Translations under genes and position numbers: made by a program
Part shown: one piece after another, positions 1 through 64,000 of the stretch
Numbering within the stretch: position 1 is the stretch's first letter
Layout of the letters: every line of letters begins with the position of its first letter
Notes under the pieces: model-generated
Told to the model about the DNA's origin: nothing
The model's database searches: none
What the model saw: the letters and a program-made list of their open reading frames with translations, nothing else
NCBI GenBank assembly: GCA_029262755.1
Contig: JAJCYU010000008.1
Coordinates: 114-64,113, forward strand
Length of the DNA: 64,000 bases
Origin: Anaerolineae bacterium
GTDB taxonomy: Bacteria > Chloroflexota > Anaerolineae > Epilineales > Epilineaceae
Direction of reading: 5' to 3'

Positions 1-2791
1 TGCCTGGGAAGAGGAGTCGGCCGACGACTACGACTTGAAGGTGCTCGACGAGGGCTACCGACTCCTGCGGCCGCGCGAGCACTCGGCGCAGGTGCCGGGC
101 GAGGAGCGCGAGTTCATCGAGCGCGCCTTCAAGGGCAATAGCGAATTGGTCAACACCGTCGTGGCCACGCCGACCCTGGAGATGGGCGTCGATATCGGAG
201 CCCTGGACGCGGTCCTGATGCGCAACGTGCCCCCACTACCGGCGAACTACTGGCAGCGCGCCGGTCGCGCCGGACGCCGCCACCGCATGGCCGTCGTCTT
301 GACCTACGCGCGCGGTGCCAGCCACGACCGCGCCTACTTTGAAGAACCGCTCAAGCTCCTGGGTGGCTCCATCGATCCGCCATCCTTCAATCTGCGCAAC
401 GACGTCATGGTGCGGCATCACGTCCACAGCACGGTATTGAGTTGGCTACATCGCAGGGTGCGCAGTGGTGAGGACCTGACGGAGTTCGATCGCACCGAGG
501 TGGCCGAAGCTCTTGGAAAGGCCTTCCCGCCGCGTGTCAGCGAATACCTGTTCAACGACCGGGGAGAGGTGCGCGCCAAGCCGCGCGAGATGAGCCTGCT
601 GCGTCTCGTGATTAGCAAGCACCAGGGGCTTATCTTCGAGCACGTGGAGTCGGTCTTTGGTCAGGGATGGCCCGAGTTGGATAAGAAGGTCGTCGAAGGT
701 GAGCGTCTCAAGCAGTACGTCGATGAGATGGCCGACGAGCTCGAGGTCGTGGTGCATAGGCTCTTCCGCCGGTTGCAGTGGGCGTTGGGCCAACTCAACC
801 GCCTTGAGGATGTTCGCAAGCGCAAGGGCACGCTCGACAAAGAAGACGAGGCGCTGCGCCGGCGTTGCGACAGGCTCGTGCGCCGGCTCAAGGGGCAAAG
901 CTTCGGCGACAAGGGCTCAGCCGAGGGAGTCGATGGTACATGGACGTACGGCGTGCTGTCCGCAGAAGGATTTCTGCCCGGCTATGGCCTAGATACGGGC
1001 TCGATTGTGGCCTATCACCAGCCGGCCTTCGGCTCCGGTCGGCGCGATTGGGAGTTACGTCGTTCCCAGGCCCTGGCGCTGCGCGAGTACGTGCCCGGTA
1101 ACTTGATCTACGCGGCGGGGCAGAAGTACCTCGCACGTAGGTATCACCTTGCGCTGGAAGGCGAGGATGGCAAGGGCCCGGCTCACTACCTGGTCGACCC
1201 CGCGGCCGAAGCGGTGCGCGAGCTGGACGGCTCGTCGAACGGAATGTCCGCAGGGCTCGGAGGCCAGACGATTACCGCCATCCCTATCAGCGATGTCGAT
1301 GTGCCGCACCACTCGTCCATCAGCGACGACGAGACCTATCGCTTCCAGATGCCGGTCTCGATCTTCGGCTACGAGCAGCCGCAGCACGAAGGCGGCACGG
1401 CTCTGTCCTGGAGCAAGAAGCAGCTCCATCACCGGCGCGGCGTGCGGCTGCGGCTGGTCAACGTCGGAGCCGCCACCCTGGTGCGGTCCAAGGGCGAGCT
1501 TGGCTACCCGGTGTGCATGGCCTGCGGCGCGAGCCGCTCGCCCATGGCTAGCCAGGTCGAGCGGGACAAGTTCGCCGAGACCCATCGCTCCAACTGCGGG
1601 CAGCCCGCGGAGCGCATCGGCTTCTACGCTGATGTCGTGGCCGACGCGCTGTCGTTGGTCGACTGCACCGACCGGACCGAGGCCTATAGCGTGATGGAGG
1701 CGCTGCGCCGCGGCGCGGCCGATATCCTGGAGATGGAAATCGAGGACCTTCAGCTGCTGGCCGTCGGCAAGCCAGGCGAGGAGGCGCTCGACATCCTGCT
1801 CTACGACCCCATGCCCGGCGGCTCGGGACTGCTCGACCAGATGGTCGATCGTTGGGCGGAGGTCGTCGCAGCGGCCAATCTCGTGCTCGATTGTCCCGCG
1901 CAATGCGGCGCGGCCTGCGTGGATTGCCTGCAGCGCTTCCGCAACGCGCACATCCATCGCTACCTTGACCGCCATGCAGCACTGGAGCGGCTCGCCGCTT
2001 GGGGCGCGAAGCTCCAGATGAAGCACGCGATCCCGGCCAAGCTGCCGCAGGCGGCGGAGTCAGGCAGTCCTAAAGCGACCAACATGGCGGAGTCCCGGCT
2101 CGCGGCCATGTTCGAGAAAGCCGGATTCCATGGAGCGATTGCCCAGCACGAGATCGAGATCGGCACGAAGTACAAGCGAACGCTTCCCGACTTTTTCTTT
2201 GAAGATTCGGGTGGGCACACGCTCGGGATCTGCGTCTACCTCGATGGGCTGAGTTTGAAGCTGCATGGCAATCCCAAGACTCAGAAGGCCGATGCCTACA
2301 TTACCGATTGGTTGCTCAATGAGGGCTATGCGGTGCGGCGCATCGCTGCGACTGAGCTCGACGATGCCGGAACGATGGGCAATCACTTCTTCTGGCTGGG
2401 CCAGCGACTTGTGAGTGTCCGGCGCGCCAAGGAGCTTCGCGAGCGGCCCAATGATTGGTTCGTGGGACGCGAGGAGGCGAACAACGGGAGTGACGACCGT
2501 GAAGTGTCCAACTGGGATGAGACAATCGACGGTCTGATCGCAGAGCAGTGGCGCACTTTGGCGCGTGGATTGCGCGACGCCGGCCTTGCGGCACCGGACG
2601 ATGGCGCGGGCGACCTCGTAGCGGACGGGTTGGATGGGCGTATGGCAATCATGGTGTGGCAGACAGATCGCGGAGAAGTTGCACTCATCGAGGAGGGAAC
2701 GCCGACCGACGACCCCCGCCATGTGGCCGCCCGTCCCGAAAGCGATCCCGCAGCGGTGGCGCGGGCCGTTCGCGAGCGGATGGGAGGCTGA
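1..2791 (+). CDS. Giant SF2 (DEAD/DEAH-type) helicase, 5'-partial; only the C-terminal ~918 aa lie in the window. Carries helicase motifs V/VI, a DUF1998/MZB-like zinc-ribbon region, a DUF559 (Vsr/restriction-endonuclease-like) domain and a ~120-aa C-terminal tail
   Basis: The reading frame is open from nt 2, so the gene continues upstream. Motif VI QRAGRAGRR and motif V TPTLEMGVDIG are present. Cys clusters YPVCMACGAS and CPAQCGAACVDCLQRF sit ~100 aa apart, as in DUF1998 of MrfA/DrmA/DruE-type helicases. The C-terminal block KRTLPDFFFEDSGGHTLGICVYLDGLSLKLHG...GYAVRRIAATELDD resembles DUF559. Confidence 0.75.
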   Translation, partial: AWEEESADDYDLKVLDEGYRLLRPREHSAQVPGEEREFIERAFKGNSELVNTVVATPTLEMGVDIGALDAVLMRNVPPLPANYWQRAGRAGRRHRMAVVLTYARGASHDRAYFEEPLKLLGGSIDPPSFNLRNDVMVRHHVHSTVLSWLHRRVRSGEDLTEFDRTEVAEALGKAFPPRVSEYLFNDRGEVRAKPREMSLLRLVISKHQGLIFEHVESVFGQGWPELDKKVVEGERLKQYVDEMADELEVVVHRLFRRLQWALGQLNRLEDVRKRKGTLDKEDEALRRRCDRLVRRLKGQSFGDKGSAEGVDGTWTYGVLSAEGFLPGYGLDTGSIVAYHQPAFGSGRRDWELRRSQALALREYVPGNLIYAAGQKYLARRYHLALEGEDGKGPAHYLVDPAAEAVRELDGSSNGMSAGLGGQTITAIPISDVDVPHHSSISDDETYRFQMPVSIFGYEQPQHEGGTALSWSKKQLHHRRGVRLRLVNVGAATLVRSKGELGYPVCMACGASRSPMASQVERDKFAETHRSNCGQPAERIGFYADVVADALSLVDCTDRTEAYSVMEALRRGAADILEMEIEDLQLLAVGKPGEEALDILLYDPMPGGSGLLDQMVDRWAEVVAAANLVLDCPAQCGAACVDCLQRFRNAHIHRYLDRHAALERLAAWGAKLQMKHAIPAKLPQAAESGSPKATNMAESRLAAMFEKAGFHGAIAQHEIEIGTKYKRTLPDFFFEDSGGHTLGICVYLDGLSLKLHGNPKTQKADAYITDWLLNEGYAVRRIAATELDDAGTMGNHFFWLGQRLVSVRRAKELRERPNDWFVGREEANNGSDDREVSNWDETIDGLIAEQWRTLARGLRDAGLAAPDDGAGDLVADGLDGRMAIMVWQTDRGEVALIEEGTPTDDPRHVAARPESDPAAVARAVRERMGG

Positions 2792-2794
2792 CCA

Positions 2795-4858
2795 ATGCGC
2801 ATCGTGCTCGCCGACACGCTGGCCCAGAGTCTCGAAGCACTCGACAAGTCCGTGCGAGGGCTGGTCAAGCGGAAGGTCTTCGATTTCCAACTCGCGCCGG
2901 CCACATCCGGCAAGAGCTATCACCGCATCGATAAGGCACCGCAGCAAGGCTTCTGGTCCTTCCGCGTCAATCGCGACCTGCGATTGGTCGTCTTTCAGGA
3001 GGGCGACCTACGTGTCCTGTGCCACGTCGCCCACCATGACGACGCCTACGAATGGGCGATGCGTCACCGCTACGAGGAACACCCCAACACGACCGAGATC
3101 CAACTCGTGCGCATCGAGAAATCCGTGCGCGAGGTGATCGAGCGGCGGGTGAAGGTCATCGAAGAGTTGCCCCCCCTCTTCACGAAGCATACCGATGATT
3201 ATCTACTTGCCCTCGGCGTTCCGCCTGTCTGGTTGGACGCCATCAAGCTGGTGACGGAGGACACCCTTCTGGAAGCGCTCGACGAATTGCCCAGCGCCGT
3301 AGCCGAGCGTCTGATGCGGCTTTACGAAGGCAAGCCGGTGCCCCGCCCGGTGATCGCCGCGGGAGCGACGGGCTGGGATCACCCCGACACCGCACGCCAC
3401 TTCCGGGTACTGGGCTCCGAGCGCGAGTTGCAGCAGGCGCTGGAGTTCCCATGGCAGAAGTGGATCGTCTTCCTCCATCCCGAGCAGCGCAAAGTGGCCG
3501 AGCGCACCTTTTCCGGATCGGCTCTGGTGACGGGCGGCGCCGGCACGGGCAAGACGGTGGTCGCGCTGCACCGTGCACAACACCTTGCCGAGGCCAATCC
3601 GAACGCGCGCATCCTGCTGACGACGTTCTCGCGCACGCTGTCTGCAAGCCTCGAGCGCAACGCCCGGGTGCTGATGGGTGAGGACAGCCCGCTGTTGGAC
3701 CGCATTCACGTGGCCAACGTGCATCGCTACGCCGTGGAGGCCTACGAGGAAGCGCACGGCGCAGGACCGCATCTGATCAACGACCAGTCGCTCCAATCGC
3801 GGCTAGCCTCGATCTCGGGCCGGCTTGGATTCGACGAGTTCCCCCTCGACTTCATCGAGGCCGAATGGTGGAACGTCATCGATGCTTGGGGAATCCACGA
3901 TTGGTCGAGCTACCTGACTTTCGCCCGGGTTGGCCGCAAGCAGCGGCTGGGCGCCCGTCAACGGCAGCGGATGTGGCGTGTCTTCGAAGCGATGCTGGGC
4001 GAGTTGCGCGCTGACAACCGACAGACCTACAGTGCGCTTTGCGACACATTGCGCCGTGATGTTGAACATGGCCTAGTGCCCCGCTTCGATCACGTCGTCG
4101 TCGATGAAGCTCAGGACTTTGGACCGGCCGAGCTGCGCCTGCTACGGGCGCTCGTGCTGGAGGGGCCGGACGACCTCTTTCTGAGCGGTGACGCCGGGCA
4201 GCGCATCTTCCAGAGCCGCTTCCCGTGGCTGGCCGCCGATATCGACGTGCGCGGCCGATCGAGCACACTGCGTGTCAACTATCGGACCACCGAGCAAATC
4301 CGTCGCTTCGCAGACCGCATGCGCTTCGTCGTGCACGACGAGGCCGACCCGCTATCGCTTGACGAGGGCGCCGTGTCGCTCCTCGGTGGTCCTGAGCCGA
4401 CACTGATCGGCGCCGACGACAAGGCGGGGGAGATATTGACGCTGTCCACTTGGCTGGAAGAGTTGCTCCAAGACGGCTACCAGCCCGAAGACGTGGCCAT
4501 CTTTGCCCGCACCAAGAAGGTCCGCGACGAGCGGGGGCGCCCGGCCATTGAGCGCTCTGGCGCCCGTGTGCATGAGCTCAACGACGATCGCGAGCCGGAG
4601 GCAGGTTGTGTTTCGCTAGGCACGATGCACCGCGCCAAGGGCCTCGAGTTCAAGGCCGTGGCCGTCGCCGGCTGCGACCGGCGGATGCTGCCGCAGGCGT
4701 GGTTAGCCGAACGCATCGGTGACGCGGCCGAGCGCGAAGCCTTCATCGAGCGCGAACGACACGTCTTCTATGTGGCCTGCACCCGGGCACGCGAGCGGCT
4801 GCTGGTAACGTGGGTCGGGGAGGGGAGCGAGTTTCTGGAGGCAGTAGAACGGGATTGA
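2795..4858 (+). CDS. UvrD/PcrA-like SF1 helicase with an N-terminal RelE/ParE-toxin-like domain (~100 aa)
   Basis: Walker A VTGGAGTGKTVVALHRA, Walker B VVVDEAQDF, NYRTTEQI, GTMHRAKGLEFKAVAV and FYVACTRARERLLVT. The N-terminus VNRDLRLVVFQEGDLRVLCHVAHHDDAYEW follows the RelE/ParE sequence pattern. The ATG lies 4 nt after the upstream stop, with a GGAGG-like site inside the upstream gene's 3' end. Confidence 0.8.
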   Translation: MRIVLADTLAQSLEALDKSVRGLVKRKVFDFQLAPATSGKSYHRIDKAPQQGFWSFRVNRDLRLVVFQEGDLRVLCHVAHHDDAYEWAMRHRYEEHPNTTEIQLVRIEKSVREVIERRVKVIEELPPLFTKHTDDYLLALGVPPVWLDAIKLVTEDTLLEALDELPSAVAERLMRLYEGKPVPRPVIAAGATGWDHPDTARHFRVLGSERELQQALEFPWQKWIVFLHPEQRKVAERTFSGSALVTGGAGTGKTVVALHRAQHLAEANPNARILLTTFSRTLSASLERNARVLMGEDSPLLDRIHVANVHRYAVEAYEEAHGAGPHLINDQSLQSRLASISGRLGFDEFPLDFIEAEWWNVIDAWGIHDWSSYLTFARVGRKQRLGARQRQRMWRVFEAMLGELRADNRQTYSALCDTLRRDVEHGLVPRFDHVVVDEAQDFGPAELRLLRALVLEGPDDLFLSGDAGQRIFQSRFPWLAADIDVRGRSSTLRVNYRTTEQIRRFADRMRFVVHDEADPLSLDEGAVSLLGGPEPTLIGADDKAGEILTLSTWLEELLQDGYQPEDVAIFARTKKVRDERGRPAIERSGARVHELNDDREPEAGCVSLGTMHRAKGLEFKAVAVAGCDRRMLPQAWLAERIGDAAEREAFIERERHVFYVACTRARERLLVTWVGEGSEFLEAVERD

Positions 4859-4906
4859 CGCAGGGCAGAGAACGCTTTGTCGTTTTCGGAGTGGTGTTTG
4901 GACGAA

Positions 4907-6058
4907 CTACGAAGCGACCTGTAGAGCCTCCAACACAATGAAGCCGTCGATGGCAGCGCTCTCCGGAAGGGCACGCACCTGCTCGTCGAGCTCCATGGGT
5001 CGAACGTTGTGTTCGGCCATCAATTCGTACTGAAGTGCATATCCTTCAAGCACGCCGGCGCGCGCAGTTAGTCGGTTCATGAACGGGACGACCACGTCCA
5101 AGTCTCGCTGTCGTTGCTCGGCCGGCGAAGGCGCCGTGAACCGGTCCCGAATGCGTGACGCCGATAGGGCTGCGCGTGCCTTGTGGACATCCTCGAATTG
5201 GGGCTTGCGGATCGTTCGCTCGTCGTAGTAGGGGCCAAGCTCGCGCCGAAGGTCGTCCAACCGATCGCTCGCGTGATCTGAGTCCTCGTTCGCGAAACTG
5301 AGCCAAGCCGACAGGGTTGTTAGAGATACAGAGTCCACAAAATCGGCGTGCAGGAAGCGATGCGGTTCGTCGCCTAGCAGCAGATCGTTCGCAAAGCGCC
5401 TGGTATGGTCGCGCCACACCTCAATTCCGTCGGCGAGCTCGGAGGCCGCAAGGTTCATTGAGCCCATGTCGGCTTGACAACGGGCGAGGCCGAGTAGGGC
5501 GATGCAGAAGATCTGCTCGTTGGCGTCTGCCACGGTGATCTCCTCGGAATGCGCCAGCGCGTTGCGGTATTGGTGCGTCTTCACCGACAGATCGCGATAG
5601 GCATCCACCAAGACCTCTCGCTGGGCATCACCGTCCGCCATCTGAACCACCTTGGCCACTCGCTCCAGCGCGGCGTGCAGCTCCGCTCGCTCGCGGCGTT
5701 CGAGCAATTCGCGGATGGCTCTGACGTCGCGCGCGACAGATTCAAGGCGCTTCTCTAGCCGGTCCAACATCACGAACAGGGTCGAGAACCCTACGGCCGA
5801 GACGGCCAGGTTGAGTGCGGAGAAGGCCATCGTGGCCTGCATGCCTTGGAGGAGGAGAGGGGCGGATGCCGAAAGACGCGCCAACTCAGCTTGTTGTGGA
5901 ATCACCAGGTGGCGCACGATCTGACCGGCTCCCTCCTCTCCGGCCGCTCGGCGAACGACACCGCCGAGTACGGTGCACCGACGTGCATCTACGCAGGGAA
6001 GGACGTCGAGGGGCAGCGAACGCATGACGTTCATGCCGAGGATGCTCGAGTCGATCAT
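4907..6058 (-). CDS. Hypothetical protein with one predicted TM helix (AFSALNLAVSAVGFSTLFVML) followed by a coiled-coil-like region; start may instead be at 5842
   Basis: Long ORF, hydrophobic segment, no recognisable catalytic motifs. Sits on the same strand downstream of the two PD-(D/E)xK genes. Confidence 0.5.
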   Translation of the reverse strand: MIDSSILGMNVMRSLPLDVLPCVDARRCTVLGGVVRRAAGEEGAGQIVRHLVIPQQAELARLSASAPLLLQGMQATMAFSALNLAVSAVGFSTLFVMLDRLEKRLESVARDVRAIRELLERRERAELHAALERVAKVVQMADGDAQREVLVDAYRDLSVKTHQYRNALAHSEEITVADANEQIFCIALLGLARCQADMGSMNLAASELADGIEVWRDHTRRFANDLLLGDEPHRFLHADFVDSVSLTTLSAWLSFANEDSDHASDRLDDLRRELGPYYDERTIRKPQFEDVHKARAALSASRIRDRFTAPSPAEQRQRDLDVVVPFMNRLTARAGVLEGYALQYELMAEHNVRPMELDEQVRALPESAAIDGFIVLEALQVAS

Positions 6059-6227
6059 GGGAAGGCCCTCGATAGGTATGACGTTGAAGAATCGACGCGG
6101 TAGGCCCCACGGTGGGGCAGGGCTTGCAAGCGCTTATCCACGCACGTGAAAAACGTTGAAGTTCAACCACCCTAGCACAGCCCAATTGGCCTGCGCCACC
6201 AGTGTTCTGCTCGCTGATCCATCGGAC

Positions 6228-7067
6228 CTACACAGGGTGCACGTGCTCGATGACATGCACTGCCAGCGTGTTGCGTACCGGAACCAGTTCGTTGGGCAAG
6301 GCTCCTTCGAGCACAAGGGCCGTCTCGACCCCGGTGTCCCTTCCAAGAACCGCGAGCTCTGCCTTCAGCACCGCAGCGTACTTCACACACTGGAACAGTC
6401 CACGTAAGAGGTCAACGGTGGATGCATTGCGTGCCTTGACCTCAACGGCGAGCCAAGTGGCCGGTCCGCGGAAGAGCACGTCAATCTTGTCGGCCGACGG
6501 TAAGCCGTACTCGATCTCGCTGTCGACTCCGTGGGCAAGGCCAACGACCTTCGAGTGCGCCGCCACAAACTTTTTTAGCCGAAGGTGGAGTTCTCCCTCT
6601 CCGCCAGCACGATAGCCGCGTACACGCTCTAGAAGACTGGATGGGACGGCCGGCGGTGCATCCTCAAGATCGAAGTGCGAGAGCACTTGCGGCCAACGAG
6701 AGTAGGCGAAGATCTGGGACCAGAAAGCTAGAGCGAGCTTGCGTTTCGCTCGTAGGGAGCGCGATGCGTAGTCGGGCACGTTTAACGGGTATCCAACGAT
6801 TCCCTCACCTGGCACGCGAGTTTCCTTGCTGACGACAAGGAACTGTATCGGTGGGATCTCCGTTCCCCATCGATCACCTAGCGCGGTGAGATCCCATCCG
6901 ATGGCGCCGAGCACGTAGTTCAGATTGCGTGCGTTTGGCATTCTCAACTCTTCAGCCAAAGCGGAATATGTGATGGGCTGCTCGGCGTGGGCCTGACGCA
7001 CGAGGAGCGGAAGCGCACTACGGGCGCGCCGTTGGTAAAGTTCGTCTCCCTGCATAGTTTGAGCCAT
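6228..7067 (-). CDS. PD-(D/E)xK nuclease-fold protein (restriction-endonuclease-like), otherwise hypothetical
   Basis: C-terminal motif IDVLF...WLAVEVKARN...QCVKY gives D…EVK. Strong RBS GGGAGGAGG before the ATG at 7067 (MAQTMQGDELYQ). The ORF extends to a GTG at 7106. Confidence 0.6.
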   Translation of the reverse strand: MAQTMQGDELYQRRARSALPLLVRQAHAEQPITYSALAEELRMPNARNLNYVLGAIGWDLTALGDRWGTEIPPIQFLVVSKETRVPGEGIVGYPLNVPDYASRSLRAKRKLALAFWSQIFAYSRWPQVLSHFDLEDAPPAVPSSLLERVRGYRAGGEGELHLRLKKFVAAHSKVVGLAHGVDSEIEYGLPSADKIDVLFRGPATWLAVEVKARNASTVDLLRGLFQCVKYAAVLKAELAVLGRDTGVETALVLEGALPNELVPVRNTLAVHVIEHVHPV

Positions 7068-7112
7068 GCGCCTCCTCCCGTGGACATGATGTAGTGAACC
7101 TGGCACGGCAGA

Positions 7113-8555
7113 TCAAACTCCCAGTGGAGCGACTCCCAGCCGCCGATCCCTCGCGTCGCGAATCTCGCACACAGTCTCATGCAGCACGTCGGCCTTCGGC
7201 AGGATCTCGTCGCCGTGCAGCCTCAGCGCCGGTTTCAGCTCATCGACGTACGTGGCGAACACGCGGCAGCCTTCCGGTGCGGCGATGATGAACGAGGCCG
7301 ATCCGACCTGCAAGGCGTAGGAACGGCCTTGCATCGCAGCGTCCTTCCAGTCCTCGCGGCGCACGAGGGAGTGCTTGGCCTCCACGATGGTCAGCAGCCG
7401 GCCTTCGCCGTCGCGAACCAGGTAGTCGATCCGGCCTAGGATGCGCTGCGAGCCGAGTCGGAACTCGCAGGCGTGTTCGCGAATCGAGCGCCCGCCCATT
7501 TTCTTGAGCACGCCTTCGAGGCAGTCCTTGCAGAAGGCGTCCTCGTCCGGATAGTCGCCCGCACGACGAATTCGGTCGAAAGCCGCGGCAGCCACTGAAG
7601 GGGTGGCCGTCTCCGATGGGCTTTCACCTTGCAGCAACTCATGAAGTCGTACGCGCATGCGCGGCGGGATCGACTCCGCTACCAAGCCGTTGAATCGTGA
7701 CTTGACGAGGCCCCATTGCGCGAGCACCTCGTCGGCCATCATCTCCGCGAAGGTCAAGTGACCTGAACTATCGACACGCCGAAGGTCCACGTTGCACGCA
7801 CGCCACCGCGCTAGCGGATCGATGCCGGGCAACCCATCCACCTCAAACACATCGGTGATCGCCCGAGTGTCTGCCATCCGGTACACGTAAACCTTTTCGC
7901 CCGGCGCCATCTCCATTCGCCCAGACCAGGTGACCGTCTCGTTCTCGAGCTCCGCGTAGTCACCCGGCTTGCAGGCAACTAGCCACGCCCGCTCGCCGTC
8001 GCCGCGCCGCACGTGCAGCGGGATCAGGTCGTCGTAGAGGAAGCGCCAGAGGCGAAACTGAAGCTCGAAGCGATCTCGCGGACGCTTGAGAAGAGTGCCG
8101 ACTGAGGTCCGGCGCGGCCACCACTCCTCCGCCAACTCAAAGAGTGCGTCACCGATTTTGCGCCATCGGTCGAGAGCGCGCTGTCCGCTGCCGAAGGCAT
8201 GAAACGAAAACGCGAGACGCGGTTCTGCGGCGCTAAGGAAGGCGAGTCCATCGAAGAGCTCGCGGTCGTAGTACGGCGCGCGCCACAGAAGGAAGTGGTC
8301 TGGATGGGCACGCGCCAACATCGCGGTGGACTCTACGAGCTTGCCGCGAAGTGTCTTGCTGCGGCGCACGCGACCGTAGGCCGTCGCGGGTGTGTCACGG
8401 TCCAGGTTGGCCAGGACGCGTGGCTTCCTCTTGTAGCCATATCGGATCTGGTCGACCAGTGCCCGCGGCTCGATTCGCCGGAAGCGCTCGTACGACGATA
8501 GATCCGCCTCGGCCGCTCGGGCGATGAGGCGTTCGAGCATGACGTTGGCGTTCAT
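7113..8555 (-). CDS. Hypothetical two-domain protein: central possible PUA-like (EVE/ASCH-type) barrel plus C-terminal PD-(D/E)xK nuclease domain
   Basis: GRIDYLVRDGEGRLLTIVEAKHS gives D…EAK. The central segment WLVACKPGDYAELENETVTWSGRMEMAPGEKVYVYR is EVE-like. RBS GGAAGGAG lies 8 nt before the ATG at 8555 (MNANVMLERL). Confidence 0.6.
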   Translation of the reverse strand: MNANVMLERLIARAAEADLSSYERFRRIEPRALVDQIRYGYKRKPRVLANLDRDTPATAYGRVRRSKTLRGKLVESTAMLARAHPDHFLLWRAPYYDRELFDGLAFLSAAEPRLAFSFHAFGSGQRALDRWRKIGDALFELAEEWWPRRTSVGTLLKRPRDRFELQFRLWRFLYDDLIPLHVRRGDGERAWLVACKPGDYAELENETVTWSGRMEMAPGEKVYVYRMADTRAITDVFEVDGLPGIDPLARWRACNVDLRRVDSSGHLTFAEMMADEVLAQWGLVKSRFNGLVAESIPPRMRVRLHELLQGESPSETATPSVAAAAFDRIRRAGDYPDEDAFCKDCLEGVLKKMGGRSIREHACEFRLGSQRILGRIDYLVRDGEGRLLTIVEAKHSLVRREDWKDAAMQGRSYALQVGSASFIIAAPEGCRVFATYVDELKPALRLHGDEILPKADVLHETVCEIRDARDRRLGVAPLGV

Positions 8556-9089
8556 GGTGAGCACTCCTTCCTATCATGCCGAAGTCAGTGCTGAAACGCG
8601 GGACCGTCCGCACGATACAGTGTGCCGTGCCCACCGTCATGTGGGTTCTCCAGCAGCGGATCAGCTGCGCGGTCAGCCGGCCAACTCGGAGCTTGCGTTG
8701 CGCTCAACTGACCGTCGGCCTCGCTCGGTCCAAATCGTCGCCCCAAAACGAAAAATCTTAGGGCCAAGGTGCCACGCCCAAGCGCCTTACGGTCTCGCCC
8801 AACGCCAAGGATTAATGCGGTGCGGGTTTCTTATTGTCGTTTGGCGAAAGCGGGTTGAACGGCGAGTGGAGGCTGTATGGGGGTAAACAATGGTGTTGGA
8901 ACGGACGGGCCGTCGCTTTCGGGGATGAAATCGCCGACTTCATTGATCCCAAGGAGGTGCTCCGTGGTCGGATAGAGGCGGTATGAGACGAGCGCCCTGA
9001 CTCCACAACTGTACGATGGTCCTTCGCTGAGATGCTGACTAGACACAAGCGAGGCTCGGCAACGCGCTCGTACGATCGTCCCCGAATCG

Positions 9090-9953
9090 TCACGGGCCGG
9101 GGAAGGCAATCAGTGCATCTCCGATGGGATAGGCATCGTCCGGACATGAATCGCCGTAGAATAACGGGTCGCCCCACTCGGTATCCGCTGTCCATTGGAA
9201 CGGACCCTTCAGGCGCGCTAGCCGGGAGCGTGGAACCGTGACAGTTAGAGTCTGGCCGTCGACGACGGGCCCTACCAGATCGAATGACTTCGAGGCAACA
9301 AAGTCGAATATGGCCGCGTACCAGTTTGCTCTGATCAACTCGGCGCTGATCGTGTAAAGGGTTCGATCTTCGTAAACAATGCTCGCGCCCCAAAAGTACG
9401 CGTCGAACTCAGACCCTAGCACGCTGGAGTCAGACGGGATTGGGCCTACGGCATCAAAGGCCACCTTGAGGGAGTTTCCGTCGGCTTCGAGGCGTACGGC
9501 TTGCAAATCGAGCCCAGGAATGGGGTCGGGCGGAGCGGTGCCATCCCCATCGCCCGTGTCGCCCACGCTGTCCGAGCAGACGGCTGAACCCTTGAACGTG
9601 AACTCTTGCGCCGGAGTGCGTTGCCTCTGCGTTGTGGAAGTTGGTGTTCGAGGTGTCTTTGTGGGCGCATCGGATTCCGCGTCCGAATTGCTCGAAGCCT
9701 CGGCGGCCGATTCGGATGGGGTAGCGGTGTGGGTGACCGACGCCCCCGATCCTTCGCTAGCCGCCTGCGGAGTTGACGTTGCTGCGCGGTCACCGTCGTT
9801 GTCCGAGGGAAGCGACTGCACTTCACCGCACGCTCCACAGACTGCGAAGGGAGCCAGGCCCGCCAGAACCAGCACCTTCCGCCAGCCGCGTCCGCGACTA
9901 CAGGCTGGAATGCCATTCTTGGGTGCCAAAGTGTCGCCCGTGCCACTTCTCAT
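9090..9953 (-). CDS. Secreted or lipoprotein-like hypothetical protein with a Ser/Thr/Pro/Asp-rich linker and a C-terminal globular domain
   Basis: Signal-peptide-like VLVLAGLAPFAVCGAC followed by a low-complexity ST-rich region. The start codon is uncertain. Confidence 0.5.
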   Translation of the reverse strand: MRSGTGDTLAPKNGIPACSRGRGWRKVLVLAGLAPFAVCGACGEVQSLPSDNDGDRAATSTPQAASEGSGASVTHTATPSESAAEASSNSDAESDAPTKTPRTPTSTTQRQRTPAQEFTFKGSAVCSDSVGDTGDGDGTAPPDPIPGLDLQAVRLEADGNSLKVAFDAVGPIPSDSSVLGSEFDAYFWGASIVYEDRTLYTISAELIRANWYAAIFDFVASKSFDLVGPVVDGQTLTVTVPRSRLARLKGPFQWTADTEWGDPLFYGDSCPDDAYPIGDALIAFPGP

Positions 9954-10159
9954 AAAGCCTTCTCCCCATAGCCTCTCGGTTGCCGCGATGAGTAATGATC
10001 CCCTCAATCGCAGCCCGCGCAAGGCTGTCGTAGAATCGGCGGTAGGGTCGGTAAGTGCACACCACCCTCCTGACCGAGCCGCATCTCGCTCGGTGTAGGA
10101 GCAGAGGCGAGATGCGACCGTCTAGAACGAATCCAGCCCGGCCCAGATAATGGAACAAG

Positions 10160-10785
10160 GTGTCCACTCGGCTGTACCACCTCACCCATGGCAGCAACCT
10201 GGCGGCGATCATCGCGCAGGGTGGATTGCGCTGCAAGCGGCAATTGCGGGAGGCCAACGTCGACCATCGAGACGTCGCGCGGCGCCCCCTGCAGGAGAGG
10301 AGATCCACCAGGCAGGTTCGTAAAGGGCCTGGCGGCACACTCCACGATTTCGTGCCTCTCTACTTCGCGCCGCGACCGCCCATGCTTTACGCGCTACTCG
10401 ATCCGAAGAGGCCAGATGGTCCTGTCGACGAACGCGCGATGAACTATCTGGTCACCGACACAGACATGGTCGAGCGTCACGAGCGACCCTTCGTCTTCAC
10501 CGATGGCCACGCGGTGATGGGGTTCACGCAGTTCCACAACAGTCTTGATGAACTGCCTCTGCTGGACTGGGAGGTCATTGAAAGCAGAGACTGGGCGGAC
10601 ACTAACGACGATCCGGACCGAAAGCGACGCAAGCAAGCCGAATTCCTCATTGCCGAGGAGGTTCCCTGGGCGATGATTCAGGAGATGGAGTCTTCGATGA
10701 GGTTGTCGAAGCCCGCGTTCGCGAGATCGTGCGCCAGGCCGGATCGGATCACGAGCCGACGGTACGCGTGCAACCCGGCTGGTAA
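10160..10785 (+). CDS. darT: DarT (DUF4433) ssDNA thymidine ADP-ribosyltransferase toxin with an apparent 1-nt frameshift near 10679–10689 (pseudogene or sequencing error)
   Basis: N-terminus VSTRLYHLTHGSNLAAIIAQGGL is the DUF4433 signature. Frame A runs through EFLIAEEVPWAMIQ. A second frame then reads GVFDEVVEARVREIVRQAGSDHEPTVRVQPGW*, which matches a DarT C-terminus. The span is 626 nt, one short of 3n. GTG start. Confidence 0.75.
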
Positions 10786-10808
10786 TATCATGTTGGAGGG
10801 AGGTCCCG

Positions 10809-11870
10809 ATGATCGAGCTTGGACGTGGCAACATTCTAGAGGTCGAAGCCGAGGCGCTCGTGAACACCGTCAACTGCGTCGGTGTTATGGGCAAGGGCAT
10901 CGCTCTGCAGTTCAAGCGGGCCTTTCCGCACAATTACGCTGCCTACCGGAAAGCGTGCGACGCAGGCGACGTCGCCCCTGGACGAATGCACGTCCATGCG
11001 ACGTCATCCTTGGTCGGGCCTCGGATCATCATCAACTTCCCGACGAAGCGCCACTGGCGCAATCCTTCTCAACTGGACGACGTCACGGAAGGGCTACGCG
11101 ACCTCGTCTGGATCGTGCGGGAGCACGGGATTCAGTCGATTGCGGTACCTCCGCTCGGATGCGGCAATGGCGGCCTTGATTGGGCGCAGGTGGAACCGCT
11201 CATCCGGAAGGCGTTCGAGCCGCTCGAAACAGTGCGCGTCATTCTCTATACGCCTGGTTACGCGCCCAGCGCGCGCGAGCGCCGACCGGCGCCCGGAGCG
11301 TGGAAGTGGACACCTGCCCGATCGCTGATGGTGCAGCTGATGGATGCTTACCGTCAGGGCGAGTACCGACTAAGCCTGCTTGAGATACAGAAACTCGCCT
11401 ACTTCATGCAGGAGGCGGGCGAGCCGATGAAGTTGAACTTCGTCAAGGCCGTGTACGGGCCGTACGCGGACAACGTGAGCCACCTGCTCCAGTCGATGGA
11501 AGGCCACGCGATCGATGGGGCAACAGACGAGCGGTCACCCGAAACGGAGATCGGGCTGCTCGAAGGCGCGGCCGAAGAGGCCCGCGACTATGCGATCGAT
11601 TCGTCTACGGTGGGCAGGCTCACTAGGGTGCTCAGCCTTATCGAAGGCTTCGAGACGCCGTATGGGATGGAGCTGCTCGCTTCGGTGCATTGGGTAGCGC
11701 GCGAGAGCGTGACCCACGAGAGGCCGTTGAATGACGATGCGCTTGTTCAGGCTATTCACGCCTGGAACGAGCGGAAGCGTCGATTGCTCAAGCCGGAGCA
11801 CATTCGCGTTGCGGCGAAGCATCTGCGCGCTCATGGTTGGATGGGCCAGTCATTGGCCGTGCCGGCCTAG
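10809..11870 (+). CDS. darG: DarG antitoxin (N-terminal macrodomain, ADP-ribosyl-DNA glycohydrolase)
   Basis: ILEVEAEALVNTVNCVGVMGKGIALQFKRAFP is a macrodomain signature. GGAGG RBS. Position is immediately after darT. Confidence 0.85.
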   Translation: MIELGRGNILEVEAEALVNTVNCVGVMGKGIALQFKRAFPHNYAAYRKACDAGDVAPGRMHVHATSSLVGPRIIINFPTKRHWRNPSQLDDVTEGLRDLVWIVREHGIQSIAVPPLGCGNGGLDWAQVEPLIRKAFEPLETVRVILYTPGYAPSARERRPAPGAWKWTPARSLMVQLMDAYRQGEYRLSLLEIQKLAYFMQEAGEPMKLNFVKAVYGPYADNVSHLLQSMEGHAIDGATDERSPETEIGLLEGAAEEARDYAIDSSTVGRLTRVLSLIEGFETPYGMELLASVHWVARESVTHERPLNDDALVQAIHAWNERKRRLLKPEHIRVAAKHLRAHGWMGQSLAVPA

Positions 11871-12054
11871 GAGTGGTCATCGGCCCTGCGCGCCCCCGCC
11901 GACAGATCAATCCGACACGCCTCCAGAACCTCCGCCAAGAACGACTCTTCCAATCCCACGGTTCTCGTCTAGAAGTCCATGAGCTCCTTCAGCGGGGTTG
12001 CCCGAAGACCAGCCGGTAGGCGACCAGGCTTTGATTGAGCCGCACGATAAAAAT

Positions 12055-12219
12055 CCCGTGCGTATACCGACGAAAGCGGGCACCTGTCAGCGAAAGACCC
12101 GTTCACCCATGTCCAATCCGGGCACTTTTAGCACCCTGTCAGGACCCAGCGTCGCTTCGCTCCGACAGCTGCCCGGTTTCCTCGGAATGGGTGCCCGCTT
12201 TCGTCGGAATGAGCACGGG
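12055..12219. mobile_element. 165-bp element bounded by 30-bp imperfect terminal inverted repeats (24/30 identical) with internal sub-repeats; MITE-like or structured RNA
   Basis: Left arm cccgtgcgtataccgacgaaagcgggcacc (12055–12084). Reverse complement of the right arm 12190–12219 is cccgtgctcattccgacgaaagcgggcacc. Internal repeats ctgtcag/ccgacag and tcggaatg. Confidence 0.5.
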
Positions 12220-12890
12220 TGCGCGATTGCCAGCTCCCCGGAGCCACCACCCCATGACCATCTACGACCGCATCGGCCACCACTACGCCACGCGCCGCCG
12301 CCAAGACCCCCTTCGTCGAAGGCGAAGCCGTACTCGCCGCGGAGGCCGTTGAGGATGGCGTTGCTGCCGGCCTCGCCGACGTGGTAGTGGTAACCGGGCA
12401 CAGCGTCGGAGTGGCCGCCGTTCGCGTCGAGGTCCGTCGGCGCTTGGCCGGCCTCGTCGTGGCTGGCGCAGAGGCCGTAGCCGTCGACGGCGTAGCCGAT
12501 GAGCGGTGCGTGATCTTCCTCGGTCGCCACCTCAACCGTGCAGCCGGTGTGGGCGCGGTAGTGGTAGCCGGCCACGGGGTTGACGTGACCGCCGCAGTCG
12601 TCGAAGGGTGCCAGGGTGTAGGCGCCGAGGATGGCGTCGACGGGGGCGGCCAGGTCCTGCGCGGCCTCTTGCGCTCCCGTTTGCTGCGCTCCGGCCTGTT
12701 ACACGCCGGTCTCTGGCGCGTCGGAATCCGGCGCCTCGCGGTCTTCTGGGGCCTGCTCGACGGCCTCCGGCGCGGCCATTCGCGCGGTCGGGGGAGGGTC
12801 GACCGGCCGGGCGCAACCGGCGAGCGGCACGAGCGCTGCGAGGACGTCCGCGGCCAAGGAGGCCGGGAGAGATGCGCGGGACGGGTGCAT
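12087..12890 (-). pseudogene. YHYH-family lipoprotein gene interrupted by an in-frame TAA (12699–12701); its 3' end runs into the inverted-repeat element
   Basis: Lipoprotein signal MHPSRASLPASLAADVLAALVPLAGC, then ...PETGV*QAGAQQ... in the same frame, then GYHYRAHTGC and GYHYHVGEAG (YHYH motifs). Confidence 0.55.
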
Positions 12891-13036
12891 GGGACGACTC
12901 TGAAGGGCGAAGCGACGCGCCCGGGTTGCACAACGGGGTGGAGGATACGGGTCGTCTGTTAGGCGGCGGCAAGGGGCGGCGCAAGGAGAAGGTTGGTTGA
13001 CTGCGATGGCGAGCGGTGGGGTCGCCAATCTCACGG

Positions 13037-15868
13037 TCAGGAGGTCTCGTCGCTCCCTCCGCCGCCGTCCCCGCCGCCCGTACCACCGCCCTCCTGCGCC
13101 ACCCGCCGCATGATGCGCCGTGCCACGCGCTCGATCCCGAGCGCAGCGCCCTCCGCGCGCGCCGCCGCGTGCGCCTGCGTGCGCAGCGGCTCGAGGACCC
13201 GGTCGTAGTCCTCCACGGCGAGGTCGAGGTGACCTTCGGCGGCACCGACGATCCACGCCGCCTCCTCGCCGCGGTCGAGGTCCAGGCACGTTATGGCGAG
13301 AGCGGCCAAGGCGAGGCAGATGTAATTCTCCGTCCCGAGGTTCTGTTCCGAGCGTAGCAGGTAGTCCAGGCTATTGAGGAGGATGGGCATGGCGTCTCGC
13401 GTTCGTCCGTCCAGGGCCAGGGAGGCGGCCCACTCGGTCTTCGACTTGGCGACCATGTCGCGGTTGCCCAACGCGGCGTAGCCTTCGATTGCGCTGCATG
13501 CATGCTCCGCGGCGGCGCCGGGTTCGCCGAGCCGGCGATAGCAGATGGCGACCATGCTGTGGGCGCCCGCCTCGTACTGCTGGTAGCGGATGCCGCGGAA
13601 GACGTCCAGCGCCTCCTGGAAGCCGGCGAGCGATTCCTCGAGCCGCCCTTGTTGCATGCGCAGATTGGCCAAGGTGGCTAGTGAGGTGCCGAGCGTCACC
13701 GAGTTGATGTCGCTGCGGTCTAGGCCGAGGACCTCCTCCAGCAGTTGCTCCGCCCTCGACGCAAGGCCGATGTTGGATGCCGTAAGGGCCGCTGTCTGCA
13801 GCGCCTGACCAAGGCCACGTGAGGTGCCTTCCTCGCGTACGAGAGCCAATCTGCGCAGGGCCGCCTCGTAGGCTGCTTCCCGCTTGTTTTGAAATTTCAG
13901 GAGCGAATGCTCGATATACGCCGCAAGCCGCCGTTCCTCGGGGCCGTCGGCACCGTGGGCCAGAACGTGCGCTTCTTCCAACAACGTCATCGCGGCCTGC
14001 GACTCACCACGGACATAGAGCTGGCGTCCCAGGGAACAAAGTGCCCGCGCTCGAAGAAGGCTCTGCTCGGCAGGCGTATCCCGTTCCAAGAGCACGTGCG
14101 CGAGCGCGAGCAGATCGGGCATCGCATAGCGCACCGTCCAGTAGGCGATGACGTTCGCGAAGACCTTCATGCCCGCGGTCACGTCGCCCTCGGTGCTTGC
14201 CCAGCGCAGCGCGGCGAGGAGGTTGTCGCGATCGCGATCGAGCCGATCCAGCGTATCCGACATCGCCTCTCCCCTCAGGCCGTCTCTCGCTGAATCGCAC
14301 AGCGCCGCGGCCCACGCGAGATGCCGCTCGCGCAGCCGGACCTCGGCGCCCGCTTCGGCCAGGCGCTGCGCGGCGAACGCGCGCACCGACTCCAGCAGGT
14401 CGTAGCGCGGGGGGGTGTCGTCGGTGTCCACAGTCACCAGCGATTTCTCGACGAGCTCGCTGAGCAGGTCCAGCACCGCCCAATCCTCGACCGCCTCGCC
14501 GGCGCAGACGGCCTCCGCCGCCTCCAGGTCGAAGCCGCCGGCGAAGACGCACAGTCGTTGCAGCAGCGCCTGCTCGGGCTCGTCGAGCAGGCGGTAGCTC
14601 CAGTCCAGCGTCTCGTGCAGGGCCTGGTGGCGGGGCAGTGCCGTGCGCCGGCCGGCGGTGAGCAGGCGGAAGCGCTGGTCGAGGCGGTCGAGGATCTGCC
14701 GGGGCGACATCGCCTTTACCCGCGCCGCCGCCAACTCGATGGCCAGCGGCAGACCGTCCAGGCGCCGGCAGAGCTCCACCACGTCGGCCGTGTTGCCGGC
14801 GTCGAGCGCGAAGTCGCGCCGAACAGCCTTCGCGCGGTCGAGAAAGAGTCGTACCGCGGCGTAGTCCGCGGCCGTTTCGGGTGTCGGGGGCGCTTCGTTC
14901 TCGGGCGGCGCGCTGAGGGCCGGCACGGCGTAGACGTGCTCGCCGTCAACGCGCAAGGCCTCGCGGCTGGTGGCCAGGACGCTCAGGCCGGGATGGGCCA
15001 TGGCGAGCGATTCGACGAGCGTCGCGCAGGAATCGATGACATGTTCGCAGTTGTCGAGCAGCAGCAGGAGCCGGCGCTCCTGCAGGAAGTCGTGCAGGGT
15101 GGCCTCCAGCGGCCGTCCCGGCTGCTCGCGCAGGCCGAGGCCCGCGGCCACCGATTCGACCACGCCCGCGCCGGGCTGGAGGGACGCAAGGTCAACCAGC
15201 CACGCGCCCTGCGGGAAGCTGCGCAAGGCCTGGAGCGCGGCGTGCAGCGCCAGCCGCGTCTTGCCCGTGCCGCCGGGGCCGGTGAGGGTGACGATGCCGT
15301 GGCGCCCGATGGCCTCCGTGACATGGGCCAACGAGCGCTGGCGCCCCACGAAGCTGCTGCGCCCGCGCGGAAGATTGTGCGGCGGGTCGGCGGAGCCGGC
15401 GGCGACGGGCGCGCCGGCCGGGGGCCCGGCGAGGTCGGCGTCGGAGCCGAACCCAGAGCGGGCGCGTTGGGCGGCGGCCTCGTCGCCCAGCGCGCGGTGC
15501 ACGCTCTCGGCCAGGCGGGGCAGGGCGGCGTCGAAGCCGAGGGCATGAGCGTCCACGTACTGGATGCGCCCGAGCTGGAAGTGCAGCTCGGTGGGCTGGA
15601 GCAGCACGGGCAGCACCGGCGTGCCGCGATCCAGGGCGTGCTGCCACTCGTCCTCGACGTTGGAGGAGGCCATGGCCGCCGGCGTCACGACGAGGATGAG
15701 GACGTCCGCCGAACGTAGCGCCTCTTGGATGGCCGTGCTCCAGCGCGCGCCGCCGTGGATGCCCTCACGGTCGATCCACGGCTCGATGCCGTGCGCGGGC
15801 AGGGCGGCGGCCAGGCGACGCGTAAACGGCTCGTCGCAGCGAGCGTAGCTGAGGAAGGCGCGGATCAT
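13037..15868 (-). CDS. TIR–NB-ARC–TPR STAND NTPase (bacterial TIR-domain STAND; candidate antiviral sensor with NADase effector)
   Basis: TIR domain FLSYARCDEP...WIDREGIHGGARW...ADVLILVVTPAAMASSNVEDEW contains the catalytic-Glu motif. P-loop GPGGTGKTRLAL, Walker B LLLLLDNCEH, LATSRE, then multiple TPR-like repeats. The ATG shares an ATGA overlap with the upstream ATPase stop. Confidence 0.85.
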   Translation of the reverse strand: MIRAFLSYARCDEPFTRRLAAALPAHGIEPWIDREGIHGGARWSTAIQEALRSADVLILVVTPAAMASSNVEDEWQHALDRGTPVLPVLLQPTELHFQLGRIQYVDAHALGFDAALPRLAESVHRALGDEAAAQRARSGFGSDADLAGPPAGAPVAAGSADPPHNLPRGRSSFVGRQRSLAHVTEAIGRHGIVTLTGPGGTGKTRLALHAALQALRSFPQGAWLVDLASLQPGAGVVESVAAGLGLREQPGRPLEATLHDFLQERRLLLLLDNCEHVIDSCATLVESLAMAHPGLSVLATSREALRVDGEHVYAVPALSAPPENEAPPTPETAADYAAVRLFLDRAKAVRRDFALDAGNTADVVELCRRLDGLPLAIELAAARVKAMSPRQILDRLDQRFRLLTAGRRTALPRHQALHETLDWSYRLLDEPEQALLQRLCVFAGGFDLEAAEAVCAGEAVEDWAVLDLLSELVEKSLVTVDTDDTPPRYDLLESVRAFAAQRLAEAGAEVRLRERHLAWAAALCDSARDGLRGEAMSDTLDRLDRDRDNLLAALRWASTEGDVTAGMKVFANVIAYWTVRYAMPDLLALAHVLLERDTPAEQSLLRARALCSLGRQLYVRGESQAAMTLLEEAHVLAHGADGPEERRLAAYIEHSLLKFQNKREAAYEAALRRLALVREEGTSRGLGQALQTAALTASNIGLASRAEQLLEEVLGLDRSDINSVTLGTSLATLANLRMQQGRLEESLAGFQEALDVFRGIRYQQYEAGAHSMVAICYRRLGEPGAAAEHACSAIEGYAALGNRDMVAKSKTEWAASLALDGRTRDAMPILLNSLDYLLRSEQNLGTENYICLALAALAITCLDLDRGEEAAWIVGAAEGHLDLAVEDYDRVLEPLRTQAHAAARAEGAALGIERVARRIMRRVAQEGGGTGGGDGGGGSDETS

Positions 15869-16431
15869 GGACGCCACCCCCACAACGCCCCCACGGGCAC
15901 GGCATGGATGTTCGCCGCGAAGGGCACGACCTCGCTGCCGCCGTAGATCACCAAGCCGCGGTGGAAGCGCTCGCCGGCCAGTTCGGCGAAGGCGCGGATG
16001 CCGCGCAGGTGACGATCGGAGAGGGAGGTGGAGGCCTTCACCTCGATGGCCACGCAGCGGCCCTGAGCGTCTTCCAGGATGAGGTCAACTTCCCGTCCTC
16101 GATGCGTGCGCAGGTGGTGGAGGTGGGCGCGCGTCGTCGACCAACCCAGCTGCTTGGCGATCTCCGTCGACACGAAGGTCTCGAGCAACGGGCCGATGGG
16201 CGTGGGCTCGGTGCGCAGACGCTCCGGGCTCAAGCCCAGGAGGTGGGCCGCAAGGCCGGAGTCGCTGATCACGGTCGCGTCGTCCAACGGGAGATAGCGT
16301 GCGGGGAGGGCCTCTTCCGCAAGGGCGCGGACGAGCGTGCTCTTGCCGACCTGCCGCGCGCCCGACAGGAAGACGACGGGCGTATCGGCAAGTGCGGCCA
16401 GCAAAGGTGGTGTTAGGGCGCGGGGCTTCAT
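15865..16431 (-). CDS. Short DUF4143-family ATP-binding protein: Walker A followed directly by the DUF4143/PD-(D/E)xK module, with the central AAA region missing
   Basis: FLSGARQVGKSTLVRAL, and VDLILEDAQGRCVAIEVKAS gives D…EVK. Only 188 aa, versus ~400 aa for typical COG1373 members. Confidence 0.7.
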   Translation of the reverse strand: MKPRALTPPLLAALADTPVVFLSGARQVGKSTLVRALAEEALPARYLPLDDATVISDSGLAAHLLGLSPERLRTEPTPIGPLLETFVSTEIAKQLGWSTTRAHLHHLRTHRGREVDLILEDAQGRCVAIEVKASTSLSDRHLRGIRAFAELAGERFHRGLVIYGGSEVVPFAANIHAVPVGALWGWRP

Positions 16432-16454
16432 GGGCGAGAGCGTAGTACGTGTGT

Positions 16455-16493
16455 GGTGGAATATCCACCACGCTATGGCGGATATTCCACCGT
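16455..16493. promoter_or_regulatory. Inverted pair of GGTGGAATATCC(A/G)CC motifs 25–60 bp upstream of the ATPase/TIR operon start; candidate operator
   Basis: gtggtggaatatccaccac ... atggcggatattccaccgtg; the second copy is the reverse complement of the first. Confidence 0.4.
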
Positions 16494-16525
16494 GTACGAA
16501 CGGGCGTGGCCATCCGGTCGCACAC

Positions 16526-16692
16526 CTAGTAGTCCAACCAGCCTGAATCTACGGGTTCGGGAGCCACTGCATCCACGCCAGCGGCCCGCCGCTCGTCGGC
16601 AATAGCGATGCTATTCAGTCCTCTCTGCGAACCACCGGCGCGGCGCATTGGCTCCCTCACTACCCGCATCTCCAAGCTGGTTGGACTACTAG
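16526..16692. repeat. Perfect 17-bp inverted repeat pair (CTAGTAGTCCAACCAGC / GCTGGTTGGACTACTAG) flanking 133 bp; MITE-like element or long RNA stem
   Basis: Exact reverse-complement match at 16526–16542 and 16676–16692. Confidence 0.5.
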
Positions 16693-16850
16693 CCGGTTAC
16701 GCCGGCCTCGGCCAGCCGGGCGCGCGCGTACTGGCGCACGGTCTCCAGCAGCCGTTGGTGCGTCGCCTCGCCCATGGCCTCTTTCTACGACGGCGGCCCA
16801 GGGCGCGACCTGAGCCGCGTCCCAGCGGGCGGCGCCCGGCCGGCAGGCCC

Positions 16851-17522
16851 TCAGGCCCAGATCCGCCCCCGCCGCGGATCGCCCTCCGACGCGCTCGGCA
16901 AAGCCAGCGCTGTCCCCGCCGCCACCCGCGCCGCGCTCCACGCCCCTGCCGCAGCGTCCACGATATCGTCCGCGCCTACGTGCCCGCACGGGAGCGTCTC
17001 CGGCAGCCGGATTCCCGCCTCTGCCAGCAGCACCACCCGCTCGCGCAACCCGTTCCACGACTTCTTCGCGAACGGCAGCACATCGCCCTTCATCGCCCGG
17101 AACGAGACCTCCGGGTGCACCTCGAACACGCGCGAATCGGCGGCGAGCGCGTCGGCCTCGAATATGTTGAGGCGCAGCGCGTAGGTCTGGCGAGAGATGC
17201 CCTTGCTGTAGAGCTTGCGCGATACCGCGTTGGCCTCGGCGTAGGTATCGGCCTGGAGGACCTCGCGGTGCGGCATGGGGAAGACGCTCGAGCGACGAGC
17301 ACCCACGAACGCGCGCGCCTCGAGATCGGCCGGTCGCGAATCGCCCTCCGGGAAGCCGATGGGCACGTCGATGCCGAAGGCCAGCGCGTCGGGGTGCGCG
17401 GCCACGATCTCGGCCAGCGTGGCGTAGACCGCGCAATCGGCGAAGGCGCCGTCCTCGAGTTCAACGGCCACCCACTTGGTCTTGGCGCCGTCGATGCCGA
17501 CGACTTTGGTCACGGTGTGCAT
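16851..17522 (-). CDS. DUF429-family protein (predicted RNase H-like fold)
   Basis: MHTVTKVVGIDGAKTKWVAVELEDG is the DUF429 N-terminal signature. The annotated ORF extends upstream through Arg-rich low-complexity sequence that is unlikely to be real. Confidence 0.6.
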   Translation of the reverse strand: MHTVTKVVGIDGAKTKWVAVELEDGAFADCAVYATLAEIVAAHPDALAFGIDVPIGFPEGDSRPADLEARAFVGARRSSVFPMPHREVLQADTYAEANAVSRKLYSKGISRQTYALRLNIFEADALAADSRVFEVHPEVSFRAMKGDVLPFAKKSWNGLRERVVLLAEAGIRLPETLPCGHVGADDIVDAAAGAWSAARVAAGTALALPSASEGDPRRGRIWA

Positions 17523-17533
17523 CGAAGCGTCCT

Positions 17534-18247
17534 TTATGTGGATACCGATCCAGTCCGCGATCCCGAATCTGACGTCGATTCGGAACTGGACTTCGAACCC
17601 GATGCCGAACCTTCCCCCTCGCCCGCCTCCGTCCCCACCACCGTCGCCCCAAAGTCCCCCGATGCGCGGTCCTCCGAGTGCCGGTAGCGCAGCGTGGCGT
17701 TGCTCAGGCTGCGTAGCGCGTCGGCCTCGCCGCCTTGTGCGAGCTGCACGGAGTTCTGACGTTGCAGGCCGAGGGCCACGCCGATCTCCACGGCGTCCGG
17801 TGTGGAGGCGAGGTACACAATCGTCCAGTTGCCGCGGTCGGTCAGCTCGCGGACCTTGGACTGGACGGCTGCGTGGCTCCATTCGGTGCTGGCGTTCTCG
17901 TGGCCGTCCGTGATGATCACAAAGAGCGCGCGGTCCGTGCTCTTAACGCCGGCTTCCAGCGACACCATCGTCTGCCCCATGGCGTCGAAGAGCGGCGTGC
18001 TGCCCTGCGGCCGGTAGTCCGCGTCGGTCATGGGCAGCATCTCGGCCAGGGGCACGCCCGCGTTGCGCAACTCCACGTCGCGCCCGCCGAACAGCGTCAG
18101 GGACCAGCGGACGTCGTCGGCGGTGGATTGCTGCTGCTCGCCCAGGTAGGCGTTGTAGCTGCCGAGGGCGTCGGCGCGAATAGCGTTCATCGAACCCGAG
18201 CGGTCCAGCAAGACGGCGATGTGCGTGCGTTGTTTCTTCGTGGCCAT
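17534..18247 (-). CDS. von Willebrand factor A (vWA) domain protein with a C-terminal G/S/E-rich tail
   Basis: MIDAS motif IAVLLDRSGSM (DxSxS). RBS GGAGGTGA before the ATG at 18247. The upstream ORF extension is implausible. Confidence 0.65.
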   Translation of the reverse strand: MATKKQRTHIAVLLDRSGSMNAIRADALGSYNAYLGEQQQSTADDVRWSLTLFGGRDVELRNAGVPLAEMLPMTDADYRPQGSTPLFDAMGQTMVSLEAGVKSTDRALFVIITDGHENASTEWSHAAVQSKVRELTDRGNWTIVYLASTPDAVEIGVALGLQRQNSVQLAQGGEADALRSLSNATLRYRHSEDRASGDFGATVVGTEAGEGEGSASGSKSSSESTSDSGSRTGSVST

Positions 18248-18355
18248 GAGGGTCACCTCCTGACTCAAGCCTAGGCGCCCCTCCAACTGCGCCGTGGCTC
18301 CGTGCTGCGCTGGCACGTATTCAGGAGTCGCCCGCGCACGGGTACCGCTCTCTGA

Positions 18356-18520
18356 CTGGCACACAGGCTCGGGGACCCAGACCTCGCAGACGCGATCATG
18401 GACCGCCTCGTTCACAGCGCCTACAGCATCCAAATGAAGGCAGATTCCCAACGCAAGACAGGCCGTTTTCTGGTAGACGGAGCGGAAGCTAGACTGCGCG
18501 CAGGCAATAAGGAGTCGTAG
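18356..18520 (+). mobile_element. istB: Remnant of an IS21-family istB (helper ATPase) 3' end, last ~50 codons only
   Basis: Translation LAHRLGDPDLADAIMDRLVHSAYSIQMKADSQRKTGR matches the IstB C-terminal pattern FGD.vLA.AILDRL.H....I..KG.S.R.K. It is preceded by an in-frame stop, so the rest of the gene is missing. Confidence 0.55.
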
Positions 18521-18521
18521 C

Positions 18522-18773
18522 ATGGAACAGTCCACGGCCGGAGTTCTCGAACGGTTGCTCATCGAGACACAGCAGACAGAGCCTGAACTTATGGCGCTCG
18601 TCTTTCGGACGGGGCTGCGTCAGGTGTGGCGTGAGCACGTTTTGGGTCGATATTTGCGCGGAGAGATCGAGCGGGAGGAGGCGGCCGAAACGGTTGGGCT
18701 CGACTGGGTCGAGTTGGCCGAGCGGCAGCGCGATGCGGCCCTCGATGATGTGGATTGGGCGCTCGTCGCTTGA
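18522..18773 (+). CDS. UPF0175-family antitoxin-like protein
   Basis: 83 aa: LMALVFRTGLRQVWREHVLGRYLRGEIEREEAAETVGL. AAGGAG RBS. The start is 1 nt after the istB-remnant stop. Confidence 0.55.
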   Translation: MEQSTAGVLERLLIETQQTEPELMALVFRTGLRQVWREHVLGRYLRGEIEREEAAETVGLDWVELAERQRDAALDDVDWALVA

Positions 18774-19018
18774 CCAAAGCCGTCTGCGACGCGGGACCGC
18801 TAATCCACCTGCACGAGATCGGAATTCTCGATTCCCATGCAGTCTTCGCCGCGATCCATGTTCCTGGTGCGGTGTGGCAAGAAGCGATGGAGCTCCCCCC
18901 CGCTCACCCCTCCCCCAGCCGCGCCTCCCGCCCGCCCACCGGAAAGCGCCCCTCGTTCCGCGCTACTTTCGCCGCCACCGCCTCGGCCACGTCCACGCCG
19001 ACGGCCTCCGCGATGTAG
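18755..19018 (+). pseudogene. Truncated PIN-like (DUF3368-type) toxin; only ~45 N-terminal residues are recognisable, the rest overlaps the mazG-like gene
   Basis: VCDAGPLIHLHEIGILDSHAVFAAIHVPGAVWQEA matches the DUF3368 N-terminus, after which the sequence is low-complexity. The start overlaps the UPF0175 gene end. Confidence 0.4.
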
Positions 19019-19263
19019 AGCAGGTAGTTCATCACATCCGCGATCTCGTCGGCGACCTCGGCGCGGAAGGCCGGGTCCTGCGCCGCGGCTTCCTCGATCT
19101 CGGCGTCCGTACGCCACAGGAAATGCTCGGCCAACTCGCCGACCTCGATGCCCAGCGCCAGCGCCAGGTTGCGTGGGCGGTGGTGGTGCGCCCAGTTGCG
19201 CGCATCGCGGAAGGCGAGCAGGTGGGCGCGTAGGTCGGCGATGGTGGTGGTGGCGTCGTTCAT
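18904..19263 (-). CDS. MazG-like nucleotide pyrophosphohydrolase domain protein
   Basis: LALALGIEVGELAEHFLW...EVADEIADVMNYLLYIAEAVGVD...KVARNEGR. Confidence 0.7.
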   Translation of the reverse strand: MNDATTTIADLRAHLLAFRDARNWAHHHRPRNLALALGIEVGELAEHFLWRTDAEIEEAAAQDPAFRAEVADEIADVMNYLLYIAEAVGVDVAEAVAAKVARNEGRFPVGGREARLGEG

Positions 19264-19557
19264 GGAAGGGTACCCGTGGTGTTGATGTCACTCGGCACGA
19301 AGGCGGGACGGCGTGAACGCGATGATGGGCGGAGGCGCGGTTCACAGCAAGGTCGTATCGCCCTTGTGACGGATGCTACAACCCGTTCGCCCGAAGACGA
19401 GTACGTTTGGGAGGAACACCGGGCTGGGCGAACGCGTACGGCGAGCATCAGGCGTAACGCGTCGCGCTAACAGTCCCGGCCTTGGGCGCCGCAACATCGC
19501 CGTGACCGCGAATCGTCGACCCTCCATGGCAGTAGACATGGGCACAACGCAGGAAGG

Positions 19558-20361
19558 ATGAGGATGCAACTCCACGGATGGATCTATCTCCCGCTGGCCA
19601 TTGCAGGTGTTGTCGTGGGAACCGTCCGGCACGGGATGACGACCCCGGACGGGGACGAGACCGAGCCGGATCTGCGCGTGGATGCATCGCTGGCCGGCGG
19701 GGAGTTGGTCGTCGAAGGAACGGTCGACTTGCCTGACGGCACAATCCTGTTCGTTGTCATCGCATCCTCGATGTTGCAGGAACCGATGGAGTTTCCAGTG
19801 CCGGTCAAAGACGGAGCGTACCGAGCGACCTTCGCAGGCTTGGTCCCCCCGATGCTCGACGCCGCCGTGCGGGTGCGTTTCGATCCCACCTTTAAGCAAG
19901 GGGGCGCACAGCAGCCGGAGGCAGCGCGAGGCCGCAAAGCCGTGACGGTCGATGCCTCGCACATTGACGCCGCAGACAGTGGGCTCTCGCTCGGCTTCAT
20001 GAACACGGAGGACGACTCGCGCTTGCCGAAACTGGAGGCGCGCGCGGAGGTGGTCGGCAACCAGATCGTCGTCGAGGGGACGACCCAGCTGCCGAGTCGC
20101 GCCGAGCTGATAGTGACACCGTTCGGTTCAGACTGGACGGGCGAGCCGCATCATCCGTCGGTGCGGGATCACGCCTTCTCTACCTCTTTCGGCAAACAAT
20201 TGCTTCCCGGCTACCCACCCTTCGTCGAGGTACACGATCTTCCACCGGATACGATGATCCGCATCACCTTCGATCCCGACATCGCGTATTGGGAGGATGA
20301 GCAGGTACTGGAAGCCCGTCGCATGCTGCCTGGCGTGATCGAGATTCCCATCAAGCGGTGA
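19558..20361 (+). CDS. Membrane-anchored hypothetical protein with an internal duplicated domain
   Basis: N-terminal TM helix IYLPLAIAGVVVG. Repeated blocks LVVEGTVDLPDGTILFVV / IVVEGTTQLPSRAELIVT. Confidence 0.55.
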   Translation: MRMQLHGWIYLPLAIAGVVVGTVRHGMTTPDGDETEPDLRVDASLAGGELVVEGTVDLPDGTILFVVIASSMLQEPMEFPVPVKDGAYRATFAGLVPPMLDAAVRVRFDPTFKQGGAQQPEAARGRKAVTVDASHIDAADSGLSLGFMNTEDDSRLPKLEARAEVVGNQIVVEGTTQLPSRAELIVTPFGSDWTGEPHHPSVRDHAFSTSFGKQLLPGYPPFVEVHDLPPDTMIRITFDPDIAYWEDEQVLEARRMLPGVIEIPIKR

Positions 20362-20540
20362 TCCACGCGGCGGGTTGGAATTCGATAGGGTCGAGATCGA
20401 CCGTGACCTGCTTGACGTCCGATTGCGATAGCCGGTAGCTTCCCCGGCTTATGTGATCTCGGCGTACTGCGGGTTTTCCCTCGTTGACCTTCGAGACCGA
20501 ACTACTCGTGCGCTCCACTCCTGACTGTAGGAGCCCCTCC

Positions 20541-21494
20541 ATGCCCCCGGCCATCGCCCTCGCTACCGTCGCCGGCATCCCCTACGCCGCCGAGCACGAT
20601 CGTCCGCTCGTCGAAGCGCTGCGCGCACGCGGGGTGGCAGCCGAGCGCGTGATATGGAACGATCCGGCCGCGGACTGGGCCCTCTACGGCCTGGTCATCG
20701 TGCGCTCGACGTGGGACTACGACCGACCCGACCGGATCGAAGCATTCCGCGCTTGGATCGATCATGTCGCCGCGCGCACGCAGCTGTGGAACCCGCCCGA
20801 CGTGCTGCGCTGGAACCTCGACAAACGCTACCTGCGCGATCTCGCACGGCGCGGCGTGGCCGTGCCGGAGACCGAGTGGCTCGAGCGCGGCGCGGATGCC
20901 ACACTGGCCGCAATCCTGAACGAACGCGGCTGGCGCGAGGCCGTCGTGAAGCCGGTCGTGTCGGCGTCCGCGCGCGAGACGTACCGCGTGCACCGCGACG
21001 ACGTCGCGGCGGCGGAGCGCACTTTTGCGCGCAACTTGGCGCGTGAGGCGATGATGGTCCAGGCCTTCGTGCCCGAGGTCGTTGCTTGGGGCGAGCTGTC
21101 GGTGATCGTCATCGACGGCGTCGTCACCCACGCCGTCCGCAAGCGCCCCGCGCCGGGCGACTTCCGTGTGCAGATCGAGCACGGTGGCTCGGAGACGCGC
21201 GTCGAGCTCGATGCGCCGATGATCCAGGCCGCCGAACGCGTCCTGCGCGCCGTCGAGCACGATGGTCCGCTGCCCTACGCCCGCGTCGACCTCGTCCCGC
21301 GCGGCGCGGCGGACGTCCGCGCGGAACGCGACGCCGGTCCGATCGGCGACGAGCGATCACCGCGCGACGCCGAGGCTCTGTTGCTCGAGCTGGAGCTCGT
21401 GGAGCCGAGCCTGTTTCTCGACCTGTGTCCGGAGGCCGCCGAGCGTCTCGCGGATGCAGCGGTCGCGGCGGTGGGCGTGGGCGGGGCGACGTGA
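20541..21494 (+). CDS. ATP-grasp domain protein (RimK/glutathione-synthetase-like)
   Basis: AGGAG RBS, ATG at 20541. WNPPDVLRWNLDKRYLRDLARRGVAVPET...AVVKPVVSASARETYRV...MMVQAFVPE...GELSVIVIDG. Confidence 0.6.
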   Translation: MPPAIALATVAGIPYAAEHDRPLVEALRARGVAAERVIWNDPAADWALYGLVIVRSTWDYDRPDRIEAFRAWIDHVAARTQLWNPPDVLRWNLDKRYLRDLARRGVAVPETEWLERGADATLAAILNERGWREAVVKPVVSASARETYRVHRDDVAAAERTFARNLAREAMMVQAFVPEVVAWGELSVIVIDGVVTHAVRKRPAPGDFRVQIEHGGSETRVELDAPMIQAAERVLRAVEHDGPLPYARVDLVPRGAADVRAERDAGPIGDERSPRDAEALLLELELVEPSLFLDLCPEAAERLADAAVAAVGVGGAT

Positions 21495-21672
21495 CGCTGC
21501 GGCAACTATCACGTGGCGCGCGACGAGTCCCGCCGGTCAAGACCGTGACTCGCGACGGTGGCCGTCGACCGCGATCAGCAGCCGCCAAGCACAACTATCG
21601 GCCAATACCCGCCAATCACGAACCACCCAACACCCACCACCCACCACCCCACCACGACTCAGGAGCCCGCCG

Positions 21673-22227
21673 ATGTCCCTCAGCCGCGAAGACCGCGCCG
21701 CCATCCTCCGCCTAGCGCGGCGCTTCGAACGCGACGCGGCATCCGCCATTGAGCACTACGAGGATCCGGACTTCGGTCGGACGAATCGCGGCGGCGGTGA
21801 TGCCGAGGATGCGATCCTCATTCCCTGTGCCCTGCGGGTCGACGGGATTGCCTATGCAGATGCGACGGACTTCGACTACAACGCGGCCATCGCGGCGTTT
21901 CATCACACGGGGACATGGGCGCACGCGGACCTCGCTGAGCGGATGAGCTGCTTATTCGTGCAGCAGCGGTGGCTGTACAAATGGGGCGGCGAGCGCGGTG
22001 GGCGGGATGACGCGGACTGGAACGCCTTCCGCTCGTTGTTCCTGAGTGTCTGCGATCACGATCCGCCGCCCGAGATGGATCCCTATATCTTCAGCGACTT
22101 CCTCGCGTCGTGGGAAGGCGTGATCGGGACCGTAGGCGTGGACGTGAAATCCATCATCCGGGCGATTCACCAGATCACCGAGTACCGACCGTGGCGAGAC
22201 CCGGATGCGCGGGATACATCTCGCTAG
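21673..22227 (+). CDS. Hypothetical protein (184 aa)
   Basis: AGGAG RBS 7 nt before the ATG at 21673. The upstream part of the annotated ORF is Arg/Ser-rich junk. Confidence 0.5.
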   Translation: MSLSREDRAAILRLARRFERDAASAIEHYEDPDFGRTNRGGGDAEDAILIPCALRVDGIAYADATDFDYNAAIAAFHHTGTWAHADLAERMSCLFVQQRWLYKWGGERGGRDDADWNAFRSLFLSVCDHDPPPEMDPYIFSDFLASWEGVIGTVGVDVKSIIRAIHQITEYRPWRDPDARDTSR

Positions 22228-22366
22228 CGGGCCAGAAATCTCTGGGTCACGTGCGTTGATCCACTCGCCATTCCCACGCCGGCGGGTTCGTTGCGTTGCC
22301 TCCCAGCGTCCGATAGCGGATGATGAGCATTAACCTTCCGCCTGCGCCCGTTTCCAGGAGCCTTGC

Positions 22367-23000
22367 CATGACCCTCCGCCGAATCGTCTTCTCCCTAGCC
22401 GCCGCCCTCGCAGTGTTCGCGGGCTTCGCGTCCGCCCCGCCCGCCGCCGCGGGACCCGCGGCCTCCGCGCCCGCGGCTCGCGCCATCGCGCCGGCACTCG
22501 CGCTCCCGGCGCAGAGCCCGTCCGGACCCACGAGCTTCGCCGGAACGCTCGGCACGTTCGTCCAGGTGTCGGATGCCTGTTCCTACTATCCGCTCACCCC
22601 CTGCGGCGGTGGCGCCGAGGTGCAGATCTCCGCGCGCGTCGCGGACGGCCTAGCCGCGTGGGTCGGGCAGACCGTGCGCATCGACGTCGAGTACGAGGTC
22701 TGCGGTAGCGGGATCGCGGGGCAGCCGCTCACCGGTCCCGTCGCGGTGCGCGTCGAAGCGCTCCATGCGCCGTGCCCGGCAGCCGTGACCTGCCGGCGCC
22801 TGACCGGACGTGTACCGGACGCCGCGATCCAGGCGGCGCTCGCCAACCCGAGCAACGTGATGGGCTGGCTCGACCGCTGCAACCCGGCCATCCCCGGCAG
22901 CCCGGTCAACGGTCTGCGCTACAACCTGAGCCTGCGCAACAGCGCCGTGCCCTACCACCCGATTTACAACCATCTTGTGTTCCGCTGCGGCTGCCCATAG
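22367..23000 (+). CDS. Secreted hypothetical protein (signal peptide, Cys-containing)
   Basis: MTLRRIVFSLAAALAVFAGFASA signal peptide; eight Cys. Confidence 0.55.
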
Positions 23001-23218
23001 GCGGGAGCGGGGTATGGGTTCGGGGCCGGCGAGACGCTAGTTCGAAAACAATCTCCACGGCACTGATCCACCCTCAACTGGTGCGGATCCGATGATCGCG
23101 TCGCCCCGAGGTCGCACGTTCGTCGCGTAGTGACTGGCGTGAAGGCAGTCCAGAGTCATATCCTGTGATCACGCCCGCTCCGACATGCTACGATTGCGCA
23201 CCGAGTATTACTAGGACT

Positions 23219-23473
23219 ATGAGCATGGCCATGATGCGCACTTCGATCACGATGGAGGACGATCTGCTCGAACAAGCGACTCGCATCGCCGAGGAGCTCG
23301 AGATATCACGCAGCCGGGTGATCGCCATCGCGATGCGCGAGTTTATCGAGCGGCGGCGCAACAGTCGGACTTTGGATGCCCTGAACAAGGCATACGCGGA
23401 CGAACTCGACTCGGACGAGCAACAATTCCTTCGCGCGGCAACGATTTCCCTCGGTCGGATTGCCGAAGCGTGA
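23219..23473 (+). CDS. mazE: MazE/PemI-type (ribbon-helix-helix) antitoxin
   Basis: MRTSITMEDDLLEQATRIAEELEISRSRVIAIAMREFIERRRN. 4-nt overlap with the downstream toxin gene. Confidence 0.65.
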   Translation: MSMAMMRTSITMEDDLLEQATRIAEELEISRSRVIAIAMREFIERRRNSRTLDALNKAYADELDSDEQQFLRAATISLGRIAEA

Positions 23474-23829
23474 TTCGGCAGGGCGATGTCTATTGGGCGG
23501 ACTTGGGCGCAACCCCCGGATCAGGTCCATCGGAACGACGGCCGGTACTAGTCATCCAAAATGATGTATTCAACTCGAGCCGTATTCGCACCGTCGTAGT
23601 CTGCGCTATCACGACCAACCTGCGGCGCGCTGACGCACCCGGTAACGTCCAGCTTGGCGCGGGCGAGGCCGATTTGCCCCAAGCGAGCGTGGTCAATGTG
23701 TCGCAGATAGCAACACTTGACAGGGCGGAACTCGAAACGTGGATCGGCCGCGTTAATCCGCACCGCGTGCGTCAAATCGTGCGCGGCATGCTGCTCGTTG
23801 TCGTGCCAGGCGAGGCGGACGGAGCGTAG
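23470..23829 (+). CDS. mazF: MazF/PemK-family endoribonuclease toxin
   Basis: MIRQGDVYWADLGATPGSGPSERRPVLVIQNDVFNSSRIRTVVVCAITTN. Confidence 0.8.
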   Translation: MIRQGDVYWADLGATPGSGPSERRPVLVIQNDVFNSSRIRTVVVCAITTNLRRADAPGNVQLGAGEADLPQASVVNVSQIATLDRAELETWIGRVNPHRVRQIVRGMLLVVVPGEADGA

Positions 23830-24287
23830 GGCGTGTCCGCAAGAAACCATTCAGTTGCGCTCGGTCGCTGAACGCGCCGGCAGCGTTGAACGCACCCGCT
23901 CATGGGGGCATTCTGTTATCCCGTCTTATCGCGCAGTCGACGCCGCGCCCCTGAAACGGGCACCGTCACGAAAGCACGGGATCTGCACGCGGAACGACGG
24001 TGCAACGCGCCCCTCGTATCCTGCAGCCACACACGGATCGAGTGTCCCGTTATACCACACAAGGCGGGCGTCCCGCCCCCCAACCTTCCTCATCACGCCT
24101 CCTGCAGCCCTGCTTGTGACGTCGGTCACAACCCGGCAACGCAGGGTGCGTTAAGCTGAGGTGTGCGACCGCGCCGTTCGACCGCGATCGTCCCGCGCCG
24201 AAATCGTCCCTCAACCTACGTCCAACCGCCCCCGCCTCGCCGTCACCGCAGCTGCACGTCCGGACGGCCTGCCCCAAGGAGCCCGCG

Positions 24288-25322
24288 TTGATCGCCCTCT
24301 TCTCGTTCGTTCTCGGCGTCTTCGTCTACTTCTTCTTCCGATCCATCATCTCCGGCTTCTATGCCATCAAGCCCAACGAGCGGGCCGTGCTGACCAGCTT
24401 CGGCCGGGCGGTTCGGATGCCGGCCATGCTCGAGCCGCGTGCACCGGCGCCGGCGTTGAGCGCGGACGAGGAGCAGCGCTATCGCTATCCGGCCGTGGAG
24501 GTCATCAAACCCGGTGGGCCCTACTTTAAGTGGCCTTGGCAGGAGGTGCACCGGGTGGATGTGGCGACGCAATCGGTACCGCTGACCTGGGACCCGACCA
24601 AGCCGCAGAATACGATCGAGGCGGTCACCAAGGACAACCTGACCACGGGGGTCAATGGGCAGATTCGCTATCGGGTCAGCGAGAACAACCTATACGCGTA
24701 CCTCTTCGGGGTGGAGAGCCCGCTCGAGCACGTGATGGGCTACTTTGTGTCCGTGTTGCGCGAGCGCATCGCCACGTTTGTCGATCCACGGGGCGAGAGC
24801 CTCGTGGCTGCCGGAGAGCTCGAGATCGGAGGCGTGACGGCCGCGGAACTGGGCGAGGGCGTGTCCATCAACGATCTGCGCAAGAACCTGCCGCTGCTCA
24901 ACCAGTACATGGAAGAGCAGTGTCTCTCGACGACCGGGCGTTATGGTATCGAGCTCGACGCGGCGCTGATTACCGAGATCGACCCGCCGCAGGCCGTCGA
25001 TCACGCGCTCTCGGCGATCAACAGCACGCGCAATCAGGTGGCGGCCGATATCAGCACCGCACGCGCCAACGCCGAGCAGCAGATCACGATGAGCAAGCGC
25101 GCCGTCGAGATCGCACGCAACAACGCCGAGGCTGAGGTCGCGCCGCTTCGCGAGATGGCGCAGACGCTCGACGGGATCAAGCGCGAGGCTGGGTCGGCCG
25201 GCCTGATGGCCTACCTGCGCAACCAGCGACTGGCGCTACTTGGACGCGCGCGGCGCATCGTGCTCGGCGGGGGCGCATCGTCGCCGCTTGCAGGCGCAGG
25301 GGAAGGAGGCCGCCGTGGATGA
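24288..25322 (+). CDS. SPFH/band-7 (stomatin/prohibitin/flotillin/HflK-C) domain membrane protein
   Basis: N-terminal TM helix LFSFVLGVFVYFFF. SPFH core AVTKDNLTTGVNGQIRYRV, then a coiled-coil tail. TTG start with AAGGAG RBS. Confidence 0.7.
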   Translation: MIALFSFVLGVFVYFFFRSIISGFYAIKPNERAVLTSFGRAVRMPAMLEPRAPAPALSADEEQRYRYPAVEVIKPGGPYFKWPWQEVHRVDVATQSVPLTWDPTKPQNTIEAVTKDNLTTGVNGQIRYRVSENNLYAYLFGVESPLEHVMGYFVSVLRERIATFVDPRGESLVAAGELEIGGVTAAELGEGVSINDLRKNLPLLNQYMEEQCLSTTGRYGIELDAALITEIDPPQAVDHALSAINSTRNQVAADISTARANAEQQITMSKRAVEIARNNAEAEVAPLREMAQTLDGIKREAGSAGLMAYLRNQRLALLGRARRIVLGGGASSPLAGAGEGGRRG

Positions 25323-26205
25323 CGTCGGCTATGGGCTCATCGCGTTCTTTCTCGGCCTGTTCTTCATACCCATGCTCCTGGGCCTGTTCTCCGCCTTTGG
25401 TGTGTTCACCGTTGTGGACGAGGCGGAAGCGCAGGTCTTCACGCTCTTTGGTCGGGTGCTCGGCGTTATCGACGAAGCCGGCCTGCACTCGCCCATCGTT
25501 CGCTTCGGACCGCAGGCGGTGCTGATCCCCTTCTTCGGCAAGCGGACGAAGGTCAGCACGGCGCTGCGCCAACGCTACTTGCGCGGTCAGATGGTCAACA
25601 GCGAGGAAGGAACCCCGATGGGGGTCGGCATCTGGTACGAGATGCAGCTTTCCGATCCCGAGGCCTATCTGTTCCGCAACACGAATCCCGAGGGCAGCTT
25701 GGAGGCCAATGTGGCCTCCAGCACGGTCTCCGTCTTGTCGAACCTGCAGATGGAAAAGCTGCTTGAGGATCGCCATAGCCTCAGCCGCACGGTGCGTGCG
25801 GCCGTGTCGCCCAAGAGCGAGCAGTGGGGCTACCGGCTGGGTTCGGTGTATATCCGCAAGGTCGCGTTCACGGATCGAGGCATGGTGGACAACATCACCG
25901 ACAAGGTGGTGAAGCGACTGGTGCAGGTCACGAGCGCGATCAAGCAGGACGGCGAGAACCGCGTCGGACTGATCGAGAGCGAGACGGCCAAGAAGGTCAG
26001 CCAGCAGCTGGCCGAGGCGGCCGCGATGCGACCCGGCGTGGTCGGCGCGATGCTCAACGAGATCGGACGCGGCGACCCCGAGATCCTCGAAGCGCTGATG
26101 AACGTGCTCGAGACGGAAGAGCTCGTGTCCTCCGGCGCGCCGGTCGAATGGCTGCCGGAAGGTGTGAGCGTGTTGGTGTCGCTTGGGGATTCGCGCGAGA
26201 CGTAG
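25312..26205 (+). CDS. Second SPFH/band-7 domain membrane protein (paralog, translationally coupled)
   Basis: TM helix GLIAFFLGLFFIPMLLGLF, and VFTLFGRVLGVIDEAGLHSPIVRFGP. GTG start overlaps the upstream stop by 11 nt. Confidence 0.65.
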   Translation, partial: AVDDVGYGLIAFFLGLFFIPMLLGLFSAFGVFTVVDEAEAQVFTLFGRVLGVIDEAGLHSPIVRFGPQAVLIPFFGKRTKVSTALRQRYLRGQMVNSEEGTPMGVGIWYEMQLSDPEAYLFRNTNPEGSLEANVASSTVSVLSNLQMEKLLEDRHSLSRTVRAAVSPKSEQWGYRLGSVYIRKVAFTDRGMVDNITDKVVKRLVQVTSAIKQDGENRVGLIESETAKKVSQQLAEAAAMRPGVVGAMLNEIGRGDPEILEALMNVLETEELVSSGAPVEWLPEGVSVLVSLGDSRET

Positions 26206-26515
26206 GCGGCGCAGGCACGCGCATGAAACGCGTGAACGATGCGGAGCAATGGATGGAGGGCCGCCCAGCCGGCAGTCGGACGGCCCTTCGTGCCGATCGC
26301 ACCGCAGGGTTGTGACATCCGACACAGCTCGTGTGACGCCGTCCGGGTAGGCTAGGACTGGGCGAACTCGGGGACGGGAAGGGCCGTCGGGCTGCGATCC
26401 TGCAGCGACCGCGCTTCGCTTTGAACACCCGATGCTACCGGCCTCGCGTCGGCGGCTACCGGCGCCGGAGCGGCCATGTTGCCGTCCGTGCCCTGCCGGG
26501 AGGAGCGTGCGCACC

Positions 26516-27526
26516 ATGCCGAGATCGTCGACTCGATGCGACATCCAATACCTTGCCGCACAATCCGCCCTGGATGCACAGGTGGCCTACTGCCTGCCCC
26601 TGCATGTCGAAGTGCCCGCGGCCGCGCGGGCCTGGCTGCGATTCCAATTGGGCGGGAAGCGGGTGACGCCCGTTGCCGACCGCTCCTCCCGCAAGGGCGC
26701 GACCCGCGAGGCCGGGCCCGTCGGGCACAACATCGCGTTCACGCGCGAGGGCCTCGTGCGCTTCGGTCTCGCTGCCGACGGCCTAGGTGACGCCGAGTCT
26801 GCGTGGGGCGGCGCGCAACAACGGGTACGCTTCGGCGGGTCTGGTGCCGTCCAGGGTGCAGAGCCCGGCATGGGATCCGTACAGCTCGATCCGCTTGCCG
26901 TCCATCCCGATACCATCGTCCACGTTCTCTGGCTGCTCTGGGGTCGCGACCCCGAGCGCGTCGAACGCGATCTCGCGCGGCAGATGCGTCGTGCGGAGCG
27001 CGGTGGCATGCGGATGATCGAGAGGCCGGTTGCGCTTTCACCGGATGGCGATAGTCCGAGCGCGCGTACGCGGCGCATGAACGGGATCCTGGCGCCACGC
27101 GTGCGCCGCCGCGTGCCGATCACGGTGCCCGCTGCCCATGATCCGGACCATATCTTGCCGGCCGCACGACGGCGGAGGCGGTTGCTCGCCCGGCGGGACG
27201 AGAGCCGAAGGGATGTGGGCGCCAACGGGACGATGTGGCGCGCGCCGCAGGGCGTACTGGGCGACGAGGAGCGTGTTTTCCTGCCCGGATTGACAGCCCT
27301 GGCCTACCTGGCTGCGGAAACACCGGGGGTCCCGGACACACGCGTGAGCGGTCCGGCCCATCCCTCGACATCGACGTCCGCCGCGCCCACTACGTCTGCG
27401 ACGACCACCGTGCACCGCGGATCCTCGCGATCCACGACAGCGAGCCGGACTCGGCGCCCATCCGATCACCGGGCGCCCGAACCGGTCGCGGCCGGACGCG
27501 GCTCGGCGGCCGACCCGGGGGCCTGA
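26516..27526 (+). CDS. Hypothetical protein (low confidence; C-terminal third is low-complexity and may result from a frameshift)
   Basis: GGGAGGAG RBS 10 nt before the ATG at 26516. High GC3 across 26640–27060. Confidence 0.3.
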   Translation: MPRSSTRCDIQYLAAQSALDAQVAYCLPLHVEVPAAARAWLRFQLGGKRVTPVADRSSRKGATREAGPVGHNIAFTREGLVRFGLAADGLGDAESAWGGAQQRVRFGGSGAVQGAEPGMGSVQLDPLAVHPDTIVHVLWLLWGRDPERVERDLARQMRRAERGGMRMIERPVALSPDGDSPSARTRRMNGILAPRVRRRVPITVPAAHDPDHILPAARRRRRLLARRDESRRDVGANGTMWRAPQGVLGDEERVFLPGLTALAYLAAETPGVPDTRVSGPAHPSTSTSAAPTTSATTTVHRGSSRSTTASRTRRPSDHRAPEPVAAGRGSAADPGA

Positions 27527-27593
27527 TCGCGGTCGCCGGTCGGCCATCGTCTCTTTGGACCCAAGCGCAGAACGGGACTAGATTCAACGACTT

Positions 27594-28703
27594 ATGTCCC
27601 AGCCCAACGTTTTTCTCCTCCCTGCCGCGCACGAAGCGGACCGTTTTGCCTCCGCATTGCATGCGCTGATCCGGCACGAGCCGGCCGTCGGCCGCGTGAT
27701 GGTGGCGTGGTTGGCGGATATGTCGACCGCGAGCGGTGAAGGATCGGACAATGGCGCGAGTCCGCGCTTTGAGCGCGCCGAGCTGCACGTGCATCACGAT
27801 CCGGCGGACAGGCCCGATCTGAGCCTATTGTGCGAGGGCGTCGAGATCCTCTGCGCGCACAAGCTCGTGCTCGAGCACCTGGAATCGCAGCTCGAGCGCT
27901 ACCTGGGCCGCAGCGGCGAGGGCGGGCGCGAGGCACGGCTTGCGGTCATTGCGCGGGATCCGGTGGATCTGCCGCAGACGGTAACGGATGCTCCGGACTT
28001 TTTGGCGCCGCGGCCGCGCACCCTGCAGGACGGGGAGCCGCGTGAGCACGCGGAGAACGAGCACCATTGTTGGTCCGGGCTGTACCAGGCGCTGGAAGCG
28101 GACGCGGAGACCAGCGCAAGCTCGTTGGTCCGCGATTTTCTGGCGTACATGGACACCCTCGGCATGCATCCTTGGCGGATGGGTCGGTGGGAAGACCTCT
28201 TTACGCACTCGGCCTCCGCGTCGCTGATGTACGGCACGTGGGCGGAGGTGAAGTCGGCGCTCTCCGACGTGGCGAGCACGTTTACGCGCGACAGCAACGG
28301 TCTTGGCATGCTGATCAAGCGACCGCGGCCCTGGATGCGCGCGCTCTACGTCGTGATCGAGCGCGAGGCCGGGGTGACGGTATCGGGTATCGACCTGGCG
28401 CAGCCGGTGCTCACGGCGCGGGCGTGGGTCGGACGATCGCGTCCGGAGGCCAAGGCGCTGCGCGCGCAGGAGGCGGGAACGATCCAGGGCGAGATGGGCC
28501 TCATCGCACACGCGCCGGCGCGCGAGGTCGCGGAATGGGATCCCTTCCTGACGCTGGCCCGCGAGTGGCACGAGCCGCTTGAGGACGTGGTCGTCGGCGA
28601 CCGCGACGCCACGGTGGCGCGTCTCGCCGGCTTCGTGCGACGCGTGCTGGAGCACGCCACGGAGGCCGTCGAGGGCGAGGTGGAGGGGCTGGGGACGTCG
28701 TAG
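27594..28703 (+). CDS. Hypothetical protein (369 aa)
   Basis: Long ORF with coding-like composition; no recognisable motifs. Confidence 0.5.
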   Translation: MSQPNVFLLPAAHEADRFASALHALIRHEPAVGRVMVAWLADMSTASGEGSDNGASPRFERAELHVHHDPADRPDLSLLCEGVEILCAHKLVLEHLESQLERYLGRSGEGGREARLAVIARDPVDLPQTVTDAPDFLAPRPRTLQDGEPREHAENEHHCWSGLYQALEADAETSASSLVRDFLAYMDTLGMHPWRMGRWEDLFTHSASASLMYGTWAEVKSALSDVASTFTRDSNGLGMLIKRPRPWMRALYVVIEREAGVTVSGIDLAQPVLTARAWVGRSRPEAKALRAQEAGTIQGEMGLIAHAPAREVAEWDPFLTLAREWHEPLEDVVVGDRDATVARLAGFVRRVLEHATEAVEGEVEGLGTS

Positions 28704-28811
28704 CGGAGCGCGGGTCGCGAAGTCCGTGGCGTTGTATTGCCCGGCCGACCGATCCGGCGATCGGTGGGGGCCCATCTCCCGGATCCCGATCACCCATCCA
28801 GCGCAGCGCGC

Positions 28812-30368
28812 CTATGGTGCCGGCGGAAAGCCTGCGTCCGGCGGGATCGGGCGACCGTCCGGGACGGCATCGATGACCGCGCATGCTTCGAGCTTGACGT
28901 CGCTCCAGTCGAAGCCTTCCGCTTGGAAGGTGGGGATGTCCACGATCCAGCGTTTGCGGCCCGCGTCCAGCAAGTAGACCTCGGGCCGGCTCGGGCACTT
29001 GAGCAGGATCGGTGCAGGGCGTTCGAACACGACGCGTTGGATCTGGGGCGGGAGGTCGGCGACCTCGGCCTCGTCGATGCCGAACAGCCATGGCAGGGCA
29101 AGCAGCGTCAGCGCGGCCCACAGCGCGTAGGGCGCCAGGCCGTCGGCGAGGGCGCGGCGGAGGGCGGGTAGCCACGCGTCCGCCTCGGCGCAGCGTTGGA
29201 GCCAGAGCAGGCGGGCGAGAAGCGCGAGGTTGATCGTCGTCCAGCCGAGAAAGACGAGGCGGTTGGGCGTGAGGCGATCTTGCACCGTGCGATAGCCGAT
29301 GGCGGCCAGCGCGTAGAGGCCCACCACGAGCGCAAGCGTGGCCAACGCGATCACGCCGCGGCGGAGCCAGGTGCGTTGTCGCGCGTCGAGATCGGCGGCG
29401 TCGCGCGGTGTGACGCCGATCAGGAGGGCCATGACCGCGAAGAGCATGGCGTTGAAGGCCACGAGGACATCGCGGTTCTCGAAGGGCGCGCGGGCGTTGG
29501 CCGGGAGGAAACCGAGGAAGACTACGAGCACCAACAGCGTGATCGGCAGCAGGAGGCGCAGGAACAAGGTGACGAGGCGGCCCGGGCCGGCGTCCAGGCG
29601 TTGGCCGCGTGGCGGTACGCCGGGCTCGATGGTCAACGCGGCGGCCAACACCGCCACGAAGCCCGCACCGCCCGCATAGAACAGCCGCTGGATTTCGTTG
29701 GAAGGGAACAGGTCCATCGCGTCGAAGAGGCCGAAGGTCAGGCCCGTGAACAGGGCGACGATGATGCCGCACAGCCCGGCGACAACCACGTACTCGAGGG
29801 ATTTGAGGAGGAAGGCGAAGCGGTCGTCGACGCCGCGCGCGTCTTTGAGCGCGAAGGCGCCGATGGCGGCCCAGCTCAGCAGCAGCAGCGAGAGCGTGGA
29901 CACGCCGATGTATTGATCCTGGTAGACCCGCGTCCCGACCTGCGGGTAGGCCCACAGGACGTAGAGGACCGCGCCGGCCAGCGGCGCCGTGACGGCGAGG
30001 GCGCGGCGCCAGCGACGCTCGCCTGCGCCGGACAAGAAGGCAACGATGGCGATTGCGGCCAGCGGCGCGCCCAGCAGGACGAACAGGGGCGTGCTCGCGG
30101 TCCGGGTGGAGGCGTCAAAGGGGTTCGTGATGGCGATCTTGAAGCGCTCGTCATCCGACACGAGCCAGAAGACGAAGCCCGCCGCAAGCGCGAGCGGGAC
30201 GGCCCACGCCCACGCGACCGAGCGACGTTGCGCGCCGGCCGCCGCGTGGCGGAGGCGGTAGTGCCATGCGGCCAGCAGCTGGTTGTCGCCCGCCACGGCA
30301 TGTTCGGCGTGAAGGGCATCGGCGAAGGCCTCGCCCTCGCCGCGGGCCACGGCCTCGTGATAGGCCAT
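28812..30368 (-). CDS. Polytopic membrane protein (DUF4153-like), ≥10 TM helices, with a C-terminal soluble domain
   Basis: Multiple hydrophobic helices, e.g. VAWAWAVPLALAAGFVFWLV and LLLPITLLVLVVFLGFL. Confidence 0.6.
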   Translation of the reverse strand: MAYHEAVARGEGEAFADALHAEHAVAGDNQLLAAWHYRLRHAAAGAQRRSVAWAWAVPLALAAGFVFWLVSDDERFKIAITNPFDASTRTASTPLFVLLGAPLAAIAIVAFLSGAGERRWRRALAVTAPLAGAVLYVLWAYPQVGTRVYQDQYIGVSTLSLLLLSWAAIGAFALKDARGVDDRFAFLLKSLEYVVVAGLCGIIVALFTGLTFGLFDAMDLFPSNEIQRLFYAGGAGFVAVLAAALTIEPGVPPRGQRLDAGPGRLVTLFLRLLLPITLLVLVVFLGFLPANARAPFENRDVLVAFNAMLFAVMALLIGVTPRDAADLDARQRTWLRRGVIALATLALVVGLYALAAIGYRTVQDRLTPNRLVFLGWTTINLALLARLLWLQRCAEADAWLPALRRALADGLAPYALWAALTLLALPWLFGIDEAEVADLPPQIQRVVFERPAPILLKCPSRPEVYLLDAGRKRWIVDIPTFQAEGFDWSDVKLEACAVIDAVPDGRPIPPDAGFPPAP

Positions 30369-30590
30369 CTCGAGCCGCTCTGGGTCATGCGCGAGGGCGC
30401 GAATCGTCTCGCTAAGGGATACGGGTGGGCTCCCGGGGTGTGCGTGCAGGGCACGTGCGATGCGTCGCCGTGTTCGGGTCGGCGTCGGCGGAACATCGAC
30501 TGTATCTGGATGGTACGACGGGCGCCGCTCGTTGGTCGAGCGCTCACCTGACGGTTGCGTGCCGGAGGGGCGCTGAACGTGCGTCGCGCT

Positions 30591-30632
30591 GTACGGATCG
30601 TATGACGAGCGGTACGGATCGTACGACGAGCG
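30591..30632. repeat. 21-bp tandem duplication (gtacggatcgta[t/c]gacgagcg ×2), intergenic
   Basis: Direct reading of the sequence. Confidence 0.6.
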
Positions 30633-30744
30633 GTGCTTGCGGGTCTCCGGTCGGTGGTGGAACCATGGAGGTTGAGGCGACCCCCTTGTCGGCCTGATGC
30701 GTACCCAGTTCTAGGCGATGCGCGCGAAGGAGGGCAGCAACGAA

Positions 30745-31296
30745 ATGGCGAGCCGATACAATTTCGAGGCATACGATCCGGCATGGCCGGCGGCCTTCGA
30801 GCGCGAGGCGGAGCGGTTGCGCGCGCTTCTCGGCGACGCGCTGGTCGCGATTCATCACGTGGGCAGCACATCGGTGCCCGGATTGGCGGCCAAACCGATC
30901 ATCGACCTGCTGCCGTTGGCGAGCACGATCGAGCACATCGACCGGGCATCGCCGGTCATGGTGGACGCAGGCTACCGGGCCTGGGGTGAGTACCACCTGC
31001 CTGGGCGGCGCTATTTTACACGCGACCGGGACGGGTGGCGCACACACAACGTGCATATCTACGCCGTGGACAATCCCGACGTCCCGCGCCACATCGCGCT
31101 GCCCGCCTACTTGCGGGCGCACGACGACAAGGCTGCGGAGTACGCGACCCTCAAGCGCGAGGCCTACCGGCTGCACCCGGCCGACATCGACGCATACAAC
31201 GATGCGAAGGACGCGTGGATCAAGGCGCTGGAGCCCGTAGCGCTCGCGTGGTGGCGGTCCGCGGGCGGGGATGTGGGCGCCGATCCGGTGTCATGA
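30745..31296 (+). CDS. grpB: GrpB-family (UPF0157) nucleotidyltransferase-fold protein
   Basis: AAGGAGG RBS. YDPAWPAAFEREAERLRALLGDALVAIHHVGSTSVPGLAAKPIIDLL. Confidence 0.7.
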   Translation: MASRYNFEAYDPAWPAAFEREAERLRALLGDALVAIHHVGSTSVPGLAAKPIIDLLPLASTIEHIDRASPVMVDAGYRAWGEYHLPGRRYFTRDRDGWRTHNVHIYAVDNPDVPRHIALPAYLRAHDDKAAEYATLKREAYRLHPADIDAYNDAKDAWIKALEPVALAWWRSAGGDVGADPVS

Positions 31297-31324
31297 GATG
31301 GGGGGACCGGGGGTTAGGGAGGGC

Positions 31325-33598
31325 ATGTGCGTTCATGAGAACCCCGAAGTGATGCTCGTCTCCCGGCCGGCCGGCATGGGGATTGTGCGGCCGCGTTTCG
31401 CCATGTGCACCCTGTCGGCCCTGATCACGCTGCTCGTCGCCGGAGAGCCGATGTTTGCATCGACCCCGTCGCCATCGATGTCCGCGCGCACCGCAGCCGC
31501 ACAGGGCGCCGGCCCCGTGGTCGAGGCGGAGCGCGGGGGCGACGTCTCCGCGGTGGCGACCGTCGGCGATCATGCCTACGTCGCGGTCGGGCGGCGGCTG
31601 CTCGTGCTGGCGCGATCCGACGTGGACGCCGGTCCGGTCGAGACGGGCGCGACGCTGATGCTGCCCGCGCGCTCGATGGACGGGGAGGGAGACCTGCTCG
31701 TGGTCGCGACCGGGGCGCCGGGCATTCCGGGCGCCGTCGCCGTAGTCGATATCGGCCGACCGACGCGGCCGCGCATCGTCGGCCGGCTCGTCGTGCGGGG
31801 TGCGCCGCGGCAGGTCGCGCTCGAGACGCGGGCGGACGGGAGCCGGTGGGCGTGGGTGGCGCTTGGCGTGGACGGACTGCTGCGCGTGGATGTGGGTGAT
31901 CCGACGGCGCCGCGTGTGCTGGACCGGTGGTCGCCGCCCGACGTCGACGGCAAGGCGCAACGCGTGCATGGCGTCGTTGGCGCGGCCCCAAGGGGAGGAG
32001 CGGGGACGGCGTCGCCTGGAGCGGGAGCAGCGGCGGAGTTCGACGGGGTCGCGCTTGTTCTGGGGACCACCGACGAGGAGTTCGACGATATCGCGACCGA
32101 TGTGATTTGGGTGCGCGCGGGGGGCGTTGGGGGAGGCGCCGGGGTGGAGTCGGTCGGCACACGTTCGGTGGGGGCTGGGACGGCCGATTGGTTCGCGGCG
32201 CCCGGGCACGTGGTCTACCTGAGCCGACGCTTCGTGCATGTCTTGCCCATTGGACAGGCCGCGGCGTCGAAGGAGCACGCCCCGATATTGCAAGGTGATA
32301 CGGAGATCCTTCGTGCCGTCGTCGTGGACGACCGTCTCGTGATCGCGCGGAATGCGGTATCCGATGACGGCGCCTTGGACTTGGACGTGCACCGTCTCGT
32401 CGACGCGGAGCGGGTCGGCTCCGGTCGGGTGGCCGGCGTCAGGACGGAGCCGCCGTTGCTCGTGCACGCGTGGAGCTCGATCCTGGTCGCGGCGGAGGAT
32501 GCGGTCCAATTGGTGGACATGGACGGGGCGCCGCGGCTCGTTCGGCGATGGCCGGTGTCGACAGGGCGCTATACGCAGATCCGCGCCTTCGAGGGCGGAT
32601 GGTTGGCGGTGACCGAGCCCGGGGACCTCCAGTGGTTGGATCCGGATGGGGTGCGTCGGGAAGGAGGGCTGACCGAGGAACCCGTCGCACAGGTGTTTGT
32701 CATGGGCGATCGGCTGGTGAGCTTTGCGTTCCAGTCAATGTCGCTTCAGCGGTTGGAGCCCATCGCGGATCCCGGGCCGGGCCCGCGGTGGCGGTATGGA
32801 CGCATCCTGCTCCAAGGACTCGTCAACTCGCGGAACACGGTCCGGGTCTCGGATGACTTGCTGGGCGCCTGGGGTGTTCACGGTGCCGTGGTGCGCGTGG
32901 CACGGTGGATCGACGAGGACCTTGCAGCGTACCCGCGCGACATATTGGCCGGCTTGCCGCGCAGACCGGCGCCCTTTCTCCTCGATGGATTCGAGCTCTG
33001 GGTGACGAACAGTCGCGGGCCGCTGGACGGCTATCGGTACTCGGGCAATGATCGCGAGGATTTCGCGAGCGGCGGCGTACCGGGCTCAAGGCCCTTCGTG
33101 TCCACCGCCATGGCGGGACACGAACGACAGTTCGTGATCGGCGATGCGAACGGCGTGATCGTGCATCTGGACATGCGCGACACCCCGGACGGCCGCGTCG
33201 CATGGAACATGGACGTTCCAGGAGCGCTGACGGGCCTCGCGCTCTGGGAAGAGCAAGCTTGGGCGGCATGGGGATCGCCCACGTCGGGCCTTGGCGCCAT
33301 CGCATCCTCAACGGACCACGCGGTGCCGCTGGGCGACGTGCCGCTCGTGGGCACGCCGCGGCAGCTCACGGCCATCGACGGCAGTCTCTGGGTCGTACAG
33401 GACAACGGTGCGCTGACACGCTATGCGTTCCCACGCGTCGAGCCCGTGCGCACGCCGGTCCCGACGGCGGCGGCGACCGCGCCGAGCGAGACGCCGGCCG
33501 CGACGGTCACGCCGCGCGGCGCGACGCCGGAGCCGTGGGCGGCCGCGTGGGCGTCGGGGCGGCGGATCGCGCTGCCGCTGGTGCGACGGGAGCAGTAG
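31325..33598 (+). CDS. Secreted LVIVD-repeat (beta-propeller) protein, paralog 1; ends with a PT-rich linker and the C-terminal tag GRRIALPLVRREQ
   Basis: Repeats of the type LLRVDVGDPTAPRVLDRW and VVDIGRPTRPRIVGRL. GGGAGGG RBS before the ATG at 31325; alternative starts at 31352 and 31376. Confidence 0.65.
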   Translation: MCVHENPEVMLVSRPAGMGIVRPRFAMCTLSALITLLVAGEPMFASTPSPSMSARTAAAQGAGPVVEAERGGDVSAVATVGDHAYVAVGRRLLVLARSDVDAGPVETGATLMLPARSMDGEGDLLVVATGAPGIPGAVAVVDIGRPTRPRIVGRLVVRGAPRQVALETRADGSRWAWVALGVDGLLRVDVGDPTAPRVLDRWSPPDVDGKAQRVHGVVGAAPRGGAGTASPGAGAAAEFDGVALVLGTTDEEFDDIATDVIWVRAGGVGGGAGVESVGTRSVGAGTADWFAAPGHVVYLSRRFVHVLPIGQAAASKEHAPILQGDTEILRAVVVDDRLVIARNAVSDDGALDLDVHRLVDAERVGSGRVAGVRTEPPLLVHAWSSILVAAEDAVQLVDMDGAPRLVRRWPVSTGRYTQIRAFEGGWLAVTEPGDLQWLDPDGVRREGGLTEEPVAQVFVMGDRLVSFAFQSMSLQRLEPIADPGPGPRWRYGRILLQGLVNSRNTVRVSDDLLGAWGVHGAVVRVARWIDEDLAAYPRDILAGLPRRPAPFLLDGFELWVTNSRGPLDGYRYSGNDREDFASGGVPGSRPFVSTAMAGHERQFVIGDANGVIVHLDMRDTPDGRVAWNMDVPGALTGLALWEEQAWAAWGSPTSGLGAIASSTDHAVPLGDVPLVGTPRQLTAIDGSLWVVQDNGALTRYAFPRVEPVRTPVPTAAATAPSETPAATVTPRGATPEPWAAAWASGRRIALPLVRREQ

Positions 33599-33719
33599 GG
33601 CGGGCGTTGGTGGGACTCGTCCCTTTGGGGAGGGGAGCGTGTCCATAGCAACGGGCGGAAACGTAGTCGTGGGCGGCATGGGGATGCGCGCTGGGACCGT
33701 GAACTTGGGGGAGGCAGCA

Positions 33720-36116
33720 GTGCAAGTGACGTCGATCATGCGCGGAGCGGTGATCGTCGGGAGCGTCGTCCTGGCTGCGCTGGCGCCGGGCGGTGTCCGG
33801 GGCGACATGGGGGTTCGGGGCGACGTGAAGCGCGACGAGGTCGGCCCCGTGGATCGGGCGTTGCGCGTCCCGATCTTGGACACAGGCGCGGTCGACGCCG
33901 CGTTTGCGGCGGATCTCGATCCGCTAGTAGATCCGCGCGTAGGCCCGCAATTCGGCCCGATCGTCAGCCCATTTCTCGATCCACGCCCTGACGCACCCCT
34001 TGCCGCCGCCGGCCTCCCCGCCGCCCCGAACTCCTTCGCGTTCACGCAGGGCGAAGACGGGATTGAGGTGGAGGCCGAGCTCGGCGGCGAGGTCAGCGCC
34101 GTGCAGTCGGTGGGGTCCTTGCTCTACGTGGCCGTGGGGCGGCGGATCGTCGTGATCGATCCCGCGTCGCCGGGGCGAGACGCTACGGATACCGGCATCC
34201 TGCTGCCGTTGCCCGTGCATGCGATGGACGCGCTCGGCGACCGGTTGGTCGCGATCACGGGCGTCATCCGGGGGCGGGCCACCCTTGAGGTGATCGACAT
34301 CGCTGTTCCGACGCAGCCGGTGCATCTTGGGGGCGTGTCGCTGCCGCGATTCGCGCTCGAGGTCGCGTTGGATGCGGCGGTGCCCGACGGTGCCCAGGCG
34401 TGGTTGGCGATGGGATCGGACGGGCTGTGGCGTGCGGACCTACGCGATCCCCGTGTACCGCGTGTTGCGCCGCAGTGGCGACCGCCCGATGCGTCCGGCG
34501 AGAAGCAGTCCGTGGCGGGCGTGATTCGCGCGGACGAGGGCGTCGCGGCGTTGGTGGGCCCGGCGAGGAGTGGCGCGATCCCGATGCAGCCGGTGCAGAT
34601 GGTGCATTGGTTGCGCATGGACGACGAAGGTCGTGCAGCGCAAGAGGTGGGGCGCCAGTCGCTGGGCGCGTCCTACCCAATCTGGCACCGGGCGCCGGGC
34701 TACTTGGTGTACGCGAATTCGTTGATGCTGCACGCCATGCCCATTCGCCGTGCCGAGGATGCGCAACGGTCCTCCGCCATCCGCCTTCCCGGAGGCTTGT
34801 ACTTGGCCGCGACCGTCGTGGGCGAACACGTGATGGTGGCGTACACCTTGACAGCCGATTGGTCCTTGCGCGTGGCGATCCACGCGCTCTCCGACGGCAA
34901 GGAGCTCCGCACCGAGCGGGTCGAAGAGATCGATGCGTCGGGATGGAAGCTGTTGGCCGAGCACGACGAGTCCTTGGTGATGGGTGCTTGGGATGCCTTG
35001 CATCTGCGCTCCGGCGGAGCGGGGCTGGGCGATGTCTCCATGTGGCCCGTGTCGCTTGGACGCTACGTGGCCATCGAGCGCTTCGGCGATGGCTGGCTGG
35101 TGCTGAGCGACGGGGGCGAGCTGCAGTTCATGGACATGGACGGACGCGTGGTCGAGCGCGGGCTGGTGGATCAGCCGCTGAAGCGCTTTGCGGTGATGGG
35201 CGATCGGCTGGTCGGCAGCACCCTGGTGGGCGAGTACTTCCATGTTCTCGAGCGCAGGGACGAAGGACAGGCCGGTTCGAAGTGGCAGTTGGGGAGTCGG
35301 CTTCCCATTCCTCGTCTCAACCGGGAGGATCGGTTCGCGGCGTCCAACGATCTCCTCGCGGTTTGGTCGGCGCACGAGAGGCAGATCCAGGCGGCCCGGT
35401 GGGTCGATGGTACGCTCACGTTGTTTCCCCAAGCCCTACGCGGAAGCCCTCCGGCGTTCTTGGTGGAAGGGGATGAAGTGTGGGTGGCGAACAACGGTGG
35501 TTCGCCGGTCCGCGTGTATCGGTGGAACGATGTCGGTCCGCCGCGTATCACCGGCCAGGTCGGGCTTCGTGCCATATTCGCGGCAACGACGCTCGCGCAG
35601 AGCGGCCGATTCGTTCTCCTCGGAGACTCCACGGGGCAGATCATCCAGGTCGATATGCTGACGTTGATTGGCCAACTCGATTGGCGGCTGGACATGCCCG
35701 CGGCGATAGACCAGCTCGCCCGCTACAAATCCCAAGGCTGGGCGACCTGGGGTGGCACGCAACCAGGCTTGGCGGCCATTGCGTGCGGCCGGACAGAGGG
35801 CATGCCTTTGGGATCGATCGGCCTGAATGGGGTGCCCAAAGCGTTGGCCGCCCGAGACGGCCACCTGTGGGTCATCCAGGAGAGTGGGGCGTTGACCCGC
35901 TACCGCTACCCAGGCGCAAACGTGGTGCGCGCGCCGAGCGCCACACCGACCGCGACGACCACGGCGCCGCCCACCGCGACGATGGCGCGGACGCCGACGG
36001 CGGTTGCAACAGCCACCGCGACGCGCAGCCCGGCGCTGGCGACGGCGGCGGCGCGGCGCGCGGGGTGGGCGGACGGGCGGACGATCGCGCTGCCGATCGC
36101 ACGGCGCGAGCCGTGA
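33720..36116 (+). CDS. Secreted LVIVD-repeat protein, paralog 2; ends GRTIALPIARREP
   Basis: LEVIDIAVPTQPVHLGG, LWRADLRDPRVPRVAPQW. Same domain order and C-terminus as paralog 1. GTG start with GGGGGAGG RBS; the start is uncertain. Confidence 0.6.
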   Translation: MQVTSIMRGAVIVGSVVLAALAPGGVRGDMGVRGDVKRDEVGPVDRALRVPILDTGAVDAAFAADLDPLVDPRVGPQFGPIVSPFLDPRPDAPLAAAGLPAAPNSFAFTQGEDGIEVEAELGGEVSAVQSVGSLLYVAVGRRIVVIDPASPGRDATDTGILLPLPVHAMDALGDRLVAITGVIRGRATLEVIDIAVPTQPVHLGGVSLPRFALEVALDAAVPDGAQAWLAMGSDGLWRADLRDPRVPRVAPQWRPPDASGEKQSVAGVIRADEGVAALVGPARSGAIPMQPVQMVHWLRMDDEGRAAQEVGRQSLGASYPIWHRAPGYLVYANSLMLHAMPIRRAEDAQRSSAIRLPGGLYLAATVVGEHVMVAYTLTADWSLRVAIHALSDGKELRTERVEEIDASGWKLLAEHDESLVMGAWDALHLRSGGAGLGDVSMWPVSLGRYVAIERFGDGWLVLSDGGELQFMDMDGRVVERGLVDQPLKRFAVMGDRLVGSTLVGEYFHVLERRDEGQAGSKWQLGSRLPIPRLNREDRFAASNDLLAVWSAHERQIQAARWVDGTLTLFPQALRGSPPAFLVEGDEVWVANNGGSPVRVYRWNDVGPPRITGQVGLRAIFAATTLAQSGRFVLLGDSTGQIIQVDMLTLIGQLDWRLDMPAAIDQLARYKSQGWATWGGTQPGLAAIACGRTEGMPLGSIGLNGVPKALAARDGHLWVIQESGALTRYRYPGANVVRAPSATPTATTTAPPTATMARTPTAVATATATRSPALATAAARRAGWADGRTIALPIARREP

Positions 36117-36233
36117 GGGACGGCGGTGTGTAGGACGACGTTGTGTTGCTCTCCTCGCGCGACGAATCACAAACGCAATTCTCGTCTAGCCAGGACACAA
36201 CCGGCGCATCCCGTCCACATCCCCCGACTCCGC

Positions 36234-37139
36234 CTACCCCTCGTCCGCGAGCAGCGCCGTGAGCGCGTCGAGGCCGTCCGTCAGGCAGGCAGGGCCCGGC
36301 TGGAGGATGATCTCGGCCGGGATTTCGTGGACGCGGCCGGTGCGGGCGGCGGTGATCGACGAGAGCGGCGTGCCGTCCGCGGCTTGGCGTGCCAGCGCGG
36401 CGGCGCGGTCGAAGGGTTTGCCGCACCAGGAGGCGAGGTAGATCTCGGGGTCGGCCGCGATGATCTCGTCGGCCCTCACGAAGCGTTCCTTGGCGAGCTT
36501 GCCGTGGGCGCGCGCAGCGAATACGTCGCGGCCGCCCGCCAGCTCGATCAGCTCCGAGACCCAGCGGATGCCGCAGATCGCGGGGTCGTCCCATTCCTCG
36601 AAGTAGACGCGCGGGCGTGCGATTCGCCGGGCGGCGCGCGTCGCTGCGCGTTCCAGGCGTTCGACGTAACCTGTCACCAGCGCCTCCGCGCGCTGCCGCG
36701 CGTCGACTAGGCGGCCCAGATCGAGGATCACATCCAGGATCTGGGTCAGGCTGCGCTGGTTGAAGATGAGCACCTGCAGATTGGCCGCGATCAGATCGCG
36801 CGCCAGATCAGCCTGAATGTCGGAGAAGCCGATGACCAGATCCGGCTCCAGCGCCACGATCTTGTCGACGCTGCCGCCGATGAAGGCCGACACGACGGGC
36901 TTGGTGGCCTTGGCCTCGGGTGGACGCACGGTGTAGGCGCTGATCCCGACGATGCGCGCTTGTTCGCCGAGCGCGTAGAGGATCTCCGTGGGCTCCTCGG
37001 TCAGGCAGACGATGCGTCGGGGGCCGCGGGGGAGGGCGGGGCGCGGGGGGGCGGGCGGCGCGGGCGAGGGGGCGGGGCGGTCGGCGGTGCCGGGGGTTTG
37101 CGAGTCGTCCGGTGCACTCGATCGTGTTGGTGTCGACAT
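36234..37139 (-). CDS. ABC-transporter periplasmic substrate-binding protein, TroA/BtuF-like (cobalamin/Fe-siderophore class); orphan, no adjacent permease or ATPase
   Basis: RIVCLTEEPTEILYALGEQARIVGISAYT...PDLVIGFSDIQ...RVYFEEWDDPAICGIRWVSELIELAGG. Confidence 0.65.
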   Translation of the reverse strand: MSTPTRSSAPDDSQTPGTADRPAPSPAPPAPPRPALPRGPRRIVCLTEEPTEILYALGEQARIVGISAYTVRPPEAKATKPVVSAFIGGSVDKIVALEPDLVIGFSDIQADLARDLIAANLQVLIFNQRSLTQILDVILDLGRLVDARQRAEALVTGYVERLERAATRAARRIARPRVYFEEWDDPAICGIRWVSELIELAGGRDVFAARAHGKLAKERFVRADEIIAADPEIYLASWCGKPFDRAAALARQAADGTPLSSITAARTGRVHEIPAEIILQPGPACLTDGLDALTALLADEG

Positions 37140-37344
37140 AGGAGATCCGAAGTGTGGGCGGGATCGATCACGTCTTGGTGGTCGGCGCGTCCCGTGGTGG
37201 TGTCGAGGTGGCGGACCGGCATGGTAGCGGGTTGCTCGCATGCAAGGCTGCTACGCTTGCGAGGCGTCTCCCCATTGCACCCATTGCACCAATCGTCCCA
37301 ATCGCCCCCAACCGTCCCCCACGCTACACAAGGATTGCCTTCCC

Positions 37345-37962
37345 ATGCGCATCTTGCTCATCGGTTCCAGCGGCACCATCGGGTCCGCGGTCGCGACCGC
37401 GCTCACCGCGAGTGGTCACGAGATCGTCGGGGCATCCCGCGGCGGCGATGTCACGGTCGACATCGAAGACGCGGACTCCATCGCGGCGATGTACGCGACC
37501 GTGGCTGCGGGCGGCGCCGTCGATGCCGTGGTCAGCACCACGGGCTGGTCGACCTTCAAGCCGGTTGCGGAGGTGGATGCCGCGGACATCGAGCGGACTT
37601 GGCGCAACAAGGTCGCGGGGCAGATGAACATCGTCCGCCTCGGCATCCCGCACGTGGCGGACGGCGGCTCGTTCACGCTGACGGCCGGTGTCTTCTCGCA
37701 GCGGCCATGGCCGGGGGTGCCGCTGCCGGCCTCCGCGAACGGCGCCGTCGAGAGCTTCGGCCGTGCGGCCGCGTTGGACCTGCCGCGCGGACAGCGGCTG
37801 AACGTGGTGAGCCCCGGCTTCATCGAGGAGACCGCCAAGCGCATGGGCTACGAAGGCGAGCTCACCGCGTCCGAAGCAGCCGCAGCCTACGTGAAGCTCA
37901 TCGAGGGCGACGCGAACGGCACGGTCGTGTATCCGGGGATCGAGGACTTGCCGCAGGCCTGA
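37345..37962 (+). CDS. SDR-family NAD(P)-dependent oxidoreductase (short form)
   Basis: MRILLIGSSGTIGSAVATAL is a Rossmann-fold motif. AAGGA RBS. Confidence 0.65.
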   Translation: MRILLIGSSGTIGSAVATALTASGHEIVGASRGGDVTVDIEDADSIAAMYATVAAGGAVDAVVSTTGWSTFKPVAEVDAADIERTWRNKVAGQMNIVRLGIPHVADGGSFTLTAGVFSQRPWPGVPLPASANGAVESFGRAAALDLPRGQRLNVVSPGFIEETAKRMGYEGELTASEAAAAYVKLIEGDANGTVVYPGIEDLPQA

Positions 37963-38059
37963 GCAGTCCATGGCGGGCAGCAGCCAGGACCGCTTGCGGC
38001 GAGCGCCGAAGCATGCTGGAATGCGGATGTTGTCGCCGAGTCGCGTAGAGGAGAACACC

Positions 38060-38551
38060 ATGAACTCCGAGCCGGATGGCGATCGCGAGAGCGGCCGGAC
38101 CGTCGACCCAACCCCCAACCCCGACCCCGTCCTCGAACGCCTGCGCGCTTTCTGCCTATCGTTGCCCGACACGGCGGAGAAGGAGACGTGGGAGCATCCG
38201 ACGTTCCGCGTGAACGACAAGATCTTCTGCACCTACAGCTACTCCGCAGGCTATGAGAGCGATCCGGCGGACGAGCCCGGCGGGGATCCGCGGCGTCCGA
38301 CGATCGGCTTCAAGCTCGAGAAGGAGCACCAAGCGTTGTTGGTCAACAGCGATCCTCGCGCACTGGTCGCGGCGTATGTGGGGCGGCACGGGTGGGTGAG
38401 CTTCAACGCATCCCATGCTGACAAGTGGGATGACGGGGCCTGGATGGAGATCCAGGAGCTGATCCTCGAGAGCTTCGACCTGATCGCCCCGAAGCGCACG
38501 CTGAAGAAGCTGGCGGCGTGGGAGGCAGATCGAAAGCCGCTTACACCCTAG
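38060..38551 (+). CDS. MmcQ/YjbR-family protein
   Basis: ETWEHPTFRVNDKIFCTY...GWVSF. GAGGAG RBS. Confidence 0.6.
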   Translation: MNSEPDGDRESGRTVDPTPNPDPVLERLRAFCLSLPDTAEKETWEHPTFRVNDKIFCTYSYSAGYESDPADEPGGDPRRPTIGFKLEKEHQALLVNSDPRALVAAYVGRHGWVSFNASHADKWDDGAWMEIQELILESFDLIAPKRTLKKLAAWEADRKPLTP

Positions 38552-39726
38552 CGATCCGTCCCGTGTGACGCAGAGACCGGGGCGCTGAGAGGGAAGAATC
38601 GGCCGGCGATGCACGGGAGCAGGCCGGGGCCGTTCATGCCCTGGTAACCGCGGCGGCCGGCGGCGGTTGCATGGCAGGCGCGCTCGCGCAGCATGGCGGC
38701 GGTGATCGTGACGCCGTGATCTCGTTGGACGGCCCTTTCGTGCAGGCCGTAGGCGTCCGGTGACGTGCAGGGGGCGTCGGCGGCGCGTTGGGAGAACGGG
38801 GCTTCGTCCGCGCTTTGGTCGATCCACGCGCCGAGCTCTTGGAAGCACAGCGTCCGGCCGTCTTCGAGACGGACGGAGCGGGCGAGGCTGAGGACGACGT
38901 CGCTATCGGTGAAGCAGCGGACGTTCGGGAAGGCGGTTTCGGCGCCGTGGCAGGGGGACCAGCCGCTGGCCATGGCGTGTTCCAAGACGACAACCTCTGG
39001 GGGCGCGCCGATGATCACGTCGCCGATCGTGGGGTCGCGGCCCGCGCAGTCGGCCGGTGCGGGCCACACGCCGTCGGGGTGGACGTTGCCTTGGGCGTCG
39101 AGGACCGCGAGGAGATCGATGCAGGTGCCGTCCGCGGCGCAGTAGCGCAGCGAAAGGCGCAGCGGGATGATCGGGTCCGCCAGGCGGCCGGTCGCGCGGA
39201 TGGCGGCACCGAGCGCGGGTTGCTCGTCGTCGACCAGGGCCCACGCGCCTTCGCCGAGCGGGCCGAGCAGTGCGTGCTCACCAGGTGCTAGTGGGCCGCT
39301 GGACCAGAACGCGGTGCTCGCGGAGCGCAGCGTCGCGCCGCCGTTCGTGAGACGGATGGCTGCGCCGGTGGCGGGGCCCAACTCGGCCGGGTGGAAGCCA
39401 TCGTCGTCGAGAATCACGTCGTGGACGGCTGTCGGAGCGGCGGCGCGCCACGACAGGCCCGCACCGGTACCGTCCACGCCCGTCGCGTCTAGCCAGACGC
39501 GCACATCTTCGCAGCACGAACCGCCGCACTCGACTGGTGGGAGCGCACCGTCCGGAAGCTCGCCGTTCGAACGTTCTTCGGCCGTCGAGAGGAACGTGCG
39601 GGTCGCGCCGTCCACGGGTTCCCTGACCGATTGCGCGTTGACGGGACTCGGGTTACTGTGCCCGGCAAGCAACGTCATCCATACCAACAAGCCCAAACCA
39701 AACCTGCGAATCAAAGAGGTGGCCAT
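38548..39726 (-). CDS. Secreted Cys-rich hypothetical protein
   Basis: Signal peptide MATSLIRRFGLGLLVWMTLLAGHS. AAAGGA RBS. About 14 Cys. Confidence 0.55.
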   Translation of the reverse strand: MATSLIRRFGLGLLVWMTLLAGHSNPSPVNAQSVREPVDGATRTFLSTAEERSNGELPDGALPPVECGGSCCEDVRVWLDATGVDGTGAGLSWRAAAPTAVHDVILDDDGFHPAELGPATGAAIRLTNGGATLRSASTAFWSSGPLAPGEHALLGPLGEGAWALVDDEQPALGAAIRATGRLADPIIPLRLSLRYCAADGTCIDLLAVLDAQGNVHPDGVWPAPADCAGRDPTIGDVIIGAPPEVVVLEHAMASGWSPCHGAETAFPNVRCFTDSDVVLSLARSVRLEDGRTLCFQELGAWIDQSADEAPFSQRAADAPCTSPDAYGLHERAVQRDHGVTITAAMLRERACHATAAGRRGYQGMNGPGLLPCIAGRFFPLSAPVSASHGTDR

Positions 39727-40014
39727 CCCAACATCCTTTCTCAAAGCGGGTGTTTCAAGCTTCAAAACGATCGTGCTTAGAGCGTAGGGAAGGCGCGTTG
39801 CAGGCATATCCCACGGTGCTCCCACGAAGGAATGGGGGCTTCGGCAAGCGCTCGGAAGAGAGTCTTTAAGATTTCTTATGTTATTGACACGTTTTGCTCG
39901 GTCGTGGTACCCTGCGCGGAGCATCCGCGCGTCAACGGATAGCAAGCCCACGTCGCGCGGGATCGTCCGGACTCGTGCATTCGGACGCCGCGTGACATCA
40001 AGGAGGTTGGTCGG

Positions 40015-41256
40015 ATGATCCACATCGTACGTGCCGGTGGACGGCGCTTACTGCTCGTGGCGGGCCTTGCGGCTCTTGCCATGGCGCTGGCGCCTCATGC
40101 CGTGCTTGCCCAGGACGCTACCGTCGCGATCTCGCCCGCGGACAAGGGCGTGGCCTGTAATGAGAACACGACCGTCAGCGTGATGATCAACAACGTAGAG
40201 GACCTCTTCGGGGTCGATTTCAAGATCAGCTATGACCCCAACGTGGTCGACGTGGTGGATGCCGATGGCGGCAATCCCGGAACGCAAATTCAGCAGGGCA
40301 CCTTCCCCGACGTGAGCGGCGGGCAGGGCCTGGTTCAGGTCAACTCGGTCGACGTCGGCACAGGCACGATCAGCTACGCCGCGACCCTGATCAACCCGTC
40401 GCCCGCGCAGGACGGAAGCGGCCCGGCGGCGCAGATTACGTTCACGGGCAAGGCCAATGGCACGACGGACGTCGAGCTCGTGGCCGTGCTGCTGTCGGAC
40501 AACCTCGCGCGGCCCATTCAGGCCGTGCCGATCGACGGCAAGATCACGGTCAGCGGTTGCGACGGAGGCGGTCGTGCAACCGCGACCTCGCAGACGCCAT
40601 CGACACCACCGACACCGGCGACTCCGGCGACCCCGATCCCCGGTGACGACGATGATGACGATGACGATGACGACGACAAGGAATGCGCCCACATCGTGAC
40701 CCGCGGCGAGAACCTCTACGGCATCGCGACGCGCTACGGCGTGACGGCAACGGCCCTGGCCGCCCGCAACAATATCAAGAACCCGAACTGGATCTACGTC
40801 GGCCAGAAGCTGTATATCCCCGGCTGCGTAGGCGGCCGACCCGGTGGCCCTGCGCGACCCGGCGACGGTCCGGATCGGCCCGGTGGTAATCCGGGTGGCG
40901 GCGAGTGCTTCGGCTACTCGATCCAGAACGGCGACCACCTCTTCGGCATCGCGCTGCGCTACGGCGACACGGCCTACAACCTGGCGCTGCGCAACGCGAT
41001 CGTGAACCCGAACCTGATCTATGTCGGCCAGCGGATCGAGGTCTGCGGCGACGGCAAGGCGCCGGCTCCCGGGCCGGGCCCGGCCCCGAAGCCCGTTCCC
41101 GGCGGCAAGTGCAAGTTCACGCACTATGTGAAGCCCGGCGAGAACTTGTTCCGCATCGCGATCAACTACGGCACGAGCTACAACACGCTCGCCACGGTCA
41201 ACAATCTGGTCAGCGCCGAGCTGATCTACGTCGGCCAGGGGCTGTGCATTCCGTAG
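40015..41256 (+). CDS. Secreted cohesin-like domain protein with a poly-Asp (D11) linker and three LysM peptidoglycan-binding domains
   Basis: Signal peptide LLLVAGLAALAMALAPHAVLA. Cohesin-like NENTTVSVMINNVEDLFGVDFKISYDP. LysM ×3: HIVTRGENLYGIATRYGV, YSIQNGDHLFGIALRYGD, HYVKPGENLFRIAINYGT. Confidence 0.75.
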   Translation: MIHIVRAGGRRLLLVAGLAALAMALAPHAVLAQDATVAISPADKGVACNENTTVSVMINNVEDLFGVDFKISYDPNVVDVVDADGGNPGTQIQQGTFPDVSGGQGLVQVNSVDVGTGTISYAATLINPSPAQDGSGPAAQITFTGKANGTTDVELVAVLLSDNLARPIQAVPIDGKITVSGCDGGGRATATSQTPSTPPTPATPATPIPGDDDDDDDDDDDKECAHIVTRGENLYGIATRYGVTATALAARNNIKNPNWIYVGQKLYIPGCVGGRPGGPARPGDGPDRPGGNPGGGECFGYSIQNGDHLFGIALRYGDTAYNLALRNAIVNPNLIYVGQRIEVCGDGKAPAPGPGPAPKPVPGGKCKFTHYVKPGENLFRIAINYGTSYNTLATVNNLVSAELIYVGQGLCIP

Positions 41257-41303
41257 GCTGGACAAGCTGTGGGCTGGACAAACTGTGAGCTGGATACAAC
41301 GCA
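41256..41303. repeat. Three tandem ~16-bp repeats (GGCTGGACAAGCTGTG-like) starting at the LysM gene stop codon
   Basis: ggctggacaagctgtg / ggctggacaaactgtg / agctggatacaacgca. Confidence 0.5.
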
Positions 41304-41341
41304 GCGCACGATGAAAGCTTGCAGCACATGACGAACGCATT

Positions 41342-41369
41342 CCGGAGGCCGCCGTGAGGCGGCCTCCGG
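41342..41369 (+). terminator. Perfect 12-bp-stem hairpin (ccggaggccgcc-gtga-ggcggcctccgg) downstream of the LysM gene; no U-tract
   Basis: Direct reading of the sequence. Confidence 0.4.
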
Positions 41370-41672
41370 TGCGTATGGGGTGAGCGGGGTTCGGTGCGAG
41401 CGAGAGGGCCCGGCGGTAGAGCCTGGGCGGCCGGGTCGACGTGAGGCGTAGCGCGCACTAGCGGAGGTCGCCGAGAAGGTCGCCGCGGAGTACTGGGCGC
41501 GCACCAGCGGAGGTCGCCCAGCAGGTTGCCGCAGAGCACCGCGTACGTCGCCGCGAACGAGGCCTTGCAGGTCGACGAGCGCATCGCCCCGAACATGGAG
41601 GACGAGGTCAATGAACGGTTCGCCGAGTAGCCGAAAGAGTCCGTCGACCAGCACGGCGTCACGCCGAGACCG

Positions 41673-44600
41673 GTGCATGCCGGGCCGCTCTTGCATCGCC
41701 CTCGGGCCGCTGCCATCCTGGCACGCATGAGCGCGCCCGTCCCTCCCCCCGTCTCGCCCACCGGCGCGCCGCGCAACGCGCGGACCGCCCCGTTGCGGAG
41801 CCAACGTCTCCGCCGCCGCATCGCCCCGCCCGTCGTGCTCCTGATGCTGGTTCTGGGAGCCGCCGGACCGTGGGGGGCGCGGCGTCCCGTCGCGGGCCAA
41901 GAACCGCCGACCGTGACGCTCAGCGGCCAGATCGGCGGGCTTGCGTTGGATGTGGCCGTGGTCGCGGCCGGCAGCGCGGACGGAGCCGCGAGCCTGCGCG
42001 TCGCCGTGGGGCCGCGGGTGCTCGCGCTCGACGTCGGGACGACGGCCGGCGCGGACGGCGCACCGCCCGTCACGACGACCGCGACCTCGCCCCTGTTGCC
42101 CGGCCTGGTGAGGGCCGTGGCGGTGGCCGAGGACGGGCGTACGGTTGTCGTGGGCGATGCCTTTGGCGTAGCCGTATGGGACGGCAGCTCCGACGTGCTT
42201 CGACGTACGTTGGATGCCTTCGACGGGCGTGCAGTGACCGTCATCGGAGCGCGCGCCGTCGTGGCTACGCGCGAGGGGGAGATCCGCGTCGTGGATCTTG
42301 CGGACGATGGCGGCGGCGCCCCGGACGCGACGCTCGCCGTAGCCACGGCCGCGCCGGCGGTGGCGCGTGGGACGGCCGAGAACGTCGTGGCCGCGGCGCG
42401 TGTGGGCGACACCTGGTGGGTGGCCGTGCAGGCATCGGACGAATTGCCCGTCGCGTGGCTTGTGCCGATCGCGCTGGTTGGGGCGGAATCGCCGAGCCCG
42501 GGGGCACCCGTGCCGCTCGAGGCGCTGGTGCAGGACGTCTCCGCTACGGCGGATGGAGGGTTGCTCGTCCTGCAGGAACGACTGGGGCTTGCGCGTTGGG
42601 ACGTATCGGACCCGGCGGCGCCTATCGCGGGCGCCCGGCTCTCGCCGGAGGGATTGGATGCTCCGCTTCGTGGTGTGGTCGCGGATCGGGACGATCCACA
42701 AACGGCTTGGTTGCTCGGCGGCTTCGCGGGTGTCTTGGATGGGGACGGTAACTCGGGCACCGGACGCGTATGGCGCATGGCGCTGCCCGAACCGGGCGAT
42801 AGCGCGGCGCCGAGCGTAGCAGCCGTGGTCGCTACGGATCGGATTGCGGACCGTGGGGTCGCGTTGGGCGGCGGGCTGCTGTGGGCACTCCACGGCGATA
42901 CGGCGCTGTCCGCGGTGCGCACCACCGACGGTGCGCCTCCTTCCGGGAACGCGCCGACGCGGATCGGCTCGGCGTGGGCGAGTGTCGGCCTGGTTCGCGG
43001 CACCGCGGCGCGCCCCGATGGCCGGGTCGCGGTGGCCGCGGGTCCGGCGGGTGTCTGGCTGCTCGCCGACCAAGGCGCGGCCGGCTACGCGGTCGTCGAC
43101 GGCCCGTGGTCGGTCGGCGGCGAGGCGGATGCGGTGGCTTGGGACGCAGAGGGCCGGTTGTGGGTGAGCATGCAGCGGCCGGGCGCGGTGCAGGTGCTCG
43201 AGCTCCCGAGCACGCCGGGCGACGATCCGGTCAGCCTGGGGCGGCTCGAAGGGCTGGGCACGCCCGTCGACTTGGCGCTCGACGAGGAGCGCAGGCTGCT
43301 CTATGTGGCCGATGCCGAGACCGGTCTGTGGATCGCGAACGCGGACCCGGCGGCGCCGACCTTGATCGCGGAAGCAGCGGAGCTGACGGAGGCTTGGGCG
43401 ATCGTTCCGGACGTGGACCGGGTCTGGGTGGCCGGCGGCGATCGCGGCATCTATTGGATCGACACGCTGAATCCGGCCGCCACCCGCAGCGTGTACTCCG
43501 CCAACACGCCCGGGACGGCCTTCGGGCTTGCGCGCTTCGGATCGCACTTGCTCGTGGCCGATCTGGAAGGCGGCTTGCAGACCATCCGCACGCTTGCCGG
43601 ACGCCCGATGGCCGGTGGTAGCCTCGCGCTCGGCCAGGTCGTGGACGTCGCGGCGGTGGGCAGCTTCGGCTACGCGGCTGTGACGGGCGTCGGCGTCTTC
43701 GAATTCGATGCGCAGGACATCCGCGTGTTGACCGCACGCCGCGCCGTGCGTGTGCCGGGGCTTGTGCGGCGCCTCGAGTCGATCGAGGCGCGTGTAGGAG
43801 GACGCCTGCTTGCGACCGCGGGCACGGGTGGGCTGAGTTGGTTGGCGGTGCAAGCGCCACCGGGCTTGCCGACGCAGACGCCGCGGCCCACCGCGACCGC
43901 AACACCGACCCCGCCGCCGCCCGCCTTCATCCCTTGGGCCGGCACCGGCCGGGAGGAGACCCCGCTGCGCTTGAAGGATCGCGCGATGTTCACGGCCGAG
44001 GAGCTGGGCGGCCGGGCGCTGGGCGGCGTGGCGCTGCGCGGCGCACGGGCGGTGCTCGGCCTGGCGAACGTCCGTGGCGGCCCGCGCGCGGGACTTGCAC
44101 TGCTGGCGTTGGACGAAGTGCCGCCGCGCCTCTTCGGGCGACACGAGGGCCTGGACGTCGCGCCGCGCGATCTTCTGTTCGACGGCGCGCTGGTGGCGGT
44201 GGCAGCGTGGACCGACGGGCTGCAGCTGGTGAGCGTCGATTCGCTCGGCCGCTTCACCACGGCCGGATCCCTCAGCATGACGCTGCGCGCCGGCGCCGTC
44301 GCACAGGGCGAGGAGGGTACGCTCTACGTGGGCGGCACGCGCCTGGACGCCGGCCCGCGTGGAGGCTTGCTCGCCGTCGACGTGGCGGACTCCAGTGCGC
44401 CCCTTGCCCTCGCGGAAGCGCGCTTGCCCGACGCGGGCGCGATGGCGTATTCGGACGGCGCCCTCTTCGTTCTCGACTACACCGCCGGCCTACGCGTTTT
44501 CGACGCGCGCACGGTCGGCGCGCTCACCGAAGCCGTCACGATACCCGCACCGGGCGCGGCCGACATCGCCGCGCACGTTGCGTCGGACGGGCGCGTGCGC

Positions 44601-45035
44601 GTGGCGCTGGCCGTGCGCTCCGACGGCGGCGCGGTCGACGGCGGCCTCGTCCTGCTCGACACGACCGATCCGCTTTCGCCGACGGTCGCCGGCCGCTGGG
44701 CGCGTAGCGGCGACGAGCCGGGAGCGCTGGCTCGCTTCGTGGCGCTGACCGAGGCGGAGATTCCGGGGCTGGGGGATGACGGTGGTAGCGGCGACGCACG
44801 TCGCGATCGCACGGTCGCGGCACGCGTGGCGCAAGCCGAGGCTCGGGTCGTGGCGTGGATAACCGGAGAGCGGACGCTCTTTGCGTTGGACGTGACGGAC
44901 ATCGCGGCGCCGCGCCTGCTCGCCGAGCTGCGGATGCCGGCCGGCGGTCTGACCGGACTGGCGGCGGACGGCGCGCGTGCGATCGTGCTGCACCGCACGC
45001 GCGGCGCGATCATCGTGGACTTGATGGCGCGCTGA
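41673..45035 (+). CDS. Large secreted LVIVD-repeat protein, paralog 3 (1120 aa; start may be at 41727)
   Basis: LARWDVSDPAAPIAGARL, LWIANADPAAPTLIAEA, LLAVDVADSSAPLALAEA, LFALDVTDIAAPRLLAEL. Signal-like VVLLMLVLGAAGPWG. Confidence 0.6.
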   Translation: MHAGPLLHRPRAAAILARMSAPVPPPVSPTGAPRNARTAPLRSQRLRRRIAPPVVLLMLVLGAAGPWGARRPVAGQEPPTVTLSGQIGGLALDVAVVAAGSADGAASLRVAVGPRVLALDVGTTAGADGAPPVTTTATSPLLPGLVRAVAVAEDGRTVVVGDAFGVAVWDGSSDVLRRTLDAFDGRAVTVIGARAVVATREGEIRVVDLADDGGGAPDATLAVATAAPAVARGTAENVVAAARVGDTWWVAVQASDELPVAWLVPIALVGAESPSPGAPVPLEALVQDVSATADGGLLVLQERLGLARWDVSDPAAPIAGARLSPEGLDAPLRGVVADRDDPQTAWLLGGFAGVLDGDGNSGTGRVWRMALPEPGDSAAPSVAAVVATDRIADRGVALGGGLLWALHGDTALSAVRTTDGAPPSGNAPTRIGSAWASVGLVRGTAARPDGRVAVAAGPAGVWLLADQGAAGYAVVDGPWSVGGEADAVAWDAEGRLWVSMQRPGAVQVLELPSTPGDDPVSLGRLEGLGTPVDLALDEERRLLYVADAETGLWIANADPAAPTLIAEAAELTEAWAIVPDVDRVWVAGGDRGIYWIDTLNPAATRSVYSANTPGTAFGLARFGSHLLVADLEGGLQTIRTLAGRPMAGGSLALGQVVDVAAVGSFGYAAVTGVGVFEFDAQDIRVLTARRAVRVPGLVRRLESIEARVGGRLLATAGTGGLSWLAVQAPPGLPTQTPRPTATATPTPPPPAFIPWAGTGREETPLRLKDRAMFTAEELGGRALGGVALRGARAVLGLANVRGGPRAGLALLALDEVPPRLFGRHEGLDVAPRDLLFDGALVAVAAWTDGLQLVSVDSLGRFTTAGSLSMTLRAGAVAQGEEGTLYVGGTRLDAGPRGGLLAVDVADSSAPLALAEARLPDAGAMAYSDGALFVLDYTAGLRVFDARTVGALTEAVTIPAPGAADIAAHVASDGRVRVALAVRSDGGAVDGGLVLLDTTDPLSPTVAGRWARSGDEPGALARFVALTEAEIPGLGDDGGSGDARRDRTVAARVAQAEARVVAWITGERTLFALDVTDIAAPRLLAELRMPAGGLTGLAADGARAIVLHRTRGAIIVDLMAR

Positions 45036-45217
45036 GATAAGCGTGGGCGGTCGAGCGGGATTGGCCCAAGGGCGGTGGGTGCGTCCGTACGACGTGTACG
45101 ATGACGTAAGCGGTTGAAGCTATCGATCGCCGCCGTGCCGGCAGCAGGTGACTCGTGTGATAGCGGTCGGTGCGGCACGCGAGCCGCCACGACGGACCAC
45201 AGGGACGAGGAGAGGCT

Positions 45218-46132
45218 GTGACGGGGTTTGAGAGCGGTGTGTTCGGCTGGATGGATACGGTGGTATGGGGCGGGCTCGTCGCGTGGCGCGCGTTGGCGGT
45301 GGGGGCCGTGCTCGCGGCCGTCGTTGCCGGTGCGGGGCTCGTGACCGGGGCACTCGGCCGCTCCGGAGCGATCGGAGCGTGGATCGTCGGTGCGCTGATC
45401 TTCGGCTTGGGCGGTCCGGCGTGGGGCGTGCTCGTGATCGTGTTCTTCGTCAGCTCCAGCCTCGTGTCGCGTTGGCGCGACGAGCTGAAGGCAAAGCCGT
45501 CGGCCGTGTTTGCGAAGGGCAGTCGGCGCGACCTGGGGCAGGTGCTTGCCAACGGTGGGGTGGCATCCGCCCTGGCCGTGGGTCACCTGGTGTGGCCGGA
45601 GTCTCCGGCTCTCTTCGCCGCTTTCGTTGGTGCTATTGCCGCCGCTACGGCTGACACTTGGGCCACGGAGATCGGCTTGCTCAGCGCCGCACCGCCGGTG
45701 CTCATCACGACGGGCGAGCCCGTGGAGCGAGGCACGTCGGGCGGGGTGACGGTGCTCGGCACGGTCGCCGCCACGGCCGGCGCGGCCACGATCGGCTTCG
45801 CGGCGATGTTGCTCTTCGCGAGCCGCGTGGCGCTGGAGTTCGGCATCTACGATGCCCGGATGATGGACTTCGGCAGCCTGGCGATTCGTCTCTTGCCGAT
45901 CGCCGCCGTGGCCGGCCTAGCGAGTGCAGCCATCGACAGCCTGATGGGCGCGACCGTACAGGCCGTGTACTACAGCGACGCGTTGCAACGCGAAACGGAG
46001 CGGCCGCGGAATGCGGAGGGCGAGCGCCATCCGCTGGTCCGGGGCAAGCGCTGGATCACGAACGACGTGGTGAACGTGGTGGCGAGCGTTTGTGGGGCGG
46101 CGCTGGCGTGGGTGTTGGCGGTGGCGTGGTGA
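45218..46132 (+). CDS. DUF92 (TMEM19-like) integral membrane protein
   Basis: Multiple TM helices. GAIAAATADTWATEIGLLS is a DUF92-like motif. Confidence 0.55.
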   Translation: MTGFESGVFGWMDTVVWGGLVAWRALAVGAVLAAVVAGAGLVTGALGRSGAIGAWIVGALIFGLGGPAWGVLVIVFFVSSSLVSRWRDELKAKPSAVFAKGSRRDLGQVLANGGVASALAVGHLVWPESPALFAAFVGAIAAATADTWATEIGLLSAAPPVLITTGEPVERGTSGGVTVLGTVAATAGAATIGFAAMLLFASRVALEFGIYDARMMDFGSLAIRLLPIAAVAGLASAAIDSLMGATVQAVYYSDALQRETERPRNAEGERHPLVRGKRWITNDVVNVVASVCGAALAWVLAVAW

Positions 46133-46257
46133 AGGGGCGAGCGGTGTTGATCACCGCTGTGCACCAAAGAGGCGTATTCGCAGGACACTCGGAAGGCGAC
46201 TCACCGCGACGATGTCGGACGTGTCGCGGCTCGGGGTGATCATCCGACGACCCCACC

Positions 46258-46926
46258 CTACTCCGCGAACACCGGCAGGTGTCCCAGCGCCAGGACGTGC
46301 TGCCAACGATCGGGGTCGCCCTCGGTGAAGACCGCCATCTCGGCGGCGATGCCGGCGCCCGCGCGTTGTAGGATGTCGTGCATCGCGGCGAGCGTGCTGC
46401 CGGTAGAGATCACGTCATCGACCAGGACGGCGCGCGCGCCTTGCAGGAGGGGGCGGTCTTTCGCGTCCAGGACAAGCTGCTGCTCGGCGCCCGTGGTAAT
46501 GCTCTTGGTCGTGGCGCGGAGGCTTTCGCCCATGTAGGGCTTCCAGGACTTGCGCAAGATGACATGCGGCAGGCCGCTGCGCCGGGCCATGGCGTAGGCC
46601 AGCGGGATGCTCTTGGCCTCGGCGGTCACGAGGACCGTGGCATCGTCCGGCAGCATCGCGCACAGGCCCTTCGCGGCGGCCTCCGTGACCTCGACGTCGC
46701 CGAGCATGTTGAACACGGCGATCGAGACGCCCGGCGCGACCTCGAAGAGCGGCAGATCGCGGCGGAGGCCGTCGATCGTGACGGGCCACGTGGTGGGGGC
46801 TGGCGCGGATGCAGGGTTAGGGGGGTGGGCGGGAGTCGTGGCGGGATTCGTAGCGGGTTCGGCGGCGGGAGACGGCGCAGGGGAGGCGGGATCGCGCGCT
46901 TCGGTCGGATGATCGCCGGCGCTCAT
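46258..46926 (-). CDS. Phosphoribosyltransferase-domain protein (type I PRTase)
   Basis: PRPP-binding loop [17 protein letters not shown]. Start at the internal ATG ([10 protein letters not shown]); the upstream extension is Arg/Pro-rich. The start overlaps the hutU stop. Confidence 0.6.
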
Positions 46927-48659
46927 GCGTCTTCGTCCGCGCGCATCGGGATGCGCAGGCCTTGGGCGCGGGCTGTGTCCAGCGCGATGTCGTAGCCGGC
47001 GTCCGCGTGGCGGAAGACGCCGAGGGCGGGGTCGTTGGTGAGGACGCGCTCGATGCGCGCGGCGGCTTCCGGGCTGCCGTCCGCCACCACGACCTGGCCG
47101 GCGTGCTGCGAGAAGCCGATACCCACGCCGCCGCCATGGTGGAAGCTGACCCACGTGGCGCCGCTGGCGACATTGGCCATGAGGTTGAGCAGCGGCCAGT
47201 CGGAGACCGCGTCCGTGCCGTCCTTCATGCCCTCCGTCTCGCGCCGCGGGCTGGCCACGGAGCCCGTGTCCAGGTGATCGCGGCCGATGACCAGCGGCGC
47301 AGAGATCCGGCCGTCTGCCACCGCGGCGTTGAAGGCCAGGCCGGCCTGCGCGCGCTCGCCTTGGCCGAGCCAGCAGATGCGGGCCGGCAAGCCCTGGTAC
47401 GCGACGCGCTCGCGGGCCATGTGCAGCCAGCGGTGGAGGGGTTCGTCGTCGGGGAAGAGCTTCGCCACGATCTCGTCGGTGACGTCGATGTCCTTCGGAT
47501 CGCCGGACAGTGCCGCCCAGCGGAAGGGGCCCTTGCCCTCGCAGAAGAGCGGGCGAATAAAGGCCGGGACGAAGCCGGGAAAGTCGAAGGCGTTCTCGAC
47601 CCCGGCATCGAAGGCGCGCTGGCGCAGGTTGTTGCCGTAGTCGAACACGATCGAGCCGCGCTCCTGGAAGGCGAGCATCGCGCGTACGTGGTCGGCCATG
47701 GATGCCATGGACTCGCGTTCGTAGGCGACGGGATCCGCGCTGCGCAGAAGGTCGGCCTCCTCGGGCACGAGGTGGTGGGGGACGTAGGCCATCACGTCGT
47801 GGGCCGGCGTCTGATCGGTCACGATGTCGATTGCGTAGTCGGCGCTAAGGATCGTGGGCAGGATTTCAGCCGCGTTGCCGAGCAGGCCGATCGAGAGCGC
47901 TTCACCGGCCTCTTTAGCACGGGTAGCCCGTTCGAGCGCTTCCTCCACGTCGGCGGTCCACGTGTCCAGATAGCGGGTCTCGATGCGCCGCTCGATTCGC
48001 TGCTGGTCGACTTCCACGACGATCGCGACACCCTCGTTCATCGTCACGGCCAGGGGCTGCGCGCCGCCCATGCCGCCGAGGCCCGCGGTGAGCGTGATCG
48101 TGCCGCGCAGGCTGCCGCCGAAGTGGCGGCGGGCGCATTCGGCTAGCGTTTCGTAGGTGCCCTGCAGGATGCCCTGGGTGCCGATGTAGATCCATGAGCC
48201 GGCCGTCATCTGCCCGTACATCATCAGGCCCTTGGCCGCGAGGTCGTCGAAGTGCTCCTGCGTGGCCCAGTGGGGAACTAGGTTGCTGTTGGCGATCATC
48301 ACCCGTGGCGCGTCGGCGTGGGTGCGGATGACCCCGACCGGCTTGCCGCTTTGGACCAGCAGCGTTTCGTCGTCCGCCAGACGACGCAGCTCATGCACGA
48401 TCGCGTCGAAGGCCTCCCACGAGCGCGCGGCTTGGCCGCGCCCGCCGTATACGACGAGCTGGTCGGGGATCTCGGCCACTTCCGGATCGAGGTTGTTCAT
48501 CAGCATCCGCAGCGCCGCTTCCTGCAACCAGCCGCGGCAGGAGATCGTGGTGCCGCGCGGGGCGCGTACGGTGCGCGCGCCGGAAGGGGCCGCGGGGGAC
48601 ACCGGGGCCGCAGGCGGTGGAGCGGCTGAAGGGACGGAGGAGGGGGAGGGCGAGGGCAT
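46923..48659 (-). CDS. hutU: Urocanate hydratase
   Basis: [32 protein letters not shown]...[14 protein letters not shown]... matches the full-length HutU pattern (579 aa). Confidence 0.85.
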
Positions 48660-48879
48660 GGCGGCTCCGGGCTGCAATCTGCTGAGGGGGCAGACAGGGG
48701 GCATTCCGTGGGTTGGTTGACGCGCGTCCCGCAGGATCGGCCGGCCCGTGCAACGAAGCGGGCAATCGCGGAAACACGGGGTGGCTATGGTGCCACACGG
48801 GCCAGGGCGGCACAACGGAATCCACGCGCCATTGCGCCGCGCGATCGGCTATACTCGCGCTGGGTCGCGACTTGGATTA

Positions 48880-49075
48880 TGACGTGGCCCACGCCCCGTG
48901 GCGGGGGAAGTCCGGTGAGAGTCCGGCGCTGTCGCGCAACGGTAACCACGCTCGCCGCGAGTGGATGGAATGGGGAGATCGGCCTAGACGTCGGCCACCC
49001 TGATCGCTTCGCTCGCACTTCGTGGAAGCCCGAGTACCCGTCCGGTGGTGTTCGTCCCATCAGCCCTCGCGTACC
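48880..49075 (+). ncRNA. Cobalamin (AdoCbl) riboswitch candidate in the 5' leader of the DUF4430-like/ECF operon
   Basis: GGGAAGTCCGGTGAGAGTCCGGCGCTGTCGCGCAACGGTAA matches the cobalamin-riboswitch core (GGGAA..GGTG.AA.TCC..GC.G.C.CGCAAC.GTAA). The downstream GGAAGCCCGAGTACCCGTCC is a degenerate B12-box-like segment. Confidence 0.55.
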
Positions 49076-49199
49076 GGGGCTCGCGGACGAGGACCGGACG
49101 ACCCGGACCGTGAGCGTGCCCGACACGCAACGGCCGACGTAGCGGCCCCCGCCCTCGGCACCCCGGCGCACCGACCCCCGTGCCGGAGGCGCCGTCTCA

Positions 49200-51568
49200 T
49201 GAATACCCGTATTCCTGGTCCCCGTTTCAACCAAGTTCCCCCTCCATCCGCTAGCCTGAGCACGCGATCCCTGCGATCGTCACAGCTCGCCCGCCATGTC
49301 GCGCGCCTCTTCGCGCCCCGCCGGGCGCGCGGCCCGATCGCCGTCGTCGCGCTTGGGGCCGGCTTCGCGCTCGCCCTTGTACTTGGTGGGGCTTGGGCCG
49401 GGCCATCGGGGCCCTGGGGGCCCGGTGCGCTCGATGCGCATGGTGGCTTGGACGTTGACGTCGTGGTGGATTTCGGCGACGGGCGCGTCGAGGTGGCGCA
49501 CCTGGATGCGATCTCCGGGACGACGGCGCTCGACGCGCTGTACGCCACCGGGCTCGAGGTCGTGACGCACCACGCCGGCTTCGGGTTGGCCGTGTGCAGC
49601 GTGGGCGGTGTCGGCTGTCCGGCGGACGATTGTTTCTGCGCCTGTCAGGGAGAGGACTGCCGTTTCTGGGGCTTCCAGCACGGCGACGGGGCGGGGGGCT
49701 GGACGAGCGCGGCCGAAGGGGCGGGAGACTTCCTCCTTCCCGAGGCGGGGTCGGTGCAGGGCTTCGTATGGGGTCGGCCCGCGCCCATGGCGTGGACGCC
49801 CGAGCGCTTGGGTGCGATGAACGCGTGGACGTGGCTGCGCGGACAGATCCAACCGGACGGCGGACTCTTCGACCCTGGGCTCACCTTGGACGGCCTGCTG
49901 GCCGCGCGGGCGGTGCAGGCGGATCCTGCCGGCTGGCGCGCGGGCGACGGCGGGCCGAGCGCCGTGGATAACGTGCGCGCCGCGGCAGGCAGCTACCCCG
50001 CAATCGGTGCGGCGCAGGCGGGCAAGTACCTGGCCGGGTTGGCGGCGTTGGATCAAGGCCGGGTCACGCCGGAGGAACTCGCGAGCGCCAGGGCGCAGAC
50101 GCTCAGGACCGTCGACCTTGGGTCCGGGCGTTTTGGCGCGTCTGTTTGGGACCAGTCCTGGGCGATGATCGGCCTCGCAGCCTCGGACTTGCCCATCGGC
50201 GTGACGTGGATCGCGGCCTTGGAAGCGGAGGCGGCGGCCAGCGGTGGCTGGGGCGATCTGCCGGGCGCCGAAAGCGCGAGCCCGGACGCGACCGGCCTGG
50301 CACTGGCGGCGCTCGGCGCGGCCGGGGCGTCGGAGAGCCCCGCCGTAGCGCCGGCCTTGGCGTGGCTGACTGCGACGCGCCACGCGAACGGCGGCTGGGG
50401 CGGCGACGGGTCGGGCGATACGCCGGCCGGCAACGTGAACTCGTCCGCGTTGGTGGTCACCGGCCTGCTGGCCGTGGGCGAGGATCCGCGCGCAACACCG
50501 TGGACGGTCGATGGCGTGGGGCCGCTTACCTACCTGGCCTCGACACAGGAAGCCGAGGGCTTTCTTCTCCATACCCCCGATGCCAGCGAGCTGCTGGCCA
50601 CGCTGCAGGCAATCCCGGCGATGTCGGGACGCAGTCCCTTGCTGCGCGGCGCGGCGGTTTCGAGCGCACGCGCGGTGCAGGCGGCCCTGGACGAGCGGCA
50701 GATGAGCGGCGCCTTCGCGGCCGGTTTCATCGAGGGTGGTCCGGCGGCGACGATCGATGCGCTGCTTGCGCTGCATGCGGCCGGCGTGGATCCGGAAGAA
50801 GCGTTGGAGCAAGGTGCGCTCAGCGTGACCGCGTGGCTGATCGCCGAAGGTCCCGCCTACGCGCTGTCGGGCGCCGAGGGCGCAGGCCGGGTCGCGGCGG
50901 CGGCGGTGGCGTTGGGTCTCGACCCCGCGAACGTGGGCGGCGCTGACATCGCGGCGACCTTGGCCGGGCATCTCGACGCCGTGACCGGCCTCTTCGGGGA
51001 CGGCGCAACCGCGTCCCAAGCGTGGGCAATGATCGGCTGGTCGGCGTTGGGGCGCGACGTGCCGGACACCGTCATCGATGCGCTAATGGCGTTGGCCGGC
51101 GACGGCGGCTGGAGCATCGGCGCCGGCGCGCCCGTGGCGGACGCCGACAGTACGGCGCTCGCGCTTGAGGCGCTCGTCGCGGCGGGGCTGTCGGCCGATG
51201 ACGTGCGGGTGCGCGGCGTGGTTGCGGCACTCGGCGGCTTCCAGGATGCGAGCGGTGGCTTCCGCGGCCTCTTCGGCATCGCCAGCGCAGACACGACGGC
51301 GCGCGCGATCGTCGCGCTATCGGCGGCGGGCCAGCACGTCGACGCTCCGGGCTGGGCGCGCAGCCGCGATGGCCTGCGCTGGACGACGCCGCGCGAGGCG
51401 CTGACGGCGATGCAGTTGCCGAACGGACACTTCCCCGGCCTCGGCGACCAGCCGGATCCGAGCGCGACTTACGTGGCCCTGCGCGGCCTGGTCACGCGCG
51501 CGGAGTACGTGGCGCCGGAGGCCTCCGGTGGTCGCGTGTACCTGCCGTTGCTGGTGCGCCCGCGATGA
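49200..51568 (+). CDS. Secreted protein: N-terminal DUF4430-like (BtuG/transcobalamin-like) domain plus prenyltransferase/terpene-cyclase-like alpha/alpha-toroid repeats; C-terminus GRVYLPLLVRPR
   Basis: CPADDCFCACQGEDCRFWGFQH is the DUF4430-like Cys motif. Repeats ASGGWGDLPGAES, ANGGWGGDGSGD, GDGGWSIGAG. Signal-like IAVVALGAGFALALVLGGAWA. Confidence 0.65.
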
Positions 51569-53250
51569 GGCGGCGCTTCGGAGCGGTGGTCAAGGCAGTA
51601 GCAGGGGCGGGGCGAGCGAGCGGGGTTGCGCGTTGGCGGCGCATGTCGCGCTCGGAGCGGGCGCTGCGATCCGGTCGGCCGCGTCCCTCGCGCCCGCGAC
51701 CCTCGCGCCCGCGACCCTCGCGCCCGCGACCCTCGCGACCCTCGCGACCCTCGCGTCGCTCGCGATCGGTAGCGTCCGCCGCGCTTTCGACCCTCGTCGT
51801 CGGTCTAGCGGTGTTTGCTACGTTCGCAGCGGGCAGTAGCGGAGGCGGTGGCAGTGGCGGCGGAATTCGCGCTGAATTTGGAGGCGGTGGCAGTGGCAGT
51901 GGCAGCGACGGCGGTCGTGACGGTGGTCGCGACATCGGCCGCGACTCAGTGGCGGGGCGCATCCGTGCACTGTGGGCGGTGTCCGGCGTGGCGGCGCAGG
52001 AGGCGCCGGCGTTGGCCGGTCTCGTCGTCGCGATGCCGGATGGGTCGACGTTGGAGGCCTGCGTGGCCTTGGATGCGGACGAGATCAGCGGCGAGGAGTT
52101 GCTTGCGCGGGCTGGTGTGGTCGTCGGCGCGCGACGGACGCCGTTGGGGGCCATGGTCTGCGCGCTGGACGGACAAGGCTGCGATCATCCGGTGGAGCCT
52201 TGCTGGTGCGAGTGTCGCAGCCTGGGCGAAGACTGCCGTTATTGGGCATACCACGTGCGCGAGGAAAGCGGCTGGCGCTACGCGCCGCTCGGCCCGAGCG
52301 CCCGCCGGGTCGGCCACGGTGACGTGGATGGCTGGGCATGGGGCGCCGGCACCATCGCAAGCGGCGCCCAGCCGCCCGAGCGAACGTTTGCTGAGCTATG
52401 CGCGGCCGGTGCGACGGGCTCAGCGCCGGGTGGTGCAGCGCGTGGCGCACCAGGCGGTGCGACGGCAGGTGCGAGCGGATCGAACGCGCAGGCAACGCAG
52501 GCGGCGGTCGCTTCGCAGTCAGCGCGGGCGACGGCGGCAGCGCGGTCGGGCGGCGCCGCGACGCGGCCGGCGGAACCGGGGGGCGGTCGCGATGGGCAAA
52601 CTGGACGTGCTGGAGATGGGAGAAGGGAGGATGGTCGGAGCGGAGAAGGCCCGACGGAGGTAGGCGGTGCGGGTTCCTCGAATGGAACGGTGGTCGCAGA
52701 TTCGAGCCTGAGCGCGGGGTCCGGCGACGGAATGAGCGCTGGGACGCGGGACGCAACGGGTGCGGGCGCCCCCGGGGGCTCCGGGGGCTCCGATGGCGGC
52801 GGGGGACCCGACGCGGGAGCGAGCGACGGGGTGGATCTGGATGGCGCGGACGCGCAAGGGCCGCCGGCGATGGGCGCCGGTGCGTCGAGCGGCCGTACGA
52901 TCGCGACGCCGGGTGGTGGCGCGGGATCGGCGGGCGGGCGCACGGGTGATGCAGATCGCGCCGGCGACGGAGGTGCGGCGCCGGGGGCCGGCGCGTCTCG
53001 CGGCGGCGGTCGCGGGGACGGCGTGGCGGACGGTGGGATAGGCACCGCGGGTGGCGATCTTGAGCGCGGTGACTCTGACGGTGACGATCGCAATGGTGAC
53101 GATCGCGACGGTAACGATCGCATTGGTGACGATCGAGACAGCGGCGGCTTCCTTAGCGTGGGAGCCGCGGCGCGATCCGATGCGCTCTTTGGGGTGCTGG
53201 TCGCCGGGCTGCTGATCGCCGGGCTTGTTTGGTTGCGGCGGACGGTTTGA
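51565..53250 (+). CDS. Second DUF4430-like domain protein with extensive low-complexity tandem repeats and a C-terminal TM anchor
   Basis: EPCWCECRSLGEDCRYWAYH is the paralogous motif. SRPRPSRPRP and NGDDRDGNDRIGDDRD repeats. C-terminal helix LFGVLVAGLLIAGLVWL. ATGA overlap with the upstream gene. Confidence 0.6.
   Translation: MRRRFGAVVKAVAGAGRASGVARWRRMSRSERALRSGRPRPSRPRPSRPRPSRPRPSRPSRPSRRSRSVASAALSTLVVGLAVFATFAAGSSGGGGSGGGIRAEFGGGGSGSGSDGGRDGGRDIGRDSVAGRIRALWAVSGVAAQEAPALAGLVVAMPDGSTLEACVALDADEISGEELLARAGVVVGARRTPLGAMVCALDGQGCDHPVEPCWCECRSLGEDCRYWAYHVREESGWRYAPLGPSARRVGHGDVDGWAWGAGTIASGAQPPERTFAELCAAGATGSAPGGAARGAPGGATAGASGSNAQATQAAVASQSARATAAARSGGAATRPAEPGGGRDGQTGRAGDGRREDGRSGEGPTEVGGAGSSNGTVVADSSLSAGSGDGMSAGTRDATGAGAPGGSGGSDGGGGPDAGASDGVDLDGADAQGPPAMGAGASSGRTIATPGGGAGSAGGRTGDADRAGDGGAAPGAGASRGGGRGDGVADGGIGTAGGDLERGDSDGDDRNGDDRDGNDRIGDDRDSGGFLSVGAAARSDALFGVLVAGLLIAGLVWLRRTV
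51684..51760. repeat. 15-bp (CCTCGCGCCCGCGAC)n and 9-bp tandem repeats within a coding region
   Basis: Direct reading; encodes SRPRP repeats. Confidence 0.7.
53080..53138. repeat. 15-bp tandem repeat (GGTGACGATCGCAAT-like ×4) within a coding region
   Basis: Encodes NGDDRDGNDRIGDDRD. Confidence 0.7.
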
Positions 53251-56200
53251 GGGCAGGGGGCGCGGGCGCAGCGGAGGGATCGATCGCGCCGAGGCGAGCG
53301 GTGGCGCGATCGTCAGGCGGCTGGGGTGCAGGTCTGCCGCTGGTGGGCGTTTCTGTGGTCGCGGCAGCGGCCATCGCGTGGCCGTTCTGGGTGCCGCTGG
53401 CGGCGGGGGCGGCGGAGCGCTTGGCGGGCGAGGGCGGCTCGGCCCTCGGGCCCTACCTGGACGGCGCCGGCGCCGCCGCGACGGCGTCTTGGGCGGGGCC
53501 GTTGCTCCTCGTCCTGTGCGCGCTGGTGCTCGTGCGGGAGGCGGCGGTAGGCATGGGGCCCAAGGCGGTGGCCTTGCTTGGGGCGCTCGCCGCGCTGATG
53601 GCGGCTTTGCGCGTGGTCGAGACGATCGTGCCCGGGCCGGGCGGCTTTTCGCCGGTCTTCGCGTTGATGGTGTTGGCCGGCTACGGCCTCGGCGCGCGCT
53701 TCGGCTTCCTTGCCGGCGTGCTCGGCATGACCGTCTCGGCACTGGCGACGGGCGGCGTCGGGCCGTGGCTGCCCTATCAGGCCATCGCGGCCGGTTGGGT
53801 CGGCGGCACGTCGGGGCTGTTGCCGGGCGCGGGGGGCGAAGGTAGAAGACGCGACGTCTCACGGCGCCGGCTTCTTTGGCTCGCAGCCTTCGCCGCTGCC
53901 TGGGGCTTCGGCTATGGGCTGGTGCTGTCGCTCTGGGGCTGGACGTGGCTGGAGGGTGGCGCGGCGGCCGGGCCCGAGGGCGCGTTGGGCTGGGTCGCAT
54001 CACGTGCGGCGATGGCCCGCTTCGGCCTCTTCTACCTCGGCCTTTCGCTGGGCTGGGACGCATTCCGCGCGGTCGGTAACGCGGCGTTGGTCTTGGCCGT
54101 CGGCGGCCCCGTCCTCGCAGCGCTATGGCGCATGAAGCGCTGGCTCTCGGTCGGCGTGGTGGAGGGCGATGGGGTCGACGGGAGCGACGTGGTCGACGAG
54201 AGCGACGTGGTCGACGAGGGCGATGTGGTTATCGAGAGCGACGTGGTCGACGAGAGCGACGTGGTTGTCGAGAGCGACGTGGTCGTCGCAAGCAACGCGG
54301 TCGACGGGAACCGCGCGGTCGACGGGAACCGCGTGGTCGACGGGAACCGCGTGGTCGGTGCGAGATACAACGAACCGAACGCGAGTAGCGCGGTCTCCGC
54401 TCTTTCCGGCCCGGCGCCCGCGGTCGTGTGGGTCGCGTGGGTGGTTGCGGTGGCGGTGGTGGCTTCGGTGACGCGCAATCCGTGGATCTTGGCGTTGGCG
54501 TGGCTCGTGGTCGAGGTCGTGCGGGCGGCGGTGGCGCGTGGGGCTGCGGCGCCGTTTTCGGTGGCGCGGATGGCGCCGTGGATGATCGGGCTCGCGGCGG
54601 TGTACAACCTCGTCTTGTCGCGCTCCGGGGAGACCGTATTGCTGCGGGTGCCCGCGGCGTGGCCGGTGGTCGGGGGCGCGTGGACGGGTGAGGCGTTGGT
54701 CTACGGGGCATCGACGGGATTGGCGCTGGTCGTGTTGGTGGCGGCGTTTGTCACGTTGCAGGTGGCGGTCTCGCCGCGGGATCTCGTTGCCTTGGCGCCG
54801 CGGGCCTTTGCGGGGCCTGCGATCGTGACCGCCGTTGCGCTCAGCTGGTTGCCTGCGCTGCACACCCGTTGGAACGAGGCGGCCGAGGCGCGCGCGCTAC
54901 GCGGTTTCGGGGAGCGAGGACCGCGGGCGTGGCTGGCCCTGCTCGGGCCGGTGATCGTGGGCTCGTTGGAGCAGGCGACGGAGCTGGCTGAGTCCATGGC
55001 GGCTCGTGGTTTGGTGGATGCGCGTGCACCGTCCTTGGCCCGTCGATGGGCGGCCGGCGTTGGTCTGGCGATCGTCGCCGTCGGGTTGCTCGGGCCATGG
55101 GCCGAGAGCCTGGTACGGTGGGCGATGATCGGTGTGGGAATCGCGTTGCTGGCAGCGGGGCTGCGCGGCGGTGCGGGAGCCGGGCCCCGTCCCACCCGAC
55201 TGCGCGGCGGCCGGTGGCGCAAGCGCGACGTGGTGGTGCTTGCGGCCGTGCTTGGTGCGCTGCTGCTCGTGCTGTTGGTGCCCTCGGTGGCCATCGCGAC
55301 GCGGTGGCAGCCCTACCCCCGACTCTCGTGGCCGCCTGCGCCCGCGCTTGCGGTCCTCGCGGTCACGCTACTGGTCGCGCCGGCGGTGGGGGCGCGGTTG
55401 CGGGTGAGAGGGCCGATAGGGCGAGAGACGGGCCGCCGTCCGCGTGGGGCTCGGCGCAAAGCGGAGGGGGAGGGGACGAGGGCGAGCGATGGGCGATACG
55501 CGGAGTCGGCGGGAGGCACAGATAGACGGTCGCGGCTGCAGTCGGAGCGGCTGCTGGCGAAGCGGGTGCAGGCGGAGGGGGTGCAGGCGGCGCGGGTGTC
55601 GCGCGGGTCCGGCGGGGTTGCGACGAGCGTCGAGAGGGCGCTTGGCGATAGGTCGCTTGGCGATAGGTCGGGCGGAGATTGGGAGAGCGCAGAGAAGGCG
55701 AGCGTCGAGACGAAGAGCGTCGAGAGGGCGAGCAGTTACAAGACGAGCGTCGCCAAGCCGAACGTTGGGCTCGGGCCCGAGATCCGGTGGTCTGACGTCC
55801 GCGTACGCTATCCGGCGGACAGTGCGGACAGTGCGGACGGTGCGGACGGTGCGGACGGTGCGGACGGTGCGGACGGTGCGGACGGTGCGGACGGTGCGGA
55901 CGGTGCGGACGGTGTCGGCGGTGTCGGCGGTGCGGATGCCGCGTGGGGGAGCGCCGTCTTGGACGGGGTTGACGCTCGTGCCCTCGCAGGGGCGTGGACC
56001 TGGGTGGCGGGGTCGAGTGGGGCGGGCAAGTCGACGCTGTTGCGGACGGTGAACGGGTTGGTGCCGCACTTTACGGGTGGGCGGATCGAAGGCGCCGTGC
56101 GGGTTGGGGCGCACGATCCGATACGCACGGGGCCGGCGGGCATGAGCCGTGTCGTCGGCTTCGTCGCGGGCGATCCGGAGGCGCGTTCGATCGCGACGCA

Positions 56201-57467
56201 CGTGGCGGATGAGGTGGCCTTTGCCATGGAGCGGCAGGGGTGGCCGCGGGCGCGGATGGAGCGTGAGGTCCGCGCGGCGTTGCATCGCGTGGGGCTGGTG
56301 GGCTTCGAGGCCAGGCGGCTCGCTACGCTCTCGGGCGGGGAACGGCAGCGGGTGGCCGTCGCCGCGGCTATGGCGGCCGGGGCGGAGGTGCTCGTGCTCG
56401 ACGAGCCGACATCGCAGCTGGACGACGAAGCGGCCGCAATCGTGTTGGACGCCGTGCAGCGTCAGGCCGAGGCGGGCGTCACGGTGCTCGTGGCCGGGCA
56501 CCGGGCGGCACGGCTTGCGCCCCGGGCGACACGGGCGCTGAGGCTCGCGCGCGGGCGGGCGGAGATCGTGGATCCGTTGGCGCTCGCAGCGCGAATGGAG
56601 GTGGAAGAGCGAGAGCTGCTGGATGCCGTGCGCGGGGCGCGTGGTCGGGCTTCCGTGAAGACCGTAGATCGCGAGGCCGTGGAAGATGCGGTCGACGGGC
56701 TATGGGGGCGTGACGCGGACAGGTCGTCGCTTCCGCAGGCCGCGGCCCGCGGCGCCGGTGCGTCGTCGCCCGCCGAGGTAGCGGATCGTGATGCGGTCGT
56801 GCTGCTGCGGGACGTGACCTTTGCCTGGCCGGCCGCGGATGGAGAGGCAGAGCGCCTCGTGTTGGATGGGGTGAACCTTCACGTGCGGCCGGGGGAAGTC
56901 GTGGCGTTGGCGGGGGCGAGCGGAGCGGGAAAGACGACGTTGCTGCGCATCGTGCTTGGGCTGCTCGCTCCACGGTCCGGCGACGTGCTCGTTCAAGGCC
57001 GGCCCGTGACGGGAGGCGCCGCGGGCGTGATCGGACGGATCGTCGGCTACGTGCCGCAGCATGCGGCGACGATGATGTTGACCAGCAGCGTTCGCGAAGA
57101 GCTGCGCCTTACGCGCCGCGGCCATGGCCTTCCCGAGGCCGAAGACCGCGGGGCGATCGACGCGTTGCTCGAGCGGCTGAGGCTGGGTGAGCTAGCCGAG
57201 CGCGACCCCCGTGACCTGAGCACGGGGCAGCGGCAGCGGGTGGCCGTAGCGGCTAGCGCCGCGGGCCGGCCGGCGGCGCTGCTATTGGACGAGCCGACGC
57301 GCGGGCTCGACACGGCGGCGCTTGCCGCGGTTCTACGGGAGCTGCACGACGTGGCCGCGGAGGGAACGGCAGTGCTCGTCGCGAGCCATGACCGCCGCGT
57401 CCAGCAGGCGGCGCATCGGATCGTGACGCTGCGCAAGGTCGGCGACGATCTTGGGCTGGTGCGCTGA
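53229..57467 (+). CDS. Single 1412-aa ORF that appears to fuse all ECF-transporter modules: S-component-like membrane domain, EcfT-like transmembrane domain, and two ABC ATPase domains (EcfA-EcfA'), joined by tandem-repeat linkers. Candidate cobalamin ECF importer (CbrT/CbrV/CbrU-like)
   Basis: S-like region: GPKAVALLGALAALMAALRVV...FALMVLAGYGLGARFGFLAGVLG. T-like region: LEQATELAESMAARGLVDARAPS. ATPase 1: GSSGAGKSTLLRTV...LSGGERQRVAVAAAMAAGAEVLVLDEPTSQLD. ATPase 2: GASGAGKTTLLRIV...LSTGQRQRVAVAASAAGRPAALLLDEPTRGLD. There is no in-frame stop for 4.2 kb. The start (TTG at 53229) is uncertain. Confidence 0.6.
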   Translation: MVAADGLRAGGAGAAEGSIAPRRAVARSSGGWGAGLPLVGVSVVAAAAIAWPFWVPLAAGAAERLAGEGGSALGPYLDGAGAAATASWAGPLLLVLCALVLVREAAVGMGPKAVALLGALAALMAALRVVETIVPGPGGFSPVFALMVLAGYGLGARFGFLAGVLGMTVSALATGGVGPWLPYQAIAAGWVGGTSGLLPGAGGEGRRRDVSRRRLLWLAAFAAAWGFGYGLVLSLWGWTWLEGGAAAGPEGALGWVASRAAMARFGLFYLGLSLGWDAFRAVGNAALVLAVGGPVLAALWRMKRWLSVGVVEGDGVDGSDVVDESDVVDEGDVVIESDVVDESDVVVESDVVVASNAVDGNRAVDGNRVVDGNRVVGARYNEPNASSAVSALSGPAPAVVWVAWVVAVAVVASVTRNPWILALAWLVVEVVRAAVARGAAAPFSVARMAPWMIGLAAVYNLVLSRSGETVLLRVPAAWPVVGGAWTGEALVYGASTGLALVVLVAAFVTLQVAVSPRDLVALAPRAFAGPAIVTAVALSWLPALHTRWNEAAEARALRGFGERGPRAWLALLGPVIVGSLEQATELAESMAARGLVDARAPSLARRWAAGVGLAIVAVGLLGPWAESLVRWAMIGVGIALLAAGLRGGAGAGPRPTRLRGGRWRKRDVVVLAAVLGALLLVLLVPSVAIATRWQPYPRLSWPPAPALAVLAVTLLVAPAVGARLRVRGPIGRETGRRPRGARRKAEGEGTRASDGRYAESAGGTDRRSRLQSERLLAKRVQAEGVQAARVSRGSGGVATSVERALGDRSLGDRSGGDWESAEKASVETKSVERASSYKTSVAKPNVGLGPEIRWSDVRVRYPADSADSADGADGADGADGADGADGADGADGADGVGGVGGADAAWGSAVLDGVDARALAGAWTWVAGSSGAGKSTLLRTVNGLVPHFTGGRIEGAVRVGAHDPIRTGPAGMSRVVGFVAGDPEARSIATHVADEVAFAMERQGWPRARMEREVRAALHRVGLVGFEARRLATLSGGERQRVAVAAAMAAGAEVLVLDEPTSQLDDEAAAIVLDAVQRQAEAGVTVLVAGHRAARLAPRATRALRLARGRAEIVDPLALAARMEVEERELLDAVRGARGRASVKTVDREAVEDAVDGLWGRDADRSSLPQAAARGAGASSPAEVADRDAVVLLRDVTFAWPAADGEAERLVLDGVNLHVRPGEVVALAGASGAGKTTLLRIVLGLLAPRSGDVLVQGRPVTGGAAGVIGRIVGYVPQHAATMMLTSSVREELRLTRRGHGLPEAEDRGAIDALLERLRLGELAERDPRDLSTGQRQRVAVAASAAGRPAALLLDEPTRGLDTAALAAVLRELHDVAAEGTAVLVASHDRRVQQAAHRIVTLRKVGDDLGLVR
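54171..54357. repeat. 18-bp perfect tandem repeats (GACGAGAGCGACGTGGTC-like ×6, then GACGGGAACCGCGYGGTC ×3), in-frame in the linker between the S-like and T-like modules
   Basis: Encodes DVVDESDVVDEG... and VDGNRAVDGNRVVDGNRVV. Confidence 0.75.
55815..55935. repeat. 9-bp perfect tandem repeat (GCGGACGGT/GCGGACAGT ×~12), in-frame linker before the first ATPase domain
   Basis: Encodes ADSADSADGADGADGADGADGADGADGADG. Confidence 0.75.
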
Positions 57468-57724
57468 TCACGCGGATTCGTGCGAGTCGCGAGGTGCGTG
57501 GGAAGCGCGACAAGAGGGCGCGCGGGGGCGCGATCGTGCGCGCATGCCGCATTTTCCGAGGCGCACCAGGTAAACAGAACCCGGTGCTTTACCAAGTTCG
57601 GCGGCGTGTTTCCGCGATGAAGCGCTTGCTTGCGACCGTGCCGCTACCGCCAAGTAACCGGTCTGATACGTTCTGTTAACCTCGGAGACGGTATTTTCGC
57701 GCCGCCGCCTCTTATAATGCCTCT

Positions 57725-57852
57725 CGCATCTTGTCCTCACGGCGGGGGCGCCGCCTTCACGGCGCGCCTTCGTCGTTTAAGGCGAAAGTATCGACCCATC
57801 CCGGCGAATGACCCGCTCCTCAACGGGTCGACCGCCGGGATGGGTCTTTTTT
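57725..57852 (+). ncRNA. Candidate small RNA: TATAAT -10 box (57713–57718) followed ~130 nt later by a strong intrinsic terminator, in a locally AT-rich region
   Basis: cttataatgc, then gacccatcccggcg...cgccgggatgggtc + tttttt. Confidence 0.35.
57793..57852 (+). terminator. Rho-independent terminator: 14-bp perfect stem with a nested inner hairpin, followed by T6
   Basis: gacccatcccggcg aatgacccgctcctcaacgggtcgac cgccgggatgggtc tttttt. Confidence 0.7.
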
Positions 57853-58294
57853 CGGCGCAAAACGCGCCGTAGCGAGCTGAGCTCGGCGTGAAATCCCGCT
57901 CGCCGGCGGCCTTGGATCACCCGTGTTTCGGAGACCCGTGGCCATCGTCACGCGGCGCGAATAGGCGGGTCACAGCGCGTAAGAAGCACGTCTCGATACG
58001 CGTCTATATATTATACCGCGATGGCGTGCTTGCCCTCGACGGGTGATCTCGGCTCGGCGTCCACTCCCATCTCGAGACACACCTCCCCGCATTACCCCCT
58101 CGTCGTTTCTTTCCTCACCCTCACCCTCATTCCCACCCTCCATCCGATCGAGCCTGTGCTCCGGTTCCCGTGTTCACGCGGAAGCCGGGTTGCGGCGTTC
58201 GGTCCCCAGCGCGGTGTTCGCGCACCCCATGCCATGTCGCATCGCCCGAGAGGTCTCGGGCGCAAACCGTAGGAGCAAGACCTTCTTCACCACG

Positions 58295-59182
58295 ATGGAT
58301 CGACGTTGGACGTCCACCCCCTCACCCATTCAGGCCCCCACCGTGCGTGACGCCAGCCGGCGCGCACGGTACTTGGGAGCTGCCTTGTCCGTGCTTGCGT
58401 TCAGCCATCTGGCGGCCTGGAGTTTCGGCTCGTTGCCGCATAGCGCCGCCAACGACGCGGCGCGCATCGAGGCCGCCGCGCGTGGCACCGCCGTGGCGAT
58501 GGTTGCCACAGCCATCGCGCCAGCCGGGCCGTCCGGCGCCATCGCGTCAAACGCCGGTCTCGGCGTCTCGGGCGCGGCTAGCACTTCGTCCCTGCCCACC
58601 ACCATCGACATCGCTTGGCTGCCCGACACGGTGCAGGTGTGGGAGGAGCGGCTCGTTGCGGCCGGCGCGCGTTGGCGTGTCGACCCGGCGTTGCTTGCAA
58701 TCGTGATGCTCGTTGAATCCGGCGGCAATCCGGCCGCACGAAGTCCCGCCGGCGCCGTCGGCCTGATGCAGGTCATGCCGGCGACGGCAGGCGATATCGC
58801 ACGACTGCGCGGCCTCGCTGCGCTCTCCAGTCGGCAGCTTGTCGATCCGGAGACCAATATCGAGTTCGGCGCCTGGTACCTGGCGCGGCAGTTGGCCAGC
58901 TTCGGCTCCGCGGACGATCCCGATTGGCAACGCTCGGTGGAGCTTGCGGCCGTCGCGTACAACGGCGGCCCCGGCAGCGCTGCGTCGTGGCAACGTGGCG
59001 GCTACGTGCCCGCAGAGGCGCGTCGATACCGGGTCTGGGTTGGCGGCATGTGGTCCGAGAGGGCCCTGCCGACGTCCCCGACCTACGCACGCTGGCTCGA
59101 CGCCGGTGGCGCCTACCTTGTCGATCGAGCGCGATCCGTGCTCGACCCGGCGAATGGGGGCACGACGTTGGCGAGCGGGTGA
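58295..59182 (+). CDS. Lytic transglycosylase (SLT-domain) with an N-terminal membrane/signal segment
   Basis: VESGGNPAARSPAGAVGLMQVMPATA is the SLT catalytic motif. Hydrophobic LGAALSVLAFSHLAAWSF. AGGAG lies upstream; the annotated ORF extends further upstream through implausible sequence. Confidence 0.7.
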   Translation: MDRRWTSTPSPIQAPTVRDASRRARYLGAALSVLAFSHLAAWSFGSLPHSAANDAARIEAAARGTAVAMVATAIAPAGPSGAIASNAGLGVSGAASTSSLPTTIDIAWLPDTVQVWEERLVAAGARWRVDPALLAIVMLVESGGNPAARSPAGAVGLMQVMPATAGDIARLRGLAALSSRQLVDPETNIEFGAWYLARQLASFGSADDPDWQRSVELAAVAYNGGPGSAASWQRGGYVPAEARRYRVWVGGMWSERALPTSPTYARWLDAGGAYLVDRARSVLDPANGGTTLASG

Positions 59183-59534
59183 GCGTGCGCGGGTGATCGC
59201 ACACGTCACGTCGATTGCGCGTGACACGTTGATCTTGCGCTTTGCGTCGATTGCACGCTTCACGTCGATTGCGCGGCCAACCTGGTCGCCTTCGGCGCGG
59301 CGATCGCCGCAAGCTCGTCAGGCGCTACGGGGGTGAGAGCTGCCTCCGCCGCATCCCCCACCTCCGCGATCGGAGCTGGATCCACCACCGCGCGGGGCGC
59401 GGGCCTTCGGGCTCGCGCCCCGTTTGTTGTTGGGTCGTGCGGGCTAGGCGCATGGACCGGGCACGCGTTCGCGAGGGAGCACGCACGGTCTCACGACTGC
59501 CGGGCAGCCCGCAAGCTGATTCCGCTCCCCCGTC

Positions 59535-62051
59535 CTACTTCGGCCCGTTGGGTCCGTAGCGGTCCAAGAACAACATGCGTGCCGTGAGCGGGATATAGAT
59601 CGATTCCGGCGGCGGTGGGGCGATCGTCGGGATTGCGGTCGGGCGCGTCGGTGCCGGCGTCGGCGTGACGGGCGTTGGGGTGGGGCCGGTTGCGGTCGGG
59701 GTGGGGGTAGGGACCGTCGGCGTGACGCGGGGAGTCGGGCTTGCGGGGGGGAGCAGCGAGGGTAGGAGGTCGCTCCAGCCCCAGGCGATCACGAAGGCGC
59801 CGCCGTCGCGGGTGCCGCGGACGTCGTAGCCGGGCTCGGCGGCAACGAGGTCGGGTGCGCCGTCCGCGTTTAGGTCCGCGATGGCGAGGGCGTCGCCCAG
59901 GCGTAGGTTGGCTTCCAGGCCTTCGCGCAGCGGCCACATCTCCGCGCCGATGGCGTGGGCCCTTCGTAGACGAGGACCCGATGGGGAGCCGGGGACGACG
60001 TAGAGTGCGCCCGCGGCGGGTTGGCGGTCGCGCGACATGTCCGGCGCGCCGACGACGAGCTCGGGGAACGTGTCGCCGTCCAGGTCGCCGGCGGCGAGCG
60101 CGCTGCCGAAGGCCGTGCGAGGACCGGGGGCGTCGGGGAAGGCGGGCAGGTCCTGATGCACGAGCATGGTGCGCGCGTGGTCGATGCCATCTGGGGAGCC
60201 GAAGAGGACGAGCACGTCGCCCGCTTCGCGCGCGCCCGAAACGGACGCGCCGGGCGAGGCGATGACGAGGTCCGCGAAGCGGTCGCGGTCGAAGTCGGTC
60301 GCGAGCAGGCGGCCGCCGAAGTGGCCGTTGCGTTCGGCGGAGCCGGGCAGGTCGTCCACGTCGCGGCTGAGCTCCGTCACGCGATCGACGAGCAAGGTGT
60401 TGGTCACGCCCTCGCCGGCGCTGTAGGCCAGGAGCACGATGCCCGCGCCGCGTGCGCTGCCGGCGATGCCGTCCGGCGCGCCGACGACGAGATCGGCCAG
60501 GCTGTCGCCGTCCACGTCGGCCAGGGCGAGGGTGGTGCCCAGGCCCTCGCTGGCAACCGGGTCGCCGGGGATCGTTTCGGGTTCGCGGTCGAACTGCAGG
60601 GAGCCGACGAGCAACGGGCCGGCATCGAGGCGGCCGGGCAGCACGTAGACGCGGCCCGCACCGTTGCGCCTGGCGACGTTGGCGCCCGGGGCGCCTGCCG
60701 CCAGGTCGTCGATGCCGTCGCCGTTGAAGTCGCCGACCGCGAGGGATGCGCCTAGCCGGTCACCCGGACTGGCCGGGGGGCCGAAGGGGCGAGGCTGTCC
60801 GAGGAGGCCGCCGGCGGCGCCCTCCCACAACCAGAGGCCGCCTGCGTCGTTGCCCGCCCGGTCGGAGCGGGGGGTGCCGATCACGAGGTCGTCGTAGTCG
60901 TCGCCGTTGAAGTCGCCGACGGTCAACACGGCGCCCCATTGCAGATCGACCTCGCTGCCCGGGCTCTGTTGAATGGCGCCGGGGAACGCGCGCCCGCCGC
61001 GTACGACGCTCAGCCAGCCGCCGACCGAGGCCGCCTCGTCGTCTAGGACGGAGGCTACCGCCAGGTCGGGAACGAGGTCGCCGTTGAAGTCGCCCACGGC
61101 CAGCGTCTCGGCGAAGCCCTGCTGGGGCAGCACGGGCCGGCCGACGTCGGTGCGCACGTAGGTGCGCGGGGTCCAGGCGAGGGACCATGCGGCGGCGGGC
61201 CAGCGTGCCACCGCGATCTCGACGGCGTCGAGCAGCGCCGCGTCGTGCAGGGCGCGCTCGTCGGGGACGGCGAAGACCGCAAGCGCAAGGCCCGCCGCCT
61301 GCGCGTCGCGGATCTCGGCGACGTCCTGCTCGGAGTCCAGACGCCCGTCGGCCAGGTCCAGCGCGATGCCCTCAGCGCCGGCCGTGCTCGCCTTGTCCCA
61401 GTCGGAAGGTGTGCGCAGCACGAGCCAGCGATCTGCCGCGGGGAGGCCGGCGGCCAGGGCGGCGAGCGTGCTCAGGTTGGCGGTGGCGAAGCGAACGCGG
61501 TTGCCGGCGCCCGCCGCGGAGACGGCCGCGAGCACGGCGGCCGGGTCGACGCCTTCGCGCAGGTGGAGCGTAAGTGCCAGCGGATCGGCCGGGTCGCCCG
61601 CGGTGGCGGCGAGCGCCTCGGCGAGGCGCGGCACGGTCTCGCCGGCGAAGGCGATGCCGAACCATGCGCCGGCGTCGCAGCGCTCGATCTCGGACATCGG
61701 GCGTTCGATAACGAGGCCCGTGCAATCGGTCGTGCGGTCGAGGGACTCGTCGGCCAGCAGCAGCGGGACGCCGTCCGCGCTGGCGCGCACGTCGAGCCAG
61801 GCGCGGTTGGTTCCCTCGTCGCGCGCGGCGCGTAGGGCGGCTAGCGTGTTTTCCGGCGCTTCGGAGGACAGGCCTCGCCACGCGGACAGGCGCGCGACAT
61901 CCGGATGGTCGCGTGGGCCCGCCGCGACACGGCTGCGCAGCACGGGGGCGAGCATCGCCAGCAGGGCCAGCAGCAGCGCGAAATGAATGGCGCGCAGCGG
62001 CGTACAGCGCGCCGCGGCGAAACGCGGACGGCGCGGGAAGAGGCGGCTCAC
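59535..62051 (-). CDS. Secreted glycerophosphodiester phosphodiesterase (GDPD) domain protein with multiple FG-GAP (integrin-alpha-like) repeats and a C-terminal PT-rich linker
   Basis: GDPD N-terminal region HPDVARLSAWRGLSSEAPENTLAALRAA. FG-GAP repeats VGDFNGDGIDDL, VGDFNGDDYDDL, ADVDGDSLADL, GDLDGDTFPEL. Signal LLLALLAMLAPVL. Confidence 0.75.
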   Translation of the reverse strand: MSRLFPRRPRFAAARCTPLRAIHFALLLALLAMLAPVLRSRVAAGPRDHPDVARLSAWRGLSSEAPENTLAALRAARDEGTNRAWLDVRASADGVPLLLADESLDRTTDCTGLVIERPMSEIERCDAGAWFGIAFAGETVPRLAEALAATAGDPADPLALTLHLREGVDPAAVLAAVSAAGAGNRVRFATANLSTLAALAAGLPAADRWLVLRTPSDWDKASTAGAEGIALDLADGRLDSEQDVAEIRDAQAAGLALAVFAVPDERALHDAALLDAVEIAVARWPAAAWSLAWTPRTYVRTDVGRPVLPQQGFAETLAVGDFNGDLVPDLAVASVLDDEAASVGGWLSVVRGGRAFPGAIQQSPGSEVDLQWGAVLTVGDFNGDDYDDLVIGTPRSDRAGNDAGGLWLWEGAAGGLLGQPRPFGPPASPGDRLGASLAVGDFNGDGIDDLAAGAPGANVARRNGAGRVYVLPGRLDAGPLLVGSLQFDREPETIPGDPVASEGLGTTLALADVDGDSLADLVVGAPDGIAGSARGAGIVLLAYSAGEGVTNTLLVDRVTELSRDVDDLPGSAERNGHFGGRLLATDFDRDRFADLVIASPGASVSGAREAGDVLVLFGSPDGIDHARTMLVHQDLPAFPDAPGPRTAFGSALAAGDLDGDTFPELVVGAPDMSRDRQPAAGALYVVPGSPSGPRLRRAHAIGAEMWPLREGLEANLRLGDALAIADLNADGAPDLVAAEPGYDVRGTRDGGAFVIAWGWSDLLPSLLPPASPTPRVTPTVPTPTPTATGPTPTPVTPTPAPTRPTAIPTIAPPPPESIYIPLTARMLFLDRYGPNGPK

Positions 62052-63064
62052 GGGCGATGCGCTCCGTCGGCGGGGGACGAGGGTGGGGGTGTGGAGGTGG
62101 GTGTGGGGGTGGAGGTGGAGGTGGGTGTCGGTGTGGCAGTGGTCGCGGGTGTAGGAGCGGTGGTCGCGGGTGTGGCCGCGATCGTGGGCGTCGTTGTGCC
62201 CTTGGCGGAAGGTGTGACTGGGCTGGTGGTCGTTGGGTTGCCCGGAGTCGAGAATTCGGTTGCTGCTCCTGCTCCAACGCCTACGCCTACGCCTACGCCT
62301 ACTATGCGCGGTCCATGGTCGTCTGGTGGGAGCGGGTCACCGGCGAGCGACGGCGGGTGGTCCAGCACGGGGCCGTCGGCGCATAGCAGGTGGCCGTGGC
62401 CGTCGTGCTCGCAGCTGCCGCAGATGCCGATGCCGCAGCGCATATATGCCTCCCACGATAGCTGGGCGGGGATGCCGGCCGGCGCGCAGGCGGCGGCGAG
62501 GGCGGCCAGCATCGGATGGGGGCCGCAGGCGTAGAGCGTGTCCGGTGGATCCTGGTTGAGCCACGGCGTAACCACGTCCGTGACGCGGCCGCGGGTGCCG
62601 GCGCTGCCGTCGTCGGTGCTGAGATGCAGCTCGGCGCCGGCGGCGCGCGTGGCGTCCACGAGCAGCAGCTCCTCGGCGTTGCGGGCGCCGATCACGCTGC
62701 GCACGCGGTGGCCCTCGGCGCGGAGCCGGCGTGCGAGCAGCAGCATCGGCGCGACGCCGTAGCCGCCGCCGACCAGGACGTGGTCCGTGCCGATAGGGCG
62801 AAACGGGCGGCCGAACGGGCCGCGCCACCAGACGGTGTCGCCCGGTGCGAGGCGGGCGAGGGCGCGCGTGAAGGGGCCGACGGCGGCGATCGTGAAGCGG
62901 AGGGGAGCGTGGTCGAGCAGGCTGAAGGGCTTCTCGTCGAGGCCGGGCAGCCAGAGCATCGCGAACTGTCCGGGAGCCGCCGGCGTGGAGGCGTCGAGCG
63001 TGTAGGTGCGGGTGCGGGCGTTTTCCTGTTCGATAGACAGGATGCGCGCTGGCTGGGGCCTCAT
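62048..63064 (-). CDS. pyrK: Dihydroorotate dehydrogenase electron-transfer subunit (PyrK-like FAD/[2Fe-2S] protein) with an unusual ~100-aa PT/GV-rich C-terminal extension
   Basis: ILSIEQENARTRTYTL...LWLPG...CGIGICGSC (2Fe-2S Cys cluster). ATGA overlap with pyrD. The tail GVGVGVGVGAGA...TPTPTSTSTPTPT is encoded by hexanucleotide repeats. Confidence 0.7.
   Translation of the reverse strand: MRPQPARILSIEQENARTRTYTLDASTPAAPGQFAMLWLPGLDEKPFSLLDHAPLRFTIAAVGPFTRALARLAPGDTVWWRGPFGRPFRPIGTDHVLVGGGYGVAPMLLLARRLRAEGHRVRSVIGARNAEELLLVDATRAAGAELHLSTDDGSAGTRGRVTDVVTPWLNQDPPDTLYACGPHPMLAALAAACAPAGIPAQLSWEAYMRCGIGICGSCEHDGHGHLLCADGPVLDHPPSLAGDPLPPDDHGPRIVGVGVGVGVGAGAATEFSTPGNPTTTSPVTPSAKGTTTPTIAATPATTAPTPATTATPTPTSTSTPTPTSTPPPSSPADGAHRP
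62278..62303. repeat. (CCTACG)n hexanucleotide microsatellite inside the pyrK 3' extension; flanked by GT-rich (PT-coding) repeats 62085–62215
   Basis: cgcctacgcctacgcctacgccta. Confidence 0.7.
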
Positions 63065-64000
63065 GCCGCGGGCTCGGGGACGTGGTGCGGCACGGGCGCC
63101 GGCGTGGGCGGCTCGTTCGGCGTCGGGCGGCTGTGGGCGCGGCCGCGGACGGCGTCGAGCGTGAGGTCGTGCTCCAGGAGCCATGCGGCGAGCTGGTCGC
63201 GCACCTGTGCGAACAGGCCCGGTCCCGCGGCGTACACGGCGGAGCCGATGCCCACGGCGGTGGCGCCGGCCGAGAGCAGCTCGAGGGCGTGCGCGGCCGT
63301 GGATACGCCGCCGGTGCCGATGATCGGCACATCGACTGCGGCGCGCACCTGGTAGACGGCGTGCACGGCCACCGGGCGCAGCGCGTCGCCGGAGAGGCCG
63401 CCGCTGCGGTTGTCGAGCACCGGTTGGCCAGAGGTAGGGTCGATGACCATGCCGGGCATCGTGTTGACCGCGCAGATCGCGGCCGCGCCCGCGTCGACGA
63501 CGGCCTGGGCGATGCGGCCGATGTTCGGCACGTTCGGGGCGAGCTTGAGCACGAGCGGCATGTCGACCTCGGCTCGGACAGCGGCGGTCACCGCCGCGGC
63601 CGTCGGGCAACTCGCGGCGAAGGGCTCGCCGTAATCGTCCGCCACATTCGGGCAGCTGATGTTGACCTCGAGCAGGTCGGCGCCGGAAGGCGCGATGAGC
63701 GCTGCCATGCGCCCGAACTCCTCGACGGTGCCCGCGAAGATGCTTGCGATGAGCGGGACGCCGAGCGGTCGTAGCCGCGCTTGCGTCTCGGCCAGGAGTT
63801 CGGCTTCCGCGGCCGCGCCGGGGTTGGCCAGGCCGATCGCGTTGAGCAGGCCGCCCTCGATGGCAAAGCAGGATGGGTTGTTGTGCCCGGTCCGCACCGG
63901 CCCGGCCGACTTGGCCGTGATCGCGCCCGCGCCTGCACGGGCCGTGCGCTCCATGAGGGAGGCGTGCGTGCCGAGGATGCCCGAGGCCAGGACGAGCGGG
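63061..64000 (-). CDS. pyrD: Dihydroorotate dehydrogenase catalytic subunit (class 1B PyrD), partial; N-terminus lies beyond the window end
   Basis: NAIGLANPG...NISCPNV...NTMPGMVID...IIGTGGV. The frame is still open at nt 64000. Confidence 0.8.
   Translation of the reverse strand, partial: PLVLASGILGTHASLMERTARAGAGAITAKSAGPVRTGHNNPSCFAIEGGLLNAIGLANPGAAAEAELLAETQARLRPLGVPLIASIFAGTVEEFGRMAALIAPSGADLLEVNISCPNVADDYGEPFAASCPTAAAVTAAVRAEVDMPLVLKLAPNVPNIGRIAQAVVDAGAAAICAVNTMPGMVIDPTSGQPVLDNRSGGLSGDALRPVAVHAVYQVRAAVDVPIIGTGGVSTAAHALELLSAGATAVGIGSAVYAAGPGLFAQVRDQLAAWLLEHDLTLDAVRGRAHSRPTPNEPPTPAPVPHHVPEPAA

Follow-up and report, generated by a model that had tools for sequence, protein, structure and literature searches.

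A probable ARMADA ArmC-ArmD pair, cut by a contig edge, in an Anaerolineae bacterium

Two helicase genes, both on the forward strand, are found at the start of the window, by which we mean the whole 64-kb (64,000-nucleotide) stretch of Anaerolineae DNA analysed. The features of these genes, called armC (gene 1) and armD (gene 2) for reasons set out below, are listed in Table 1. The 5' end of armC is missing, having been cut off by the contig and window edge, where the reading frame is open; the stop codon is the TGA at 2789-2791. The armD gene is complete and begins with the ATG at 2795. Note that the spacer is 3 nt (CCA), not 4 nt as stated in an earlier note on this DNA, which had otherwise placed both coupled genes correctly. 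Beyond armD is a convergent, unrelated gene, and a scan for promoters and terminators after armD found none. As the same note had proposed, this is a defence context. We confirmed DarT/DarG and a TIR-STAND-TPR gene in the window, and the pair adjoins DarTG and TIR-STAND within a lower-GC stretch.

Table 1. Positions of armC, armD and their features in the window
Feature	Position	Strand	Description and evidence
armC, 3' part	2..2791	+	last 929 aa of a ~2000-aa YprA/DruE-type SF2 helicase-nuclease
Helicase_C / RecA2, C-terminal part (motifs IV-VI region)	80..280	+	Pfam PF00271, aa 27-93, 1.5e-10
DUF1998 / MZB zinc-binding module of OB-CON-DUF1998 canopy	1697..1930	+	Pfam PF09369, aa 566-643, 2.6e-8
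Vsr/DUF559-fold nuclease (PD-(D/E)xK superfamily)	2081..2416	+	predicted active; fold test supports
ArmC tail domain, ~92 aa	2513..2788	+	alpha-alpha-beta4-alpha layout; model and tail HMM; candidate ArmD-docking domain
Shine-Dalgarno-like GGGAGG for armD	2782..2787	+	inside armC end, 7 nt before ATG; sequence read
armD, complete	2795..4858	+	687 aa; RelE-like N-domain fused to UvrD/GajB-like SF1 helicase
RelE/YoeB-fold domain of ArmD	2795..3112	+	aa 1-106; Foldseek, Pfam, conservation
UvrD-type SF1 helicase core of ArmD	3476..4855	+	Pfam UvrD-helicase 4.8e-18, UvrD_C 1.2e-18

The ArmC fragment has the helicase, zinc module and nuclease that the earlier note described. Its best PADLOC matches are DruE3 (1.7e-57) and DruE1 (2.6e-53). 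It is 52% identical to a 2004-aa Sorangium homologue, aligning with residues 1067-2002, and full-length relatives contain DEAD, Helicase_C and MZB domains. Two conserved stretches of the Helicase_C region, TPTLEMGVDIG and NVPPLPANYWQRAGRAGR, served as scan patterns. The Cys motifs previously quoted for the DUF1998-like module, CMACGAS and CPAQCGAACVDC, are both in the translation, and alignments A1 and A2 show no variation at the DUF1998/MZB cysteines. Conserved residues of the Vsr domain are E697, D730, D748, G749, H755 and D764. When aligned with MAFFT, ArmC is alignable through the Vsr motif, and the E/D/D-G/H columns are invariant.

Downstream of the nuclease, ArmC ends in a tail that was modelled confidently (pLDDT 87-98 over residues 199-290 of the model). 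An HMM for the tail matched all nine ArmC proteins with ArmD encoded downstream and none of the 39 without (Fisher p 6e-10). There was no match to this HMM in E. coli ArmC, nor in an HNH protein of 570 aa whose gene precedes that of the closest ArmD homologue (P0003). One preprint suggests, for E. coli ArmC, that a duplicated Vsr domain forms the tail (Bell et al. 2025, PMC12458937). Comparison of our tail profile with the Vsr profile, using hhalign, detected no similarity.

The N-terminal 220 residues of ArmD were modelled at pLDDT 82. In a Foldseek search of the PDB, the top matches were exclusively RelE, YoeB, YafQ and HigB toxins; YoeB (2a6r_C) was best (1.5e-4) and TM values, with RelE and YafQ also matched, were 0.64-0.72. 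The Pfam HigB-like_toxin family was matched by 24 of 31 N-domains of the ArmD family, and a PDB profile search gave YoeB (0.15) and RelE3 (0.27). The model thus places residues 1-106 in the RelE/ParE toxin superfamily, at the level of the domain. Residues R63, H81, Y85 and W87 are invariant, and R57 and H80 nearly so. The resulting pattern, FRV..D.R...(H)H..AY, presumably parallels the catalytic Arg/His/Tyr of YoeB and RelE, judging from an alignment made by eye to the YoeB sequence. Since the residues of active toxins are retained, the domain could act on RNA or on a nucleic-acid end, by binding or by cleavage. While the fold is that of RelE/YoeB/HigB type II toxins, a likeness drawn from both fold and sequence, the ArmD domain is fused to a helicase and has no separate antitoxin gene. 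The helicase core has a Walker A motif, GTGKT (K253), and a Walker B motif, DEAQD (D437/E438). The best PADLOC match for ArmD is NERD+UvrD (C3a187; 3e-30) and GajB also scores (7e-24). Hence, the RelE-like and UvrD-like parts assigned by the earlier note are both borne out.

The same combination of genes is known from ARMADA, the disARM-related antiviral defence array, a system named in 2025 and validated against phages in E. coli (Bell et al., PMC12458937). That preprint and a study of EHEC (10.1101/2025.09.22.677730) describe the pair together with experiments, including the Vsr domain of ArmC and the RelE-UvrD arrangement of ArmD. According to these sources, the four-gene ArmABCD cluster protects E. 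coli against many phages, by direct and non-abortive means. For protection, the methyltransferase ArmB needs its NPPW motif, and ArmA, ArmC and ArmD their ATPase motifs; each of the four genes is required, though ArmD only partly in EDL933 (PMC12458937; 10.1101/2025.09.22.677730).

For direct comparison, we used the operon of E. coli Sakai (ECs_5261-5264; L013). ArmD is 33% identical to its O157 Sakai counterpart ECs_5264 (residues 2-683 against 7-703, E 3.75e-98) and 42-47% identical to the ArmD that follows ArmC in 11 other loci. In pairwise BLAST, gene 1 scores no better against E. coli ArmC (24%, 3.6e-33) than against E. coli DruE (26%, 1.6e-34). Judged on its C-terminal 929 residues, it has the YprA-family helicase and DUF1998/MZB module required of ARMADA, as well as the C-terminal Vsr-type PD-(D/E)xK nuclease. 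We conclude that positions 2-4858 are very probably the 3' end of an ARMADA operon, comprising the C-terminal 929 residues of ArmC and then a complete ArmD. The locus is therefore a further example of a known system and the pair is not undescribed. The proposed defence role and tight coupling are supported; the suggestion that the genes fit no named system, and form a new two-helicase module, is not supported, as they match ArmC-ArmD. That suggestion would have meant a new defence system, but ARMADA had already been named and validated in 2025.

Relatives of the pair reveal the upstream genes. In five loci (L006, L007, L008, L094 and L097), the gene for an ArmC-like helicase of 1916-2004 aa runs 4 nt into the start of armD, compared with the 3-nt spacer here. 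An MmeI/Eco57I-type methyltransferase, scoring as DrmMI (4.6e-92), is upstream in four of these five (L006, L007, L008 and L097). Such a DrmMI/PglX-like enzyme, corresponding to ArmB, is also upstream in L018, L029, L068 and L075. Followed from the ArmC side, the full ArmA-ArmB-ArmC-ArmD set is present in L029, L068 and L075. ArmA, in ARMADA a BrxHII/RapA-like SNF2 helicase, is upstream of ArmC in many relatives without ArmD too, and the gene order among sampled close relatives of gene 1 is ArmA-ArmB-ArmC(-ArmD). Extra genes frequently separate ArmB from ArmC, shifting ArmB several kb away. The ATPase of the Sorangium locus is HEC-01A (5e-164), and a Hma/HEC reading was rejected because this is an embedded extra gene, outside the pair.

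In the 64-kb window, tblastn found no ArmA- or ArmB-like sequence. The earlier note had likewise remarked that no methyltransferase is visible in the window. Relatives, however, have an SNF2 helicase upstream together with a methyltransferase of the DrmMI/PglX-like type. The absence is probably an artefact, arising because armC is cut by the contig end, which is also why ArmA and ArmB are not visible for this genome. Hence, a match to a described system with a methylase upstream, which the earlier note had itself set against its proposal, is what the relatives provide.

The type of the system was assigned from a neighbour-joining distance tree, among the entries listed in Table S1 of Bell et al. 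In this tree (789 columns), gene 1 falls within a clade of contigs that the table lists as ARMADA helicases. Entries labelled 'ARMADA Type I helicase' include the contigs of L029, L053 and L075, as well as a protein that shares a 90% cluster with the L045 helicase (PMC12458937). Identity of gene 1 to this clade is 47-57%, compared with 22-26% to the clade of E. coli, L007 and L008, and the Vsr nuclease is shared with the Type I members. Gene 1 thus groups in the Type I helicase subclade, rather than in the Type II subclade typified by E. coli WP_000937974. However, the available text of the preprint has Type I usually begin with ArmC, followed by ArmA and then ArmB, without mention of ArmD. 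Here, ArmD, the Type II hallmark, is present, and the sampled relatives have ArmC after ArmA and ArmB. Type II systems (E. coli NCTC 12900, EDL933 z5899-z5902 and Sakai ECs_5261-5264) have the same tightly coupled ArmC-ArmD pair, and their ArmC likewise joins a YprA-like helicase and DUF1998 to a Vsr-fold nuclease at the C-terminus. The A-B-C-D order is also that of our pair's relatives. The differences are an ArmC body with just 22-24% identity, which here falls in the other ARMADA helicase clade, and a ~90-aa tail that the tail HMM does not detect in E. coli ArmC. In addition, ArmA and ArmB are not visible in the window. Hence, by helicase phylogeny, ArmC appears to belong to the clade that the preprint labels Type I. 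By gene content, since ArmD is there and relatives have the A-B-C-D order, the system looks like Type II.

Similarity of ArmD and of the tail is equal for the partners of distant and of close ArmC proteins. Compared with L007 and L008, ArmD is 46.6% identical and the tail 33-37%, but the ArmC body only 26%; the ArmC body is ~50-57% identical to close relatives. One possible reading, which we put forward tentatively, is that ArmD and the ~90-aa ArmC tail are a portable accessory cassette, repeatedly grafted onto different ARMADA helicase clades including 'Type I'. The cassette would alternate there with a C-terminal domain that is LexA/S24-peptidase-like, or with no extra domain. On this reading the tail would dock ArmD, and may also act as an antitoxin-like mask of its RelE-like domain. 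The locus would then be an unclassified subtype, having a Type I helicase and Type II architecture.

Other defence systems share parts of this arrangement. DISARM class 1 (DrmD, DrmMI, DrmA, DrmB, DrmC) also has an SNF2 helicase, a DrmMI-like adenine methyltransferase and a DUF1998 helicase module. In DISARM, however, DUF1998 (DrmB) and the PLD nuclease (DrmC) are separate and there is no ArmD, whereas DUF1998 and nuclease are fused in one polypeptide here. The ArmD core is, like GajB of Gabija, a UvrD-type SF1 ATPase, and scores on GajB models. It differs in having the extra RelE-like N-domain and in matching NERD+UvrD best. Furthermore, the upstream coupled gene is armC, and the GajA-type OLD/TOPRIM partner of Gabija is not adjacent.

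Could ArmC and ArmD instead be a self-contained helicase-nuclease module, with no methyltransferase or SNF2 partner, and so a methylation-independent offshoot of ARMADA? This is the closest surviving form of the new-module idea. Consistent with it, neither ArmA nor ArmB occurs within 10 kb upstream of ArmC-ArmD in L044, where neighbouring large ORFs are on the opposite strand, or in the 4.2-kb upstream flank of L094. The window also has neither gene, and solitary armC genes are frequent in the clade. Against this, where the upstream sequence is long enough, most relatives linked to ArmD have the methyltransferase (L006, L007, L008, L018 and L097) or both ArmA and ArmB (L029, L068 and L075). 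Since embedded genes place ArmB several kb from armC in many loci, absence from a short flank says little. The need for all four genes in E. coli, though for ArmD only partly in EDL933, also argues against it. We consider the two-gene module unlikely.

It is very improbable that gene 1 is the DruE of a type III-like Druantia system and the UvrD gene an unrelated neighbour. The PADLOC matches to DruE3 and DruE1, and the equal BLAST identity to E. coli DruE and ArmC, would fit. Indeed, type III DruE likewise belongs to the giant helicase-nuclease effectors of the YprA family and shares the helicase/DUF1998 core. Preprints from 2026 describe DruE as a helicase-nuclease whose targets are replication intermediates that contain ssDNA or are forked. 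However, type III DruE has tandem PLD domains, rather than the Vsr fold of gene 1, and is partnered by DruH, without a methyltransferase, SNF2 or UvrD partner. With E. coli DruH as the tblastn query, there was no match in the window or in relatives, which have SNF2 and methyltransferase genes instead. Moreover, the UvrD gene, itself coupled to gene 1, varies together with one of the gene 1 domains, and Table S1 of Bell et al. counts close relatives among the ARMADA helicases. As a separate observation, yjiV of E. coli K-12 is a Druantia III remnant. Least credible is a housekeeping DNA-repair pair, of MrfA/YprA-like and UvrD/PcrA-like helicases, with no role in immunity. Repair enzymes do occur in both families, and there are NCBIfam PcrA/UvrD matches, but every NCBIfam score is far under the equivalog threshold. 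The patchy distribution across phyla, the adjoining DarTG and TIR-STAND genes in the lower-GC stretch, and the phage protection reported for the homologous operon all point to defence.

Taking the locus as ARMADA, a mechanism can be outlined. ArmB would mark host DNA, with the SNF2 translocase ArmA working alongside it. ArmC would be the effector, whose YprA-type motor, beneath the OB-CON-DUF1998 zinc canopy, would track along invading DNA. The Vsr-fold nuclease (E697, D730, D748 and H755) would cut this DNA. ArmD, translated in step with ArmC, would be an accessory SF1 helicase, and we propose that it is recruited through the ~90-aa tail, a part of ArmC restricted to systems with ArmD.

For both genes, and for E. 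coli-like relatives, there was no ARMADA match among those listed with the PADLOC 2023 library. Labelling ArmC "DruE" and ArmD "GajB/NERD+UvrD" is a tool gap; therefore ARMADA loci, above all those truncated by contig ends, will keep appearing as orphan or novel helicase pairs. As far as the available preprint text extends, two points go beyond it: a Type I-clade helicase with ArmD, and an ArmC tail of ~90 residues only where ArmD follows. ArmD in a clade labelled Type I blurs the Type I/II boundary as currently written in that text. The strict link between tail and ArmD gives a concrete, testable handle on recruitment of the least understood component of ARMADA. If the tail does mask the RelE-like domain, systems with this cassette would have a second output, switchable and possibly directed at RNA.

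Gene 1, the 3' part of armC, enters the window as an open frame, and is followed closely by gene 2 (armD). Coordinates are listed in the table. A GGGAGG sequence, within gene 1, lies 7 nt 5' of the gene 2 ATG. In a public collection, a protein identical to the gene 2 product is found on a 64,451-bp NCBI contig. Hence, the window is nearly the entire contig, and gene 1 is cut by the end of the assembly rather than by biology. Residues 1067-2002 of a Sorangium helicase are 52% identical to the fragment, so approximately 1060 N-terminal residues are absent here. We modelled gene 1 residues 640-929 (mean pLDDT 83) and aligned 48 sequences, from the window and database homologues. Residues E697, D730, D748-G749 and H755 are invariant in all 48, which fits an active site. 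Behind the nuclease domain is a second small alpha/beta domain, also well predicted (model residues 199-290, gene 1 residues 838-929), referred to below as the tail.

The gene 2 product contains UvrD-helicase and UvrD_C domains (Pfam); both of its Walker motifs, A (GTGKT) and B (DEAQD), are intact. Residues 1-220 were modelled from 67 sequences (pLDDT 82). The best 26 PDB matches of this model, in Foldseek, were all YoeB, RelE, RelK, YafQ, HigB or related toxins (best E 1.5e-4; probabilities 0.99-1.00; target TM 0.64-0.72 for the top matches). Pfam HigB-like_toxin was matched by 24 of 31 family N-domains (best 4e-6), and a profile search of PDB sequences returned YoeB, RelE3 and RelK only, weakly (0.15-1.3). 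Within the N-domain, R63, H81, Y85 and W87 are invariant, with R57 and H80 nearly so. These kept RelE/YoeB-like residues argue for a retained nucleic acid-directed function. All four domain assignments in the earlier note are therefore correct, and the Cys motifs it quoted occur in the gene 1 translation.

Features of the window and of related loci (L-numbers denote homologue loci from other genomes)
Feature	Location	Strand	Details
Gene 1 (armC, 3' part)	window edge to TGA 2789-2791	+	open frame, 929 residues
Helicase_C domain end	gene 1 aa 27-93	+	Pfam
MrfA zinc-binding/DUF1998 domain	gene 1 aa 566-643	+	Pfam
Gene 2 (armD)	ATG 2795	+	687 codons; 3-nt spacer (CCA) after gene 1 stop
Three consecutive genes	4907-8564	-	383, 292 and 483 aa
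DarTG toxin-antitoxin pair	10160-11870	+	DarT Pfam 2.6e-47, PADLOC 1.4e-52; DarG (Macro domain) PADLOC 1.8e-126
TIR-STAND(NB-ARC/nSTAND1)-TPR protein	13037-15883	-	948 aa; TIR_2 2e-25
Urocanase	46923-48815		distal housekeeping
ABC/ECF-type transporter fusion	53229-57467		distal housekeeping
GDPD/FG-GAP protein			distal housekeeping
Reference operon, E. coli O157:H7 Sakai	L013		ECs_5261 ArmA, 5262 ArmB, 5263 ArmC (2113 aa), 5264 ArmD (704 aa)
ArmD family without ArmC	L095 10001-12064		beside McrBC
ArmD family without ArmC	L096 10001-12064		directly after SbcCD plus AddAB-like block
ArmD family without ArmC	L001 9314-11425		after 570-aa HNH protein; HNH context in L001-L005
Embedded between ArmB and ArmC	L006 1222-3993		HEC-01A ATPase (PADLOC 5e-164) and DUF6968
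Embedded between ArmB and ArmC	L008 1972-4113		Gp49/HTH toxin-antitoxin-like pair
Embedded between ArmB and ArmC	L097 351-4191		GmrSD_N protein
Type I-listed contigs, Table S1 (available part)	BTVJ01000041.1 (L053), JAFGNZ010000063.1 (L029), JAIPFF010000043.1 (L075)
Type I-listed Cobetia helicase, Table S1 (available part)	UBU49917.1		same 90% cluster as L045 helicase
Alternative ~175-aa ArmC C-terminus	L020, L028, L030, L031, L033-L035, L039, L045, L046, L048, L059, L071, L072		at ArmC 3' ends

The earlier note had read the helicase pair as a candidate undescribed defence module. The pair is confirmed, but it matches a described system, ARMADA, and the reading as an undescribed module is refuted by the condition that the note itself set. 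In the available text of Bell et al. 2025 (PMC12458937), ArmA is a BrxHII/RapA-like SNF2 helicase, ArmB a PglX-like methyltransferase, and ArmC a YprA-like helicase with a C-terminal Vsr nuclease. The same text reports that the E. coli NCTC 12900 cluster gave resistance to 13 of 80 phages, with no arrest of growth, and that protection was abolished by Walker mutants of ArmA, ArmC and ArmD, and by an NPPW mutant of ArmB. In an independent EHEC study, whichever of armA-D was deleted, EDL933 became sensitised to phage Bas18, the effect being mildest for armD (10.1101/2025.09.22.677730).

PADLOC-DB 2.0 (2023) names gene 1 DruE (DruE3 1.7e-57, DruE1 2.6e-53) and gene 2 a NERD+UvrD candidate (3e-30), with weaker matches to RTasHel (1.7e-24) and GajB (7e-24). 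In homologue loci, the start of the gene 2 homologue recurrently overlaps, by 4 nt, the stop of the gene for a DEAD/Helicase_C/MZB protein of 1916-2004 aa. Farther upstream, four of five such overlapping loci have a very large MmeI/Eco57I-type methyltransferase; that of a homologue locus scores as DISARM DrmMI (4.6e-92). In Sakai, Zorya II and Druantia III lie upstream of the ARMADA operon, in agreement with the publication. Sakai ArmD aligns over gene 2 residues 2 to 683 (33% identity, E 3.75e-98). For gene 1, the match to E. coli ArmC is weak (24%, 3.6e-33), and that to E. coli DruE equally good (26%, 1.6e-34). The Vsr-motif columns of a five-sequence MAFFT alignment are invariant, E. coli ArmC included. 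This alignment was used to scan a single genome from each species; the scan yielded 594 relatives, and 80 loci were kept. Many of these loci have ArmA-like and ArmB-like genes upstream of the helicase, and three (L029, L068, L075) have the full A-B-C-D set. Membership of ARMADA is well supported. Two ArmC-ArmD relatives (L044 and L094) have neither ArmA nor ArmB within the available flank, so a stand-alone version of the pair stays a minor rival. We conclude that this is an ARMADA locus cut by the contig end.

The surroundings confirm the defence island proposed earlier, with DarTG and the TIR-STAND-TPR gene both present. DarG starts at 10809, inside the listed DarT frame (10160-11179); probably, DarT truly ends near there or the genes overlap. 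The TIR-STAND-TPR protein, a candidate Avs/STAND-like defence gene, has no strong match to any named PADLOC system. The three genes convergent with armD have no Pfam match; for the first of them, PADLOC gives just a short match to JukB at the N-terminus (aa 11-59, 2.5e-16). They may form an uncharacterised defence operon between ARMADA and DarTG. The first 12 kb have a G+C of 0.62-0.66, against 0.64-0.75 for most of 12000-64000; the lower value fits a horizontally acquired island.

In three of eight contexts sampled from the ArmD side, ArmD-family genes are found without ArmC. Hence, the RelE-UvrD family is broader than ARMADA. Genes inserted between ArmB and ArmC follow the pattern of embedded defence genes. 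Just downstream of the L007 ARMADA operon, at 12510-17219, are genes for a NERD-domain protein and for a second UvrD-like helicase, of 695 aa, which is distinct from ArmD (28% identity). One ArmD homologue from the databases (P0096, 721 aa) opens with the ArmC Vsr motif (…TTPDFFF…ICIYLDG…), in frame with the ArmD N-domain; this is either an ArmC-ArmD deletion fusion or an assembly artefact. K-12 yjiT and pseudogene yjiV (L011, 4415-8856) appear to be what is left of a DruH-DruE pair of Druantia type III. In strain NMBU-W13E19 (L012, 15266-24905) the pair is intact (2114-aa helicase), at the same site, adjoining mcrBC.

A neighbour-joining tree, using 789 columns common with the gene 1 fragment and with the two DruE sequences of E. 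coli as outgroup, splits ARMADA into two clades. The first holds E. coli ArmC, L007, L008 and L091-93. In the second are the Sorangium protein and most of the remaining loci, along with gene 1, to which they are 47-57% identical. Among the Table S1 rows available (PMC12458937), at least four members of the second clade are listed as 'ARMADA Type I helicase'. Gene 1 is thus a Type I-clade ArmC, yet its partner, ArmD, is the Type II signature in the available preprint text (PMC12458937). On that wording, the window locus departs in one criterion from each ARMADA type.

With a tail HMM, every ArmC whose gene precedes armD matches, and no ArmC without armD does. E. coli ArmC is not matched, and hhalign gave no signal for the tail as a second Vsr domain. 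Of the 48 loci that retain a complete ArmC 3' end and have 2.3 kb or more of downstream sequence, nine have both tail and adjacent ArmD, 39 have neither, and none has only one (Fisher p 6e-10, shared ancestry uncorrected). The ArmD-positive loci occupy at least four separate tree positions. Three further positives, outside this count and in the other clade, are L007, L008 and L097. Gene 2 shares 46.6% identity with the ArmDs of these distant helicases, and 42.5-46.3% with those of close helicases. Tail identity is 33-37% for distant partners versus 25-47% for close ones, while ArmC body identity to gene 1 is 26% versus 50-57%. Co-occurrence, and such decoupled identities, suggest that ArmD and the tail travel together as one cassette, in which the tail may be the ArmD-interaction surface. 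The tail-ArmD link, the decoupled identities, the alternative C-terminus and the ArmD-family genes without ArmC all go beyond the preprint's content, so far as its available text extends. In fourteen of the 39 loci without ArmD, the helicase finishes, in place of the tail, with a domain that phmmer matches to the last ~175 aa of the L045 helicase, from Marinobacter. Since Type I-clade homologues bear precomputed Pfam PF00717 (Peptidase_S24) matches and JGI 'LexA' names, this alternative C-terminus is probably LexA/S24-peptidase-like. It is unmentioned in the available main text of the ARMADA preprint (PMC12458937).

Elsewhere, ARMADA protection is direct and non-abortive, and all enzymatic motifs tested are required (PMC12458937, available text; 10.1101/2025.09.22.677730). 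By homology, ArmB would mark self DNA, while ArmA and ArmC would be ATP-driven translocases. ArmC would also be the effector, cutting via its Vsr-fold site by analogy with DruE. The latter, in the available parts of 2026 preprints, is described as a helicase-nuclease whose substrates are replication intermediates that are forked or contain ssDNA. ArmD would be translated in step with ArmC and, we propose, dock on the tail. The window locus adds a modest twist, in which a Type I-clade helicase is joined by the apparent ArmD cassette.

Follow-up and report, generated by a model that had tools for sequence, protein, structure and literature searches.

An ArmD-family protein joining a RelE/YoeB-like domain to a UvrD-like helicase core

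The 687-aa product of ORF 2795..4858 is a new, distant member of an already described family, since a RelE-like domain fused to a UvrD-type helicase was published by Bell et al. in 2025 (PMC12458937), under the name ArmD, in the anti-phage system ARMADA type II. An earlier note on the window (the whole stretch of 64,000 nucleotides that was analysed) had read a RelE/ParE fold on the N-terminus of a UvrD helicase, a reading on which AF2, Foldseek, the family profile and Pfam searches of relatives now agree. It had also taken this helicase fusion to be undescribed, which the publication of ArmD contradicts. The best explanation overall is probably that of an ArmD-type protein with a YoeB-type RNase domain, its gene closing an ARMADA type II-like operon and being coupled to armC. 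What was an anonymous "UvrD helicase" of the window can now be recognised as a defence gene. The features concerned are as follows.

1..2791, + strand: 3' part (~929 codons) of the gene for an ArmC-like YprA/DruE-family helicase, from Pfam, PADLOC and the open frame
2782..2797, + strand: armC/armD junction, from direct reading of the sequence
2795..4858, + strand: ORF of 687 aa, a single uninterrupted reading frame with no stop or frame change
2795..3061, + strand: RelE/YoeB-like domain (aa 1-89), from AF2, Foldseek, a profile against the PDB, Pfam on relatives and conservation
3062..3475, + strand: family-specific extension and linker (aa ~90-227), from the secondary structure of the model and invariant alignment columns
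3476..4858, + strand: UvrD/GajB-like SF1 helicase core (aa ~228-687), from Pfam, PADLOC, motifs and AF2/Foldseek
Candidate catalytic residues H43, R44, R57, R63, H80, H81 and Y85, from conservation in the family

Architecture of the fusion protein

The ORF starts with ATG at 2795-2797 and ends with a stop codon at 4856-4858, and the alignments of homologues begin at residue 1 of its product. Reading of the junction placed a Shine-Dalgarno sequence (GGGAGG, 2782-2787) within the 3' end of armC, whose TGA stop codon (2789-2791) is separated by 3 nt from the armD start codon. The position of the Shine-Dalgarno sequence inside the end of armC, together with the 3-nt spacing, implies co-transcription and coupled translation of armC and armD. 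No consensus terminator was found 3' of armD, and no Rfam family was matched.

The RelE/ParE fold consists of an antiparallel sheet of 3 or 4 strands against an N-terminal helical hairpin, in a compact β-α-α-β-β-β(-α) arrangement. Structure prediction and a Foldseek search of aa 1-110, which the earlier note had proposed as a check, did return a RelE-type toxin fold: the AF2 model (pLDDT 92.9, pTM 0.86) has the topology β-α-α-β-β-β-α, with β1 at 2-5, α1 at 7-14, α2 at 18-33, β strands at 53-57, 62-69 and 72-80, and α3 at 81-89. Against the PDB, all 20 of the 20 Foldseek matches at E<=0.001 were toxins of the RelE/YoeB/RelK/YafQ/HigB/ParE type or close relatives, and among the 50 best matches nearly all were toxins of the RelE/ParE superfamily or close relatives. 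The top toxin matches had a probability of 1.00 and TM scores of 0.65-0.73 on the target, the best being to YoeB 2a6r (E 3e-5, TM 0.70 on the target). A known N-terminal accessory domain of UvrD had also been suggested as something to look for, and the fold search returned toxins, not NERD or HelD. When the family profile was run against PDB sequences, all seven matches were to RelE-superfamily toxins, with YoeB 8yxv the best (E 0.0076). Pfam searches of 38 family members detected HigB-like_toxin in 22 (best 2e-7), ParE_like in 13, YoeB in 10 and ParE in 5; the window sequence alone was below every threshold of the Pfam toxin families (YoeB E 0.083, ParE_like 0.099). Many family members are annotated in IMG as 'mRNA-degrading endonuclease RelE...'. 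The similarity of the N-terminal domain to RelE/ParE toxins is well beyond chance, and residues 1-~90, which include the peptide RVNRDLRLVVFQEGDLRVLCHVAHHDDAYEW (residues 57-87 of the 687-aa protein), are a RelE/YoeB/ParE-superfamily fold as predicted by the model. Where the RelE-like stretch had earlier been placed at 2795-3090 (residues 1-98), the core of aa 1-89 stands and the rest is the start of an extra hairpin.

This β-hairpin (aa 91-106) is conserved (H96-P97-x-T99-G/T100-x-x-Q103) and is followed by a helix (108-119) and then by a small helical region with conserved DYLLALGVP, LPxEAAERL and HPDxxRRF motifs. The invariant hairpin and linker columns were present in alignments A1 and A3, and no Pfam or NCBIfam match was found on the linker (aa ~90-227). 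The assignment of the remainder to a UvrD helicase was confirmed by Pfam matches to UvrD-helicase (4.8e-18) and UvrD_C (1.2e-18), with AAA_19 also matched, and by a full-length AF2 model (pLDDT 88.2) matching UvrD/PcrA/Rep in Foldseek at E 1e-20 (UvrD 4c2t). Both Walker A (GAGTGKT, with K253) and Walker B (DEAQD, with D437) are intact. In PADLOC, the helicase core was matched by NERD+UvrD and GajB models, the latter at up to 7e-24; the best of these models was that of the NERD+UvrD family, with an alignment beginning only at aa 230.

The upstream gene, the locus and the wider family

The YprA/DruE-like gene directly upstream of armD defines the system. Its frame is open to base 2 of the window and is truncated by the end of both window and contig: the source contig (64,451 bp) stops inside armC, and armA and armB are therefore out of view. 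The ArmC-like part contains the second half of Helicase_C and an MZB/DUF1998 Zn module by Pfam, and its best PADLOC match was DruE3 (2.5e-57) in the 2023 release, which is without ARMADA models. It is 51% identical to a protein of 1988 aa in a relative (L003) and 24% identical to E. coli ArmC (E 3e-34). A conserved P-D...Y-L-D-G...H-G block at its C-terminus represents a putative Vsr-type nuclease. Pfam gave no match for a Vsr nuclease on this C-terminal domain, and the sole match of its profile against the PDB was a weak one (E 0.36) to 3r3p, a Vsr-like mobile-intron protein and the same PDB entry as is given for ArmC in Bell et al. (PMC12458937). The nearest full-length relatives (L003, L005 and L011) carry a PglX-like methyltransferase upstream of the YprA gene/armC, the place of armA lying beyond the stretch covered in them. 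On its other side, armD has as its neighbour a convergent gene for a 383-aa JukB-like protein. The left contig end, with the ArmC/ArmD-like pair, the JukB-like gene, DarTG and a TIR-STAND protein, is a defence island.

A search for the same fusion elsewhere, as the earlier note had advised, found it in more than 6000 clusters (E<=1e-60) from many phyla and independent assemblies, with the same architecture of ~680-700 aa. The loci of relatives were collected with A1, an alignment of four sequences, and the upstream partners in this sample were YprA, a BPTD_3080 restriction enzyme with a methyltransferase, or an HNH protein. Most of the sampled relatives lie outside ARMADA and follow the BPTD_3080-family restriction enzyme and methyltransferase. 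This three-gene set of restriction enzyme, ~940-aa N6/N4 methyltransferase and RelE-UvrD helicase is by far the commonest partnership in the sample and often has other defence genes inserted; it occurs, for example, in Burkholderia stagnalis LMG 28156 and on Pseudomonas avellanae p1NCPPB4222, and no paper naming the BPTD_3080 restriction-enzyme family was found. The attachment of most of the family to this type of restriction-modification pair suggests for ArmD-like proteins a general accessory role in methylation-based immunity, and since most sampled relatives are not in ARMADA, an ARMADA-specific mechanism may not define the function of the family. It is tentatively proposed, on odds that we would put at about one chance in three, that the RelE-UvrD helicase is a portable terminal module of many nuclease-based defence operons, carrying a catalytically active, antitoxin-free, helicase-gated YoeB-type RNase. 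If true, the module would link DNA-level restriction to local RNA cleavage.

Two other contexts were considered and set aside. A two-gene system of a short YprA and ArmD without a methyltransferase (L082, L088 and L089) was rejected because the YprA products are without Walker A and DExH motifs; their alignments cover at most the 3' half of full-length relatives, that of L082 with a frame break, and they represent truncated copies. An AddA-like/SbcC context (L006, L032, L035 and L047) was not accepted as a partner system, as it looks like housekeeping repair genes of related Trueperaceae.

Putative RNase activity and its alternatives

Conservation of the candidate catalytic residues was counted over 153 sequences. 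Position 43 is H or E in 144/145 sequences, and R57 is kept in 139/150, R63 in 150/151, H81 in 150/152 and Y85 in 151/152. We take the catalytic residues of YoeB to be E46, R65, H83 and Y84 or their equivalents. Positions 43, R57 and R63 fall on YoeB E46, R59 and R65 in an HMM alignment, and the C-terminal His/Tyr pair of YoeB is also matched in the window domain. The equivalents of H/E43, R57, R63, H81 and Y85 in E. coli ArmD are E48, R62, R68, H88 and Y92, the window protein having H43 where E. coli ArmD has E48. As the YoeB-type catalytic positions are near-invariant, the RNase of the family is likely to be active, and from these alignments we infer that the RelE-like domain is a functional YoeB-type endoribonuclease. 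The near-invariant positions would also be compatible with the suggestion of the earlier note that the domain acts as an RNase effector or as a sensor. The mapped residues are direct mutant targets in ArmD, part of a system so far characterised genetically only, with no point mutant of the RelE-like domain in either ARMADA paper (PMC12458937, PMC13463889). Such mutants could tell whether a toxin-type RNase can serve a non-abortive, restriction-like defence.

No small antitoxin-like ORF was seen beside ORF 2795..4858 in the ORF list of the window, and restraint of the RelE-like domain would therefore have to come, in cis, from the helicase or from the ArmC partner. It is envisaged that the methyltransferase and helicase-nuclease part would mark self DNA and engage unmodified foreign DNA, after which ATP-driven translocation by ArmD would bring or unmask the RNase locally. 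The RNase would then cut invader-associated RNA, either transcripts still being made or the mRNA that coupled ribosomes are reading, and this local cutting would proceed without a cell-wide shut-off of translation. RNases of the RelE/YoeB type normally work within the A site of the ribosome, and a fusion of 75 kDa might not be accommodated there, which would count against the RNase reading; Cami1 on the 70S ribosome would, by analogy, provide a precedent for a RelE-like domain at work inside a large protein.

The RelE-like domain could instead be a binding module and not a nuclease, for example a docking surface, a ParE-like protein binder or a sensor of RNA or the ribosome, with the conserved polar residues serving binding in place of catalysis. 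The matches to ParE_like (13/38 members) and ParE_toxin (5) agree with this, ParE toxins not being RNases, as do the strictly conserved extra hairpin and W87, which are without counterpart in free toxins. The very different upstream partners (YprA, BPTD_3080 restriction enzyme with methyltransferase, HNH) would fit a generic adaptor or sensor. Protection by E. coli ARMADA was moreover reported to be direct and not abortive, with no metabolic arrest (PMC12458937), and this phenotype argues against a classical toxin role. However, the conserved positions are the catalytic set of YoeB/RelE and not a scattered surface, and toxins of the RNase type (YoeB, RelK, RelE, YafQ and HigB) rank ahead of ParE among the best matches by sequence and by structure. 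A binding module is considered rather unlikely.

It could also be supposed that the system is decayed or partial, armD being a remnant that no longer serves defence in this genome and that stands beside a truncated armC, without armA and armB. An incomplete window system is conceivable, as some relatives keep armD beside 5'-truncated armC remnants: at the three truncated loci mentioned above, armD is intact while the armC copies are without RecA1, and the armC of the window runs into the end of the contig. Assemblies do, however, commonly break within large genes, and such a break is no sign of decay. The visible 929 armC codons and 687 armD codons are uninterrupted, with all conserved motifs intact, and the coupling of the two genes through the Shine-Dalgarno sequence and the 3-nt spacing also speaks against decay, which is judged improbable. 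Only the unusual architecture in itself could suggest a toxin gene and a helicase gene joined by a sequencing or annotation error, or an accessory domain of the usual UvrD kind, such as NERD or the N-terminus of HelD; the NERD+UvrD match begins only at aa 230. This reading is given almost no credence, being refuted by the intact frame, by the architecture shared across the family clusters and by the fold search.

Comparison with known systems

The preferred reading, an ArmD-type protein with a YoeB-type RNase domain, places the window protein beside ArmD of E. coli NCTC 12900 / EDL933 (WP_000218177.1), which has the same domain order (RelE-like N-domain, linker, GajB/UvrD-like helicase) in 704 aa as against 687 aa here. 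BLASTP aligned the two end to end (aa 2-681 against 7-701, E 9e-100), although with an identity of only 33% overall and 29% over the N-terminal 222 aa. The Walker residues K253 and D437 correspond to K266 and D454 of E. coli ArmD; the comparison sequence has its Walker A lysine at 266 and its Walker B aspartate at 454, the residues mutated in PMC12458937, where K266A abolished defence and D454N weakened it. Deletion of armD abolishes defence in E. coli (PMC12458937; repeated in PMC13463889, mBio 2026), and HHpred of ArmD gave 8IUD at 6e-32 (PMC12458937). Both armD genes close their operon and immediately follow the gene for a YprA-family helicase with MZB, and on the E. coli plasmid NZ_LT985234.1, from which the comparison sequence comes, the order is helicase, SAM-MTase, 2113-aa helicase and 704-aa helicase. 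ARMADA type II has the order armA-armB-armC-armD, in which ArmA is a BrxHII/RapA-like SNF2 helicase and ArmB a PglX-like methyltransferase, whereas the window shows armC and armD only, the contig ending there. The closest full-length relatives have extra defence genes between armB and armC, unlike E. coli ARMADA.

The toxins YoeB, RelE, RelK, YafQ and HigB have the fold and the W-S-x-R...R-L-V core motif in common with the window domain. The free toxins are of ~85-90 aa, whereas the window domain is covalently joined to the hairpin, the linker and a 460-aa helicase; the layout is thus not that of a type II toxin-antitoxin system, the domain lying within a 687-aa ORF and being flanked by the helicase and the JukB-like gene. 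GajB and the SF1A helicases UvrD/PcrA/Rep match the window protein in core fold and motifs, with a core of ~460 aa here against ~650 aa in UvrD. GajB, however, is without a RelE-like N-domain and has as partner the OLD-family nuclease GajA (ATPase-TOPRIM). The locus differs from Gabija in that the GajB models cover the helicase core only and no GajA-like gene adjoins it. Druantia type III combines DruE with a DruH partner, with PLD-type nuclease domains in III-A, and is without a UvrD-like fourth gene. DruE3 was the best PADLOC match for the upstream gene, yet an ArmD-like helicase follows it here, and close homologues of this YprA gene adjoin Eco57I/PglX-like methyltransferases and SNF2 helicases. 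Cami1, a CRISPR-associated CARF-RelE protein (PDB 8phj), was among the Foldseek matches (E 0.014, TMq 0.59); it shares the fold with the window protein, with no further sequence relationship. It likewise holds a RelE-fold RNase inside a larger defence protein, regulated in cis without an antitoxin, but the part that regulates it there is a CARF sensor for cyclic oligoadenylate, where the window protein has a helicase.

The helicase ORF and its N-terminal domain

The ORF at 2795–4858 on the + strand runs for 687 codons without interruption, and the peptide quoted in the earlier note corresponds to its residues 57–87. The predicted start codon is well supported by a Shine-Dalgarno sequence (GGGAGG, 2782–2787) seven bases 5' of the ATG and by homologs from many sources, which align from residue 1. 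Residues ~228–685 matched the Pfam families UvrD-helicase, AAA_19 and UvrD_C, with Walker A (GAGTGKT, K253) and Walker B (DEAQD, D437) both intact. The NCBIfam models for PcrA, UvrD, Rep, HelD and helicase IV gave only partial matches far below threshold, and the PADLOC models for GajB and "NERD+UvrD" matched over the helicase core only. The full-length model was confident (pLDDT 88.2, pTM 0.83), its helicase part resembling UvrD, PcrA and Rep (E about 1e-20).

For the N-terminus, the window sequence by itself gave just sub-threshold hints (Pfam YoeB_toxin, E 0.083, and ParE_like, E 0.099; YoeB 8yxv among PDB sequences, E 0.32), and the family was therefore collected by searching residues 1–222 with phmmer against 1.84 billion cluster representatives. 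This returned 1604 proteins at E ≤ 0.001, of which 728 reached E ≤ 1e-10; full-length members were 675–720 aa. An alignment of the first ~110 residues of 38 sequences served as a profile for searching PDB sequences and matched seven chains, all of them RelE-superfamily toxins (YoeB, T. thermophilus RelE, RelK, two Helicobacter toxins, a HigB-type "killer protein" and RelE3; best E 0.0076). When the 38 members were scanned singly against Pfam, 22 matched HigB-like_toxin (best 2e-7), 13 ParE_like, 10 YoeB_toxin and 5 ParE_toxin. The AlphaFold2 model built with the same alignment was confident (pLDDT 92.9, pTM 0.86), with the order β1, α1, α2, three long antiparallel strands, α3 and an extra β-hairpin. 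Among the Foldseek matches of this domain in the PDB, the RelE/ParE superfamily (YoeB, RelK, RelE, YafQ, HigB, ParE and their close relatives) accounted for all 20 with E ≤ 0.001 and for nearly every one of the first 50, with a best E of 3e-5, probability 1.00 and TM-scores of 0.65–0.73 on the target; ribosome-bound Cami1 was also matched through its RelE-like domain. The RelE/ParE fold proposed in the earlier note is borne out by profile, Pfam, AlphaFold2 and Foldseek; as this fold was found, and not a known UvrD accessory domain, the structural observation stands.

Across the 153 aligned family N-termini over which conservation was counted, a few polar residues hardly vary.

Conserved positions in the family N-termini (position, residue, count)
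43, H or E, 113 + 31 of 145
44, R or K, 93 + 45 of 145
54–55, W-S, 126/147 and 133/147
57, R, 139/150
61, D, 130/151
63, R, 150/151
80, H, 134/152
81, H, 150/152
84, A, 151/152
85, Y, 151/152
87, W, 151/152

By HMM alignment, position 43 is equivalent to E46 of E. coli YoeB, R57 to R59 and R63 to R65, and the H81...Y85 pair lies at the C-terminal helix, where YoeB carries H83 and Y84. The catalytic residues of YoeB are E46, R65, H83 and Y84; the YoeB-type catalytic positions are near-invariant in the family. Directly after the domain there is a strictly conserved hairpin (H96-P97-x-T99-G100-x-x-Q103) and a helix, then a small region of helices bearing the motifs DYLLALGVP, LPxEAAERL and HPDxxRRF; this extension matched no family in Pfam or NCBIfam.

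Upstream gene and neighboring genes

The gene directly upstream, armC-like in the naming of the ARMADA type II anti-phage system, meets the helicase gene at an operon junction, with its stop at 2789–2791 and its frame open to window base 2. Pfam places Helicase_C and MZB/DUF1998, the Zn-binding module of MrfA, on it, and the PADLOC DruE models match it at 2.5e-57, which makes it a YprA-family defense helicase. A 100%-identical protein in a public collection sits on a contig of just 64,451 bp; as the source contig ends there, the armC-like gene was cut by the assembly itself. The window has a defense island at its left end, where a JukB-like gene convergent with the helicase gene, two unassigned genes, DarT, DarG and a TIR-STAND-TPR protein lie 3' of the helicase.

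4907–6058, − strand: 383-aa protein, PADLOC JukB model E 2.5e-16, convergent with the helicase gene
6228–7106 and 7113–8564, − strand: adjacent genes for 292 and 483 aa, without Pfam family
10160–11870, + strand: DarT (E 4e-53) and DarG (E 1.8e-126), toxin-antitoxin/defense pair
13037–15883, − strand: 948-aa TIR – STAND NTPase (NB-ARC/nSTAND1) – TPR protein, Avs-like defense architecture
31271–36116, 41673–45035 and 49022–53250, + strand: large ORFs of 775, 897, 1120, 848 and 561 aa, no Pfam match at E ≤ 1e-5

The 483-aa product shows weak Cas4-like PD-(D/E)xK matches in PADLOC (E 0.004), and the two unassigned genes, lying between the JukB-like gene and DarTG, may be another defense pair. The listed darT ORF (10160–11179) overruns the darG start (10809), the DarT match covering the first ~176 residues only. 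GC climbs to 0.68–0.74 around the TIR-STAND-TPR gene, and some of the five large ORFs may be spurious, given the 60–74% GC sequence.

Partner genes of related helicases

The genes upstream of the helicase were classified in 169 fetched loci. Of the about 107 loci that had 3 kb or more of sequence upstream, 88 encode, on the same strand, a BPTD_3080-family restriction endonuclease of ~1020 aa (NCBIfam NF046055, scoring 1348 bits where the cut-off is 800) together with an N6/N4 methyltransferase of ~940 aa, and about eight have a YprA-like gene; these proportions are indicative only, since the sample is biased to likeness with the N-terminal 222 residues of the window helicase. It is of interest that most sampled relatives sit in this different, restriction-modification-like gene set. 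No paper naming BPTD_3080 was found in the literature.

In the trio the restriction endonuclease is followed by the methyltransferase, with the helicase last (L066:2447–12070, L084:4034–12094 and most of the fetched loci), named "3'-5' exonuclease" in RefSeq. Variable genes of defense type (PDC-M32A, SoFic, SIR2-like, AAA ATPase with S8 subtilase) often lie inside the operon, in the methyltransferase–helicase or the restriction enzyme–methyltransferase gap (L007, L010, L020, L036, L045, L052, L059, L066, L073), a pattern suggestive of a hotspot for insertions with conserved genes on either side.

The copies closest to the window protein are YprA-, HNH- and AddA-adjacent (46–55% identity), the BPTD_3080-linked copies being farther (at most 43%). 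One relative with 53% identity lies 3' of a 570-aa HNH-domain protein with a 4-nt overlap (L170:7605–11425, L171:815–4635), and this translationally coupled pair may be a two-gene nuclease-helicase module.

Three loci (L082:8790–15753, L088:7071–12742, L089:4183–9551) have a 5'-truncated armC lacking RecA1 (no Walker A/DExH), with a frame break in the L082 copy, and an intact armD downstream; they look like decaying systems retaining the helicase gene. In three independent contigs (L085:8889–14335, L086:8344–14317, L087:3574–8979) two neighboring ORFs are called for the YprA-like helicase, the first (286–504 aa) holding the DEAD/RecA1 part and the second (about 1440–1490 aa) the Helicase_C-MZB part; a SNF2 helicase and/or PglX-like methyltransferase is present and ArmD absent.

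Possible role and relation to ARMADA type II

ARMADA type II comprises four genes in fixed, strict order, encoding ArmA (BrxHII/RapA-like helicase), ArmB (PglX-like methyltransferase), ArmC (YprA-like helicase with a C-terminal Vsr-type nuclease) and ArmD, whose RelE assignment rests on HHpred 3BPQ_D, E 0.0085 (Bell et al., bioRxiv Sept 2025, PMC12458937). The helicase fusion, of which the earlier note knew no described case, had been published, so that of its interpretation the fold is retained and the novelty is not. Protection was lost on deletion of any one of the four genes, abolished by ArmD K266A and weakened by D454N, and was direct, with neither membrane damage nor an arrest of metabolism (PMC12458937). 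armD was also needed in EHEC EDL933, where the phenotype was slightly milder, in a paper with no mention of the RelE domain (mBio 2026, PMC13463889); a mutant of that domain is reported in neither study.

The role of the conserved candidate RNase-like site in an ArmD-type helicase is of interest. The RelE-like domain is probably an active endoribonuclease, which would be restrained in cis because no antitoxin is present, no antitoxin-sized gene having been found flanking the ORF in the window sequence. The helicase would engage foreign DNA together with the ArmC helicase-nuclease and, once engaged, deliver or unmask the RNase domain locally; in this way an RNase of toxin type would be compatible with non-abortive protection. 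The chief alternative, that the domain serves in binding or sensing, fits the ParE-like matches of family members, the diverse partner systems and the same non-abortive phenotype.

A tblastn search of plasmids located a canonical ARMADA cluster on an E. coli IncY plasmid, encoding a DEAD/DEAH helicase, a 1644-aa SAM-dependent methyltransferase, a 2113-aa DEAD/DEAH helicase and a 704-aa helicase. The last has its Walker A lysine at 266 and its Walker B aspartate at 454, exactly the ArmD residues mutated previously (PMC12458937). The ArmC fragment of the window aligns with the ArmC of this plasmid (E 3e-34). A Vsr-type nuclease in it is no more than a candidate: the profile of a conserved PD...YLDG...HG block matches 3r3p only (E 0.36), an entry also listed for ArmC in PMC12458937. 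The armA and armB positions fall beyond the source contig end. Full-length, closely related armC and then armD occur in L003, L005 and L011, with a PglX-like methyltransferase upstream in all three, and other close armC homologs adjoin Eco57I/PglX-like methyltransferases and SNF2 helicases. Further defense genes lie between the methyltransferase and armC, namely an OLD-like AAA_21 ATPase and DUF4276 (L003:118–4037), GmrSD (L005:5–4243) or an AAA_21 ATPase (L011:1–3950). Because relatives carry such PglX-like methyltransferase or SNF2 neighbors, the window pair, identified from these two genes, is filed as putatively ARMADA type II-like. The window protein aligns from residue 2 to 681 with E. 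coli ArmD (33% identity, E 9e-100), a genetically required defense protein, and belongs to the ArmD family as a new, divergent member; its ARMADA type II-like locus is interrupted by the contig end.

Follow-up and report, generated by a model that had tools for sequence, protein, structure and literature searches.

A low-GC defence island in an Anaerolineae genome carries three defence-type genes that probably work independently, including a nuclease of a widespread unnamed family

Three minus-strand genes lie close together in a 64,000-nt stretch of Anaerolineae DNA (the window), and they raise the question of whether they encode the components of one restriction system or are separate genes that happen to be neighbours. 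The initial annotation had proposed a three-gene cassette, and an open reading frame check located all three of the genes that it had described (genes A, B and C, Table 1). All three have a Shine-Dalgarno-like site 5-8 nt upstream of the ATG (GGAAGGAG for A, GGGAGGAGG for B and GAGGG for C), and a GTG three codons 5' of the ATG is a possible alternative start for gene A. A gap of just 45 nt between genes A and B, which share a strand, makes their co-transcription here probable. Genes B and C are separated by 169 nt, and 48 nt lie between C and the UvrD-like gene on the plus strand, which is convergent with it.

The surroundings of these genes are those of a low-GC defence island, with a DruE-like and a UvrD-like helicase gene on one side and the DarTG and TIR–STAND genes on the other. 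A GC content of 0.59-0.63 is common to A, B and C, as compared with ~0.69-0.74 in the core to the right. The DruE-like helicase matches the PADLOC model DruE3 (2.5e-57) as well as Pfam Helicase_C and MZB, and the frameshift in DarT lies near position 10690. Close same-strand clustering in such an island need not amount to a single system.

Table 1. Positions, within the window, of genes A, B and C, their domains and the neighbouring defence genes.
Feature	Position	Strand	Remarks
DruE-like (Druantia) helicase, C-terminal 918 aa, MZB/DUF1998 zinc domain	35..2791	+	cut by window start
UvrD/GajB-like SF1 helicase	2795..4858	+	converges on C; Pfam and PADLOC matches
Gene C	4907..6058	-	383 aa; JukB-like, one hydrophobic helix, predicted membrane-active effector
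C, JukB-homologous N-terminal half, residues 1-155	5594..6058	-	GGV[VI]R...G..[AG]GQIVRHL, hydrophobic helix, coiled-coil-like helix
Gene B	6228..7067	-	279 aa; winged-helix + NucS-like PD-(D/E)xK nuclease, widespread unnamed family
B, PD-(D/E)xK nuclease domain, residues ~155-279	6231..6605	-	
B, winged helix-turn-helix domain, residues 1-135	6663..7067	-	very conserved motifs; possibly MGMT/ATL-like
Gene A	7113..8555	-	480 aa from ATG; predicted EVE–PD-(D/E)xK Type IV restriction endonuclease
A, PD-(D/E)xK nuclease domain, HsdR-N type, residues ~330-445	7221..7568	-	conserved columns; HSDR_N matches in relatives
A, EVE (PUA-like) modified-base reader domain, residues ~186-305	7641..8000	-	
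A, helical N-terminal domain, residues 1-185	8001..8555	-	kept in ~450-aa full-length subfamily (alignment)
DarT (frameshifted) + DarG toxin-antitoxin defence pair	10160..11870	+	Pfam DarT 7e-48; PADLOC DarG 2e-126
TIR–STAND NTPase–TPR protein, 948 aa	13037..15883	-	PADLOC TIR-family matches, E ~1e-11

Protein C had been described as having no assignable match, which did not hold, as the PADLOC JukB model PDLC04114 matches it with an E value of 2.5e-16. The same model also matches five C homologues and a further homologue from Ca. Chlorohelix at 1e-11 to 1e-23, with C and its relatives covering mostly positions ~10-155 of the 323 in the model. In JukAB, an anti-jumbo-phage system, the effector is JukB (bioRxiv 10.1101/2022.09.17.508391; PMC13282480), which has been reported to form tetrameric pores (PMC13282480). 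Like JukB, the C family is rare, and its resemblance to JukB lies in the N-terminal ~150 positions, which hold a hydrophobic helix as well as an invariant motif rich in Arg and Gly, whereas the C-terminal ~230 residues of C have no counterpart in JukB. The single transmembrane helix noted at the outset is borne out, in that residues 78-98 form a single hydrophobic helix (mean Kyte-Doolittle value of 1.77 over 19 residues), after which comes a charged helical stretch. C would act as a membrane-active effector, perhaps through pores of the kind reported for JukB.

Unlike JukAB, C has no JukA/YaaW neighbour, either here or at the other C loci examined. Specifically, a tblastn search with E. coli YaaW for JukA (YaaW/DUF3944 + Cbp3-like) beside C found none in the window and eight C loci (E > 0.6) or in 31 further loci, a search that has little power when the family sought is divergent. 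Neither A nor B matches JukA in PADLOC. JukB-like effectors are thus found in loci that lack JukA, and a second difference from JukAB is that some of these C homologues are located inside helicase/methylase operons of the Druantia/DISARM-like kind. This suggests that different systems share the pore-forming module. Any partner of C is more likely to be the adjacent helicase module or a sensor encoded at an unlinked site.

This raises the alternative that C is functionally part of the convergent DruE-like and UvrD-like helicase module, as a JukB-like membrane effector that is recruited or triggered by a helicase sensor in a Druantia/DISARM-like variant. The closest homologue of C (54% identity) is indeed located 150 nt downstream of a co-directional UvrD-like helicase gene (locus L010) whose product is 34% identical to that of the window. 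A plasmid of Ca. Chlorohelix also carries a C homologue within a tight operon, with flanking gaps of 42 nt and 1 nt, in the order DruE-like helicase, JukB-like protein, DpdE/DrmD-like SNF2 protein, four-helix bundle and DrmMI-like methylase. The DruE-like helicase of this operon is 32% identical to the one in the window, and the helicase upstream of C at a further locus (L125) is of the same SNF2 type as that in the Chlorohelix operon. However, a helicase neighbour of any of these types (DruE-like, UvrD-like or SNF2) is present in only four of the ~37 C loci. Other C loci have unrelated neighbours or, in a marine subclade, another conserved partner, which is a 428-aa membrane protein. In the window itself C is opposite in strand to the helicases, and adjacency of this sort may arise by chance in helicase-rich defence islands. 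We therefore regard membership of C in the helicase module as unlikely, though worth keeping in mind.

Protein B is the more valuable lead, as it is confidently folded, highly conserved, present in more than 400 species as well as on plasmids and prophages, and nameless in Pfam, NCBIfam, PADLOC and PHROGs (no match at E ≤ 0.1 in Pfam and PADLOC or at E ≤ 0.5 in NCBIfam and PHROGs). Its AlphaFold model (pLDDT 94.1) shows an N-terminal winged helix followed by a NucS-like PD-(D/E)xK nuclease; structurally, the protein comes closest to the repair nuclease NucS/EndoMS and to XisH, and its nuclease domain is nearest to NucS and Tox-REase-9. The PD-(D/E)xK motif that the initial annotation had read in this protein is real. 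The nuclease residues are H161, K165, E186, D196, E209-x-K211, Q226, K229 and Y230, with D196, E209, K211, Q226, K229 and Y230 invariant in 30 members. The winged helix carries the conserved motifs Y34, P44-N-x-R47-N-L-N, P72-P-I-Q75, K81 and P86-G-x-G89.

The family comprises more than 1,272 homologous clusters and occurs in 417 of 185,579 GTDB species from more than 10 phyla, all at 41-50% identity. Its distribution is patchy and is strain-variable within Pseudomonas. Homologues are also present on 10 IMG/VR contigs and on seven plasmids, and on one of these plasmids the gene adjoins two Abi genes. There is no recurrent neighbour of B in 80 loci. Among the genes closest to B are those for integrases, GmrSD, AlwI, methylases, PtuA-like ATPases, MADS and SspE, with serine recombinases or integrases close by in ~12 of the 80 loci, and many other neighbours are housekeeping genes. 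B is probably a solitary endonuclease, separate from A, that belongs to a widespread and horizontally spread family. As no cognate methyltransferase accompanies B, its targets are most likely modified, damaged or other non-self DNA, in a Type IV-like manner. The conserved winged helix would select the DNA substrate and the NucS-like domain would cleave it. If B does restrict modified DNA, it would represent a new and widespread single-gene defence system as well as a new type of modification sensor.

Comparison with known nucleases places B apart from each of them. B has no NucS_N match, and the N-terminal β-rich DNA-binding domain of NucS/EndoMS is replaced in B by the winged helix. The B family also differs from NucS/EndoMS in being patchy and tied to mobile elements. 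An Mrr-type assignment was likewise rejected, as neither Mrr_N nor Mrr_cat matched B (E ≤ 0.1) or appeared among the families listed for 120 relatives (E ≤ 10); B is analogous to the Mrr-type enzymes in overall architecture only. There is also no sequence match to DpnI or EndoIII. Known modification-dependent enzymes that combine a winged helix with a nuclease are Mrr, DpnI/FcyTI and PUA-wH-HNH enzymes such as HtuIII (bioRxiv 10.1101/2023.06.07.544091). B resembles these in joining a small DNA-reading domain to a PD-(D/E)xK nuclease with no methyltransferase, but differs in that its winged helix is N-terminal. Three B relatives have an N-terminal extension, in two of which Pfam EVE scores below threshold (E 0.0029 and 0.24), so that these few relatives resemble the PUA-wH-nuclease enzymes in adding a seemingly PUA/EVE-like extension.

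What the winged helix of B reads is a more speculative matter. It gives three weak matches to the DNA-binding domain of MGMT/Ada proteins (DNA_binding_1), and the reader domain may be derived from alkylation-repair proteins. The active-site cysteine of the PCHR motif of MGMT proper is absent from B at the aligned position, where B has I-P-P-I-Q with P72 invariant and P73 at least 90% conserved, and this makes B at best an ATL-like, non-catalytic reader. The domain may thus be an inactivated base-flipping reader of the MGMT/ATL type that has lost its catalytic cysteine. On this basis we tentatively suggest, as an idea with the odds against it, that the B family are unrecognised solitary defence nucleases whose sensor is a dead MGMT/ATL-type winged helix (Tyr34 and Arg47 kept, Cys replaced by Pro), a repair lesion reader repurposed for alkylated or hypermodified foreign bases that directs the NucS-like nuclease. 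Were the winged helix MGMT/ATL-derived, B would resemble the END nucleases, which consist of an inactive EndoIII joined to a nuclease (PMC12191111), in fusing a dead repair-derived base reader to a nuclease, and would be a second, independent case of this design.

The same structural and sequence matches could also be taken to mean that B is no defence protein, but rather an accessory DNA-repair or recombination nuclease, either NucS/EndoMS-like or an XisH-like excision factor, with a winged helix that recognises host lesions or sites. In addition to NucS/EndoMS and XisH being the top structural matches and to the weak MGMT/Ada-like signals, this reading draws on a conservation that is unusually high for a defence gene, with dozens of invariant residues at the identity seen across phyla, and on the many housekeeping genes near B homologues and the recombinases or integrases close to some of them. 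It is at odds with the patchy, strain-variable occurrence, the presence of the gene on plasmids (in one case next to Abi genes) and on viral contigs, the defence genes among the neighbours and the location of B well inside a defence island. It is also at odds with the EVE-like extension of the three relatives and with the absence from B of both the NucS N-domain and the PCNA-binding tail. A repair role for B thus appears improbable.

Protein A is more readily placed. The proposed fusion of a PUA-like domain with a PD-(D/E)xK nuclease was confirmed, with profile and fold evidence in agreement, as an EVE domain and a nuclease, and the central segment that had been called PUA-like ('WLVACKPGDY...') is the start of the EVE domain. 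A alone scores below the Pfam EVE threshold, but 30 of 50 family members match Pfam EVE, and the family profile matches solved EVE structures (2gbs, 1.3e-7; 1zce, 1.2e-5). For the nuclease domain, A alone gives weak PDDEXK_1 and Cas4 matches, Pfam HSDR_N matches nine of the 50 relatives, and the family profile matches the N-terminus of a type I R subunit (3h1t) with an E value of 0.071. The PD-(D/E)xK motif noted earlier is real and conserved. Among the key residues E338, D377, E392-x-K394, Q409 and Y413, D377 is invariant in 50 family sequences and E392 and K394 are kept in 90% or more of these, with E392, K394, E338 and Q409 invariant in a 17-sequence subfamily. The predicted structure of A as a whole has low confidence (pLDDT 47); residues 1-185, which have no match in Pfam, PDB or PADLOC, are modelled as all-helical, again with low confidence.

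This architecture, as the initial annotation had pointed out, is typical of modification-dependent restriction enzymes, and from its sequence A is predicted to be a single-polypeptide Type IV restriction enzyme of the already catalogued EVE–PD-(D/E)xK class. In the catalogue of Bell et al. 2020 (PMC7641849), fusions of this type appear among the putative Type IV restriction enzymes. The EVE domain would flip a modified base (5mC/5hmC-type or other) out of invading DNA and bind it, and the C-terminal HsdR-N-type domain (D377/E392/K394) would then cut nearby DNA, with the helical N-domain probably serving in oligomerisation or regulation. Relative to known EVE-nuclease Type IV enzymes, A has an extra N-terminal domain of ~185 aa and the order N-helical domain, EVE, nuclease. 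Its nuclease is of the HsdR-N type and not HNH as in the characterised EVE-HNH enzymes VcaM4I/TspA15I (PMC6765204, PMC7897488). A is thus a divergent three-domain addition to a group of enzymes that are useful as defence genes and also serve as reagents to map DNA modifications. Close homologues are few, with only two among 5.8 billion clusters (52-54% identity), and the wider family has 289 representatives (E ≤ 1e-3). No methyltransferase family matched the neighbours of A in the window, namely B, C and an uncharacterised 310-aa ORF.

With each protein so described, the question of one system or three turns on whether the genes travel together. Co-occurrence elsewhere, by which the initial annotation had itself proposed to judge its single-system reading, was not found. 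Neither A nor C is present in the 80 B loci (tblastn, E ≤ 1e-3), neither B nor C in six A-family loci, and neither A nor B in ~37 C loci (31 metagenomic and six others), although a partner could lie off the contig in the many cases in which an A or C locus is on a short contig. The term cassette therefore overstates the linkage, and the three defence-type genes stacked at this locus of the low-GC island are probably independent in function. That the three genes encode a single three-component restriction system, in which A reads modified bases, B cleaves together with A, and C is a scaffold or abortive-infection effector, is very unlikely, since against their common strand, the short A-B gap, a shared lower GC content that suggests joint acquisition and the translational coupling of the nearest relative of A to another nuclease gene (HNH) stand this lack of co-occurrence, the absence of a recurrent neighbour of B, the longer B-C gap and a complete sensor-plus-effector architecture in every one of the three proteins. 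The A-family genes are solitary and in variable contexts, with no conserved partner over the six homologous loci. The coupled HNH gene, which adjoins one of the two close homologues, makes a partnership of A with a second nuclease conceivable, and the other close homologue adjoins a downstream TPMT-like methyltransferase gene whose product is of the small-molecule type and unrelated.

The open reading frames of three neighbouring minus-strand genes, A, B and C, were found where the initial annotation had placed them, each with a Shine-Dalgarno-like sequence ahead of its ATG. The intergenic gaps are 45 nt between A and B and 169 nt between B and C, and C is convergent with a plus-strand UvrD-like gene that lies 48 nt away. 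Scans for sigma-70-like promoters and intrinsic terminators at this locus gave none exceeding the shuffled expectation. The surroundings of the three genes, listed in the table, are a defence island.

Features of the A-B-C locus and its surroundings (window coordinates)
Feature	Position	Strand	Remarks
DruE-like helicase, C-terminal 918 aa	35..2791	+	PADLOC DruE3 2.5e-57; Helicase_C + MZB
UvrD/GajB-like helicase	2795..4858	+	Pfam/PADLOC
C	4907..6058	-	383-aa ORF
B	6228..7067	-	279-aa ORF
A	7113..8555	-	480-aa ORF
310-aa ORF	9090..10022	-	between A-B-C and DarT; no family match
DarT	10160..10810	+	7e-48
DarG	10809..11870	+	2e-126
TIR-STAND-TPR protein	13037..15883	-	

The GC content of the window is 0.62-0.67 over ~1-5 kb (the DruE-like/UvrD-like part), 0.59-0.63 over ~5-12 kb and 0.69-0.75 from ~12 kb, with a sharp step near position 12000. 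A, B, C and DarTG all fall within the low-GC block, whose difference from the higher-GC flank suggests an acquired island that was inserted into a higher-GC genome. Within this block darT is seemingly frameshifted near 10690. Specifically, its Pfam match covers the profile only up to position 168 of 201, from there the reading frame continues for 370 nt into darG as an Arg-rich, out-of-frame extension, and a plausible DarT C-terminus ending in VFDEVVEARVREIVRQAGSDHEPTVRVQPGW and a stop is found in another frame; darT is thus either a pseudogene or the site of a sequencing error. The 310-aa ORF is separated from the start of A by a 535-nt non-coding gap. Its N-terminal segment, which includes LAPFAVCGACG, is hydrophobic and contains Cys, and a low-complexity stretch is rich in Ser/Thr/Ala; the product may be a lipoprotein. 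The UvrD/GajB-like helicase has an additional N-terminal region of ~220 aa, in which residues 17-74 show a weak resemblance to YoeB, a RelE/ParE-type toxin (PDB 8yxv, E 0.29).

Direct scans of protein A against Pfam, NCBIfam, PHROGs and the PDB gave nothing usable, and family-level profiles were required. A is a rare protein with only two close homologues (52-54% identity) among 5.8 billion clusters. A HMMER search with a three-sequence profile returned 289 representatives at E<=1e-3, which form three groups: ~450-aa full-length relatives (25-31% identity), 500-550-aa proteins that have only residues ~188-440 in common with A, and proteins that have only the nuclease domain in common with it. 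Pfam EVE is matched by 30 of 50 family members (best 5.3e-14) in a region corresponding to A residues ~186-305, and the family profile also finds the solved EVE proteins Rpa0253 (1.3e-7), Atu2648 (1.2e-5) and PH1033 (2.5e-3). Pfam HSDR_N is matched by 9 of the same 50, and the profile matches the type I R-subunit N-terminus weakly (0.071). D377 is invariant in all 50 sequences; E392, K394 and Q409 are conserved in >=90% of them and, as is E338, are invariant in a 17-sequence subfamily. Given the EVE matches and the conserved PD-(D/E)xK residues, A is a fusion of a helical N-domain, an EVE domain and an HsdR-N-type PD-(D/E)xK nuclease. EVE–PD(D/E)XK proteins are a previously catalogued class of putative Type IV enzymes (PMC7641849), and cutting of 5hmC/5mC DNA has been demonstrated for EVE-HNH enzymes (PMC6765204). 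The initial annotation had seen A as a candidate Type IV enzyme, an interpretation that is well supported. The architecture of a distant 1089-aa relative (P0210), with two EVE-like stretches, an Eco47II-like nuclease and an AAA_5/nSTAND3 NTPase, indicates that this family's EVE module also occurs within much larger NTPase-nuclease proteins.

Protein B is the most novel element of the locus and represents a widespread and confidently modelled nuclease family that is nameless in the four libraries searched. B had no match at E<=0.1 in Pfam or PADLOC and none at E<=0.5 in NCBIfam or PHROGs, and a PDB sequence search also gave none. There are >1,272 homologous clusters, and relatives that are all 41-50% identical to B occur in 417 of 185,579 GTDB species, in phyla that include Pseudomonadota, Bacteroidota, Planctomycetota, Acidobacteriota, Verrucomicrobiota, Cyanobacteriota, Chloroflexota, Myxococcota and Gemmatimonadota. 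In the AlphaFold model (pLDDT 94.1, pTM 0.89; 30 sequences), residues ~155-279 form a PD-(D/E)xK nuclease in which E186, D196, E209, K211, Q226, K229 and Y230 are invariant. Sub-threshold Pfam matches over 120 members were to Tox-REase-9 (28), NucS_C (5) and XisH (3). The A and B nucleases can be aligned with their catalytic residues in register, although without significance (P 0.24), and a recent paralogous origin of the two was rejected.

Residues 1-135 of B form a winged helix with the conserved motifs Y34, P44-N-x-R47-N-L-N, P72-P-I-Q75, K81 and P86-G-x-G89. Three independent weak signals lead us to hypothesize that this domain is an MGMT/Ada DNA-binding domain. Among them is an hhalign comparison with a four-sequence Ogt/Ada/Atl/human-MGMT alignment, which gave P 1.5e-4 at a probability of only 51%; its greedy extension kept the MGMT register, so that Y34 coincides with the flipping Tyr and 'IPP' with the 'IPC' of the PCHR active site. 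Another is that 5 of 120 members weakly match Pfam DNA_binding_1 (best E 0.018). The B profile found no MGMT, DpnI or Mrr chain in the PDB. If MGMT-related, the winged helix would be ATL-like and non-catalytic, and the reader domain of B may be repair-derived. The architecture of B resembles that of Mrr and winged-helix MDREs (bioRxiv 10.1101/2023.06.07.544091) and, should the MGMT relation prove real, its logic would be similar to that of the END nucleases (PMC12191111). Three relatives of 416-430 aa (P0013, P0053 and P0077) have an additional N-terminal domain of ~130 residues with an EVE/PUA-like look (Pfam EVE E 0.0029 for P0053 and 0.24 for P0013), which would give a PUA-wH-nuclease architecture.

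Protein C, for which the initial annotation had no assignable match, hits PADLOC JukB (PDLC04114) at E 2.5e-16. This model also matches five homologues from a protein search and one from Ca. Chlorohelix allophototropha (1e-11 to 1e-23), with matches of the family spanning only model positions ~10-155 of 323. This region contains the invariant motif GGV[VI]R...G..[AG]GQIVRHL, one charged helix and one hydrophobic helix (residues 78-98). In the JukAB anti-jumbo-phage system, the sensor JukA recruits JukB as the effector, and an R31A mutation inactivates JukB (bioRxiv 10.1101/2022.09.17.508391); tetrameric pores have been reported for it (PMC13282480). PADLOC found no JukA match in A or B, and tblastn with E. 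coli YaaW, a weak test, found no JukA in the window or in 39 C loci. No member of the C family was found in IMG/VR.

While the domain-level observations of the initial annotation are correct, its interpretation of A-B-C as one modification-dependent restriction or nuclease system is not supported, and the three genes are distributed independently of one another in both phyletic and contextual terms. A, B and C each have a complete sensor-plus-effector or stand-alone effector architecture, and the locus most likely consists of three distinct defence modules stacked next to one another. A housekeeping role was rejected, as all three have patchy distributions and mobile or defence contexts. Neither A, nor C, nor any recurrent neighbour accompanies B in 80 genomic loci; among the 136 nearest ORFs, housekeeping genes are intermingled with integrases, GmrSD, AlwI, C5/N6 methylases, PtuA-like ATPases, MADS and SspE. 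Homologues of B are carried on 10 IMG/VR contigs and 7 plasmids, including a Chryseobacterium plasmid where two Abi genes and a restriction endonuclease precede it. Together, this context and the plasmid and viral carriage indicate that B is a solitary, horizontally spread nuclease.

A local partnership of A with B is a residual possibility, kept on account of the 45-nt gap between them and of the coupling of a relative of A to a different nuclease. In the six A-family loci no conserved partner was found. One homologue (P0002) has a TPMT-like methyltransferase downstream, translation of another (P0003) is coupled to that of an HNH protein, and the remaining loci have UmuD/UmuC-like genes, a flavoprotein, or type I R-M and AbiEii as neighbours. 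The closest homologues of A and C (54% each) come from one metagenome (ERZ23498389 / SRR16631311) and lie on different contigs (L005 377-3018 and L010). In L005 the stop of the A homologue and the start of a gene for an HNH-domain protein of 398 aa overlap, indicating that the nuclease paired with A there differs from the one in the window. At L106 (3542-7348) an A-family gene is directly followed by UmuD-like (Peptidase_S24) and UmuC-like (IMS) genes, and a DnaE2-like DNA pol III alpha gene lies a few kb from another A-family gene in L108/L109 (1-850); this link to SOS/translesion functions may be coincidental.

A functional link of C to the adjacent helicases is the other residual possibility alongside three separate modules. 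The closest C homologue lies just downstream of a UvrD-like helicase (L010 2-1297) that is 34% identical to that of the window. On the Chlorohelix plasmid NZ_CP128401.1 (L112 2871-16748, L114 620-6176) a C homologue lies within a tight operon of a DruE-like helicase (1690 aa; 32% identical to that of the window), the JukB-like protein (389 aa), a DpdE/DrmD-like SNF2 protein (981 aa), a four-helix bundle and a DrmMI-like N6-methylase (1399 aa). With its embedded JukB-like gene, this operon is a hybrid of Druantia/DISARM-like type. It is followed by genes for a 1293-aa EVE-domain protein and a DUF2357 protein, which would likely form an EVE-McrB/McrC pair. An SNF2 helicase of the Chlorohelix type is also upstream of the C homologue in L125, and the neighbours at other C loci are unrelated. 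Finally, in a marine JukB-like subclade from metagenome contigs (L129, L131, L132, L133 and L135), a conserved ~428-aa protein that has a membrane segment at its N-terminus and an EF-hand-like motif ('DLNKDGKVNFDDL') is always encoded ~100 nt downstream on the same strand, and may be an alternative partner of these JukB-like proteins.

Follow-up and report, generated by a model that had tools for sequence, protein, structure and literature searches.

A degenerate DarTG2-class locus with a probable darT pseudogene and an intact darG

When the reading frame of a toxin gene is broken by a single base and its antitoxin gene is complete, has the toxin been lost, has it been weakened, or has a base merely been missed in sequencing? 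This question is raised by a darT-darG pair found in the window, the whole 64-kb stretch of DNA that was analysed. The locus is likely a DarTG2-class toxin-antitoxin and phage-defence module in which darT has become a pseudogene through a genuine one-base deletion, leaving darG as an intact orphan.

The gene pair and the position of the frame break

The identity of the two genes as darT and darG is confirmed at the level of sequence. The two genes share a strand, with darT directly before darG, an order common to the surveyed loci that carry darT. The features of the locus are as follows.

10160–10687, forward strand: 5' part of darT with the NAD-binding and catalytic core, in frame 0 from a GTG start to Met176.
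10685–10689, forward strand: frameshift junction ATGGA, one base short, located by the translations, the homologue alignment and the HMM split.
10688–10785, forward strand: 3' part of darT, (G)VFDEVVEARVREIVRQAGSDHEPTVRVQPGW followed by TAA, in frame +2 and outside the native DarT translation.
10688–11179, forward strand: out-of-frame tail of 163 codons and a stop, the end of the native frame-0 ORF (10160–11179, 339 aa).
10780–10812, forward strand: end of darT and darT-darG junction with TGG TAA TAT (W, stop, Y), read from the sequence.
10795–10803, forward strand: darG ribosome-binding site (RBS) GGAGGGAGG, 5 nt before the ATG.
10809–11870, forward strand: darG, intact, 353 aa, delimited by Pfam, PADLOC and PDB alignments.

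From the GTG at 10160, frame 0 begins with VSTRLYHLTHGSNLAAIIAQGGL and reaches ...EEVPWAMIQEM, after which it passes into the unrelated ESSMRLSKPAF.... The Pfam DarT domain (PF14487, formerly DUF4433) covers profile positions 1–168 of 201 in this native ORF (residues 6–176, E = 2.6e-47), and no Pfam domain was found in the out-of-frame tail past residue 176. The tail crosses the RBS and start codon of darG and runs ~370 nt into that gene before its stop at 11177–11179. When one base is inserted at the break, the Pfam match extends over positions 1–199 of 201 (E = 3.7e-54) and the two parts are joined into a product of 208 aa. This repaired DarT matches the PADLOC DarT profile (E = 3.7e-61), can be aligned end to end with the crystallised Thermus DarT 7OMV (E = 2.6e-40), and is co-linear with 15 homologues. 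Moreover, an HMM built from homologues (about 16 sequences) splits the gene at the same place, with 3–179 in one frame and 179–208 in the other.

Read from 10162, the DNA encodes GVFDEVVEARVREIVRQAGSDHEPTVRVQPGW, closed by a TAA at 10783–10785. At the junction the sequence is ATG-GA-GTC (10685–10692), in which G10687 is common to the ATG (10685–10687) and the GGA (10687–10689) of the two frames. As the span from 10160 to 10785 measures 626 nt, the loss of one base is the most economical explanation. The family consensus at the break is E-I-G-V in the homologue alignment. There are two candidates for the lost base: a G from a run of three (GGG, giving Met-Gly), or the final base of an isoleucine codon (ATH). 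Its position can be narrowed only to 10686–10689. With the deletion the junction string is ATGGAGTC, and with the extra base it would take the form ATGGGAGTC or ATNGGAGTC.

A preliminary description of this DNA had named both DarT and DarG, and the Pfam, PADLOC and PDB matches agree with it. Its account of a frame 0 that breaks and continues into darG is borne out by homology that stops at M176 in an ORF open to 11177–11179, and its 626-nt span with one base missing fits the near-complete Pfam match of the repaired gene. The frame in which darT continues had been called +1; one base is indeed missing, but the offset is really +2, equivalent to −1. The distance of 23 nt had been given as that to the darG RBS. 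In fact 23 nt (10786–10808) separate the darT stop, which ends at 10785, from the darG ATG at 10809, and the RBS lies within this gap.

darG itself is complete. The PADLOC DarG profile is covered from 1 to 328 of 329 positions (E = 1.8e-126). The Pfam Macro domain at residues 18–131 forms the N-terminal part, a predicted ADP-ribosyl-thymidine glycohydrolase, and its alignment with the Thermus aquaticus DarG macrodomain 5M31 is colinear and free of gaps (E = 5.6e-53), with FPTK80 kept. Residues 187–337 match chain B of 7YK3 (‘DNA ADP-ribosyl glycohydrolase’, E = 2.9e-23) and constitute the C-terminal DarT-binding domain. The DarTG2 class is defined by a macrodomain DarG with a DarT-binding C-terminal domain, and it ADP-ribosylates thymidine (PMC11543638). 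The macrodomain antitoxin with its C-terminal DarT-binding domain therefore points to the DarTG2 class.

The likeness to the DarTG2 systems of Thermus aquaticus and Thermus sp. 2.9, Mycobacterium tuberculosis and EPEC extends to the darT-darG order (the gap in the window being 23 nt), to a PF14487 DarT in which the equivalents of R51, H65, Y71, M78, H119 and E160 are conserved, and to a DarG macrodomain with K80 followed by a C-terminal DarT-binding domain. Unlike those systems, the window has a darT that is one base short at codon 177 and ends without a terminal Tyr-Tyr. All sequence features expected of the class were found except an uninterrupted darT ORF of ~205–215 aa ending in W-Y-Y, and the most fitting label is that of a degenerate DarTG2 locus in which an orphan darG accompanies a darT pseudogene. 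Within this well-known family the locus is a distant addition, its nearest relatives having 49% identity for DarT and 58% for DarG, and it shows a commonly seen state of decay.

Predicted consequences for the DarT protein

In Thermus DarT the residues H13, T15, N19, R51, H65, Y71, M78, H119 and E160 serve NAD binding and catalysis (PMC9967889). Their equivalents in the window (H7, T9, N13, R48, H62, Y68, M75, H117 and E161) are all present and all lie upstream of the break, and most of these positions are invariant or near-invariant columns in the alignment. The one-base deletion at codon 177 would thus shift the frame just past the region of the catalytic E161. An AlphaFold2 model of the repaired DarT has a mean pLDDT of 91.6. 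In this model the break cuts the strand at 175–178 and removes the helix at 181–194 and the strand at 201–204, elements with pLDDT values of 94–98. The native product would therefore keep its catalytic residues. Missing from it would be one half of a β-strand in the core, together with the C-terminal helix and the final β-strand, and 163 unrelated residues would stand in their place.

To judge from the model and the alignments, such a protein most likely misfolds, is degraded and lacks toxicity. If folding and toxicity are lost in this way, as we infer, the locus would no longer ADP-ribosylate thymidines in single-stranded DNA to abort phage infection. darG, with its macrodomain (K80) and DarT-binding domain intact, would now be an orphan antitoxin, presumably still expressed. 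No second copy of darT or darG that it might serve was found in the 64-kb window. The frame-0 ORF that runs over the darG RBS might lower the translation of darG.

A feature beyond those in the preliminary description was observed at the C-terminus of DarT. The gene in the window ends in ...GW followed by the stop, and the near-invariant C-terminal Tyr-Tyr is absent, even from the repaired gene. At least 90% of the aligned DarT homologues have this pair. Among 120 homologues, 105 end in W[YF][YF] and about 6 have no aromatic pair, so that ~95% terminate in W-Y-Y or a similar aromatic pair. A single substitution of the stop codon (TAA to TAY) would give an end reading WYYHVGGRSR, closed by a TGA that overlaps the darG ATG (ATGA, 10809–10812). 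The absent Tyr-Tyr is suggestive of a second lesion and may represent further decay of darT, as judged from the alignment. It could also be a tolerated variant of the lineage, since ~5% of homologues are likewise without the pair.

The state of darT in related loci

The frequency of such disruptions was surveyed in DarG-encoding loci of species-representative genomes (the best 80 of ~590+ genome hits, with 48–58% identity). darT was scored by HMM on six-frame translations and darG by phmmer. Three of the 80 loci are cut by contig ends, which leaves 77 that are informative for darT. Their darT genes were found in the following states.

Intact: 62 of 77 loci.
Frameshift: 3 loci (L019, L031, L042).
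In-frame stop: 5 loci (L033, L052, L063, L072, L073).
5'-truncated: 4 loci (L039, L046, L051, L059).
Large internal deletion: 1 locus (L062).
No darT: 2 loci (L021, L061).

In this sample of the best 80 of ~590+ hits, darT is disrupted or absent beside a full-length darG in 15 of the 77 informative loci (19%), and darG is disrupted in one of the 80 (L079). Such an asymmetry is what would be expected if loss of the toxin is tolerated and loss of the antitoxin is lethal. Among the individual lesions, the stop in L073 results from a TGG to TAG change in an invariant D-W, that of L072 is a TAA two residues ahead of the position of the break in the window, and the frameshift of L019 lies a few codons upstream of that position. 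Isolates are represented among the disrupted loci by Alteribacillus iranensis DSM 23995 (L052) and Halochromatium roseum DSM 18859 (L031). As nonsense mutations and truncations cannot arise as homopolymer errors, decay of darT is genuinely frequent in the family. The earlier suggestion that inactivation of such toxins is common thus finds support in these 15 loci. Nothing of direct relevance came up when the literature was searched for earlier accounts of darT pseudogenes or frameshifts.

Parallels to the window are offered by the loci of Okeania sp. SIO2F4 (L072) and Aulosira sp. (L063) and the two isolate loci, in which darT is likewise broken by a point lesion and darG is full length. These naturally disrupted loci differ from the window in that they are independent events in unrelated lineages and mostly involve nonsense mutations or truncations rather than a one-base deletion. 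In annotation, the pseudogene label should be given to darT of the window, and tallies of active DarTG defence systems should leave this locus out. More generally, counts of DarTG systems made from darG or from domain matches overstate the number of functional systems.

Origin of the break and its genomic setting

An exact look-up of the DarG protein returned one other assembly, a Logan contig from the sequencing run SRR15505514. It is 100% identical, without gaps, to positions 9466–11871 of the window (2,406 bp), the break included. Logan contigs come from a separate assembly of the raw reads, restricted to k-mers that occur two or more times, which makes an artefact of one particular assembler unlikely. 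The Logan contig and the assembly of the window may derive from the same underlying reads, in which case a systematic read error could have entered both. A literature search with the run accession, aimed at its platform, returned no matches. General indel noise was considered as well. The window contains uninterrupted ORFs of 630–1,436 aa, and in a GC3-filtered ORF map combined with Pfam every pair of adjacent ORFs in different frames turned out to consist of two separate, complete genes. These long unbroken ORFs and complete neighbouring genes argue against general indel noise in the window, and a general assembly indel error was rejected on this ground.

An intact allele was sought in several collections. 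Among 5.8 billion clusters of called proteins, none exceeds 49% identity with the repaired DarT, which indicates that no intact allele has been assembled from SRR15505514 or elsewhere. When a metagenome collection was scanned for the exact pattern, with zero to two additional bases permitted at the break, there were no matches. Another scan, guided by protein sequence and run over metagenome contigs, found relatives at no more than 34% identity, and in the genome collection DarG relatives are at most 58% identical. Owing to this lack of a close relative, the ancestral intact allele is deduced only from homologues of at most 49% identity.

With these data the competing explanations can be weighed. 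It is unlikely that a sequencing or consensus error has concealed one more real base, and with it an intact 208-aa darT and a working DarTG2 system. One added base does give a full-length Pfam match, and the frameshifted L019 comes from a metagenome-assembled genome with a 1.49-Mb contig that appears long-read-like, which makes errors of this kind plausible. Against this stand the separately assembled Logan contig, identical through the site, the lack of any other gene in the 64 kb that looks broken by an indel, the absence of an intact allele among called proteins, and the fact that even the repaired darT is without the conserved terminal Tyr-Tyr. The base composition of the site also speaks against an error. 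It consists of GG (10687–10688), which repair would turn into GGG or into no run at all, and no run of four or more identical bases occurs at 10640–10720. The preliminary description had left the choice between toxin inactivation and a sequencing error, the latter in a homopolymer. The homopolymer is not there, as no run of at least four bases occurs within 40 nt of the GG, and this, the identical Logan contig and the unbroken ORFs of the window favour inactivation. The deletion is thus probably real at the level of the reads. Programmed recoding, in which a −1 ribosomal frameshift or transcriptional slippage at 10685–10689 would yield low, regulated amounts of full-length DarT, is highly improbable. 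A low dose of toxin would be biologically sensible and the change from frame 0 to −1 formally fits. The site, however, offers no in-frame X XXY YYZ heptamer (10600–10705) and, as noted above, no slippery run, and a P-site Met AUG would be unable to re-pair in the −1 frame. The minimum free energy computed for the 121 nt of RNA downstream (10690–10810) is −38.7 kcal/mol; shuffled versions average −44.4 (z = +1.49), and the stretch thus shows no stable structure by comparison with them. In the related loci (the best 80 of ~590+), moreover, the 62 intact darT genes are in a single frame, and the disruptions differ in site and in lesion. Both frameshifting and slippage were therefore rejected.

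A real frameshift might also have left darT alive. In that case the 176-residue core, with or without the 163-aa tail, would retain attenuated activity, and the locus would be a weakened but functional toxin-antitoxin and defence pair that still needs darG. This is very unlikely, even though all of the listed Thermus catalytic and NAD-binding residues lie upstream of the break and darG is fully intact. The lost segment comprises confidently modelled elements of the core (part of the strand at 175–178, the helix at 181–194 and the strand at 201–204), it falls within the conserved Pfam domain (positions 169–199 of 201), and the out-of-frame tail supplies no Pfam domain in exchange. Point disruptions in other genomes do tend towards profile positions 168–179 (L063, L019 and L072), but this clustering is not significant by a scan statistic (P = 0.056, or about 0.06, with the window and 0.32 without it) and was put down to chance.

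A different proposal concerns darG rather than the toxin. It is conceivable, though doubtful, that orphan DarG is kept by selection, either as standing immunity against mobile elements that carry DarT or as a glycohydrolase for the repair of ADP-ribosylated DNA. If this were true, the darG loci whose darT is dead or missing (~19%) would represent a recurrent, adaptive state with the toxin off and the antitoxin on, and not mere decay. In a weaker variant of the proposal, the toxin would preferentially be attenuated by truncating the C-terminus of DarT near profile positions 168–179. A partial parallel to the locus is offered by anti-DarT enzymes of phages, such as AdfB of ICP1 and, in T4-like phages, orphan antitoxin-like enzymes by which DarTG1 is neutralised (PMC11825919, PMC12409358). 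Like DarG of the window, the orphan phage enzymes are proteins that remove ADP-ribose or neutralise DarT without a working cognate toxin. They differ in being phage-encoded counter-defence, whereas the orphan darG lies in a cellular defence island and would have arisen as a side effect of the decay of its toxin.

Over its initial ~12 kb the window has a GC content of 59–67%, compared with 65–75% in most of the remainder. darTG lies in this initial part and belongs to a low-GC defence island. The neighbouring genes are listed below.

2–2788, forward strand: DruE-like helicase, cut by the start of the window.
2792–4855, forward strand: UvrD/GajB-like helicase.
4910–6133, reverse strand: JukB-like protein.
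13037–15883, reverse strand: TIR-STAND-TPR protein, 948 aa.
15868–16548, reverse strand: PDC-S01 (AAA_14+DUF4143) ATPase with an internal deletion, profile positions ~54–287 missing.

Around darTG, no convincing flanking repeats, tRNA or Rfam match marked the borders of a cassette. A scan of 9800–12300 for sigma-70 promoters and intrinsic terminators found nothing, and such a scan is uninformative for a high-GC organism. The internal deletion in the PDC-S01 gene makes it a second decayed gene, so that decay within the same island extends beyond darT.

Position of the darT disruptions

Four of the nine darT point disruptions fall within 12 positions of the profile built from 16 DarT homologues, at a site directly ahead of a conserved I-G-V strand. 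They comprise the frame break of the window and the disruptions at three surveyed darG loci from other species (L019, L063, and L072).

Clustered disruptions on the DarT profile
L019, L063, and L072: profile positions 168-177
Window, 10685-10689: profile position 179

A scan statistic gave P of about 0.06 for this clustering, and 0.32 once the window was left out; the clustering is therefore probably due to chance.

The 3′ end of the window gene was also found to be unusual. Within 10780-10812 it ends in TGG TAA TAT (W, stop, Y), while about 95% of DarT homologues carry W-Y-Y or a similar aromatic pair at the C-terminus. A single substitution would bring back W-Y-Y and prolong the open reading frame to a TGA overlapping the darG start codon (ATGA). 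The missing terminal Y-Y may be a second lesion of this darT.

Other surveyed darTG loci

Among the 80 surveyed loci (the best 80 of roughly 590 or more matches), the only disrupted darG was found in a Hormoscilla sp. metagenome-assembled genome (MAG) (L079:5338-7041), where an in-frame stop occurs at about residue 41 and darT is intact. This arrangement, a broken darG beside an intact darT, is the opposite of that in the window. The stop could be a sequencing error, or the toxin could be silenced there in some other way. In a Solirubrobacteraceae MAG (L077), two complete darT-darG pairs (1638-3287 and 5371-7044) occur on a single contig in the same orientation, separated by about 2 kb.

Defence genes and base composition around darTG

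Several genes resembling known defence components surround the pair.

Features on either side of darTG
2-2788, +: DruE-like helicase (Druantia) carrying a Zn-binding domain of the MrfA type (DUF1998); incomplete, as the window begins inside it
2792-4855: UvrD/GajB-like helicase, downstream of the DruE-like helicase
4910-6133, −: JukB-like protein
13037-15883, −: 948-aa protein; TIR domain at the N-terminus, TPR repeats at the C-terminus, and a STAND/NB-ARC-like NTPase
15868-16548, −: PDC-S01-type ATPase (AAA_14 and DUF4143), only about 227 aa

Two further frames, 7116-8570 (−) and 9090-10022 (−), had no match in Pfam or PADLOC. Downstream of darG, at a distance of 1.2 kb and in the opposite orientation, is the gene for the 948-aa protein, which resembles an NLR-like defence protein of bacteria. 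In the ATPase, the N-terminus corresponds to positions 2-42 of the 129-position AAA_14 profile and the remainder to positions 288-419 of the PDC-S01 profile (422 positions). This pattern suggests that about 230 internal residues were deleted in frame, and the gene would therefore be a further case of decay among the defence genes of the island.

GC content is 59-67% (mostly 60-65%) over the first ~12 kb of the window and mostly 65-75% beyond, a difference that would fit a defence island, darTG included, gained by horizontal transfer. About 185 nt downstream of darG lies a 30-nt inverted repeat (arms 12055-12084 and 12190-12219, 90% complementary, 105-nt spacer); it had no match in Rfam, and its arm motif no other copy in the window.

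A long open frame with ECF transporter domains

A single open frame of 1,436 codons (53157-57464, +) contains an ECF S-component-like region, two ABC_tran ATPase domains, and CbiQ, the T component. The frame may represent an ECF-type transporter with all its components fused, or a series of genes that share one frame with no stop codons in between.
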